Source: an uncultured virus (IMG/VR IMGVR_UViG_3300021247_000307) (taxonomy: Duplodnaviria; Heunggongvirae; Uroviricota; Caudoviricetes). From it: DNA of 37,640 bases. The translations under genes were made by a program, and so were the position numbers. Location of the stretch: the IMG/VR virus record IMGVR_UViG_3300021247_000307; one strand, written 5' to 3'. Below, one piece after another: positions 1 through 37,640 of this stretch; within the stretch, counting starts at the first letter, position 1; every line of letters starts with the position of its first letter. The notes beneath the pieces were generated by a model, which was given only the letters and a program-made list of their open reading frames with translations, searched no databases and had not been told where the DNA came from.

Positions 1-585
1 GAATTTACAGATGGTCAAGATTTAGATACAAGAACTAGAATAGTAACTCCAGATATAGGACAAGATACTACAGTAGAATATATAGGATATGGAGCTAATT
101 ATTGTAGTAGTGCTAATTATTCTACAAATGGAATTTATCCATTAGCTTCAGGAAATAATTATATACTTAAACATGCTTGTGATAATACAGGTCAAGGATT
201 TGAAGCTGTACTAATAAACTTAAATAATTTTACAGCAGCATATCCAGCTGAAAATAATATAACTATTGATTGTAGAGGATGGTGGTATAATACAGTAGGA
301 ACAAACCCTGTAAAACTTAATGTAACATTATGGAAAGCTGGTACTATAGTTCCACCTACATTTAACAATCCAGCATTAGATACACATTTTACATTTACTA
401 ATCCTACAGCTACAGGAACATTACAAATAAAATCATCAGGTTCTACAGTTCAAGGACCAAATGTAGGAAGTACTACAGCACCTAATAATAATGAAGCATA
501 TAGAATAGGTGTTATAAAATATAATTTATCAACTAATGTTGGAACAATAGATAATGCAGATGTTACAACACCAACAATAAACTAA
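1..585 (+). CDS. Partial (5'-truncated) ORF, probable virion/structural protein of unknown function
   Basis: Frame 1 reads open from base 1 (EFTDGQDLDTRTRIVTPDIG...DNTGQGFEAVLINL...CRGWWY...) to TAA at 583-585. Codon usage matches the neighbours. Absent from the ORF track because the start lies outside the window. Confidence 0.8.
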   Translation, partial: EFTDGQDLDTRTRIVTPDIGQDTTVEYIGYGANYCSSANYSTNGIYPLASGNNYILKHACDNTGQGFEAVLINLNNFTAAYPAENNITIDCRGWWYNTVGTNPVKLNVTLWKAGTIVPPTFNNPALDTHFTFTNPTATGTLQIKSSGSTVQGPNVGSTTAPNNNEAYRIGVIKYNLSTNVGTIDNADVTTPTIN

Positions 586-590
586 AATAA

Positions 591-2354
591 ATGATAGAAA
601 AACTAAATGACTTAACACACGATTGCATATTAACATTCGATTCTACGATTAGGTCTTATGATTTTCTATTAATTGCAGATGTACATTTTGATAGTGTAAG
701 TTGTGATAGAGAGTTATTAAAAAAACATCTTGATGAAGTAGTAGAACGAAATGCTAAAGTATTAATCTTTGGAGATTTCTTTGATATAATGGGTGGTAAG
801 TTTGATAAGAGAAGTAGTAAAGGAGATTTAAGACCTGAATATAATACATCTAATTACATAGATAATGTTGTAGATGATGCTATAGATTTCTTATCTCCCT
901 ACAAAGAATATATAATTTTTATTAGTCCTGGAAATCATGAACTAAGTATTCTTAGATATCATGAAACAGATGTTATAAAAAGATTAGCTAAAGCGTTAGA
1001 TGCTGAAGTTGGTACTTACGGTGGATGGTTAAGAATGAGATATTCTTTTAAAGATGCAGGAAATAGAGGTTCATATAAAATAGCTTATAATCATGGCTAT
1101 GGTGGTGGTGGACCAGTTACTAAAGATGTTATACAGACTAATAGAAAAGCTGTATATCTTCCTGATGCTGATATAGTTATTAGTGGACATTGTTTTGATA
1201 CTGAAACAGAAATATTAACTACTAATGGTTGGATTACTTATAATAATATTACATTAGATACAGAAGTTGCTACAATGAATTTAGATAACAAACTAATGGA
1301 ATATCAAAAAGTTAATTCAATTCATACTTATGATGATTATACAGAACTTCAACATGTAAAATGTAAAGGAATTGATATAATGACTACAGATAAACATGGA
1401 ATGATTTATAAATCTTATAGACATGGTACTATACATAAGTGTGAAATGTCTGAATTTATAACTAAAAAAGAAGTAGAGATATTTAATTCTTGTGAAGGTT
1501 ATAATCAAACAACAGGTTTATTTGAAGATAAGTATTTATATTTAGCAGCATGGATTGTATCAGATGGTTCTATTACACAGAAAGCTATAAAATTTCATTT
1601 TAATAAAGAACGTAAAATTAATAGAGTAGAAGAATTATTAAATAAAGCTGATATAACTTATACTAAATCAATAAGTAAAAAAGGTAACACTAAATTGTAT
1701 ATTTCTGTAGAACAATCTACAAAGATATTAGAACATTTAGAATTAAAAGATAAGAACTTTTCTAAGTCATATTATTTACTAGATGCAAGACAATGTGATA
1801 TAGTATTAAATGAATATAGATATGCTGATGGGCATTCTACAGAAACACACGATTCTTATGTATTGTATGCTAAGAATGATATTAATTTGAATATACTACA
1901 ATCTATGTGTATTAAGACTAATAGAAAATCTACATTATATGATGAGTTAGAAAAAGGTAGATTGTTTAGATTAAATGTTAGTACTAAAAGTACTACTTTC
2001 ATGTCTAAAGTAAAACATGAAACTGTTGACTACAAAGGTAAAGTTTGGTGTGTTAATGTAGATAATGGTAGTCTTATAGTTAGAAGAAATGGTTGTGTAG
2101 CTGTAACACAAAACACTCACGACCGTTACATTTTTCCTATACCTAGAGAAAGATTTCTACAATCAGGAAAAATAGTACAAGATGAACAAATTCATTTAAA
2201 ACTAGGAAGTTATAAATATAGTTACAGTAAAGGAAATAGTTGGGAAAGACAAATGGGTCATCCACCAAAGAGTGACCCTGGAGTATGGATGACTATATAC
2301 TTAACAACTAAACATAATAGAGTAAAAAGAAAATTTGAACTAGCTGAAAACTAA
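591..2354 (+). CDS. Calcineurin-like metallophosphoesterase, intein-containing (about 279 aa after splicing)
   Basis: All five family motifs are present: DVH, GDFFD, GNHE, NHG, and GH/TH, the last split by the intein. Confidence 0.9.
   Translation: MIEKLNDLTHDCILTFDSTIRSYDFLLIADVHFDSVSCDRELLKKHLDEVVERNAKVLIFGDFFDIMGGKFDKRSSKGDLRPEYNTSNYIDNVVDDAIDFLSPYKEYIIFISPGNHELSILRYHETDVIKRLAKALDAEVGTYGGWLRMRYSFKDAGNRGSYKIAYNHGYGGGGPVTKDVIQTNRKAVYLPDADIVISGHCFDTETEILTTNGWITYNNITLDTEVATMNLDNKLMEYQKVNSIHTYDDYTELQHVKCKGIDIMTTDKHGMIYKSYRHGTIHKCEMSEFITKKEVEIFNSCEGYNQTTGLFEDKYLYLAAWIVSDGSITQKAIKFHFNKERKINRVEELLNKADITYTKSISKKGNTKLYISVEQSTKILEHLELKDKNFSKSYYLLDARQCDIVLNEYRYADGHSTETHDSYVLYAKNDINLNILQSMCIKTNRKSTLYDELEKGRLFRLNVSTKSTTFMSKVKHETVDYKGKVWCVNVDNGSLIVRRNGCVAVTQNTHDRYIFPIPRERFLQSGKIVQDEQIHLKLGSYKYSYSKGNSWERQMGHPPKSDPGVWMTIYLTTKHNRVKRKFELAEN
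1191..2114 (+). mobile_element. Intein (308 aa) with LAGLIDADG-type homing endonuclease region
   Basis: Starts CFDTETEILTTNGW (block A); TDKH (block B TxxH); YLAAWIVSDGS and EYRYADGH (LAGLIDADG-like); YKGKVWCVNV (block F); ends VAVTQN before Thr+1. Removing it restores SGH-THD. Confidence 0.92.
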
Positions 2355-2357
2355 GAT

Positions 2358-3170
2358 ATGCTAAACTTGACAGGAAGAACAACTGGAAACAAACTTAACA
2401 TTGAACAACTAAACATGTTCAAGAGTATTACTTATTATGATGATACACATACTTATTATAATAATGATACAGAACTATTTACAAGTGTAACATCAGTAAT
2501 TAAAAAATATCAACATGACTTCAATGAAGAATACTGGGCTAAGTATAAAGTACTTCAGAATCAAGGATTACAAATTAAAACTGATAAGAGCAATAATGTT
2601 CCTAAAGGATTTTACTTACTTGATTCCCAATTAGTACACTATAAAGATTTAAATGTCGATATTAACACAATGGTCGAAAGCTGGAAAGCTGGTTCTGATA
2701 CAAGTAAAACAAAAGGAACGAAGTATCATAAGTATTTGGAGAATGCTTGGAACAACAAGTATGAAACCCACGACAGGATTGAAGTTCTGGATAATATCAT
2801 CAAAGTGCTATCATCCCAATACATACCCATAAAGTTAGAATGGGTAGTAGCAGATTTTGATAGTAGAATTGCTGGACAATTAGATGGATTCTTTTATGAT
2901 ATTAAGAATGAAAAGTATGTTATACTAGATTATAAAACAGATAAAGAAATAAAATATTTTAATAGATTTGAAACTTTTATGCCACCATTAGAATTTTTAA
3001 GTGATTGTAATTACAATAAATATACATTACAACTAAATATGTATAAGCATTGTATAGAAAAATACTTAGATATTACTATTGGTAGTATGATTATAGTATG
3101 GATTAAACCTGATGGATTTGAATTAATTAATATTCCTGAATCTCAGGATTTAGTAAAAATGATATTATGA
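2358..3170 (+). CDS. PD-(D/E)XK nuclease, RecB/Cas4-like exonuclease family
   Basis: Motifs SVTSVI, GTKYHKYLE, LEWVV, AGQLDG, ILDYKT and YTLQLNMY (QxxxY). Confidence 0.88.
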   Translation: MLNLTGRTTGNKLNIEQLNMFKSITYYDDTHTYYNNDTELFTSVTSVIKKYQHDFNEEYWAKYKVLQNQGLQIKTDKSNNVPKGFYLLDSQLVHYKDLNVDINTMVESWKAGSDTSKTKGTKYHKYLENAWNNKYETHDRIEVLDNIIKVLSSQYIPIKLEWVVADFDSRIAGQLDGFFYDIKNEKYVILDYKTDKEIKYFNRFETFMPPLEFLSDCNYNKYTLQLNMYKHCIEKYLDITIGSMIIVWIKPDGFELINIPESQDLVKMIL

Positions 3171-3817
3171 AAATAGCTGAATTATTATCTACTATTCGTG
3201 TAACTATTAAAGAAATAACAGACGACAGTAAATATACTGATAGTTATTTATGGTCATTAATTGTACAAGCTAGAGCTACAGTATTAGGTAATAATATTAA
3301 AGGTAAATCATTTATATCAAGTTGGTCTAGTCATAGATTCTGTATAGAATTAGAATTAGTTAAAGCTGAAGATTGTTCTTGTATTCCTGATAATAGTTGT
3401 AAAGTATTAAGAAGTAAATATAAAATACCTAGACCATTAATAGGTAGATATAGAGATGCTATGCAAGTTAAGTTATTAGATGGAAGATTATTAGGAATGA
3501 TAGAACAATATCAACTAAAATCAGATTCACTAGACCCAATAAAAGGAGAAGCATTAAGATACTCAATCATTAATCAATACTTATACTTATGGAGAAGTAA
3601 AACTTTAAAGTGTATTTATGTTGATGGTATATGGGAGAATATATTAGATTGGCAAGATATACAATCACAAGAAGATTGTAATGATATTTATGAAATAGAA
3701 AGTGGTATTGGACAAAATGAAGTTACTGGAATAATGCAGATAATGGCTACACTATTACAATTACCACTATCAAGAAAAGATGATGACAGCGATGACAGAA
3801 ACCCAGAAATACGATAA
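3167..3817 (+). CDS. Probable tail ring / tail-tube protein (crAss-like)
   Basis: 216 aa, ATGA overlap with the upstream gene. N-terminal helices (DDSKYTDSYLWSLIVQARATVL) and CSC...CKVLRSKYKIPRP resemble crAss-like ring proteins as I recall them. Position upstream of the IHF-like and muzzle genes fits. Confidence 0.6.
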   Translation: MKIAELLSTIRVTIKEITDDSKYTDSYLWSLIVQARATVLGNNIKGKSFISSWSSHRFCIELELVKAEDCSCIPDNSCKVLRSKYKIPRPLIGRYRDAMQVKLLDGRLLGMIEQYQLKSDSLDPIKGEALRYSIINQYLYLWRSKTLKCIYVDGIWENILDWQDIQSQEDCNDIYEIESGIGQNEVTGIMQIMATLLQLPLSRKDDDSDDRNPEIR

Positions 3818-4364
3818 GATTTATACAGATAGTAATGAGAAAATGACACTTCTACATTTTTATAAGGAATATCCTTATAAGAAAAGAAAGTGTGCTACAT
3901 GTTTACCTTATGTTAGTATTGAGGATGATAGCAAACATGATTATTCATTAACTTATTCTGAATGGAAGAAAATAATTTTATCATACTTCAAACATATTTT
4001 ATTATATTTGCTAAATGGTTATACATATTACTTTCATTCAGGTATGGGAGAAATAAGAATACTAAGAAAAAAGATAATAAAAAAGAAAGTTGATATAGGT
4101 AGAACTATATTACACTTTATGAAAAGAAGTAGTAAAACTAGAGATGAAGCTATTGAAGAACTAAAGGGTACAAAAGAACGTTTATATTATTTTAATCCTG
4201 AATTAAGTGGTTATAAATGGAGAGTTGTATGGTTTAGAAAAGGATACAATGTAAAGTATTTAAACTTATGGGGATTTATGTTACAAAGACAAAGTGCTTA
4301 TAAGTTTGTTAATGAGTATCTTAAAAAGAATCCAGATACTCTATTTAAATTATCAGAAAAATGA
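3780..4364 (+). CDS. IHF/HU-like DNA-binding protein typical of crAss-like tail modules (true start may be 3792)
   Basis: Basic protein; IILSYFKHILLYLLNGYTYYFHSGMGEIRILRKK fits the HU/IHF helix-strand-G-strand pattern; syntenic position before the tail-stabilisation gene. Confidence 0.6.
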   Translation: MMTAMTETQKYDKIYTDSNEKMTLLHFYKEYPYKKRKCATCLPYVSIEDDSKHDYSLTYSEWKKIILSYFKHILLYLLNGYTYYFHSGMGEIRILRKKIIKKKVDIGRTILHFMKRSSKTRDEAIEELKGTKERLYYFNPELSGYKWRVVWFRKGYNVKYLNLWGFMLQRQSAYKFVNEYLKKNPDTLFKLSEK

Positions 4365-6667
4365 GTGTAGAGTCAAGACCAAATAAGTTAACTAAAGGAT
4401 TAGTATTAGATACTTTCCATACTGATGTTGATAACACAGTAGCTACTTATGCTTTGAACGCACAATTAGAAGACCAAGAAGGTAATCACTTTCACTATGG
4501 CTCTGAAGTTGGTACTACATTTATAAAAGATATTCCTGATAATCATGTTGTTATTGGACATATCAACATGGAAAGAAATGAAACTGTATTATTTACTACA
4601 GATGGAACTAATAGTACTATAGGTGTATTATCAAGAAATGATGATATGTCTTATCATTATGAAATAAAAGTAGATGATAGTAAACAAACTAAAAAGTTAG
4701 GATTTAAAAAAGAAGGATACGTTAGAGGTGTTTATAGATTATTAAATGGTTGTGATAAAGTAATATATTTTGTAGATGGAATAAATAAAGATAGAAGAAT
4801 TAATATTAATCAATTAGATAGTTACAAGTTACCTGATACACAATCAGTAGCTTCAGGAATTATATTTGATGATAGTTTACGAGCTACAATATATGCTCTA
4901 TCATCTGCAACAGGAAATATTCAATTAATAAGATTACTGTCTGCAAGTCCTGAAGCTACTGCTAGTGTATTAGCTAATTTAACATCTGGACAAACATTAA
5001 TTAAACTATTAGAAGTATCAGCAAATGGTATAGGTACTGCATTTGCTAATTTGATGAGAACAGCTAATATAATTTCATTAACAAATGCTACAGGAATAAG
5101 TACAGTAAATGTTGATATTATAAAATTACTACAAACTAATGTTTCTGCAATAGGAAGTGTTAATGCTATACTAGAATCAACACAACAAGGTACTGTTGAA
5201 ATAAATGTAACACTTACAGGTATTGCATCATCAACAGCAATATTATTAAGAACTGCATTATTAGAAGTTAATCTTACAACAGAAGCATCTACAATAGCTA
5301 CTGCTATTCTTACAAAAGTAATTAACGCACAAGTTGAAGCATCATCTAATACAACAGTATCAGCACAAATAACAATACCAATAAGTGCTACAGTTAATGC
5401 AGTAGCAAATACAACAGTTAATGCAATACTTAGTTCTGTTATAAATGCTACAGTAAATGCTACAGCTGATACTTCAGCTACTGCACAATTATCTAAAGTA
5501 ATAAATACATCAGTTAATGCACTAGCTGATAGTTCTTCTGAAGTATTAATTGGAGTAGTTCTTATATCTACAAATATAGCTTCAGCTTCAACAAGTACTG
5601 TTAATTTAATTATAGGTAATTCACTTATATCAAGTGTAACAGCAAAAGGTACTACAACTGTTGAATTAATTATAGCAGAATTGTTATCAAGTACAATGAC
5701 TGCATCAGCTAATACTACTGCTAATTTATTAATTAGTGAATTACTATCATCAACAGTTAATGGTTTAGCAACACCTACATCTAGTCTTACAGTTGCAGAT
5801 GTATTAACTACAAATGTAAACGCATCGGCAACGGTGAGCGCAACTTTGACAAGTGCAGCGGCTACTGTATCAGTTGATTACCTTGTAGTTGCTGGTGGTG
5901 GTGGAAGTGGTAGTTCAAGAGGAGGAGGAGGAGGAGCTGGTGGTTTACTTACAAATGTTGGAGGTACATTATTAACTTTAAATAAAGGCACAACATATAC
6001 AGTAACTGTCGCAAATGGTGGGGTTGGTGCTGCAAGTTTATCTACTCAGGGAGGTGATGGTGGTAACTCAATAATTAGCGGGACAGGTTTAACTACCATA
6101 ACTGCTACAGGCGGTGGTGGTGGAGGTTTTGCTAATTCAAATGGTAGACCAGGAGGAAGTGGCGGTGGTGCGCAGGGAACTGGTTCAACTGGTGGAGCTG
6201 CTTCACCTTCAGGGCAAGGTAATAAAGGTGGTGACGTTGTTTTAGGTTCAGCAACAGCTAATTATATAGCTGGTGGCGGTGGTGGTGCTGGTGCGGTAGG
6301 ATTTAATGGTCAAGAATTAGGCACTCCAACAAATATTGGAAATGGTGGTATTGGATTACAAAATACTATTACAGAGATAACTCCAACTCCTTATTACGCT
6401 GGTGGTGGTGCAGGTGGTAGTGCTTTTTCTTTTGCAACAGTTGGAGGTCTTGGTGGTGGTGGTAATTTTAATACAGCTGGTACTGATAATTTAGGTGGTG
6501 GCGGTGGAGGTGGAAATAGTTTTTCTCTTGGTAAAAATGGTGGTAAAGGCGTTGTAATTATACGTTCAAAAATATTAGCAATATCTACATCACCAACTAT
6601 AACACCAACAACATCAGGTATTTATTATATATATACATTTAATAATGATGGTTCAATAACTTTTTAA
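4361..6667 (+). CDS. Chimeric protein: muzzle/tail-stabilisation N-terminus (aa 1-~159), 20-aa A/S/T repeat shaft, glycine-rich tip domain
   Basis: N-terminus (KGLVLD...YALNA...VIGH...VLF...IYFVDGINKDRRINI) matches the recalled start of crAss-like P22 gp10-type proteins. Composition switches abruptly after ~4837. Gly-rich domain runs from VDYLVVAGGGG to GKGVVIIR...YTFNNDGSITF. Confidence 0.75.
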   Translation: MSVESRPNKLTKGLVLDTFHTDVDNTVATYALNAQLEDQEGNHFHYGSEVGTTFIKDIPDNHVVIGHINMERNETVLFTTDGTNSTIGVLSRNDDMSYHYEIKVDDSKQTKKLGFKKEGYVRGVYRLLNGCDKVIYFVDGINKDRRININQLDSYKLPDTQSVASGIIFDDSLRATIYALSSATGNIQLIRLLSASPEATASVLANLTSGQTLIKLLEVSANGIGTAFANLMRTANIISLTNATGISTVNVDIIKLLQTNVSAIGSVNAILESTQQGTVEINVTLTGIASSTAILLRTALLEVNLTTEASTIATAILTKVINAQVEASSNTTVSAQITIPISATVNAVANTTVNAILSSVINATVNATADTSATAQLSKVINTSVNALADSSSEVLIGVVLISTNIASASTSTVNLIIGNSLISSVTAKGTTTVELIIAELLSSTMTASANTTANLLISELLSSTVNGLATPTSSLTVADVLTTNVNASATVSATLTSAAATVSVDYLVVAGGGGSGSSRGGGGGAGGLLTNVGGTLLTLNKGTTYTVTVANGGVGAASLSTQGGDGGNSIISGTGLTTITATGGGGGGFANSNGRPGGSGGGAQGTGSTGGAASPSGQGNKGGDVVLGSATANYIAGGGGGAGAVGFNGQELGTPTNIGNGGIGLQNTITEITPTPYYAGGGAGGSAFSFATVGGLGGGGNFNTAGTDNLGGGGGGGNSFSLGKNGGKGVVIIRSKILAISTSPTITPTTSGIYYIYTFNNDGSITF
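4900..5860 (+). repeat. Degenerate ~20-aa (60-bp) tandem coding repeat
   Basis: Example units: SSVINATVNATADTSATAQL / IIAELLSSTMTASANTTANL / LISELLSSTVNGLATPTSSL / TVADVLTTNVNASATVSATL. Boundaries approximate. Confidence 0.8.
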
Positions 6668-6669
6668 AC

Positions 6670-7092
6670 ATGGGATATTTTTGTAAACTTGATGAAAATA
6701 ATTTTGTAATTGGAGTACATTCAGTTAGAAATGATGTATTTACAATAAATGATATTGAAAATGAAAATATTGCAGCAGATTTTTTAAATAATTTGCATAA
6801 TATTAATTATGTTTGGAAACAAACCTCTTATAACACGCATGGAGGAATCCATTACCAAGCAGACAACAACACACCTTCCATTGACCAAAGCAAGGCATTC
6901 CGCAAAAACTATGCTGGCATTGGCTATTATTACGATAGCATTCGCGACGCATTCATTCCACCAAAGCCTTTTCCCTCATGGACATTGAACGAGGACACTT
7001 GCTTATGGGATAGCCCTGTACCTTATCCAAGCGATGGCAAGATGTACACATGGAATGAAGATATTTTAAATTGGCAAGAAATAAATTTTTAA
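6670..7092 (+). CDS. Small phage protein usually found next to glycine-rich fibre domains (putative fibre accessory/chaperone)
   Basis: MGYFCKLDENNFV...WKQTSYN...FRKNYAGIGYYYD...DAFIPPKPFPSWTL...W.SPVPYP. I recognise this family from environmental phages; function is inferred. Confidence 0.7.
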   Translation: MGYFCKLDENNFVIGVHSVRNDVFTINDIENENIAADFLNNLHNINYVWKQTSYNTHGGIHYQADNNTPSIDQSKAFRKNYAGIGYYYDSIRDAFIPPKPFPSWTLNEDTCLWDSPVPYPSDGKMYTWNEDILNWQEINF

Positions 7093-7110
7093 CGTTAAAA
7101 ACTATAAATT

Positions 7111-7545
7111 ATGAGTGCTTTTAGTAATTATTTAGAACTTAAAATTGCCCAATGGGTAACAAATGCAGCAGCAATGGGTACTTCACCTGCTGGATTGTAC
7201 ATAGGATTATTTAGTACTGAACCTGGAGAAGCTGGTAATACTGGTACTGAAGTAACTTCTACATTAAGAGGTTCTGCTACAAGACCTACTATTACATTAA
7301 CTGCTGCTACTGATGGAAGTGGTGTTACTACTCTTCAAAACGCTGCTCAATTTGTTTTTACAAATCCAACAGCAGCAGGAGCAGCTACAGTTTCACATTT
7401 TGCTATATTTGATGCAGCTACTGGTAATACTCCTGGTACTACTAATATGTTGTTTAAAGGTGCAATAACTGGTGGAGCAAAAAGTGTAGCATCTGGTGAT
7501 GAAGTTAGATTTAATGCTAATCAGTTTGTTATTACTATTGATTAA
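7111..7545 (+). CDS. Small virion/tail-fibre-associated structural protein
   Basis: MSAFSNYLE...LYIGLFSTEPGEAG...HFAIFDAATG...MLFKG...KSVASGDEVRF pattern of a widespread phage structural family. Confidence 0.7.
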   Translation: MSAFSNYLELKIAQWVTNAAAMGTSPAGLYIGLFSTEPGEAGNTGTEVTSTLRGSATRPTITLTAATDGSGVTTLQNAAQFVFTNPTAAGAATVSHFAIFDAATGNTPGTTNMLFKGAITGGAKSVASGDEVRFNANQFVITID

Positions 7546-7550
7546 TTAAT

Positions 7551-7578
7551 GGGAGAGTAAACAATACTCTCCCTTTAT
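7551..7578 (+). terminator. Putative intrinsic terminator / RNA hairpin
   Basis: Perfect 9-bp stem GGGAGAGTA (7551-7559), loop AACAA, TACTCTCCC (7565-7573), then TTTAT. It lies in the 45-nt gap, the longest between genes in the window. The U-tract is short. Confidence 0.65.
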
Positions 7579-7590
7579 CAAAATTTAATT

Positions 7591-10500
7591 ATGAGTTGGA
7601 ACATAGATGAATTCGATTTGCAACGACAAATATATGTCAACGCACCTAATGCTTCTGTAGTAAATACAGGAGCTTTACCTGTTGGTAGTTATTCTGTTGT
7701 AATTAGAATCTATGATGAAAACCTTCAACTTATAACTCAATCAGATATTAGTCAACAAGTAGTATTAACTGGTAAACAGTTAGTAAGAAAAGAAGCTGTA
7801 ACTATATTACTTCCAGGACCTAATACTCCAAGATTTGATACACCATTATTAAATACTGATTCATCAACTGGAGCATTAAATGGTGAGATATTTGAAGAAA
7901 TAGATGGTGGTATTATATCATCAAAGAAAGGAATTAAAGTAACAGCAACTTCATTACCACAAGATTATCCTTATGCTAAAATAGTTATTATTGCTGCTAA
8001 TGTTAGTAATGATAAATCAGCATTTGAATTACCAGCATTATTATCTACTAATGGAATAGATTATACAGTAACATCATTAGATGGTGCTAGTAGAGTAGAT
8101 TTAGATTCTGTATATGTTGACCCAGTAATATACGATACTTCAGAACATATAGAAATAGTAGATAAAAGATTAATTAGAGCTAATGTTAAAACTAGATACT
8201 ATGACTATAGTGATTTTCAAAGTTATGCTAATAATGTAGAAATTAAATGGGTATCAAAACCTTATGTAGAAAATGAATCATCATTTCAATCTGATGAGAT
8301 ATATGCTTTTGGTATTCAATATCAAATGAGTGATGGAAGTTTTAGTCCTGTGTTTCATATTCCTGGAAGAGCAGCTACACCTAATGATAGAGTTGTAGAT
8401 ACTTTAAGTCCAACTGAAACAGATGCTATTGGTACATTATTACAACGTTGGCAAGTATATTCTACAGCATCAATAGATGGAACTCTAGGATATTATGAAT
8501 CTCAAGAAACATATCCATTAACTAAAAAATGTGATAATCAATATGTATTTGGTGATTTAGCTAATACTCCAGTAAGATACCATAGAATGCCAATGAAGAA
8601 TATGGTTGGTATGCAGAATGCTATTGGTATTAATGTTAATCCTAAAGAACTTCCAACTAACACTATAGGTTGGAGAGTAATGGTTGTTGAACGAGATAGT
8701 ATTAATAGAACTGTAAATGATTCAGGAATTATTACTGGAGTTCAAGAATCACTATATAAAGAACAACGTACTGTAGATTATGCTGTATATGGTATAGCTA
8801 GTCAAGTAGCTGCTAAACCTGATGCACTATTTAAAAGAGGAAACTTTAATCCATCATTAACTAATAGTATTAGTGATACAGTATATGCTACACTATGTGT
8901 TAAAGAATTAGCTGGAGAAGGAATTAGAACTGATTATATTAGTATTCCTTGTGTATTTGATTTAGATGGTGTTGATACAATAACTACATGGTATAATGAA
9001 GCTAAAGATGATATAATATTACCTAACAAACGAGGTAAAACTAAAGGAAACTTATTTCAGAAAGTTAAGAATGAATTTTTAAGAATATATGTATATCCTG
9101 TAATACACGCTTTTACTAGATTGTATAATAGGAATTATAACTATTCTGCAACAAGTAATAATGCTATTTATCAAACAGTTGCAGATACTTATTACGTTAA
9201 TAGTTATAGTAAATATGAAGTTGGTAATGAAGTTTATGCTAATCAATTTCAATCTAATGATGTAAGTTTTGTAAAACTTAAATATCCACTTAATGCTCCA
9301 GATATAATAGCTAATAAATCAGAACAACAATTAGGATATGTATTAAAGAAACAAGCTACTAGACCTTATGCTTCTATTAATAGCTTACAATATAAAGCAT
9401 TAACTCCTACTATATATACTACAAGAGATACTGTTGATTATTATAATGGAGATATTTATATTAGTAGATTTAGACTTACAACATTCTTTTTAGAAGATAG
9501 AGATGAAGCTACATCAACAGGAGTTAGTACAGGACTTTTTATATTAACTGGTACACTTAGTGCTTTAGCATCTGCTGGTAGAGATAGAGAATTATATACA
9601 GTAGAATATACAGAAGTATTATTAGAATCTGATTATAATCTTAACTATAGAGTTCTAGGAACTAAACAGAATGAAGTGTTTAATGGATTTGATTTAATTG
9701 TTTATAAAAACAAATCATACTTTCAAAACTTAGCTAATTACTTCTTTAATAAAATAGGAGAATTAGATGAAGGAGATAGACAATCAACTCAAGATGATAG
9801 ACTTGTTAGATATGGAATAAATGAAACAAAAGAATACTACGCATATAATAAAGATTTAAATAGACTGTTTATGGGTAAAACTTATTTCCCATTACCAGCT
9901 AATTGGAATTACTGTGAAGATTGTTCTGCTAAATTTCCTAATAGAATAATATGGTCTGCTGCATCATTTAGTGAAGATAAATCAGATTTCTTTCAAACAT
10001 ACTTAGCTAATAACTTTACATCAGTAGGTACATCACCTATTACTGCATTAAACTATAGTAGTAATAGATTATTAGTTCGTACTACAAAGAGTATGTTTGT
10101 AATGTCACCAAATCCACAAGAGATTAATACAGATGTAAGTACACTATATATAGGTACTGGAGATTTCTTATCTATACCTCCACAAGAAATAAGAAAAGTA
10201 GATTATGGTTTTGGTGGTGGTAAAGGAACTAAAGACTTTATTGCTACTGAATTTGGATTTGTAACTGTAGATGATAGAACTGGACAAGTATTTTTATTCT
10301 CTGAAGGAATGAAAGAATTAACAGATATTAATTCAGGATGCAATCAATGGTTTAAAGAATATCTACCAACAATAAATGGACATATATTATTAGGTTATGA
10401 CCCACAGTTTAAAAGACTAATGGTATATAAAAGAGATGAGTTTGATAAAACAGAGAATAAATCATTTGTAATTAGTTATAGTTTTAATTATCAAACATGG

Positions 10501-11118
10501 ATTAGTTTTCATAGCTATCATCCTAAGTATTTCTTTAATAGTTTTGATACTTTATTTAGTACAATAAATAGTAAGTTATACTCACACGATAGTAGAATAT
10601 ATAATGAGTTTTATGGTGTATTTAAAGATAGTATATTCGAGTATGTTATTAATGCTCCTACTACAGTTGATTTAGATGCTATTGATTATTATGCTGTAAC
10701 ACTAGACTGGGATAATGATACTAAGTCTTGGAAGAATGTAAACTATCCTACGTTTGATAGGTTTATGGTATATACTAAACAACAATCAACTGGACTACAA
10801 GAATTAATTCCTAAATCAGATTATAATATTGATTGGGATAATAGAAAGAAAACAGTAAGTAATAGAGAAAGAAATTATAGAATTAGTGCAATTAGAGATT
10901 TATCTACAGCTAGTCCTGTAATGAGTAGAGCATGGAATGATATAGAATCTAGTTATCCTATTGATGCTGTTGCAACTAACGTTAACTATAATGCATCACA
11001 ATGGAATCAAATATCCATAAAAGATAAGTATTTTTATGTAAGATTCTTTTTCAATGGAAAAGGAACTCGTATAATACTTGATATAATGAAATCTAAACAA
11101 CAGCTAAGTATATCATAA
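7591..11118 (+). CDS. Tail-stabilisation (muzzle; P22 gp10-like) protein, main C-terminal part
   Basis: GALPVGSYSVVIR, FQSDEIYAFGIQY...SPVFHIPGR, FPNRIIWS, LYIGTGDFLS, LGYDPQFKRLMV, SFVISYS...WISFHSYHP, KDKYFYVRF: recalled motifs of crAss-like muzzle proteins. Beta-rich; lacks the usual N-terminus. Confidence 0.8.
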   Translation: MSWNIDEFDLQRQIYVNAPNASVVNTGALPVGSYSVVIRIYDENLQLITQSDISQQVVLTGKQLVRKEAVTILLPGPNTPRFDTPLLNTDSSTGALNGEIFEEIDGGIISSKKGIKVTATSLPQDYPYAKIVIIAANVSNDKSAFELPALLSTNGIDYTVTSLDGASRVDLDSVYVDPVIYDTSEHIEIVDKRLIRANVKTRYYDYSDFQSYANNVEIKWVSKPYVENESSFQSDEIYAFGIQYQMSDGSFSPVFHIPGRAATPNDRVVDTLSPTETDAIGTLLQRWQVYSTASIDGTLGYYESQETYPLTKKCDNQYVFGDLANTPVRYHRMPMKNMVGMQNAIGINVNPKELPTNTIGWRVMVVERDSINRTVNDSGIITGVQESLYKEQRTVDYAVYGIASQVAAKPDALFKRGNFNPSLTNSISDTVYATLCVKELAGEGIRTDYISIPCVFDLDGVDTITTWYNEAKDDIILPNKRGKTKGNLFQKVKNEFLRIYVYPVIHAFTRLYNRNYNYSATSNNAIYQTVADTYYVNSYSKYEVGNEVYANQFQSNDVSFVKLKYPLNAPDIIANKSEQQLGYVLKKQATRPYASINSLQYKALTPTIYTTRDTVDYYNGDIYISRFRLTTFFLEDRDEATSTGVSTGLFILTGTLSALASAGRDRELYTVEYTEVLLESDYNLNYRVLGTKQNEVFNGFDLIVYKNKSYFQNLANYFFNKIGELDEGDRQSTQDDRLVRYGINETKEYYAYNKDLNRLFMGKTYFPLPANWNYCEDCSAKFPNRIIWSAASFSEDKSDFFQTYLANNFTSVGTSPITALNYSSNRLLVRTTKSMFVMSPNPQEINTDVSTLYIGTGDFLSIPPQEIRKVDYGFGGGKGTKDFIATEFGFVTVDDRTGQVFLFSEGMKELTDINSGCNQWFKEYLPTINGHILLGYDPQFKRLMVYKRDEFDKTENKSFVISYSFNYQTWISFHSYHPKYFFNSFDTLFSTINSKLYSHDSRIYNEFYGVFKDSIFEYVINAPTTVDLDAIDYYAVTLDWDNDTKSWKNVNYPTFDRFMVYTKQQSTGLQELIPKSDYNIDWDNRKKTVSNRERNYRISAIRDLSTASPVMSRAWNDIESSYPIDAVATNVNYNASQWNQISIKDKYFYVRFFFNGKGTRIILDIMKSKQQLSIS

Positions 11119-14111
11119 TGAAGAAGATAGCACAAGGTTTACCTCTAAAGAAATACATAGGTAACAAACATAAAGATGGAGGAATAATGGTTAACGCTTT
11201 AGGCAACAAGACTAAATACGTTAATAAAGCTGTAGCTGAAGTTGAAGGTGGAGAATATAATTTTAGATATAATCCTAATAATCCTAAAGATAACTACATA
11301 CTATCAGAACAATTAGGAATAGCTGGTATAGCTAAACAAGCAGATAGATTTAAAGGTAATAATAGAATAGATTATAATACAAGAACTAATCTACTTAACA
11401 AATCAATGAAGTTAAATGAGATGTTAAGAGTTCAACAAGAACAACAACAACCTATGCAAATGGCATTAGGTGGAGGATTAAATAATAATCCTTTTGATAA
11501 ACAACCACCAAAACAAAAAGATTCTGACTTTAGAAAAACTTATCAAAGCACTCCAATGAATGTTGCTAAGATGTTTGACCCTACAGGAATTAGTTCTTAT
11601 CCTGATGTAGCATATTCTATTGATGATTATAATAAAGGAAAAGGAAGTAAATCAGATATAGCTTTAAATGTATTAGGAGCATTACCTATTATTGGTAAAG
11701 CTAAAGGATTAATTACATTAGCTAAAGGAACAAGTAAAACTAAAAAAGGATTAAATACTATAACTAAACTTGGAGATTTAGCTGGAGATATTGAAAGATT
11801 TCCATTACAAACTGCAAAAGATTTAACTAATAATGCTACAAAACCTATAGCTAAATTGGTTAATAAATCAGCTACTAATCTTTTAAATTTTAATGATGTG
11901 ATAAGAAATAAAATAGTTCCACCACTTAATCCTAATCAATTTTCTACAAAATCAGCAACTAAATCAGATATGATTAATGCTGGAACAAGTGTTGTTAATA
12001 TAGGTAATTTAGGTTCTGATATAAATAGTATTTCAAAGAAACAATTTGGTGGAAAGTTAAAGAAATATAAAGATGGAGGATTTAATGATAGTGGACCTAT
12101 AGATGATAACATACAAAATTATTATAAAAATACTACAACTCGTGATGTTGTATCAACTCCAGGAAATGAGTTAACTAATGTTCCTATGCAACCAGTTGCA
12201 CCATTAGTAAGACCAAAATTAGATGTAAGTAAAGAAATGCAACAAGCACAAGTTGCTGGAGATAATCATGTTAAACAAAAGAAGAATAATTTTAAAGGAG
12301 CATTATCAGCAGTAAGTGGTGTTGCAAGTGCATTTGGTCCTATTGGACAAGGAGTAGGTGCTGCTATACAACTAGCTCCTTATGCTATTGATTTAGGAAA
12401 AGCTATGTTTGATAAAACATCAGTTCAAGATTTACAAACTCAAGGAAGTGCTATGAGATTACCAAATACAACTTATGCTAAACATGGTGGTAAACTAAAT
12501 GTTAAACCGTTACCTAAATTTCAAGATGGTGGAAAATCTAAAGAAATAAATCCATTTGATAAAGTTACACCATCAACTAAAGTTACAGGAACTATGTATC
12601 CTCTTAATAGAGTAGATGATATGAATAATGCATTTAATAGAAGAAATCCTAGTACAATAAGAGGATTAATTAATTCTGAACAAATCAACTTACAAGAACT
12701 TATAACTAATCCATTTAATATAACAGCAGACCCTTATAATATAAATCCTGAAGATAAAAAAGAAAAAAGAAAAATAACATCATCATTAGATGTACTTAAT
12801 CCTAAATCTGATATTAATAGAGCAAGAAGTTTCTATCAAACTCCATCTTATATAGGAGGTAATAAATATGAATATCCTTTTAATCCAGTAACTACAACTG
12901 ATAATAAAGATAATGCTGAAAAGAATAAAGGTAATACTGGAAGTGGTAAAGGAAATACTGGAAGTAAATCTACACCTACAACAAATACTACATCTACAAC
13001 TACATCAACTAATATGTTACCATCAAGAGGATTAATGTTACCAGGTTCTAGTAGTATAGTACAAGCAGCAAAAGCTAGATTTGATAAAGATAATCTTGAA
13101 AGAGAAAAAGAATACGATGCTTTAGTAGGTAATGCTCTTAGTAAATTTAATACAAAAGGAATAACAACACCTACTACAACAGAAACTACAGAAGTTCCTC
13201 AATCTGAATCAAGTAGATTATTTAAAGCTGGACAGAATAAACAAAAGTTATCAGAAGCATTAATGTATGGAATGGCAGCATTACCATCTGAACAAATAAA
13301 AACTATAACTCCTGATTATGGTAGAGGTGATGATGCTATGAGTAGAATGGGATTATCTACTGAACCAATTAGACAAGAAATGATGCAAGGTGCTAATAAA
13401 GCATTAGAGTTAACTCGTAGTCAAGTTGGTACTGCTGGACAATTACAATCAAGAGGTCAAAGTATTATGAGTAATGTTGGAAGTCAACTAGCACAATCTC
13501 AAATGCAACAACAACAATATCTTAATCAATTAAGAGGTGCATTAGCACAAAGAGAAGATACTAAAGCTAATGTATTAGCTCAAAGTGAATTAACTGCAAG
13601 AGAAGCTAAATCTGCTGAAAGAGCTGCTAAACTAGACCAATTAAATAATGCTATATCTCAAACATCAGCTATAGGTGCTGGAACTATGGAGCAAGCATCT
13701 AAAATGAGTACTATAGAAAATGAGAATGAAAGATTTAATAAACAACAAGAAAGATTATTAGATATATTTAATAAGTCTGGTAATTTTAAAGTAAGTTTTG
13801 ATAAAGATGGAAAAATAACATACGATTATGTTGGTAACACTCCTGCTCAATCAAATATTAAAGCAGTAGATTTATCTAAACAACTAGTTGCAAATAATGC
13901 TGCAAATAATGGAACTGGTACAAATCCAGTTTCCAATGTTGTAGTTCCAGCTGCTACAACAACAGGAAATACATATACTATAAAGAAAAATGATTCATTA
14001 TATCGTATTGCTGCAAATAATAAAATGACACTAAATGAATTATTAAAACTTAATCCTGGAATGAAAACTACATCAGTAATACAACCAGGACAAACTATAA
14101 AAATAAAATAA
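11118..14111 (+). CDS. Virion cargo/ejection protein with repeated xxGG motifs and C-terminal LysM
   Basis: GNKHKDGG...AEVEGGE N-terminal motif; repeated (K/M)xxxGG motifs; amphipathic Gly/Ala helices; Gln-rich coiled coil; LysM TYTIKKNDSLYRIA...LLKLNP...IQPGQTIKI at 13971-14108. TAATG coupling at both ends. Confidence 0.7.
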   Translation: MKKIAQGLPLKKYIGNKHKDGGIMVNALGNKTKYVNKAVAEVEGGEYNFRYNPNNPKDNYILSEQLGIAGIAKQADRFKGNNRIDYNTRTNLLNKSMKLNEMLRVQQEQQQPMQMALGGGLNNNPFDKQPPKQKDSDFRKTYQSTPMNVAKMFDPTGISSYPDVAYSIDDYNKGKGSKSDIALNVLGALPIIGKAKGLITLAKGTSKTKKGLNTITKLGDLAGDIERFPLQTAKDLTNNATKPIAKLVNKSATNLLNFNDVIRNKIVPPLNPNQFSTKSATKSDMINAGTSVVNIGNLGSDINSISKKQFGGKLKKYKDGGFNDSGPIDDNIQNYYKNTTTRDVVSTPGNELTNVPMQPVAPLVRPKLDVSKEMQQAQVAGDNHVKQKKNNFKGALSAVSGVASAFGPIGQGVGAAIQLAPYAIDLGKAMFDKTSVQDLQTQGSAMRLPNTTYAKHGGKLNVKPLPKFQDGGKSKEINPFDKVTPSTKVTGTMYPLNRVDDMNNAFNRRNPSTIRGLINSEQINLQELITNPFNITADPYNINPEDKKEKRKITSSLDVLNPKSDINRARSFYQTPSYIGGNKYEYPFNPVTTTDNKDNAEKNKGNTGSGKGNTGSKSTPTTNTTSTTTSTNMLPSRGLMLPGSSSIVQAAKARFDKDNLEREKEYDALVGNALSKFNTKGITTPTTTETTEVPQSESSRLFKAGQNKQKLSEALMYGMAALPSEQIKTITPDYGRGDDAMSRMGLSTEPIRQEMMQGANKALELTRSQVGTAGQLQSRGQSIMSNVGSQLAQSQMQQQQYLNQLRGALAQREDTKANVLAQSELTAREAKSAERAAKLDQLNNAISQTSAIGAGTMEQASKMSTIENENERFNKQQERLLDIFNKSGNFKVSFDKDGKITYDYVGNTPAQSNIKAVDLSKQLVANNAANNGTGTNPVSNVVVPAATTTGNTYTIKKNDSLYRIAANNKMTLNELLKLNPGMKTTSVIQPGQTIKIK

Positions 14112-16213
14112 TGTCTAGTAGATATCAAAAAGTATTACCACAATTAACACCAAGTACAAGTGTATTAGATACACGAAGTACTACTCCAGATGTAACTCCA
14201 GCATTACAATTTGCACAACAGTTACAGACTAACTTGGATGAATTAAGTGTTATTAAAACACCTAATCATTTAGCTGGTGATGCTGAATTTGTTAAACGTG
14301 GATACTTAGACCCAATTAATGAAGCTAAGAATAAAGCTATAGAATCATTTAAGAATAATAATATTGCTGAAGGAGTTCAAGGTCTTAGAGATATAAAATC
14401 ATTCATGTTACAATCTCAACAACAAGGTGGTATATATTCACAGATAGAAAATAATTATAATAAAGCTGCTGAATATACTAAGCAATTAGAAGAAGGATAT
14501 ACTAAAGGTACTTATCAAGATTGGCAAGTTAATAACTATAAAGGATTAATAAGTAAAAGTAAGAGTTTTAATGATAAAGGAGAATATGTACCATTTGAAT
14601 TATCTAATCCAGCACAAGCTCTTGACTTACCTGAATACTTTAATAAATTAGCTAAAGATTGGGGTAAAACAGCTTTTTCTACTTATAGAAAAACTAGTGA
14701 TGGATTATTCTACGATATGAGTTCTGGAACTAGAGTTACTAAAGAAGAAGTTAAAGCAGGATTATTACAATTTATGGCTAGTGATATGAAAGCTCAATCA
14801 TATTATAAAGAATTAGCTAGTGTATTTGGTGAAGCAGCAGCTGATTCTATGTTTAATAATGCTATGAATGCTGCTGCTGATAAAGAAGAATTTAGTCAAA
14901 TAACTCCACACTACGTAAGAAATCCATTAATAGAAGGAGCTGGTTCAGGTGGAAGTAGAACTAAAATTGATAAAAATGGTGTACCTATATTAGAAGGATT
15001 ACTTGGTAAACAAATAACTTTTAAAGGAAGTGGTGTTGATATGGATGAAATACCTTCTCAATTATTTTTACATAATGGTGATTTAATTACTAGAACATCA
15101 TCAGGTAGATATAGGTCTTTAATTAATAAAGTAAATGTTAAAGTTCAAACACAAGGTTCTAATGTTGCTCCAGGTTCAGGAATAGTATTAAATGAAGAAA
15201 GATTTAAAGAATATCCAGCAAGTAGTAATTATACAGCAGTTACTTTAGACCAAATACTAACTAATGATAAATATAAAAGTACAAAAGAAAATTTACAAAA
15301 ACAAGCACCAGGATTGTTAGAAACTGCAAGAAGATTTCCAGTAGAAGAATATAGAAAAACATTAGCTAAAGATGCTATATATAATCCTAATGATTATAAT
15401 CAATTCTTATTAAAAAAATATGAACAATTAAATGAAGAAAAGACAGCATATGTTAATATGATGAGACCATCTATTAAAGATGGAAAACTTTTAGTTTCAA
15501 GACCTAATGGTGAAAAATTAAATATGAGTGATTTTATTAAATACGAATTACCATCTTTAATAAGTGCTCACGGAAATGAAATTATAAAACTTGTAAATGG
15601 TAAGTCAGATGAAATAAATAATAATGAAGTTTCAGAATTAAAACAATATATGGATGGTAAACCCGATAATGTTAAAGTATTAGGAACATTTCAAAGTGAA
15701 GGATTTAATCCTTATGGTGGAAGATATTTAATAGAAGCTAATGGTATACAATATGTTATTCCAGGAGATACAGAAGCTATAAGACAAATGTCAAATTTTA
15801 CTAATATTGCATTATCTAATATATTTAAGAATAATGGTGCATCTAGTAAATTAGGAAATACTGTAGGTGTAGACTATACTGATTCAGAATTTTTATATAC
15901 AAATATATTCTTAAAAGGTAATCCTGATATTAGTAATGTTCCTCCTATTGGTGGACAATTTATAGTATCAATGGATGATAAGTATGATAAAAATAACAAA
16001 CTAAAAAAGTTTGATTTTGATAATTATAATCCTGAAAATAGTGATATTAAATTAATGTATAAAGTAAATGGTAAAAATTATCCAATAGACCAAACTATAT
16101 TTAATGCAACACAATTAGCTAATCTTGGAAGACATAATGACCATTACTTAGGTAATCAAGAAAATCAGCAAATATATTTTAACTATCTTCAACAACTAAG
16201 TCAACAACAATAA
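14111..16213 (+). CDS. Probable second cargo/ejection protein (700 aa)
   Basis: Helical N-terminal half; translationally coupled between the first cargo gene and the RNAP gene as in crAss-like phages. No enzymatic motif recognised. Confidence 0.55.
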   Translation: MSSRYQKVLPQLTPSTSVLDTRSTTPDVTPALQFAQQLQTNLDELSVIKTPNHLAGDAEFVKRGYLDPINEAKNKAIESFKNNNIAEGVQGLRDIKSFMLQSQQQGGIYSQIENNYNKAAEYTKQLEEGYTKGTYQDWQVNNYKGLISKSKSFNDKGEYVPFELSNPAQALDLPEYFNKLAKDWGKTAFSTYRKTSDGLFYDMSSGTRVTKEEVKAGLLQFMASDMKAQSYYKELASVFGEAAADSMFNNAMNAAADKEEFSQITPHYVRNPLIEGAGSGGSRTKIDKNGVPILEGLLGKQITFKGSGVDMDEIPSQLFLHNGDLITRTSSGRYRSLINKVNVKVQTQGSNVAPGSGIVLNEERFKEYPASSNYTAVTLDQILTNDKYKSTKENLQKQAPGLLETARRFPVEEYRKTLAKDAIYNPNDYNQFLLKKYEQLNEEKTAYVNMMRPSIKDGKLLVSRPNGEKLNMSDFIKYELPSLISAHGNEIIKLVNGKSDEINNNEVSELKQYMDGKPDNVKVLGTFQSEGFNPYGGRYLIEANGIQYVIPGDTEAIRQMSNFTNIALSNIFKNNGASSKLGNTVGVDYTDSEFLYTNIFLKGNPDISNVPPIGGQFIVSMDDKYDKNNKLKKFDFDNYNPENSDIKLMYKVNGKNYPIDQTIFNATQLANLGRHNDHYLGNQENQQIYFNYLQQLSQQQ

Positions 16214-16215
16214 CA

Positions 16216-19200
16216 ATGGCAGCACCTTCAGTAATAGAAAACGATAAAGGAACTCCTACATATATTAGTCCTACAGCAAAAGATAATTTTCAATTACCTT
16301 CTACTGTTAAACGTATTCCTGTTAATATAGGAACTAGTATTGAACCAAGTATGCCATTAAGTTCTGAATACTTAGAAGGTTATGCTTTTAATAGATTAGG
16401 ATTAAATCCTAAAACTCCTGAACAATATCAATATCAAGCACAATCTTCTTGGGATGCTTTTAAGAATGGATTAACTCAATTTGGTGCTGAAGCTATTCTT
16501 GGTACAGTAAAATCTGCTGCTACATTATTAGATTTACCGCAATATGTAAATATTGCAATGAATAAAGAAAAAGAATTTAATACAGTATTTGGTAGTTATA
16601 TAGATGAGTTAGCTGAAGGAGTTAGAGAAAGAAATCCTGTATTTGGTACTGAAGAAGTTGAGTTAGCTAATCCTAAATTCTGGGCATCATTACTTCCTGA
16701 TTTAGGAACTACTGTATCATTATTTGTTCCTACTGGAGCTGCTGTAAAAGGATTATCATTAATTACTAAAGGTATAATAGGTGCTAATAAAGCTGGAGGT
16801 TTAGCTGGTAAAGTAGCTAACCACATGTTAAAGAATAGAGAAACTTACAAAGGAGTTGGTGCTGCAATGATTTCAAGAACTATGGAATCAAGTCTTGAAG
16901 CTGAAGGAACACTAAAAGAATCTTATGAGAAATATCTATCTGAAGGATATGGTGATGAACAAGCTAAACAAATGGCTGGTGAAGATGCTAGAAATACTTA
17001 TGTAGCTAACTTACCATTAGTATTACTAGATGCTGTACAATATACTTCATTGTATAAAGGAATGTTTAATCCATTAAGAGGTGCTAGAGCAGCAGAAAGA
17101 GCATTAGCAAATACTACAAGTAATGCTATACTTAAAGCTGCAAGAGGTGTGTATAAAGTTGGTAAAGCATTATCTGGACCAGCAATGGAAGCTGGAGAAG
17201 AACTATTACAGTTTGGTATTCAGAAAGAAGCTAGTAAAACAGATTCATCTGTTAATACTTTATTAAATGCTATATCTAATCTTCCTAATTATGTATCAGA
17301 CCCAGAAGCACAGAAAGCTATGATTAGTGGTGCATTTGGTGGTGGTGTATTTGAAGGATTAAGTTATGCACAACGTAAACTATTTAAACAAGATGCTGAA
17401 ATAGATAATGATTTAGAAGCTGGTAGAGTTGCTGGAGCGCATTATAAATCTATGAAAACATTCATGGATATTATAGATGAAGATAGATTAAAAGAAGAAA
17501 AGTTAATAAATGAAGGTAAATTAAATCAATATATACCTAAAGCTGATAGTTTTTTAGAAGCTGCTAAACTTGATACTGATTCTTTTACTCCAGAAGATAT
17601 TGATAATTTAGTTAAATTAAAAGATGATTATTATACTAAATTAAAAGATTATACTAACAAAGGATTTAGTGGTGATATGCTCAACAAAATAGTTGAGGAA
17701 GATATGAAAGCTACTATATTTAGTAATTTAGAAGAAAAGTTAAAAGTTACTAAACCAAGTTCACCACAACTTACAGATAAAGAATTAAGACTTAAAGCAT
17801 TAAATTTACTAGAAGAAATGGAATCTGGTAATACTAATTTAATGAAGTCTAGTAAATTAAAATCTGCTGAAATAATTAAAGAAGTTAGAAAAGAAAAAGC
17901 ATTATTATTAGCAGAAATGCAAGCAGATTCTACTTTCGACCCAGTAAAATTAAATCGTAAAATTAAACCTGATTCTAAATATAGAGAAGCATTAACTGTA
18001 CAATCTAATATTGAAACTGCTAAAATACTAGCTAATATTGCTAATAATAAATTAGAAGAATATACTAATCCTGATAAACTTATTGATGATATCGAGATTG
18101 ATAAGATTATAGATAACTATGAAAATTTAGTTGACTATAAAGATAAGTTTACAAACTTTGATGACTATTTAGATTATTTAGATAAACTAAGTACTGAAGG
18201 TGATGAAGATTTAAATCTTGTAATTAATACTATTTATGATGATTTAATAGAAGATGCTCTAGCAAATAAAGAAGAAATAAATCCTAAATTAATAGCTAAA
18301 GTAAAAGATACAGATTTACTTGAATTTAATAAAAATAATTTTGCTGCTGACCCTAATGCTGAATATAATTCTGTAGTATCAACACCAATAAATGCTGAAG
18401 AATCTAATATATATCTTACTGGTAAAAAAGATATTGCATCAGGTTTAGTATTAGAAGATAAAAAAAGTAAAAAGAAAATATTAGTTCTAAGTAAAGATAA
18501 AAAAGGAATAAGAGTATTAAAAGATAATAAAGTTGAAGTAGTAAGTGAAGATTCACTTAATAATACTACAATGCTTGGAACTTATAGAACTGCTGATGTT
18601 AATAATACTAAATATATTGTAACAAATAAGGCTTTAATTAATGTTGCTGATGGTAGTATAAAAACTAATTTCAACAACTTAGCAGATGCTATAGAATTTA
18701 GAAGAGCTACATTAGGTATATTTAGTACATCATCTATTGCTAAAATAGAAGAAGATAGAAAGAATGAATTACAAAATAGTGATTTAAAAATTAGAGATGC
18801 TGAAAAGTTATATCCTAAAGGAGATATTATATTTATTACTACAGATGATAAAGTAACTATACATAAAAAGACATTAGGAATAAAACCATCAGAATTAAAA
18901 GAAGATAGTTTATATTCTTTTAAGTTTGTAAAGAATGGTAAAGAAGTTGATAGAGTATTTAGATATGATATTAAAGAAGGTTTAGTAAAACAAATTAAGA
19001 CTAATGGTACATTAATTGATGACCCTAATTATAAAAGAATAAATGATAGAGAGAATTATATTCAATATCAAGAATTAGATTATGCTGATAAAGCTGAAAG
19101 AGATTTTAAAAACATAAGTCTTATAAATAAAAAGTATGATGCTAAATATGTTGATGAAGTTGCTAATGGTAATATAAGTATTGAAAGTGCTTTAAAGATA

Positions 19201-22200
19201 TTACCTAAATTTAATACTAAACCTCATGATGCTGTAATTAAAGCATTAGAGGATAAATTAGATTTAAATGAAAACTATGATATTAGAACAGAATTAAATA
19301 AGAATTTAAAAGATGTAGATAGTAATTCAAAAACAGTAAATACATTATTACTAGAAAGAGAAAGATTAACTGCTGAAGGATTAGAATTATTAGAAAGTTT
19401 TACTCCAGAAGAATTAGAAAAAGAATTTAAAGATATTATATCAGATGATTATGAACCAATAGTAATTCCTGAAGGAAAAGCTATATCTATTACATTAAAC
19501 GATGGAAGTAAACTACAACTTACAAGTGGTACTGGAATTGTATTCTTGAGAAATAAGAAAACTAATAAGATTAAATTAAGTGTATTAAGTTTTGAAAATA
19601 CAGATAATGAATTAATAAGATTATCTATAGGACAAGCATTTGTAGAAAAAGTATTAGGCATTCCAGTTTATGATGCTAGTGTAGTAGTAATGGATGGAAC
19701 TAGTGTTACTGAAACAGATGTATCATTATTAAGTATATTTACTTATGATAATGTTCAAATGCCTTACAATTCAGGATATGATTATATTAATGCAAATACT
19801 GGATTATCAGATAAAGATAGTAAGATAGAAGATTTAAAAAATAAGTATGAAACATTAAATAATTATATTAAAGATTTAATAAATAAAGGACAAACTACTG
19901 TAGAACAATTAGCTAATGTAATTAAAACAGGATTATCAGCTATTGATAAGAATACAGATACTAATCTTACTAATGAAAGAAATAAACTTAATGAACAATA
20001 TAGATTACTTACATCAAATTCTAACATTAAAGATTTAGTTGTAGTAAATAAAAGTGATTTAACTAAAGCTAGACAAATAAGTCTTGATTTTACAGGTGAT
20101 ACTATTCAAAATGATAAAGTTGCTGATATAGAAAGAAGAAGACAAGAAGAATTAAATAAAGAAACTCCCATAAAAAATGAAAATATAACAGTAGATTTTG
20201 GCGGAGGTGTGTCTGTTAAATATCAAGTTATTACTTATAAAGATGGTAGTGTAAAAATTTCTACAGTTTCTGAAAAATCTAAAAGATATAGTAGACTATC
20301 TGATGAAGCTTTTAAAGACTATGCAAAAATAGATTTTGAATCAGATGCAAAAGGTATTACAAAAATAGAGGTGGTTAAAGACGATTATAATGATAAAGAA
20401 TCTCAAGAAATCCAGGCTGCTAAAGAAAAAACAATCAATGCTAAATATGATGCAGAATTAGCTGCTTTAGAAGAAGCTAAATCAAAAATAAAAAATAAAT
20501 ATAAAGGTAAATTTATTTATGCTACTCCAGGTTCAGGTAAAACAACTATAGCAAAAGAGTTAGAAGATATTATTGATACAGATGATTTAATGCTAAATGT
20601 AATGTTTGAATTACATCCTGAATTTGTTAGACTTGATAATGAATCTACACAAGAATTTATATTTAGATATGCAAAAGATTATAATAAAGATGAAATAGAT
20701 AAAATAGTTTTAGGTAGAGTAATGAATTTACTTGCAGAAGGTAAGACAGTACTTACTGGTACAAGAGCTTTTTTACCTAAAGTTAATTTTAGTTTTAGTA
20801 TTGATAATGAAAATGTAAGAAATAGATTAAAAGATAAGTTAGATAGTTTTAAAGCAGATGAAGCAATTAATCTTGCTAAAGAAATTAATGATTTAAGAAC
20901 TGAATTACTTGATAAAACAACTAAATCAAAAGAAAAAAATGCAAGACTAAAAGAAACTGATATAAATAAAAATTCATTCTTTGTAATGGATGGAAAAGTT
21001 AATCAGTATGCAGGATTTAATGTATTAATAGGAAAACAAGAAGTTCTAGCTAATGTTGATGCTAATAATAATGTTACTGTAGATGGTAAACTTCCAACAA
21101 AGAATAATATAGTTAAGATATTAAATAAATATAATGAAATAGATATTGATGATTATTACAGTAAACCTCCATTAGTATTAAATAATGAATTAAAAGGTTC
21201 TGTAATATACATGGATGAAGTAACAATGGATTTATTTTTTAATGGTAATAAAGAATTTGAAGATGCTGTAGATATAGAAAATATAAAAAGTAGTCTTAGA
21301 GATATAGGAGTTTATTTTTATGATGATATATTAAATGCTAATCCTGATACAGTAGATACTTTTATAAAAGAAATATTAGCTAATAATCAAGCTGTAATAA
21401 AAGTATTAAATACTGAGAATCCTGAACTAATAGATGGAGTTAAATCTAAAATGTTTAGAGTAAATCCTAAAACATTATTAGATTTTACATTAGATAAATA
21501 TAATATAGATAATGTAAAAGATGCTCAACCTTATGTAAAACAAGTTAATGATTTTACTACATCATTAAAAACTACTCCATCAAGTGAAGTAAGTAATTAT
21601 ACTGATTTAGTAGGTAGTTTATTTACTACTACACCTTTTACTGAAATATCAGATAGTTTTGCAAGATTAAAAGTATTATTAAATACAAAACTTCAAAGAT
21701 ATGTAAATACTTATAAAGAATATACATTAGAACCTGTACTTGAAAAGATAGAAGTTGATATAGATATTAATACTATTGAAGAAGAAGATACTTACATGCA
21801 AAGTGATTTGTATGAAACACAACCTGTAAAACCTGATAAAGCATATCCTACTTTTGCTACTGAAGCAAAGGCATCAGAACAAGCAGAAAACTGGTTAAAA
21901 TTATTTAATCAATATAAAGATACAAATTATACTATTGAAGATTTAAGTAATAAATATCTTAAAGCTACAGTAAATTCTGTTGTAGAATATTTATATATAG
22001 ATGCTAATACTATAATAGGTTTTATTAATATAAAAGGTGAAGATGTTCCTATTGGATTATTAGATACTCTTGAAAGAGTTAGAGAAAAGAAAATTAGATA
22101 TAATACAACAAATATTGCTCCAGCATATCTTGAAAAACTATGGAATATTATAAGAGAACAGAATTTAAGTGCTGGAGCTATTGTACAAACTGATACTACA

Positions 22201-25200
22201 AATTTTGTAGTAAGTAATATTCACTATAATGGTTTACATTCACAAAGAACAAATATAGGTAACTTAAGAAAACATGCTAAGTTTTCAACATTTGCAATAG
22301 TTAAATTAAGAGCTGACAACTTTGAAGTTGTTTATGGTAATGAATCTATATCTAGTACTGATATATTAAATTATAATGCAGTTAAATCTAAAATTGGTAA
22401 TAATGCTAGTCACTATTATATTACTGTAAAAGTATCAACTAATAAATATAAATTATTTCCAATTAGAATAGATGATTTAAGTTATGATGAAAATGATATA
22501 AAAGCAAATATTAATAAGATTAAAAATGATGAAAAGTATGTTAAAGATAATTTTTTTCATTTTGGTTTAATAAATAAATTAGCTAAATCATTAAAAGGTA
22601 ATCCAGATATTGATAATATATTAAAAGATGCTATATTAAAAGATCATGCTTTAAAAAATGTAGTAACTAAAGGAAAAGGATTTTGGTCAAATCCTAGTGA
22701 TGTTAATTCTTTAAATGTTAATATAGGAGTTAATGGTTATCTTAATACTAACTTTATAATTAATAGTAAAGAAAAAGTTGCTATAAAACCAACAGTTAGA
22801 AGAAAACCACCTCCAGCAAAACGTTCAAGAGCTAAAGGATTAGTAACAAGAAAGTTATCAAGAGAGAATGCTTTAAATAATCTTAAAAGAATATTACCTG
22901 AAGGTTATGATGTTAGATTCTATGAAAATCTTATTAAAGAAGGTAATGATTATTTATGGGGTTATGTATCAAAGAATATAATAGGACTATCAGACCAAGG
23001 TAGAATTGGTGAAGAATATCATGAAGCATTTCACGTTGTATTCAATGCTTTTATTAATCAAACAGAAAGAGAAAGATTATTAGGTCATATAAAGAATTAC
23101 TATAAATCAAGACTGGATAATAGTTATACAGATGAACAACTAAATGACCCAGACTTTGCTGAAGAATTACTAGCTGATTTGTATAGAGATTTTGCATTAG
23201 CATACGATGAACAAGGTAATAAAAGTTTATTAGACTGGATAAAAGATATTCCTAGTGCTATTATAAGATTCTTTAAAAGATTATTTAATCTTGAAACAAG
23301 TATTCAAAGAGATAAATCTAAACTAGATAAATTCTTTAAGTCTATTAGTACTGGTAAATTCACTAATAGAAATGCAGAATTTATAAATTCTTTTAAAGCT
23401 AGTAAAGCTACAACTTATAAAAATGGAACTGAAAAACAACAGATAGTAAATATGTTAAATAGTTTATCAGCACAAATGAATGTGTATGATTTAGCTAAAC
23501 CTGAAACTATTATTAATGATGATTTTCTTGAACCTGAAAAAAGTGTATTAACTAATTTAAATAATAAAAACTCATTAGTTAATGTATTTATTAATGAATT
23601 AAATAAAAAGTTACAGTTATCAGAAGATGAAGGTGGTTTTATAATGAATGATGAAAAGTTAGATGTAATTAGAAGAGTAGTAAGAGGATTAAGATTTGAT
23701 TTAGATGTTGAAAATATTGATAATGTATTAACTATTATTAAATTAAAAGAAACTCCTAAGTTTGGAGAAATACCATCTAGTATAATGGCAACATTTGCTG
23801 AACATGGTTATATGATTAATGATATTGATATAGAAAATGTATCAGAAATAGATTTTGATGATAGTGATGAAAAAAACTTACAAGATGCTTCTGAAGATGA
23901 TCCAGCTTTCGATGAAGAAGAACCTAATCAAAAAGAAAACTATCAAATAAAGAATTATATAAATCCACCACATCTTAAAATAAGAGGTGTAGCTAAATCA
24001 TTTTTATCTTTAATACGAAAAGATGAAGTTGATATGTTTGGATTTAATATTAACTTTAACTATAGTCCTCAAGAAGCTGCTAATAAATTCTTATTAGCAT
24101 TTGGAAATACTGATGACCCTATTCAATTAAAAGAAAAGATAGCTTTTAGAAATGAAACAGAAGAAAATAAACCAGAAGAGTTTAGAGATAATTTCTATAT
24201 AGATTTGTATGAACTTATAGAAGTACATGAAGTAATGCCAAAAGAAAAAGTGTATAACTCATTATGGGATACACTTGGTAAATTAGCTAAAGCTGATTTC
24301 TATAATGTAGTTGTATCTTCAGTTGGAAGTGATGTTAAGATTTCAAGAACAATGGCTAACCTTGATGATTTAAAATATAAGATTAAAAATAAGTTATTTA
24401 ATTTAGTTGATATACAAGAAAAGTTTGCAGAACAACGTAGTAATCTTCCTAGTAATGCTAATCTTGTTATACAATTTGTTAATACTATTAATATTGAAGA
24501 ATTAAATGCAGCATCAGAATTTGATGATTTATCTAATACCAATAAAAAAGCTATAGTAGCATTAATGAATTATATAGGATATAATGATTCATTTGAAAAT
24601 GAGAATTATAGTAGTATATACTCATTAAATTATAAAGGTGATTTAGTACCATTTTTAGCATTAGCTAAAAGACTTACTCCTGTAAATAAAGCTGTTGAGA
24701 TATATAAAAATAAATCTTTAATAGATATAATAAGTTCTAAATTACCATCTGATATATCTAGTACACATAAAACTGTAGATGGTAAATTATACTACGAATG
24801 GCAAGTTCCTAATGCTGTAAATAGAACTATTAAAGAATTAAATAAACCTGCTAATGAAAGAGAAATAATAAAAGATAGATTGTATGCTGATTTACCATTA
24901 ATGAATACAAACTATACTTTTAAGTATGAAGAAAGCAATGGTACAATAGATAAACTTACTGGTAAAAATAAAGAAGTATCAAACTATACAGCAAGAGATT
25001 TATTAACTGAAATAATAATAAGTGCGCAAGAAGGAAGTTTTGTAACTCCAGTATTGTCAGATTCTGGAAGACAAGTATATGTTGGAGGTATTAATTTTCT
25101 TAGTTATGATGATGCTTTAGCTGATTTAGTAAAATTAGCACTTATAGAAAATAATAGAATATTAACAAAAGGTGATAAATTTTTTAAGAATTATAATCTT

Positions 25201-28200
25201 AATCAAAAAGAATCATATATATTTCCAACTATAGATAGAAAACTGTTTCCAGAAGAAATAGTTACTTTTGAAGATTATACACCAAAAAATTATACTCAAA
25301 AGTATGGTGATTTAAAGAATGAAATAGAGAAAGTTATTAGTCAAAGAGCAGAAGAATTTAATAAAACATTGGCTAAAGAATTTATATACTTAGATAAAAG
25401 TATAATAACTAATACTATATTAACATTACCAAAAGAAAGTGAAACACAGCAACAAATAAATGAAAAAACATACAATAATGCTAAAACATTATATGCTAAT
25501 CATATACTAAATCATACACAATTAACTTATATATTATTAGGAGACCCTGCTTACTATAAGAACTATGAAGATTTAGTTAAAAGGTCTAAACAAATGATAT
25601 CTCCATCATCAATAGCTAATATATACAATACATTTGATATAAAAGTAAGTAGTAGAAATTATTATGATACAGATTTTACTGAAGATTTAATTTCAAGAAT
25701 ATCAGTATCTCAAGATATGAGAGTATCTATTAAAGCTGACGTTGAACGTGAATCTTTAAATAATGAACAATTAAAAGCATTAGGATTAGAAAAAGAATAT
25801 GAAAAGAATAATCTTACAGATGCTCAATCTTATATAGATGATATTGCTTACAGAGATAGATTAATTGCTGAAGGTACTTGGACACAATTACATCAGGATT
25901 ATATGGATATGTCAATGAATGGATTTCCAGCATCAAAACTTACTATAGAAAAAGCAAAACAATCTGGTAAATCAATAGAAGATATAAAGAAACAAAGTCC
26001 TGTAGAAGTTGTTAAACCTTTCTACTTTAGTATGATTAACTATGAAAAAAATGGAAGAGATTATTTAGTTCCATTTCAAAAGAAAGATTCAGAGTTTAAA
26101 ATATCACCATTCTACGGATTAAAGACTATCAATGGTATAAAGAATAGTATGTATAATCCTTATTACTATAAGTTATTAACTGAAGAATTTGGTTATACTA
26201 TAGAACAAGAAGTTATAGTAAATGGTGAAGTTACTAAAAAACATATTATAGGATTTGATAAAGAAAATAGAAAAGCTGATGTAGTATCATTTGAATCAGC
26301 TATTAAAGTATTTACTGATAAAAACCATATACAAAAAGTAGACCAACCATTTGATGAAACTAAAGTAATAACAGTACCATTTAAGTATTGGGGAAGACAA
26401 ATGGAAACTCCTAAAGGACATTTTAATAAAAATGTATCTCTTGGAACACAAATAAGAAAGTTAATTGTATCAAGAATTACTGGAAAAGATGTAACAATTA
26501 AAAGACAAAATGGAACTCAATCAACACCTAATGAATTATTAAAAGAATATAATAAATTATTAGTAGAAGATATTAAAAGAGGTGAAAAAAGATTTAGAAA
26601 ATCTATTGAAACTAATGGAGCTATTGATGGTAAAAAGATATTAAATCTTATTAAAGCTGAATTTTTAAGTAGAAAGAAACCACTACAATACTTAGAGGCA
26701 TTAGAGTTATTAAATAGTGGTGCTAGTTATAATGAATTAATTACTAGAATACCTATATCACATCCATTTCATTCACTACAAATACAAACTATACTAAATA
26801 GTTTACATCGTAATAAAGTTAGTAAGTTAAAGTTTAAGAATGGATTTAAATTAGCTAACGCATCTAGTGTAGGATTTGAAAGACAACCAAAAATAGTATT
26901 TAATAATCCTGCTAATCCTGAAGAAGGTATTAAACATTTTGAAGTCTATGCTCCAATACATGATACTAGATTGTATGAGTTTGTAGATGAAGTAAGTGGA
27001 TTAATTCCTAAAGAAAGAATGAGTGAGATAGAAACTAAATATCCAGGAATCTTAGATGGTGTAGTATATCGTATTCCTACTGAAGATAAATACTCCATGT
27101 ATAAAACTAAGATAATAGGATTTGTAGTAGATGAAGTAGGTGCTATATTTATGCCTGATGTAGCTACAACTCGTTCAGGATTAGATTTTGATATAGATAA
27201 AATGTTTGGTTTCTTTAAAGATGGTACAGAAACAACAATAGATGGTAAGAAATATATAGGACTTACTCCAGAACAATATGCTAAAAGAAGTAAGTATGCT
27301 ATAGATACTTTTGAATTTAATGAGGATTATAATGATTATCAAGCTCAAGTTATATCTGATAATGCTAAACTTGATATTATGATGGATGTATTATCATCAG
27401 AATATACTGTAATACCACAAATGAAACCTGGAGGATTTGAAGCAATGGAAGAACATGCTTTAGAGTTAGAATATATAACTATATTAAAAGAAGGTCACAC
27501 AAATAATTTAGGTGTAAAAGAATTATATGAATATGAAGAATTTAAAGAAAAATTAGATGATTTTAAACTATTAAGTAAATCAGTTAAACGTGAATTAGTA
27601 AAATCAAAAACAGAATTTTGGAATATAGTAAATATATCTAATACTATAAACAGAATGAATCTTGGTAAACAAGTATTAGGTCTTGCAGCTAATTATAATG
27701 CAATGTCTGCTGTTGTTGAAAGTAAAACTATAATTGAAAGACCTGGAAGAGTTATAAAAGGAGATATTAAACAAGCTATAACATATAATGGAAATAATTT
27801 ATTATTAAATCCAACATCATTATTTGATTTAGATAATAACTTAAAGTATGAAAATACTTCTATGCTTGTTGCAGCTTCTGCTGATAATGGTAAAACTCCA
27901 ACGTTAGAACCATTAGGATATGATTTAAAATCTTTTAACTTATACATGGCATTAACTGGATATGGATTTCCTAGAAGAATAATTGAAAAGTTATTAGTTA
28001 TAAATAATATACCTGATATTAAAGATTTTATGGATAACGTAAGAACTGAAAAGTTAGATACTGATATAACAGAAGATAAATTAGAATCTGTTTTATTTAA
28101 TCATAAAGCTGTTGAAGTAGAATCTATATTATATACATTAAATCATTTATTAAATTCAAAAAGAACTAAAGCTGTTGGTAAAAATATGTCACAGTTGTTA

Positions 28201-31200
28201 AAGAATTTAAAGATTGGTGATAGTGGATTACAGAGTAATACTTTTGATAACATGATGACTTCATTAGATTATAAAGAATATATTAAAAAATTAGAAAATA
28301 AAGCTAATTATTTTAATATTATAACAGATGAAGAATCATTTAATTATGAATCAACAAAGAAAATGTTTGAAGGATTAGATATTATTACAGATATAACTAA
28401 AATTCCTGTAGAATTTGGTGCTGTACTTAGAAAGTATAAAATAAAACCTGAATATTATCTTGATTTTTATAGTGCCGTATATGCTTATATTACTAGAAAT
28501 GAATATGAAGCATTTATGTCACCACAACAAGTAACAGACCCTAAACTTAAAGATAAAAAAGTACAATCTATATTAAATTCTGTTAATTACTTAAAGGATT
28601 TTAAAGAAAATTTTCCAGATAATCTATTTCTTAAACAATTAAGTCTTAATGATAATAATAAAATTATATTCACAGAACAAAGAAAGAAAGATGATTCATT
28701 GATTAATACTACAATGAATGATTTTGAAAACTTATTAAATTCTGATGAAGTAGTTGAAGTAAAAGATAAATATGATGGTAAATTTGTAAATATTAAAGTA
28801 TCTGATTTCGCTAATGATTTAGCTTATTATAGTATACAGGCTTATGGATTTGGTTATAACTATGAATCATTCTCTTATATTATACCTCCAGCATATTATG
28901 ATAATCATAGAGATTATGTAGAAACTGTAGATAAAAAGATGAAAGAATATATTGCTAATAACAATAGGTTTAATAATATATTTATCGAGTATGCTTTAAA
29001 TAATCCTAAGAATATAGAAGATGTAGGAACTCTACCTTTAGATTTAAGTCAAATGGTAAATAATTTAGTTGAATTTGGTTCTTTTGCTTATCAACCTTTA
29101 GATAATGGTAAATCATCTTTTAATAATATATTTTTGTTTAATAATAAAAGTTTTATAAAACTTGAAAATGAAATATTTGAAAATAAAACTCCTGATTTAA
29201 TATATAGAGTAGGTGATGAAACTATTGTAAAAGTATTTGAAAAGAATAATGAAAGTTTTTTTATTATAGCTAATATAAATAAACCAGAAAATATTGATTT
29301 TAAAACATTAAGTAATACTTTAGAAGGAGTAACTAAATCACATTATCCTAATGAACCTAGAAGTAAACAAAATAGATTAAAAGATTATGGATTGTTTACA
29401 CAAGAGTTTTATTTAAAATCATTTAATAAAGAAGGTATAAAGTTTGAACCAAAAGCAGCTAAAGAAATAGTTGAAAAAGGTACTGATACTCCAGAACTAG
29501 CTACTGTATTAAATACAGAAGTTTTATCTATAACTAATATATCGGAAGGTAAATCAGAGATAATTAGATTATTATCTGATATAAGTAAAACTACTGCTTC
29601 AAGTATTGAAGATGTAATTAATGGTAACTTTAAATATGATAATAAGTTTTTAACTAACTATACTAATGTTACATTTGATAAAACAACTAATGACATAACT
29701 ATTACTGAAAGAAATTATTTAGAACAAGAAGATCGACAAACATTATCAGATGTTATTCCAATGTTAAAGGAAATCTTAAATGATTATAATAAGAATAAAC
29801 AAGTTGAAGTAGAAACTTCTACTCAACAATCTGAAGTAATTACACCTCAAGTTAATCAAGATAAAATTGTTACTTACACACCAGTAGGTAAAACACAACA
29901 AACATATACTATTCGTGGTAGTCAAATATTTAATAAAGACGGTATTGAAGTATTTAAAGAAGATAGTAGAGACCGTAATAAGATATTTGCAAATCTCGCA
30001 ATACAAGAAAAGAGAGCTGTTATAGTTACTTGGAAAGATAACAAGTATGTAGTTAATAACAATAATAAAATCATATCTGTTAAAACTGGTGATATGATGA
30101 AATGGAGTCCTGAAAATGGAGATTATAAAGGAATTATAGCTGAAGCAAATAAATTATTTAAATCTCAACAACCTGAATCCAAAACTGAAGTACAATTATT
30201 ATCTAATAATAACAATAAAATATTAGTAAATAATGTAGATTATGATAAAATAAAATCAATATTAAATAATATAAACATTAGTACATTAGATAATTTATCA
30301 TGGTTTACTCCTAAAATTATAAAAAATTATACTGGAGATATAATAAAAGGAACTTATGAGAAAGCTATTTTTGAAACTAAAAAAGAAACTTTAATTAGAA
30401 TTATAAATGAATTAGAATCATTAAAAGGTATAAATAATGAATTAGATTCATCTTTAGATTATTTAATATCTAAAATTGTTGAAGATGTAAAATTAAATTA
30501 TATTGTAGATAATTATAAATTACCTAAAAATTATACTCTTAAAGATTTTAAAGATATAATACAAACTATAAGATTTACTATAAAACATAATTTTAGTTAT
30601 GCAAAAGAATTTAATGATAAGATAAAATACTTATTAGATAATATTACTATAAATCAAGTTAAATCTCAACAATCTGAATTTCAAACTGAAATAAATATTT
30701 ATGCTGGTACTAACGAGAATGCTGAATTAAGTAATTTTTATATTAGACCTTTTGAATTATCTAAAAATTTATTAGATTTTTTAAATAAACAAGGAAGTGA
30801 TTATTCTAATATTAATTATAAATCTGTAGAACAAGCTTTTCAAAATATTAAAGTATCTTATAATAATACAGGATTTAATGATACTTTAGATAAAGATATA
30901 CTTTCTACTACAGATGGAAGAGAATTAAGAAGATTAGGACAGAAAATAGATTTAGATGTAACTAAATGGAATAAAGATTCTTCATATATAATGAAAGAAT
31001 TAATGTTACAATCTTTTAGAAAAAATCCAGATGCTCTTGCTAAATTATTAGCTACAGGTAATGCTACTCTTACACATAAATATAATGGAGTAGAACAAGA
31101 TAATGGTAGATTCTCTAAAATACTTATGGAAGTTAGAGATGAATTAAGAGGAACTACACAACAAGATACAAATGATTACGAAACTGGTAATGGATTTAAT

Positions 31201-37640: not shown

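Follow-up and report, generated by a model that had tools for sequence, protein, structure and literature searches.

An essential gene of the tail tip, the muzzle gene, is split into two ORFs by a 2765-bp cassette in an uncultured freshwater crAss-like phage, distantly related to Flavobacterium Fipvunavirus, and the smaller muzzle fragment is fused to a long arm. The window is the whole 37,640-nucleotide stretch of the IMG/VR record IMGVR_UViG_3300021247_000307. We consider it likely that insertion of a cassette into an ancestral gene generated a two-chain muzzle that carries a rope-and-bead arm with a swappable tip. Comparison with the near-identical uncut relatives of this gene shows how a core protein of the phage tail can become a mount for swappable fibres that bind the host. 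The features of the region are summarized in Table 1.

Table 1. Features of the split muzzle locus (positions in the window)
Feature	Position	Strand	Basis or remark
Tail ring protein 2 gene	3167..3817	+	Pfam CrAss_Ring_2, E 4.9e-16; crAss-type tail barrel module context
Conserved 194-aa ORF just 5' of the split gene	3780..4364	+	phrog_12177
Muzzle N-fragment, residues 1-157 (ring-joining region and beta-propeller blades 1-2, predicted)	4361..4831	+	Profile positions 2-148 of uncut muzzles
Inserted cassette, 2765 bp, replacing 12 bp (GAAAATGGTCAA, ENGQ) of the uncut gene	4832..7596	+	DNA alignment with four uncut loci and sequence reading
Shaft (candidate rope), about 17 repeats of 20 residues (aa 160-500)	4838..5860	+	BLOSUM autocorrelation
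Distal Gly-rich domain and C-terminus of the fibre protein	5840..6667	+	Pfam Gly_rich_2 PF21722, aa 494-736, E 4.8e-21
Cassette gene 2, 140-aa protein	6670..7092	+	phrog_7759, E 4.9e-37
Cassette gene 3, 144-aa Gp80-family protein (P0004, candidate bead), GP4 fibre I type	7111..7545	+	Pfam Gp80 PF23140, E 3.7e-24
Terminator-like hairpin GGGAGAG-N9-CTCTCCC	7551..7573	+	An A/T-rich leader runs from it to the new ATG
Muzzle body gene, 1175 aa (new ATG-AGT, W3 onward)	7591..11118	+	Profile positions 153-1364; Pfam crAss_MUZ model 902-1222

ORF 4361-6667 encodes a 768-aa protein that consists of muzzle residues 1-157, a shaft of 20-residue repeats and a Gly-rich tip, and ORF 7591-11118 encodes a 1175-aa protein that begins with MSWNIDEFDLQ...GALPVGSYSVVIRIYDE. 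The change of character that the initial annotation placed near D159 of the first protein (codon 4835-4837) is real and occurs after residue ~157. The matches of this protein to PHROG 15100 and Pfam crAss_MUZ are confined to residues 8-156, and its remainder matches phrog_2295 and Gly_rich_2. The crAss_MUZ (PF25731) match of the N-fragment (aa 8-151 to model 5-147) has an E-value of 4.5e-5 and 22.2 bits, which is under the gathering score of 27, and that of the body (aa 593-992 to model 902-1222) has an E-value of 6.6e-15, so that the crassvirus muzzle family (PF25731 / gp44) is matched at both the N- and C-terminal parts. When a profile built from 44 uncut homologues is used, residues 4-165 of the first protein match positions 2-148 and residues 2-1174 of the second match positions 153-1364. 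The two fragments match adjacent, non-overlapping parts of the same full-length muzzles, as had been predicted. Uncut relatives share 82-87% identity with the N-fragment over their N-terminus. IG1 and everything after it lie in the body, namely blade 3 (together with IG2 and the crass domain), blades 4-7 and the C-terminal domain. The domains of a crassvirus muzzle (ring-joining domain, propeller, IG1, IG2/crass domain and C-terminal domain) are therefore found not in a single polypeptide but in two ORFs, whose muzzle-coding parts lie 2765 bp apart.

Profile A4 matches gp44, the muzzle of Bacteroides phage phicrAss001 (7QOK, 7qok_A), with an E-value of 4.5e-56, and the cut aligns to gp44 residue ~156. 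In gp44, the inserted IG1 separates blades 2 and 3 of the beta-propeller (PMC10172136). This alignment suggests that the cut lies just before IG1, at the blade 2/IG1 boundary, and therefore that the N-fragment consists of the ring-joining region and two blades. The AF2 model of residues 1-165 contains 4+3 strands with a pLDDT of 83-90, as expected for two blades, and the sole Foldseek match of the N-fragment model at E <= 0.001 is 7qok_A (E 3.8e-4). The gp44 alignment, AF2 and Foldseek all indicate that the platform and the beta-propeller are shared out over two polypeptides. Residues 1-157 now serve as the N-terminal anchor of the fibre protein. It is unlikely that this anchor lies outside the muzzle, either as a mere handle (for example, for binding to the last ring protein) or as a remnant in decay, and that the body works alone with an incomplete propeller. 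The low confidence of model residues 1-55 would be compatible with such an arrangement, but the well-predicted part forms two propeller blades, which have no obvious role beyond a propeller, and the N-domain remains under purifying selection at least as strong as that in uncut genes (dN/dS 0.24 for 74 split-split pairs vs 0.39 for 14 uncut pairs). In addition, the structure of Pseudomonas podophage A1002 provides an example of such complementation. From homology to phicrAss001 gp44 and from the precedent of A1002, the N-fragment is predicted to re-assemble with the body.

The homology breakpoints determined by DNA alignment with uncut close relatives are 4831/4832 and 7596/7597. Each differs by 6 nt from the initial estimate (~4837 and ~7590), and the insert, initially estimated to be ~2.75 kb, is 2765 bp long. 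It is in frame at its left end, and carries a repeat and Gly-rich arm, two small genes and a new ATG behind an A/T-rich leader, in agreement with the initial annotation. Because the left end is in frame, the 157 muzzle residues are the N-terminus of the 768-aa protein. Because the insert brings in a hairpin, an A/T-rich leader and ATG-AGT at its right end, the other 1173 muzzle residues form a separate chain, whose intact start, MSWNIDEFDLQRQ, is common to all 27 split relatives. The hairpin has one copy in the window against 0 expected by chance and a free energy of -15.9 kcal/mol (z -3.0); it is kept in loci L003, L008 and L010 and differs in L006. At 6001-6500, within the insert, the GC content reaches 0.46, up from ~0.27. 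Neither a match to Rfam families within the cassette nor direct repeats flanking it are found. The surroundings are those of a crAss-type tail module. The gene for tail ring protein 2, which adjoins the locus, is 90-99% identical across every relative showing it, and CrAss_Ring_1 lies upstream in relatives. The stop of the 194-aa ORF overlaps the start of ORF 4361, and this ORF has the same synteny in split and uncut relatives, with 78-98% identity.

When protein clusters with 82-99% identity are compared, 27 of 37 are split and 10 are uncut, and the latter read ...NYKL-ENGQ-WNIDE... as one chain. Close relatives thus do not always encode the two parts separately. Likewise, 12 of 19 metagenome loci are split and seven are uncut, with the same synteny. 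The split persists alongside the uncut allele. All more distant homologues examined are single chains (P0046-P0060, FpV4, Fpv1, gp44 and 10/10 complete IMG/VR loci). The closest cultured relatives of both fragments are Flavobacterium phages FpV4 and Fpv1 (Fipvunavirus; ALN97142, ANB40272), which are colinear with them at 27-33% identity and encode the muzzle by one CDS of 1961 or 1783 aa, without a cassette. In the annotated 1961-aa CDS of FpV4, the N-fragment matches 23966-24337 and the body matches 24401-29809.

It is extremely improbable that the split reflects an assembly chimera, a sequencing frameshift or pseudogene formation. The metagenome-type nature of the window record speaks for such an artefact, but the same junctions are present in four JGI contigs with complete cassettes and in the 27 split clusters (ENA, Logan, JGI), and the ORFs are unbroken and evolve under purifying selection. 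The left junction is spanned by Logan contigs in 4/4 runs from four studies, and the right junction in one Logan run and in the four JGI contigs, so that both junctions are supported by independent contigs. Each genetic claim of the initial annotation therefore withstood the check proposed for it. One shared mis-assembly behind all records is excluded by their 82-99% divergence.

In the outgroup-rooted N-domain tree, one change is enough to explain the distribution of the split, and the split clade is nested among uncut rows with an SH-aLRT of 90, which is under the tool's mark of 95. In the body tree, at least six split/uncut changes are required. These trees indicate that the split arose once and was then moved from one genome background to another through homologous recombination between the conserved flanking sequences. 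The opposite polarity, in which the two-gene form is ancestral in the clade and one-gene forms arose by cassette deletions that fused the pieces, is very unlikely. In its favour, trees have no root in principle, and both states are intermingled in the body tree, so that cassette losses by recombination certainly happen. However, every more distant homologue examined is a single chain, the split rows form one nested clade on the rooted tree, and exact in-frame re-fusion that restores the loop of the family would require an uncut template.

N-anchored fusions (n=25) range from 459 to 1315 aa and have different Pfam tips, and metagenome loci add arms of up to 2013 aa. Thus, the N-domain bears at least 25 different distal arms. 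Lectin-like, Gly-rich, DUF7483 and SPRY modules replace one another freely in the distal part, so that the locus works as a plug-in site for host-recognition arms. The distal Gly-rich domain of the window is a candidate receptor-binding tip; the Gly_rich_2 module is present in 1821 environmental proteins at E <= 0.001.

The BLOSUM autocorrelation of the shaft has a z of 11.1 at lag 20 and 8.3 at lag 40, and the lag-20 periodicity is also present in most fusions of relatives. A Gp80-family gene is present in 6/6 readable cassettes and a phrog_7759 gene in 5/6. P0004 matches chain a of PDB 8JOU over its full length (residues 1-136) with an E-value of 1.3e-4. The 140-aa phrog_7759 protein has no Pfam, PDB or named Atlas match, and the rope has no PDB sequence match. 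In 4/6 cultured-phage Gp80 loci examined, 20 aa is the strongest or second-strongest periodicity of the gene beside the Gp80-family gene, and no adjoining 20-aa periodic protein is found in the other two, those of Lietuvens and CcrPW; the 20-aa periodicity of MEP401 gp59 has a z of 10.7. These results suggest that a rope-and-bead fibre is likely to be encoded by the cassette.

There is a smaller but appreciable chance that, with the split and the two-chain muzzle both real, the arm is a conventional self-assembling fibre (for example, of beta-strand repeats, with a trimeric or dimeric shaft from neighbouring subunits), and that the Gp80-family protein and the phrog_7759 protein act separately from it, in an accessory or assembly role rather than as beads. 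The shaft could fold on its own or oligomerize as a fibre instead of forming a rope, because the AF2 model of the full-length fibre protein is uninformative (mean pLDDT 41.7); it shows regular short strands across aa 247-480, with low confidence. A clear 20-aa period is absent from some fusions, in that those of about 510 aa (P0134, P0135, P0140-P0143) give no lag-20 signal at the threshold used, and a resident Gp80-like paralogue elsewhere in the genomes of relatives adjoins a 933-aa protein, not a 20-aa repeat rope. Gp80-like proteins are of two types, with 75-77% and 36-42% identity to that of the window, and in L010 the shaft is 64% identical to that of the window but the bead only 40%. 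By these identities, the Gp80 type does not track shaft similarity, although tight co-evolution of rope and bead would predict otherwise. In contrast, the constant presence of the Gp80-family gene in readable cassettes and the 20-aa periodic neighbours in cultured phages argue against a self-assembling fibre, and the six chains of a hexameric muzzle suit monomeric ropes, such as those of A1002, better than trimers.

According to the preferred explanation, the cassette took the place of four codons in an ancestor of this lineage, at a variable surface loop of the muzzle, the gatekeeper of the tail tip. In the virion, the two chains would rebuild one muzzle subunit, with the propeller complemented in trans, like the two nozzle proteins of A1002. 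One arm would then extend sideways from the tail tip for each of the six muzzle subunits. Less certainly, the 20-residue repeats may form a rope, onto which Gp80-family dimers may thread like beads. The distal module would bind the host.

The gp44 muzzle of phicrAss001 is one chain with five domains (PDB 7QOK/7QOL/8CKB; PF25731, PF25729; Bayfield et al. 2023, PMC10172136). It is homologous end to end with both window ORFs combined, with Pfam matches at both ends, and lies in the same tail-module context beside ring proteins. In contrast to gp44, the window gene is interrupted by three extra coding regions, and its N-terminal piece continues into a 610-residue arm.

Among published systems, the nearest precedent is the A1002 split nozzle, which consists of nozzle-rope gp39 and nozzle-base gp42 and bears chain-like fibres of gp40/gp41 dimers (PLoS Biol, Nov 2026, PMC13730344). 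The claim that such a route had no described example is therefore out of date. A1002 belongs to a different phage group and is compared by its described architecture. As in the window, a nozzle-type protein is divided into two chains, of which the smaller contains a platform, two (incomplete) blades and a long arm, and genes for Gp80-like small fibre proteins adjoin the split nozzle. The authors propose module acquisition as its origin (PMC13730344). However, the anchor of gp39 is C-terminal, whereas that of the window protein is N-terminal, with the rope C-terminal. Because this topology is opposite, A1002 is an analogue, not a homologue. Gp80-like dimers are strung on ropes in the structures of A1002, GP4 and Bas63 (PMC13730344, PMC12609058). 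Ralstonia podophage GP4 (gp80 dimers, PDB 8JOU) and the Bas63/Sf14 collar-whisker complex (PMC12609058) share the Gp80 family with P0004 and encode a periodic partner nearby. The rope is a free protein in GP4 and an N-terminal extension of the collar in Bas63, whereas the candidate rope of the window is fused to a muzzle piece at the tail tip and has a large distal domain at its end. The known examples carry 2-11 dimers, as compared with about 17 repeats in the window. Rope-bead binding, which in fibres of this class occurs by strand augmentation, has been solved in A1002, whereas for the window it is predicted. The distal end of the window protein is a swappable lectin or Gly-rich module, unlike that described for A1002. 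Finally, no uncut sibling of A1002 is known, whereas the uncut and split alleles of the window gene coexist at 82-99% identity, and therefore the event can be mapped to the base.

The two ORFs P0001 (muzzle N-fragment, shaft and Gly-rich tip) and P0002 (the muzzle body) match adjacent, non-overlapping parts of the same full-length muzzle, as the initial annotation had proposed. The A4 profile HMM, which is built from 44 uncut muzzle homologues, matches residues 4-165 of P0001 at profile positions 2-148 and residues 2-1174 of P0002 at positions 153-1364. Residues 13-156 of P0001 cover the first 155 positions of PHROG 15100, which P0002 matches farther along, and the N-fragment alone matches Pfam crAss_MUZ at model positions 5-147 (E 4.5e-5, under the gathering score). 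When cultured phages are searched by tblastn, the 1961-aa CDS of FpV4 is found to hold both parts (N-fragment match at 23966-24337, P0002 match at 24401-29809), and the two parts are likewise adjacent in a single CDS of Flavobacterium phage Fpv1. P0001 also matches phrog_2295 at residues 218-749 and Gly_rich_2 at residues 494-736, and is by its matches a composite protein. The GC content climbs from ~0.27 to 0.46 inside its Gly-rich part. The ORFs of the tail region lie closely packed on the same strand (see the table), with a spacer of 45 nt between P0004, a Gp80-family protein gene, and P0002.

Tail-region ORFs of the window, and genes with a 20-residue periodicity that adjoin Gp80-family genes in cultured phages
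Feature	Location	Strand	Observation
Ring protein 2 gene	3167-3817	+	Pfam CrAss_Ring_2, E 4.9e-16
194-aa conserved ORF	3780-4364	+	
P0001, 768 aa	4361-6667	+	
P0003, 140 aa	6670-7092	+	phrog_7759 match
P0004, 144 aa	7111-7545	+	Pfam Gp80, E 3.7e-24
P0002, 1175 aa	7591-11118	+	Pfam crAss_MUZ, model 902-1222, E 6.6e-15
MEP401 gp59	L040 3671-4486		z 10.7; 'tail protein', about 10 units, ...LTGTGTL
Microcystis phage yong2 'carbohydrate esterase'	L039 866-3982		z 5.3; 20-residue repeats at the N-terminus
Bcep22 gp61			z 3.1-3.5
phiM5 gene 18			z 3.3

P0002 is followed on its 3' side by ORFs of 997 aa (with a C-terminal LysM), 700 aa, 5001 aa and 2058 aa. The first two (window 11118-16213; 27-74% identity and 694-788 aa in relatives) diverge among relatives far more than the upstream genes, and the variable zone therefore reaches past the muzzle. 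The two giant ORFs (16216-31221 and 31452-37628), which lie downstream of the tail genes, are candidates for crAss-type cargo or virion RNA polymerase proteins; a comparable 'structural protein' of FpV4 has 4288 aa. Upstream, window 591-2354 is a 587-aa metallophosphoesterase (SbcD-like) ORF with LAGLIDADG_3 at residues 316-373 and intein-type PHROG matches; in most relatives its homologue is no longer than 278-290 aa, against 598 aa in locus L014, and an intein or homing-endonuclease insertion is probable.

A protein search with P0002 gives 192 proteins at E <= 0.001, and by length the 37 full-length clusters at 82-99% identity form two classes. Every member of the split class (27 clusters, 1153-1192 aa) begins MSWNIDEFDLQRQ, and the uncut class (1310-1339 aa) has the N-domain start and then reads through ...INKDRRINLSQLKNYKL-ENGQ-WNIDELDLQRQ.... 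Close relatives thus do not always encode the fragments apart, 10 of the 37 clusters being uncut. The four junction residues vary among uncut members (SNTE and LNNE in others); the loop at this site is variable. Scanning of JGI metagenome contigs gives 19 loci, of which, by ORF mapping and blastp against the window proteins, 12 are split (L003-L014) and 7 are uncut (L015-L021, with L017 and L018 as a pair of copies on the same 170,074-bp contig). The upstream synteny (exonuclease, ring protein 2, 194-aa ORF; 78-99% identity) is identical in all 19. Of the split loci, L003, L006, L008 and L010 cover the whole cassette and the body start, L012 covers the fusion gene and the cassette genes, and the 7 others stop within the fusion gene. 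IMG/VR scans with P0002, the N-fragment and P0222, a distant N-domain homologue, give zero loci. Flavobacterium phages among the relatives and A/T-rich leaders without an SD make a freshwater member of Bacteroidota the probable host.

The same loci give three further observations. The copies L017 and L018 lie 98,893 bp apart, and their contig is probably a concatemer or a circular read-through, which points to a genome of some 98.9 kb. A holin-family ORF (Phage_holin_4_1, E 1.2e-7) lies within the tail-ring/fibre module of relatives, directly after the ring protein 1 gene (L006 2817-3263). In L015 (7733-10001) and L016 (1-1777), two ORFs of 607 aa (weak YkuD-like match) and 151 aa separate the 194-aa ORF from the intact muzzle gene and mark a second site of insertion, just a few bases before the gene that carries the split site.

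Alignment with four uncut loci, together with the raw sequence, places the left limit of homology after TAC AAG TTA (Y155 K156 L157), at window 4831, and its restart at TGG (W3 of P0002), at window 7597. Therefore, window 4832-7596 (2765 bp) stands in for 12 bp of the uncut gene, GAAAATGGTCAA. At its left end the insert continues the reading frame (…KL-PDTQSVASG…), and its right end consists of a hairpin, GGGAGAG-N9-CTCTCCC (7551-7573), and a leader, TTTATCAAAATTTAATT, which is followed by ATG AGT. These results bear out the earlier proposal of an in-frame insertion of ~2.75 kb that carries a repeat and Gly-rich arm and two further genes (P0003 and P0004), with the downstream part having its own ATG and leader. 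The hairpin is unique in the window (0 expected by chance; -15.9 kcal/mol, z -3.0) and is kept with the leader in L003, L008 and L010, the sequence being different in L006. Sigma-70 and terminator scans give the same counts as in shuffles, and the hairpin escaped the terminator scan because its loop is 9 nt. Located 3' of the bead gene, it could, speculatively, boost the expression of P0004 relative to the muzzle body; per virion, the demand for beads might be hundreds against six copies of the body. A 36-nt inverted repeat (4826-4861/4945-4980, 83% complementary, 83-nt spacer) begins exactly at the left junction.

An Rfam search of window 4000-8000 at E <= 1 gives zero matches, and no direct repeats or target duplication are found at the insert ends, so that there is no sign of an intron or a transposon. 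An intron, an intein and recoding are dropped as explanations on the empty Rfam result and because the cassette consists of three ordinary ORFs, and a transposon-like insertion is rejected on the structure of the ends. The simplest origin of the cassette would be illegitimate recombination with a fibre operon. In protein searches for a donor of the rope, the shaft is confined to the same N-anchored family and no donor is found, and tblastn of the arm (residues 160-768) against cultured phages gives no match.

The split is not an assembly artefact. Logan contigs were taken from four runs, each of a different study; they span the left junction in all four runs and the right junction in one (X7, 7083-7662). 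Another Logan contig begins at 7591, preceded by a different leader that resembles the one of L006. The contigs of the four runs leave stretches such as 5904-6254 and 6723-6839 uncovered, and these gaps are given no weight. Of the 24 public runs listed, 20, from 11 studies, contain 35-46% of the sampled words of window 4500-8000; the runs are freshwater, pond, river, aquatic and wastewater metagenomes. The observation of a split muzzle is confirmed, and its earlier genetic interpretation is supported.

When the A4 profile is compared with the PDB, a single sequence is matched, gp44, the muzzle protein of phicrAss001 (7QOK/7QOL/8CKB, E 4.5e-56). gp44 is reached by the profile only, single-sequence PDB searches with P0001, P0002, P0003 and the rope segment giving no useful match. 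In the A4 alignment, ...DYNNA/DDFDF... of gp44 (around residue 156) aligns with ...SYKL/WNIDEF... of the window. According to the accessible text of Bayfield et al. (PMC10172136), gp44 consists of a ring-joining domain and a seven-bladed beta-propeller, in which IG1 lies between blades 2 and 3, and the cut is therefore at the blade 2/IG1 boundary. An AF2 model of P0001 residues 1-165 (70-row alignment, mean pLDDT 73) has 4+3 beta-strands at residues 56-150 (pLDDT 83-90), and residues 1-55 are near pLDDT 50. The sole Foldseek PDB match of this model at E <= 0.001 is 7qok_A (E 3.8e-4, probability 1.00, 112 columns, 28% identity), the weaker matches being WD40, kelch and sialidase propellers. Thus, the N-fragment represents the ring-joining region and two blades, and P0002 represents IG1 and everything beyond. 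A functional muzzle would need both chains to complete one propeller, and assembly of the N-fragment and the body in trans is strongly implied by homology and by precedent.

Of 116 candidates (422-1344 aa) in a search with P0001 residues 1-159, 37 proteins reach E <= 0.001, namely 25 N-domain fusions (88-98% identity, 459-1315 aa), 11 uncut genes and 1 partial match. The Pfam content of the 25 fusions includes Laminin_G_3/LamG, Toxin_R_bind_N, ArabFuran-catal-like, Gly_rich_2, DUF7483 and SPRY. A further fusion of 1544 aa is found by an exhaustive representative search (540 matches, E <= 0.001), and further fusions of 1588 and 2013 aa are found in the metagenome loci. All fusions have the junction and the initial part of the shaft in common. 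By these comparisons, arms are swapped at this site. All six cassettes readable beyond the fusion gene contain a Gp80-family gene, and five of them contain a phrog_7759 gene, L003 being without it. Extra cassette ORFs are found in L006 (323 aa) and L012 (412 aa, Gly-rich).

The shaft (residues 160-500) has a 20-residue period with about 17 units (z 11.1 at lag 20 against shuffles), which is visible at the protein level only and is missed by a DNA tandem-repeat finder. P0004 matches the GP4 fibre protein over its full length (PDB 8JOU, E 1.3e-4). In the accessible parts of the structural papers, the rope of GP4 is free and carries five Gp80-like dimers (PMC13730344, PMC12609058), that of Bas63 extends the collar at its N-terminus and holds two dimers (PMC12609058), and that of A1002, a Pseudomonas podophage with a split nozzle, lies within the nozzle-rope protein gp39, with 11 dimers over a fibre-dock domain of roughly 300 Å (PMC13730344). 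The neighbours of Gp80-family genes were checked for periodicity in six cultured phages. In four of them, a 20-aa periodicity ranks first or second in the gene adjoining the Gp80-family gene (see the table), and in Lietuvens and CcrPW the gene by the Gp80-family gene is without it. This result supports the shaft of the window as a rope for P0004. MEP401 gp59 and the 'carbohydrate esterase' of yong2 are probably unannotated rope proteins. The arm may instead be a conventional fibre, not a rope with beads; across relatives the bead type is independent of shaft similarity, and one fusion group (~510 aa) has no lag-20 signal. An AF2 model of the whole 768-aa P0001 is uninformative (mean pLDDT 41.7), rope and self-folding shaft being indistinguishable in it. 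Complex prediction of rope residues 320-399 with two copies of P0004 gives a score of 0.00 in both runs, without controls, and carries no weight. The rope-and-bead nature of the arm is plausible, and for the window this reading is given about an even chance.

Window 1-585 is part of a homologue (80% identity) of a 933-aa protein (compare L006 3944-7149), which in relatives comes after a resident Gp80-family gene (134 aa, 33-40% identical to that of the cassette). Therefore, these phages probably have two bead genes.

The N-domain dN/dS (NG86) is 0.24 for split-split (74 pairs), 0.39 for uncut-uncut (14 pairs) and 0.33 for mixed pairs (78 pairs). In the N-domain tree (columns 1-145; 28 split, 11 uncut and 3 outgroup rows), a single state change is enough, and the split rows form one clade (SH-aLRT 90, the tool's star being set at 95), which sits among uncut rows when the tree is rooted on the outgroup. 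In the body tree (28 split, 10 uncut, 3 outgroups), the starred branches require at least 6 changes. All remoter homologues examined are single chains, namely the proteins P0046-P0060, FpV4, Fpv1, gp44 and all 10 complete loci among the 14 IMG/VR relatives of P0240, the 4 others being ended by the contig end. These results together indicate that the split arose once, by insertion, and persisted, and that the N-domain-plus-cassette module and the body were later re-assorted by homologous recombination with uncut genomes. Most short matches of the N-domain search are colinear truncations running beyond profile position 150. P0222 (147 aa), P0240 (171 aa) and P0279 (87 aa), which are distant N-domain homologues (35-47% identity), all stop at profile position 147, and this stop coincides with the cut of the window; they may represent splits of independent origin or gene calls that were cut short.

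Among the tail parts of crAss-like phages, a group that is very difficult to cultivate and engineer, the muzzle is at once the most conserved and the least understood. The natural cut at a defined loop, with arms of about 300 to about 1850 residues and many tips, means that the essential tail tip accepts foreign modules there. This permissive site would help to engineer host range and to predict receptor-binding proteins in crAss-like genomes from metagenomes, in which the N-anchored gene would otherwise be called a truncated muzzle or labelled hypothetical. It is possible, at somewhat less than even confidence, that the blade 2/IG1 loop is a plug-in socket. A single ancient in-frame insertion would make muzzle residues 1-157 a universal anchor, which would complete the propeller in trans and bear a monomeric rope, on which Gp80-type dimers could dock at about 17 sites, and an exchangeable receptor-binding tip. 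Selection on host range would keep the socket-with-arm and plain alleles together in freshwater phage populations, and homologous recombination within the conserved flanks would carry the allele as a unit between genomes. If true, this would amount to an on/off and swap system for tail-tip fibres that operates at the population level, and would show, in one case resolved to the base, how split nozzles of the A1002 type arise. The results also suggest that beads-on-a-rope fibres spread as three-gene cassettes.

The accessible literature on the 'muzzle protein' and the crAss001 tail mentions no split muzzle, and the present case is the first that can be found for a crAss-type muzzle. The initial annotation's statement that it knew of no described example of this route has been overtaken, a split nozzle being published for A1002, an unrelated podophage, for which the accessible text proposes a modular origin and gives no uncut sibling (PMC13730344). 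A1002 gp39 contributes, in addition to its rope, a platform piece and two incomplete blades (PMC13730344), and this is the design inferred for P0001. In contrast to A1002, as described there, the window has its two muzzle chains in the opposite topology, with breakpoints resolved to the base, an uncut allele that co-circulates and a tip that is hypervariable. The uncut and split alleles at 82-99% identity provide a before/after comparison that is absent from the A1002 structural study, and indicate that a split nozzle can arise through one in-frame insertion at a domain boundary. The split of the window probably arose independently of that of A1002, in another phage order, and two such origins point to a general way in which short-tailed phages acquire fibres.

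Follow-up and report, generated by a model that had tools for sequence, protein, structure and literature searches.

The window considered here is a 37,640-nucleotide stretch of DNA from an uncultured member of the Caudoviricetes (IMG/VR record IMGVR_UViG_3300021247_000307). It contains one unbroken frame of 5001 aa (P0001), whose domains comprise an RNA polymerase (RNAP) motif, a P-loop (a weak AAA_18 match), a HExxH motif, two modules without an assigned family (modules 1 and 2) and a NADAR module (Table 1). The core of P0001 is 73–92% identical in 23 relatives and 48% identical in one further relative. The DFDIDK motif is unchanged across all 21 aligned proteins, and the region around it resembles genes annotated as 'putative RNA polymerase' in crAss-like phages (tblastn, 106 phage records; best match 27% identity, E 1e-32), with 66 IMG/VR loci also matching; a PDB sequence search with aa 2401–4000 returned no match. 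The invariant DFDID motif and the ~27%-identity tblastn matches suggest that P0001 contains a crAss-like virion RNAP, and the same ~27% identity to crAss-like RNAP genes is consistent with a protein that may be packaged in the virion and injected into the host. The HEAFH motif is also identical in 21 of 21 aligned proteins, and of 13 distant homologs inspected, six have HEAFH or HEAWH; searches of Pfam, NCBIfam and PDB sequences with the surrounding region (aa 2151–2450) gave no match.

Table 1 Coordinates of P0001, its motifs and modules, and the adjoining flank within the window.
Feature	Position	Strand	Remarks
P0001	16216..31221	+	core aa 1–4535, then variable C-terminal cassette array (last 466 residues)
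HEAFH (HExxH, zincin-like motif)	23020..23034	+	aa 2269–2273
DFDIDK (DxDxD catalytic-type motif of crAss-like virion RNAP)	27184..27201	+	aa 3657–3662
Linker 1, TQQSE	29821..29835	+	core/array junction
Module 1 (family A, 113 aa)	29821..30159	+	two beta3-alpha repeats; GC 0.283
Linker 2, KSQQPESKTEV	30160..30192	+	
Module 2 (family J, 167 aa)	30160..30660	+	predicted helical; lowest GC in window
Linker 3, KSQQSEFQTEI	30661..30693	+	
Module 3 (family E), NADAR	30661..31158 (end ~31150)	+	PF08719; GC 0.246
Fourth QQ junction and conserved ~20-aa C-terminal tail (QQDTNDYETGNGFNSDNCLT)	31159..31218	+	invariant Cys4999 at 31210–31212
Conserved downstream flank	31223..31798	+	72-aa ORF (31228–31446) and start of 2058-aa gene

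The initial annotation had described three unrelated in-frame modules at the RNAP C-terminus, each opened by a version of the same linker (TQQSE, KSQQPESKTE or KSQQSEFQTE), with a NADAR domain in one slot, a middle module richer in AT than its neighbours and a weaker QQ behind the last module, and this layout was confirmed throughout. Module 3 belongs to NADAR by a profile match above the Pfam gathering score (PF08719, E 1.1e-14, 55.5 bits against a cut-off of 35.1, residues 18–141 of the module), with phrog_1017 matching at E 2.2e-18, and it is 93% and 85% identical to the terminal modules of relatives P0002 and P0008, respectively. For modules 1 and 2, no family in Pfam, PHROG or NCBIfam scored at a meaningful level. 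The AlphaFold2 model of module 1 has a pLDDT of 90.5, and none of its fold matches was convincing: the best in BFVD was an uncharacterised Alteromonas phage protein (E 5e-4), and the ESM Atlas gave no usable match. A WWE domain was considered for this fold and dropped, as the best Foldseek match in the PDB reached only E 0.04 (TM 0.24–0.36, rmsd 10–12 Å) and WWE was absent from a second look; the best VIA-align Z was 4.1 over 39–48 residues of one half. The model of module 2, built from three sequences, was unusable at a pLDDT of 50.5. With a GC content of 0.168 against 0.254 for the core, module 2 looks recently imported; only 0.2% of 501-nt windows are as low, all of them overlapping the module itself. 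A joint query with modules 1 and 2 matched 175 cluster representatives, nearly all on module 1, and module 2 was found elsewhere only in the distant proteins P0018 and P0060, all 24 relatives that share the core being without it. Among IMG/VR and GenBank phages, searches for close relatives of the core end, module 1 and module 2 returned none, only NADAR and distant RNAP matches.

The linker recurs at the level of both protein and DNA. The conservation of its DNA claimed at the outset held for the near identity of copies 2 and 3 and for an exact 14-mer shared with the first copy, while the count had to be corrected from 28/32 to 28/33 nt (30/35 when the preceding TT is included). The 14-mer, CTCAACAATCTGAA, is found at 29822 and again at 30665, and a copy that differs at one position starts at 30164. 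Searching both strands of the window at up to two mismatches gave these three matches, all at module boundaries, against a mean of 0.43 in shuffled sequence, where three were reached in 1 of 100 shuffles. Similarly, the proteins of the window's 12 large ORFs contain QQ[SPT]E three times, and at no place other than these boundaries. A fourth QQ (GTTQQDT, 31150–31170) follows the NADAR module ahead of the short C-terminal tail. The amino acid consensus is x-[KN]-[SN]-Q-Q-[SP]-E-[ST]-Q-T, and the DNA reads approximately CAACAA-YCT-GAA-NCN-CAA-ACT. This AT-rich gene favours CAA, GAA and ACT, so the identity of the linkers in DNA is in large part a consequence of the protein motif. The serine after QQ is encoded by TCT in six of six linkers, against a TCT usage of 31%, and alternates with proline (CCT), a one-base change. 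Linker residues have a pLDDT of ~50 or less in both predicted models and thus appear unstructured. An IMG/VR search with the linker DNA pattern yielded two matches, both without an open frame, which were taken as chance.

Behind the shared core, the C-terminus varies among relatives, as the initial annotation had anticipated; of the two observations that would have refuted its idea, a C-terminus constant among relatives and breakpoints apart from the repeats, neither was made. The core end is common to 24 of the 58 matches (73–92% identity, one at 48%), and all core alignments end at '...NKNKQVEVETPxQQ'. Past this point the relatives have 22 distinct tails, in which 13 module families form 17 arrangements with 31 different adjacencies; most of the relatives, phages of freshwater and wastewater, are metagenome-assembled, and whole arrangements may be partly chimeric at places where different strains are joined through a module they share, single adjacencies being safer. 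Module 1 is present in 12 of the 24 core-sharing relatives, at differing positions and with eight different right-hand neighbours, NADAR is present in four, and no module is universal. The named families are NADAR, an AlkB-like 2OG-Fe(II) oxygenase, cpYpsA, DprA-like (SLOG-type) and the macro-like A1S_2505, which has weak similarity to DarG, while eight of the 13 families match no known family; a PIF1 helicase is also among the domains carried by relatives. Presence and absence of modules differ among phages with an 80–92% identical core, and module 1 is 89–98% identical to the copy in P0001 where the core end is only 48–86% identical. Judged by these comparisons, module turnover is faster than core turnover. 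The C-terminal tail, in which Cys4999 is unchanged throughout the aligned proteins, is retained behind whichever module stands last. At the junctions of the relatives' tails stands QQ[SP]E[ST]QT or a closely similar motif, in which the residue before QQ goes with the module on its left and those after 'QT' with the module on the right. Of 908 pairwise breakpoints, 524 fall between −6 and +10 aa relative to a linker, where 14.7% would be expected. The remaining 384 lie outside this interval; some are alignment-end artefacts at the start of the tail and some are real internal mosaics, such as module C with three different middles, NADAR with two subtypes and one breakpoint (31178) within the tail.

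The coincidence of breakpoints with the repeats, also part of the original claim, extends to DNA, where it was compared with three metagenome loci (L068, L069 and L070). Homology between the window and L068 stops at 29829 and restarts at 31223, and homology to L070 is lost at 30208 and regained at 31165. For L069, core identity is 82% in an 842-nt piece up to 29812 and 87.8% in 5.4 kb, module 1 (29807–30186) is 95.8% identical, and homology returns at 31171; the module 1 homology begins and ends ~15–27 nt from the linker cores. The 96% identity of module 1 DNA, against ~82–88% for the core, points to lateral exchange of this module. From 31223 onward, the downstream flank is 93–94% identical to L068 and L069, which carry different terminal modules. 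Logan contigs of four environmental runs from four studies (X1–X4) break at 29828/9, 30156–30189, 30646–30696, 31178 and 31223, and their loose ends lead into modules C or H or into a tail of a different type; the loose ends at 29829 in X2, X3 and X4 run into module C. Module 2 is present in all four runs, and in X2 a module H end precedes it. No precise 501-nt deletion joint was found in the contigs of the four runs, contigs being assemblies that drop rare variants. Other joints in these contigs (e.g., 29829 to 30666 and 30700 to 31204), all with short sides, were not read as deletions.

The C-terminus of P0001 is a variable in-frame cassette array whose breakpoints coincide with linkers in protein and DNA, and it is probably an exchangeable, strain-variable counter-defence toolkit. 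A conserved core is followed by repeated units of linker and module, a last linker and the ~20-aa Cys-containing tail. Relatives co-infecting one cell would swap, add or lose modules by homologous recombination, with crossovers landing in the 12–33-nt stretch of shared linker or in shared neighbouring modules, and products of such crossovers would therefore be in frame with whole domains. We infer from the sequence patterns at the junctions that the short linker itself serves as homology. Selection for intact domains could leave surviving junctions at linkers even with breaks anywhere.

It is also possible, although short of probable, that the linker is kept for a protein reason, as a hinge or as a cleavage site at which the embedded HExxH domain or a host protease releases the modules, and that exchange proceeds through long flanks. 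Such flanks exist on either side in the form of the core, shared modules, the tail and downstream genes. Distant lineages keep the motif in different wording ('QQTQTQT' and 'AETQTE' in P0018, 'SQQPETQT' in P0060), and linkers show some synonymous variation (TCA or TCT ahead of QQ, CAG or CAA), both as expected of a motif held at the protein level. A role in cleavage would also fit the conservation of HEAFH, and zincin-like peptidases have been suggested to process polyvalent proteins (PMC5512222). However, new adjacencies need a birthplace, and unrelated modules are homologous only in the linker. The close approach of module 1 homology in L069 to the linker cores and the use of TCT in all six linkers also argue against this reading, the residues flanking the motif follow the left and right modules as expected of crossovers inside it, and the HExxH region lacks a peptidase family match. 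A protein-level function is in any case compatible with crossover at the linker rather than exclusive of it.

That the variety of tails is mostly an artefact, with assemblers fusing strains at linkers or shared modules and few arrangements being real, is improbable. Nearly all relatives are metagenome contigs, and the Logan contigs of the four runs fragment exactly at these positions, indicating that the assembly graph branches there. Yet a branching graph itself needs several real neighbours per module in one sample, and 31 different adjacencies were seen. Arrangements also recur across sources: the I-D tail is identical in P0019–22, from ENA and JGI, and P0023 and P0013 equal L068 and L070, respectively. 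Typical sequencing reads are longer than 33 nt. Single reads should thus span adjacencies, the linkers (≤33 nt) being shorter than reads.

By homology, the array-bearing protein would be packaged in the virion and enter the cell with the DNA, and its modules would then act ahead of any phage gene expression. The modules that can be identified are predicted to act on base modifications of nucleic acids and on NAD/ADP-ribose or nucleotide derivatives, which they would reverse or process. By association with the NADAR, macro/DarG-like, AlkB-like and SLOG-type domains of other slots, a counter-defence role would fit the array, and modules 1 and 2 may accordingly be read, as we infer, as anti-defence effectors. 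It is very doubtful that the C-terminal domains are instead ordinary, drifting accessory parts of the transcription machine for template or nucleotide handling: they are fused to the RNAP and some (DprA-like, helicase, AlkB-like) work on nucleic acids, but modules come and go at 80–92% core identity (module 1 in 12 and NADAR in 4 of 24 relatives), turn over faster than the core, and include NADAR and DarG-like macro domains, known as antitoxin-type or counter-defence enzymes (PMC11825919 and PMC11543638, in their accessible parts).

The nearest concept to the cassette array is that of polyvalent proteins, known from phages and conjugative elements (Iyer, Burroughs, Anand, de Souza, Aravind 2017, PMC5512222), combined with an exchange logic like that of polymorphic toxins. 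As presented in the accessible part of PMC5512222, polyvalent proteins are, like P0001, huge single phage polypeptides with many unrelated enzymatic domains, and they are proposed to enter with the DNA, play an early role in conflict and release domains by proteolysis; a virion RNAP of the N4 type fused to a HExxH peptidase is among the themes listed. P0001 and its relatives likewise carry multiple unrelated effector-type domains in one polypeptide. The scaffold differs, being of the N4 type there and, here, a putative crAss-type RNAP with two double-psi beta-barrels. Unlike polyvalent proteins, P0001 holds its variable domains in one C-terminal array between a fixed core and a fixed Cys tail, has the same short linker at every junction, also in DNA, and belongs to a group of near-identical phages that have differing module sets. 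NADAR, linker and crAss do not appear as words in PMC5512222. An integron-type array, with an integrase, attC/attI sites and cassettes as separate ORFs, does not describe the locus, where the cassettes are in frame within one ORF; no integrase family was found among the window ORFs.

Border motifs of polymorphic toxins include VENN and PxxxxDPxGL. In polymorphic toxin systems such as CdiA-CT and Rhs (PMC3482391), a short conserved motif lies between an invariant body and an exchangeable C-terminal domain, and variants arise by recombination at this border, as proposed here for P0001. The QQ[SP]E[ST]QT-type linker demarcates modules in the same manner, a likeness of logic only. P0001 has several tandem slots rather than a single terminal one, and its modules are of repair or hydrolase type, in a presumed phage virion protein, rather than toxins; the window showed no orphan cassettes. 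No cognate immunity gene varying with the terminal module was found, the DNA from 31223 onward being 93–94% identical in L068 and L069.

For crAss-like phages, the virion RNAP block comprises phi14:2 gp66 and crAss001 gp47/49/50, and RNAP-associated giant proteins were detected in crAss001 virions by mass spectrometry (PMC10172136). As in P0001, the block has a DFDxD motif, giant size, a position adjoining structural genes and a multidomain architecture with varying protein boundaries; here, however, a single 5001-aa ORF unites the RNAP-associated proteins. Neither a linker-delimited, strain-variable array nor a conserved Cys tail is described for this block in the accessible parts of the corresponding reports (10.1101/2020.03.07.982082, PMC10172136 and PMC7886860). 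Likewise, no prior description of the array was found in the literature available without subscription on crAss-like RNAP, NADAR and polyvalent proteins, or by term search within the accessible text of PMC7886860, PMC11054128 and PMC12386605.

The array offers a positional rule for the discovery of counter-defence domains, namely whatever sits between two linkers of a P0001-type protein, and this rule yields eight family-less module families beside NADAR, macro-like, AlkB-like and SLOG-type domains. Pre-made, presumably injected proteins show combinatorial turnover at the strain level in an abundant phage group, which suggests a contest of defence and counter-defence before phage transcription begins. 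With its short conserved linker, the array is also an example from nature on which in-frame domain shuffling can be tested. It could further be speculated, as a rather unlikely combination, that the linker is a dual-purpose signal (a standardised socket into which recombination can set any compatible domain in frame, throughout a clade of environmental crAss-like phages, and a site for HExxH cleavage after entry), that the Cys tail is a packaging or anchoring signal that forces insertion upstream of it, and that all eight family-less modules, modules 1 and 2 included, are new counter-defence proteins recognised purely by where they sit.

Phage NADAR has been described as an anti-DarTG1 enzyme (PMC11825919, in its accessible part). 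The stand-alone form, of the T4 gp30.3 type, belongs to the same domain family as module 3 and is a separate early gene, whereas module 3 is one slot of an array on a presumed virion protein. The NADAR of relative P0004 also matches Pfam Phage_30_3 below the cut-off (E 1.1e-4, 22.5 bits against 36).

P0001, the window's own 5001-aa protein (ORF 16216-31221), is best read as a polyvalent protein as defined by Iyer et al. 2017 (PMC5512222), with a crAss-type RNA polymerase (RNAP) as its base and a domain array at its C-terminus. The window covers a block of structural and transcription genes from a crAss-like phage with AT-rich DNA (GC 0.27): families of virion structural proteins come first, then two giant ORFs. 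The region around DFDIDK (aa 3657-3662) in P0001 resembles 'putative RNA polymerase' genes of crAss-like phages (106 records, best 27% identity, E 1e-32) and matches 66 IMG/VR loci. A PDB sequence search with this region gave no match, and the probable assignment as a crAss-type RNAP protein thus rests on distant homology together with the motif. Behind the conserved core (aa 1-4535), the last 466 residues are built as the initial annotation described them, from two modules, a NADAR domain, a fourth QQ and a tail (see table).

Modules of the P0001 tail array and limits of DNA homology to three metagenome loci (L068, L069 and L070)
Feature	Position in window	Details
Module 1 (family A)	29821-30159	113 aa
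Module 2 (family J)	30160-30660	167 aa
NADAR (family E)	30661-~31150	PF08719, E 1.1e-14, exceeds cut-off
Fourth QQ and 20-aa tail	directly after NADAR	closes the final 466 residues
L068	29829; 31223	homology stops at 29829, just past CAACAA of linker 1; restarts at 31223, two bases beyond the stop codon
L069, core	up to 29812	82% identical over 842-nt piece; 87.8% over 5.4 kb
L069, module 1	29807-30186	95.8% identical, though behind a different module in L069; homology restarts at 31171
L070	30208; 31165	homology continues to 30208; restarts at 31165

The linker joining these modules is a genuine DNA repeat, as had been proposed. Exact copies of the 14-mer CTCAACAATCTGAA stand at 29822 and 30665 and a one-mismatch copy at 30164, with no further copies at ≤2 mismatches elsewhere in the 37.6 kb, while shuffled sequences gave a mean of 0.43 matches and reached three in 1/100. 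Linker copies 2 and 3 are identical at 28/33 nt, and the three module boundaries hold the only QQ[SPT]E motifs in any of the window's 12 large ORFs. Four DNA sources supplied 13 QQ-type linkers, in which the serine after QQ is encoded by TCT in 6/6 cases versus a TCT usage of 31%; CCT (Pro), one base away, alternates with it, and the other linker codons are simply the preferred ones. This is modest evidence that the linkers may be related at the DNA level beyond the protein motif. Module 2 is also extra AT-rich, as noted initially, its GC of 0.168 being the lowest of any 501-nt stretch in the window.

When 5.8 billion proteins were searched with scoring on residues 4300-5001 of P0001, 58 other proteins matched, 24 of which have the core end in common (23 at 73-92% identity, one at 48%). 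All core alignments stop at '...NDYNKNKQVEVETPxQQ', and the sequences beyond are mosaics. Cutting 22 distinct tails at linkers (P0001-17, P0022-25 and locus L069; P0019-21 were left out as identical to P0022) gave 13 module families (A-M), combined in 17 ways with 31 different adjacencies, bearing out the expectation that the C-terminus differs among relatives; P0007 was wrongly segmented, its true order being A-B-tail. The junctions bear QQ[SP]E[ST]QT or closely similar sequences, and eight different modules follow the module 1 end 'ANKLFKSQQPE[ST]QT'. Module 1 is present in 12 of the 24 core-sharing relatives, adjoining the core or preceded by module C or a 2OG oxygenase, and NADAR in four (two close copies, two of another subtype). 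Module 2 is found in none of the 24; it matches only P0018, a different giant protein where NADAR again follows, and P0060, a fragment where it directly precedes the tail, flanked in both by the same kind of linkers. In a crude pairwise count, 524/908 breakpoints fell within -6..+10 aa of a linker versus 14.7% expected, the remaining 384 including alignment artefacts at tail starts, real mosaics inside module C and the two NADAR subtypes. In module C (P0002, P0005, P0014, P0015, P0023, P0024), ~17 aa at the start and ~25 aa at the end ('...ALDYLINKYDWNKQSE') are conserved around three unrelated middles, so exchange also takes place within a module frame.

Comparison with the three metagenome loci places DNA homology breaks at linkers too. 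Module 1 is 89-98% identical to that of P0001 where the core end is only 48-86% identical, suggesting that modules move between lineages. Junction duplications ('NKQSEVETPIQQSE' in L068 and P0023; 'QQVEVEPSTQQSE' in P0011) would fit repeated recombination at the linker sequence. Part of the stretch turns up in 20 runs that come from 13 freshwater, wastewater, runoff and estuary studies, with no run containing more than 56% of its words. Contigs, not reads, from four runs of four studies, compared over 29000-31800, break at 29828/9, 30156-30189, 30646-30696, 31178 and 31223. Loose ends at 29829 run on into module C (IYSQLG...) in three runs, 31178 and 31223 are joins to other tail types, and a 1222-nt contig in run X2 links the end of module H to module 2, an adjacency absent among the proteins. 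Module 2 itself is nearly unchanged in the runs (in X1, 473 nt without a difference). One module therefore has several neighbours within single samples, though contigs are silent on frequencies and rare deletions.

Several modules can be identified: B comprises two kinds of 2OG-Fe(II) oxygenase, I is cpYpsA, K is strongly and H weakly DprA-like, and M is A1S_2505 and weakly resembles DarG; no family match was obtained for A, C, D, F, G, J and L. The module 1 model (pLDDT 90.5) shows two beta3-alpha repeats and has no convincing structural relatives. With module 1 plus module 2 as query, 175 cluster representatives matched, almost all of them to module 1, which lies N-terminally, internally or C-terminally in proteins of 91-5772 aa, many of the short ones resembling fragments of giant proteins. 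In the gut crAss-like phage cr126_1 (MT774391.1, L001 3843-8074), a 2402-aa protein carries an N-terminal NADAR domain with 81% DNA identity over 74 nt to the beginning of the NADAR module in the window.

The identifiable modules and the published anti-DarTG1 activity of NADAR (PMC11825919) suggest a counter-defence role, and delivery of the protein with the DNA may be supposed from the published virion proteomics of crAss001 (PMC10172136). As in polymorphic toxins, C-terminal domains would be exchanged like tips; however, the array has several tandem slots, without immunity genes. No prior account of this linker-delimited array was found in the searchable literature. The linker may also act as a hinge or cleavage site, which is compatible with a role in exchange. 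A candidate for such cleavage is the domain with HEAFH (HExxH, 23020-23034). All 21 aligned proteins have this motif, as do 6/13 distant homologs checked, although its region matched neither peptidase profiles nor PDB sequences.

The ~20-aa tail (31159-31218), with an invariant cysteine (C4999, 31210-31212), is retained whichever module is last, and a cysteine 1-7 residues from the C-terminus also occurs in 13 distant giant homologs checked (among P0018-P0059) and many module 1-bearing fragments; this tail may be a packaging or anchoring signal. Within the core, aa 1295-1425 (~20100-20490), just upstream of a P-loop (ATPGSGKTT), show no consensus across the 21 aligned proteins and may form a further variable slot. 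The core end of L068, P0005 and P0023 carries a ~300-nt insertion (window 29588-29602; L068 5089-5400) that partly duplicates the adjoining core, core segment residues 361-434 aligning twice. P0023 ends 'KPNKWIN' where the DNA at L068 7236-7247 reads TGA ATA AAC TAA; the gene call at its source translates TGA as Trp. Under table 11, the ORFs of the window itself are open.

Between the two giant genes, a 72-aa ORF (31228-31446) has no family match and is 93-94% identical at the DNA level in L068 and L069. In the next gene (2058 aa, 31452-37628), a ~1.77-kb stretch (31799-33573) is missing from L068, homology ending at 31798, immediately ahead of 'QQEVKEG' (aa 117-118), and restarting at 33574, and L069 and L070 part from the window at 31853. 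This second giant protein may also be mosaic at a QQ.

Follow-up and report, generated by a model that had tools for sequence, protein, structure and literature searches.

The locus described here raises the question of why a NADAR domain should stand at the end of a giant phage protein that also carries an RNA polymerase, and what it might do there. The protein is encoded in the window, that is, the whole stretch of 37,640 nucleotides analysed, which belongs to a contig of about 99.6 kb from an uncultured Caudoviricetes virus. The sequence-only reading had proposed that the NADAR enzyme enters the cell ready-made with the virion RNA polymerase and clears ADP-ribose from the incoming template before any phage gene is expressed. 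Its premises about the enzymes agree with the literature, where NADARs are described as taking ADP-ribose off guanine (PMC11543638) and a phage NADAR, AdfN (gp30.3), as countering DarTG1 (PMC11257639).

The giant reading frame (16216..31221, plus strand, translation table 11) encodes 5001 residues, and its RNA polymerase core occupies residues 3033-3769 (25312..27522, plus strand), with the catalytic motif DFDID at residues 3657-3661 (27184-27198). By tblastn the core matched the 'putative RNA polymerase' of crAss001 (1e-18), while a polymerase-core HMM matched both crAss001 gp50 (3.6e-89) and phi14:2 gp66 (E 2.5e-61), in the latter case spanning the gp66 DFDID at position 1361; direct blastp against gp66 gave 4e-6, and single-sequence phmmer against the PDB yielded no match for the polymerase region. 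Judged by homology, the protein is a member of the Crassvirales virion RNA polymerase family (gp66 type) with add-on modules, the DFDxD motif lying in a homologous core. As this core and the NADAR domain share one uninterrupted frame of 5001 codons, the ORF bears out the proposed fusion.

The NADAR domain covers residues 4823-4980 (30682..31155, plus strand) and was recognised by Pfam, PHROG and profile searches, by AF2 modelling and by Foldseek; the profile envelope is a little wider than the interval 30691..31149 originally assigned to it. The Pfam profile PF08719 matched at 55.0-55.4 bits (E 1.1e-14 to 1.5e-14; gathering cut-off, 35.1 bits), the alignment spanning profile positions 8-123 of 163 only, and PHROG 1017 matched with E 3.4e-18. 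All motifs on which the identification had been based are present in the ORF and in frame: INIYAGT (30691-30711), LSNFY (30727-30741), SVEQAFQNIK (30823-30852), LRRLGQK (30925-30945), LLATGNATLTH (31045-31077), QDNGRF (31096-31113) and MEVRDELR (31126-31149), all on the plus strand. A profile built from 25 NADAR sequences retrieved from the PDB both YbiA (2B3W, 6.3e-29) and the Phytophthora NADAR with ADP-ribose (8BAU, 4.2e-19). With the single domain sequence, phmmer against the PDB found no NADAR, the best hit (E 0.28) being an unrelated protein, so that in sequence searches the relation to the PDB structures was visible by profile only. The AF2 model of the domain (mean pLDDT 87.4, pTM 0.81) had a YbiA-like alpha-helical core fold, and the sole significant Foldseek matches to it were 8BAU (E 1.2e-6, TM 0.61) and 2B3W (E 1.7e-6, TM 0.63/0.70), both with probability 1.00, the next one having E 0.5. 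From the profile matches and the predicted fold, it is virtually certain that the domain is a genuine member of the NADAR superfamily (PF08719).

We then consider whether such a domain is likely to be active. In the alignment Glu4872 (30829-30831) and Lys4879 (30850-30852), seven residues apart, correspond to Glu43 and Lys50 of 8BAU and to Glu36 and Lys43 of T4 AdfN, and together with Ser4839 (30730-30732) they match the conserved Ser/Glu/Lys of the substrate channel (Ser69, Glu87 and Lys94 of SCO5665). The Glu and Lys of the NADAR active site are needed, according to PMC11543638 and PMC11257639. The position of the catalytic Glu125 of 8BAU is taken by His4954 (31075-31077), followed by Asp4962 (31099-31101). 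Among the 120 listed NADAR-bearing giant homologues, to which all counts out of 120 refer, Ser, Glu and His are present in every one, as is Arg4974, Lys in 119 and Asp in 115. Since these homologues show identities of only 41-93%, the retention of the active-site residues points to selection for catalysis.

The segment THKYNGVEQDNG, which stands where E...D..WG is usual, had been taken as a hint that activity or specificity might differ. It indeed lacks the Trp, yet this does not indicate decay: the Trp-less loop after the His, QD-x-G-R-F-S, is a conserved subtype shared by 29 of the 120 homologues, and a His replacing the catalytic Glu is described as a hallmark of phage NADARs in PMC11543638 and PMC11125620. 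By alignment, then, the segment is explained by the published 'phage NADAR' state, with His4954 at the site of the catalytic Glu. His-type phage NADARs are active on ADP-ribosylated guanine (G-ADPr), as reported in PMC11125620 and PMC12945103. Most likely, therefore, the domain is a catalytically competent ADP-ribosyl glycohydrolase of the His type, as predicted from its sequence and model.

According to the sequence counts, fusion of NADAR to the polymerase is common in crAss-like phages, not rare. We observed it in 302 giant proteins and in at least 267 IMG/VR contigs; the polymerase core was found in the same chain in 116 of the 120 listed giants, with NADAR following the core in 100 of these 116 and preceding it in 16, and of 80 IMG/VR loci, 69 have a NADAR reading frame that extends upstream without a stop for 1000 codons or more. 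The chains of relatives also hold an AlkB-like oxygenase, an SF1 helicase and RNase H, all of them enzymes of nucleic-acid templates. We found no paper on this fusion of NADAR (DUF1768), the literature hits on NADAR and Crassvirales being phage-therapy reviews; Figure 3 of PMC7886860, on domains of the transcription block, or the supplements of that paper may show DUF1768. Thus, NADAR on the crassvirus virion polymerase is apparently an unpublished add-on.

The rest of the giant chain comprises several further modules. A tentative P-loop stretch of the AAA_18 type (residues 1434-1520, 20515..20775, plus strand) is suggested by a Walker-A-like GSGKT and a weak match to PF13238 (E 3.8e-4; 21.4 bits, under the cut-off of 29.4). 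A zincin-like module (residues 2216-2383, 22861..23364, plus strand) contains the HExxH motif HEAFH at residues 2269-2273; no Pfam family matched it, MPTase-PolyVal included, and an iterative HMM detected it in 99 of the 120 giants. Judging by its motif, this module could release pieces of the protein, so that NADAR may or may not stay tethered to the polymerase.

Closer to NADAR lies a mobile beta-rich module (residues 4550-4654, 29863..30177, plus strand; AF2 pLDDT 87.5), which a scan of the homologues revealed in eight of the 120 giants, in five of them at most about 170 residues from NADAR: it adjoins NADAR in P0067 and P0097 and is 16-42 residues off in P0025 and P0110. Fold searches with this module gave a best Foldseek E of 0.075 and a best VIA Z of 5.0, within noise, and its reading as a WWE domain was rejected as too weak (Foldseek E 0.1-0.3, TM at most 0.37). 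In our protein (P0002) the module is separated from NADAR by a helical linker of 154 residues (4669-4822, 30220..30681, plus strand), shared with only one other giant (P0011), where it also directly precedes NADAR. For the stretch between polymerase and NADAR, this linker included, Pfam at E up to 10 gave no match worth naming and the protein atlas no usable one. The C-terminal tail (31156..31221, plus strand) contains Cys4999 (31210-31212), the sole cysteine among the 5001 residues, and then reaches the stop codon. A cysteine among the last six residues is seen in 115 of the 120 giants, vs about 1% expected.

Upstream of the giant gene are crassvirus tail genes, CrAss_Ring_2 and the crAss muzzle protein (crAss_MUZ). 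Downstream (31452..37628, plus strand) is another giant gene, encoding a protein of 2058 residues with a single Cys, at residue 4, which is homologous to phi14:2 gp65 (blastp 6.7e-18), an RNA polymerase-associated virion protein, and matches the virion structural protein family PHROG 37651 (2.4e-17). By gene content, the locus is a crassvirus block of tail and cargo genes, that is, of late virion genes. PADLOC gave a weak match only, to the candidate-system protein PDC-M42C (1.6e-7). No nucleotide-level relative of the window turned up when 20 kb were compared with the phage collection by megablast.

If the giant protein behaves as its characterised relatives do, it would be made late and packed in the particle as cargo, and then injected into the cell before or together with the DNA, so that NADAR would already be in place when the first phage gene is read. 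In the cell it would strip base-linked ADP-ribose, with guanine N2 as the best precedent, from single-stranded nucleic acid, either the template of a polymerase that prefers ssDNA or the first transcripts, or both, and the marks of a host ADP-ribosyltransferase defence would thereby be undone. We assign a probability of about 0.5 to this mechanism as a whole, a pre-packed remover of base-linked ADP-ribose delivered with the polymerase; for this particular protein we infer its packaging and ejection, as well as the activity, the substrate and the continued attachment of its NADAR domain.

The relatives in question are phi14:2 gp66, a packaged virion protein that enters the host cell, where it transcribes the early genes, and that has a preference for ssDNA (10.1101/2020.03.07.982082), and the polymerase proteins of crAss001, identified as virion cargo by mass spectrometry (PMC10172136). 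Given these two cases, delivery of a pre-made enzyme, as first proposed, stands as a fair inference by analogy. Since cargo proteins partly unfold to pass the tail, as PMC10172136 also describes, the NADAR domain would have to refold on arrival. As to the substrate, PMC12945103 and PMC11125620 report that all four NADAR families assayed, the His-type T4 enzyme included, remove G-ADPr from ssDNA and RNA.

The same proposal had named DarT1 as the enzyme to be countered, and this specific part is weakened. Our survey covered a sample of 401 genomes from the phylum presumed to contain the host, that of a MAG titled Flavobacteriales. DarT was present in 34 genomes and NADAR also in 34; only four genomes had both, and in these the two genes always lay on separate contigs or at a distance of 240 kb. 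None of the 34 DarT genomes has an adjoining NADAR gene as expected of a DarTG1 pair; PF14487 may miss DarT1, however, the control genomes having given 0, hence DarT1 may still be a target. The five best DarT genes are all situated beside a macro-domain gene, in genomes without NADAR, and the DarT-macro type makes thymine-ADPr, which the assayed NADARs leave in place according to PMC11125620. The same paper reports that T4 AdfN did not rescue DarT1 toxicity, and PMC11257639 that it needs modified DNA, which together imply a narrow specificity in the cell.

There are several other ways to account for the fusion. The NADAR domain could destroy soluble ADP-ribose derivatives, for instance immune signals or toxic breakdown products of NAD+, and hence blunt a signalling defence at entry. 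PMC9503650 argues this for the NADAR, Macro, SLOG and Nudix domains of phages, with soluble derivatives as the main target of phage NADARs, and also predicts that they are packaged in the virion; in the close relatives P0004 and P0010 NADAR comes right after cpYpsA, of the SLOG family, or DUF7831. Vice versa, in PMC12945103 and PMC11125620 every assayed NADAR family acts on base-linked ADP-ribose in DNA and RNA, the sections of the literature we searched hold no NADAR assay on a signalling molecule, and many relatives pair NADAR with the AlkB-like, helicase and RNase H domains mentioned earlier. We consider a soluble target unlikely.

Rather less likely, and put forward tentatively, is a role of NADAR as a transcription-coupled enzyme of direct-reversal repair, which would clear ADP-ribosylated bases of the single-stranded template just ahead of or at the stalled polymerase. 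In relatives, AlkB-like, RNase H, helicase and other modules would be swapped in for other lesions, making up a modular template-cleaning kit borne by the polymerase and packed in the particle. We know of no description of an RNA polymerase coupled with base-repair enzymes in this manner.

If NADAR were instead the partner of a phage-borne ADP-ribosyltransferase (ART), it would keep ADP-ribosylation by the phage itself in check or undo it, for instance to make the cargo or the phage DNA self-immune. Of the 120 listed giants, 12 do have ART-PolyVal (PF18760) on the NADAR chain (a hand count; confirmed in P0038 and P0090), but most NADAR-bearing giants have no ART, and in the window, 37.6 kb of the contig, Pfam and PADLOC detected neither ART nor DarT in the giant protein, the 2058-residue protein and eleven upstream ORFs, which makes such a partnership improbable. 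Improbable to the same degree is a late action in the producing cell, where NADAR would clean replicated DNA or transcripts before packaging and its fusion to the polymerase would be an accidental accretion of domains. The position of the gene within a late virion block agrees with this, as does the action of DarT-type defences during replication (PMC11543638); however, a free-standing gene would do as well, the places at which NADAR was added to the polymerase chain vary, and in cr131_1 and cr126_1 it is carried by other giants in or beside the same block, which suggests co-packaging. Finally, an inactive module with a structural or spacer role is highly improbable, as the loop without the Trp that docking puts at the pyrophosphate (section 9 of PMC12945103) and the partial Pfam alignment are outweighed by the conserved residues and loop and by a domain that AF2 folds with high confidence throughout.

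Phages usually synthesise their counter-defence enzymes only once inside the cell, too late against a defence that marks the DNA immediately on arrival. If the delivery mechanism preferred here is true, this gap would be closed by a ready-made ADP-ribose remover on the polymerase that first meets the genome. In the human gut Crassvirales are the most abundant phages, and the fusion hence bears on how they persist. Its occurrence in hundreds of phages, with varying positions and companions, marks out the polymerase as a scaffold on which effectors can be exchanged, and the NADAR-bearing giants make up a set of enzymes open to assay. The genome survey adds the question of which host ADP-ribosyltransferase makes the adduct, if DarT1 is not the target.

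Among known systems, T4 gp30.3 (AdfN) resembles our domain in the NADAR fold, in the spacing of Glu and Lys and in the His replacing the catalytic Glu, both being encoded by phages and thought to clean ADP-ribose from nucleic acid. However, AdfN is a free early protein of about 150 residues, whereas our NADAR ends a virion protein of 5001 residues, and the loops after the His differ. Membership in the gp30.3 family was rejected, since the crassvirus NADAR HMM did not match it by default and scored 8.1 bits with filters off; PF08010 did not match the window even at E up to 10, and relatives scored 26-35 bits, under the cut-off of 36. DarG1 (the NADAR antitoxin linked to DarT1, of the BC4488 family) was rejected as well: it needs a catalytic Asp, where the window domain and all 120 homologues have His, and an adjoining DarT1 gene, whereas our gene belongs to a virion block with no ART or DarT in its searched ORFs.

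The polyvalent proteins of phages and conjugative elements (PMC5512222) and the NADARs predicted to be packaged in virions (PMC9503650) are similar in being giant virion-associated chains with swappable effectors, a metallopeptidase-like module and a predicted deployment at entry. Our protein has the HExxH module and relatives with ART-PolyVal and other effectors, NADAR being the sole named effector in the window, but here the scaffold is an RNA polymerase and MPTase-PolyVal does not match. In the main text of PMC5512222 (Iyer et al. 2017) NADAR, AlkB and crAss each have 0 occurrences, and the available part of PMC9503650 (Iyer et al. 2022) calls phage NADARs 'typically standalone', with crAss unmentioned in it.

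The nearest counterparts of the polymerase, phi14:2 gp66 (PDB 6VR4; 2180 residues) and crAss001 gp50 (2412 residues), share with our protein the DFDID core and a Cys near the C-terminus, and the gene order of phi14:2, with the gp65-like protein downstream of the polymerase, is that of the window. Unlike our protein, which is more than twice as long, both are without NADAR and without a match to the zincin-like module. The closest NADARs in the phage collection (33-38% identity) all lie inside giant proteins of GenBank Crassvirales: cr130_1 gp79 (5801 residues), cr131_1 gp48 (1401 residues), which sits between two giants, and cr126_1 gp003 (2402 residues), annotated as a 'DUF1768 domain-containing protein'. 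In cr130_1 and cr131_1 these are clearly in the block of giant virion genes, and the position of NADAR varies among the three phages: close to the C-terminus, in the middle of a protein encoded by a separate gene, or at the N-terminal end.

The giant ORF at 16216..31221 on the plus strand encodes 5001 residues, uninterrupted by a stop in table 11, and carries a NADAR domain near its C-terminus (residues 4823-4980, window 30682-31155). The sequence-only reading had placed such a domain at 30691-31149, which corresponds to residues 4826-4978; all motifs it quoted are present there, and a search with the Pfam NADAR profile agrees with the call (55 bits vs the cut-off of 35.1, E ~1e-14). PHROG 1017 also matches the domain (E 3.4e-18). 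The single NADAR sequence had no match in the PDB; a profile of the domain and 24 short relatives (alignment A1) retrieved E. coli YbiA (2B3W) at 6.3e-29 and 8BAU, the Phytophthora NADAR crystallised with ADP-ribose, at 4.2e-19. With the AF2 model (pTM 0.81, mean pLDDT 87.4), Foldseek yielded significant matches to these two structures only, the third match having E of 0.5. The domain itself is confirmed; the interpretation attached to it is partly supported. PADLOC gave a weak match (E 1.6e-7) of the NADAR region (30652-31218) to PDC-M42C, a candidate anti-phage system protein; hence NADAR-like proteins may also serve inside host defence candidates.

The proposed fusion to the virion RNA polymerase holds at the level of the ORF, as a polymerase core with the DFDID motif (residue 3657) lies in the same stop-free frame. 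A tblastn match to the crAss001 'putative RNA polymerase' (1e-18) covers residues ~3088-3589, and an HMM built from residues 3300-3800 with homologues among the giants matches the phi14:2 virion RNA polymerase gp66 at 2.5e-61 across residues 1030-1512, including the catalytic DFDID at 1361, and the crAss001 polymerase gp50 at 3.6e-89. The gp66 protein is reported to be a packaged virion component that enters the cell and transcribes early genes, with a strong preference for single-stranded DNA in vitro (10.1101/2020.03.07.982082). In crAss001, gp47, gp49 and gp50 were identified as virion proteins by mass spectrometry and modelled as partly unfolded cargo exiting before the DNA (PMC10172136).

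The window shows one strand of a phage genome of very low GC content (24-33%); all its long ORFs share one orientation, and it has no nucleotide-level relative in the phage collection. Upstream of the giant, genes match families specific to crassviruses, namely tail ring protein 2, the crAss muzzle protein and Gp80, and several crAss-type virion PHROGs match in the window; on the downstream side, the next gene (31452..37628) encodes a gp65 homologue of 2058 aa (E 6.7e-18). A cysteine-free 997-aa protein of the cargo block (11118-14111) has a C-terminal LysM peptidoglycan-binding domain (E 3.1e-13) and weak endolysin PHROG matches, and may be a wall-binding ejection protein. The stretch directly 5' of the tail ring gene, 591-3170, encodes a 587-aa metallophosphatase / SbcD-like 'DNA repair exonuclease' together with a 270-aa exonuclease.

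To assess how common the fusion is, residues 4800-5001 were searched against a set of 5.8 billion proteins (lengths 2750-8752 aa). At E <= 0.001, 302 of 632 candidates were NADAR-bearing giants; all counts of giants below rest on the best 120 of these 302, the window's own protein included. By iterative HMM, the polymerase core is found in 116 of the 120 (all except P0016, P0033, P0039 and P0091); NADAR follows the core in 100 of these and precedes it in 16. In 28 of the 120 it is no more than 60 residues from the C-terminus. In IMG/VR, at least 267 contigs have a relative of the domain, and in 69 of the 80 loci kept its frame stays open over all ~1000 codons upstream. In several of the remaining 11 the frame is broken by table 11 stops, being in pieces of 40-72 codons in L014, L015, L017, L021 and L079; these breaks may reflect stop-codon recoding, known in some crAss-like phages (PMC7886860).

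Companion domains, counted by hand from Pfam assignments in the 120 giants (error ~1-2), comprise an SF1 helicase (AAA_30/PIF1; n = 38), DUF1848 (n = 24), DUF7831 (n = 20), an AlkB-like 2OG oxygenase (n = 14), ART-PolyVal (n = 12), cpYpsA SLOG (n = 2) and RNase H (n = 2). A re-scan of ten giants confirmed the domains and their positions. In the window's giant, NADAR is the sole named Pfam add-on.

When the domain is aligned with 8BAU, Glu4872 and Lys4879 correspond to the Glu and Lys binding the distal ribose and pyrophosphate, and His4954 to the catalytic Glu125 (residue roles from PMC11543638, PMC12945103). Among the best 120 of 302 giants, with a domain identity of only 41-93%, the Ser of LSNF (Ser4839), Glu4872, His4954 and Arg4974 are present in all 120, Lys4879 in 119 and Asp4962 in 115. 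The sequence-only reading had considered the segment with this His unusual, with a possible change in activity or specificity. Since 'phage NADARs', which are active on ADP-ribosylated guanine, G-ADPr, are distinguished in the literature by a His in place of Glu125 (PMC11543638, PMC11125620, PMC12945103), the segment represents a known state, not decay. Glu4872 and Lys4879 also correspond to Glu36 and Lys43 of T4 AdfN (gp30.3), mutation of which abolished counter-defence (PMC11257639). Close kinship with AdfN was rejected: there is no PF08010 match, and the crAss NADAR HMM did not match gp30.3 with default filters and scored only 8 bits with filters off.

The loop that follows the His has two conserved forms. 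The form H-x-QD-K-x-K-W occurs in 83 of the 120 giants, and the window's form, the Trp-less H-K-[YF]-x-G-x-E-QD-x-G-R-F-S, in 29; four have Trp without QD, three QD without Trp, and one was unparsed by the pattern. Being conserved in 29 giants, the Trp-less loop is a subtype under selection; we would guess that Arg4965 stands in for Trp at the pyrophosphate.

The best-supported reading, which we infer, is that NADAR on the giant is an active ADP-ribosyl glycohydrolase. It would enter the cell within the polymerase cargo, and its substrate there would be base-linked ADP-ribose on single-stranded nucleic acid. This reading is favoured because the active site is conserved, because all assayed NADAR families are active on G-ADPr in both DNA and RNA, because single-stranded DNA is preferred by the polymerase as well as by known DNA ADP-ribosyltransferases, because relatives pair NADAR with modules that handle nucleic acid, and because the joining to the cargo chain is repeated and position-independent.

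The case for DarT1 as the specific target is weakened by a survey of 401 sampled, possibly incomplete genomes from the presumed host phylum, to which G001 (a MAG titled Flavobacteriales) belongs. DarT was found in 34 of the 401 genomes with PF14487, a profile that may miss DarT1; NADAR was also found in 34. The two occur together only in G074, G098, G170 and G324, on other contigs or 240 kb apart. Each of the five best DarT genes adjoins a macro-domain gene, and NADAR is absent from these five genomes. The DarT genes that have a macro-domain gene directly after them (genome:contig:coordinates G285:C92:5664-6685, G085:C24:8313-9334, G333:C108:816-1838, G131:C1:4081390-4082457, G090:C116:8870-9873 and G090:C160:6235-7272) form DarTG2-type pairs, whose thymine adduct was not removed by the tested NADARs (PMC11125620). 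The domain may thus be directed against a different transferase that modifies guanine or cytosine, against adducts on RNA, or against soluble derivatives.

Between the polymerase and NADAR lies a mobile beta-rich module of ~105 residues (4550-4654, window 29863-30177), seen in eight of the 120 giants: within ~170 residues of NADAR in five, abutting it in two and 16-42 residues away in two. It has a confident fold (AF2 pLDDT 87.5) of two beta-beta-beta-alpha units, an internal duplication, with no convincing match in Foldseek and VIA searches; among the weak Foldseek rows below significance are WWE domains, which bind ADP-ribose. In the window's giant, the module is separated from NADAR by a helical segment (4669-4822), found in one other of the 120 giants only.

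The 21-residue tail after NADAR carries Cys4999 (31210-31212), the single cysteine of the 5001 residues, three residues from the end. The 2058-aa downstream protein also has a single cysteine, Cys4 (31461-31463), and the two proteins upstream of the giant (997 and 700 aa) have none. A cysteine within the last six residues occurs in 115 of the 120 giants vs ~1% expected, and a terminal one also in phi14:2 gp67 and gp66, crAss001 gp47, cr130_1 gp79 and cr131_1 gp48.

A zincin-like HExxH module (2216-2383, window 22861-23364; HEAFH at 2269) is found by iterative HMM in 99 of the 120 giants and has no Pfam match. It is a possible processing peptidase and, being on the same chain, could cut NADAR free, a role suggested for the peptidases that polyvalent proteins carry (PMC5512222). 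The phi14:2 gp65 has an HExxH at residue 245, unrelated-looking to this module.

A literature search for NADAR/DUF1768 with crAss-like phages or Crassvirales found, in the texts it covered, no paper on the subject, the co-mentions being phage-therapy reviews. In the parts consulted, Iyer et al. 2022 (PMC9503650) predict that virions often carry packaged NADAR proteins, describe phage NADARs as 'typically standalone' and do not mention crAss; NADAR, AlkB and crAss are all absent from the main text of the 2017 polyvalent-protein paper (PMC5512222). In the body text of Yutin et al. 2021 (PMC7886860), the transcription block is said to consist of 'several large, multidomain proteins' and NADAR is not named; figure 3 or the supplements may show it. 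His-type NADARs on crAss polymerase proteins are thus a large class visible in databases and, as far as the search reached, unpublished; the window's domain is an ordinary, well-conserved member, and the function we infer for it is directly testable.

The arrangement varies among GenBank Crassvirales. In cr130_1, NADAR is close to the C-terminus of a protein of 5801 aa; in cr131_1 it lies within a separate 1401-aa protein flanked by two giants; and in cr126_1 it is N-terminal in a 2402-aa protein that bears the annotation 'DUF1768 domain-containing'. Unlike the window's giant, gp66 and gp50 have neither NADAR nor an HMM match to the zincin-like module; since both polymerases lack NADAR, the domain is an accretion on the giant.
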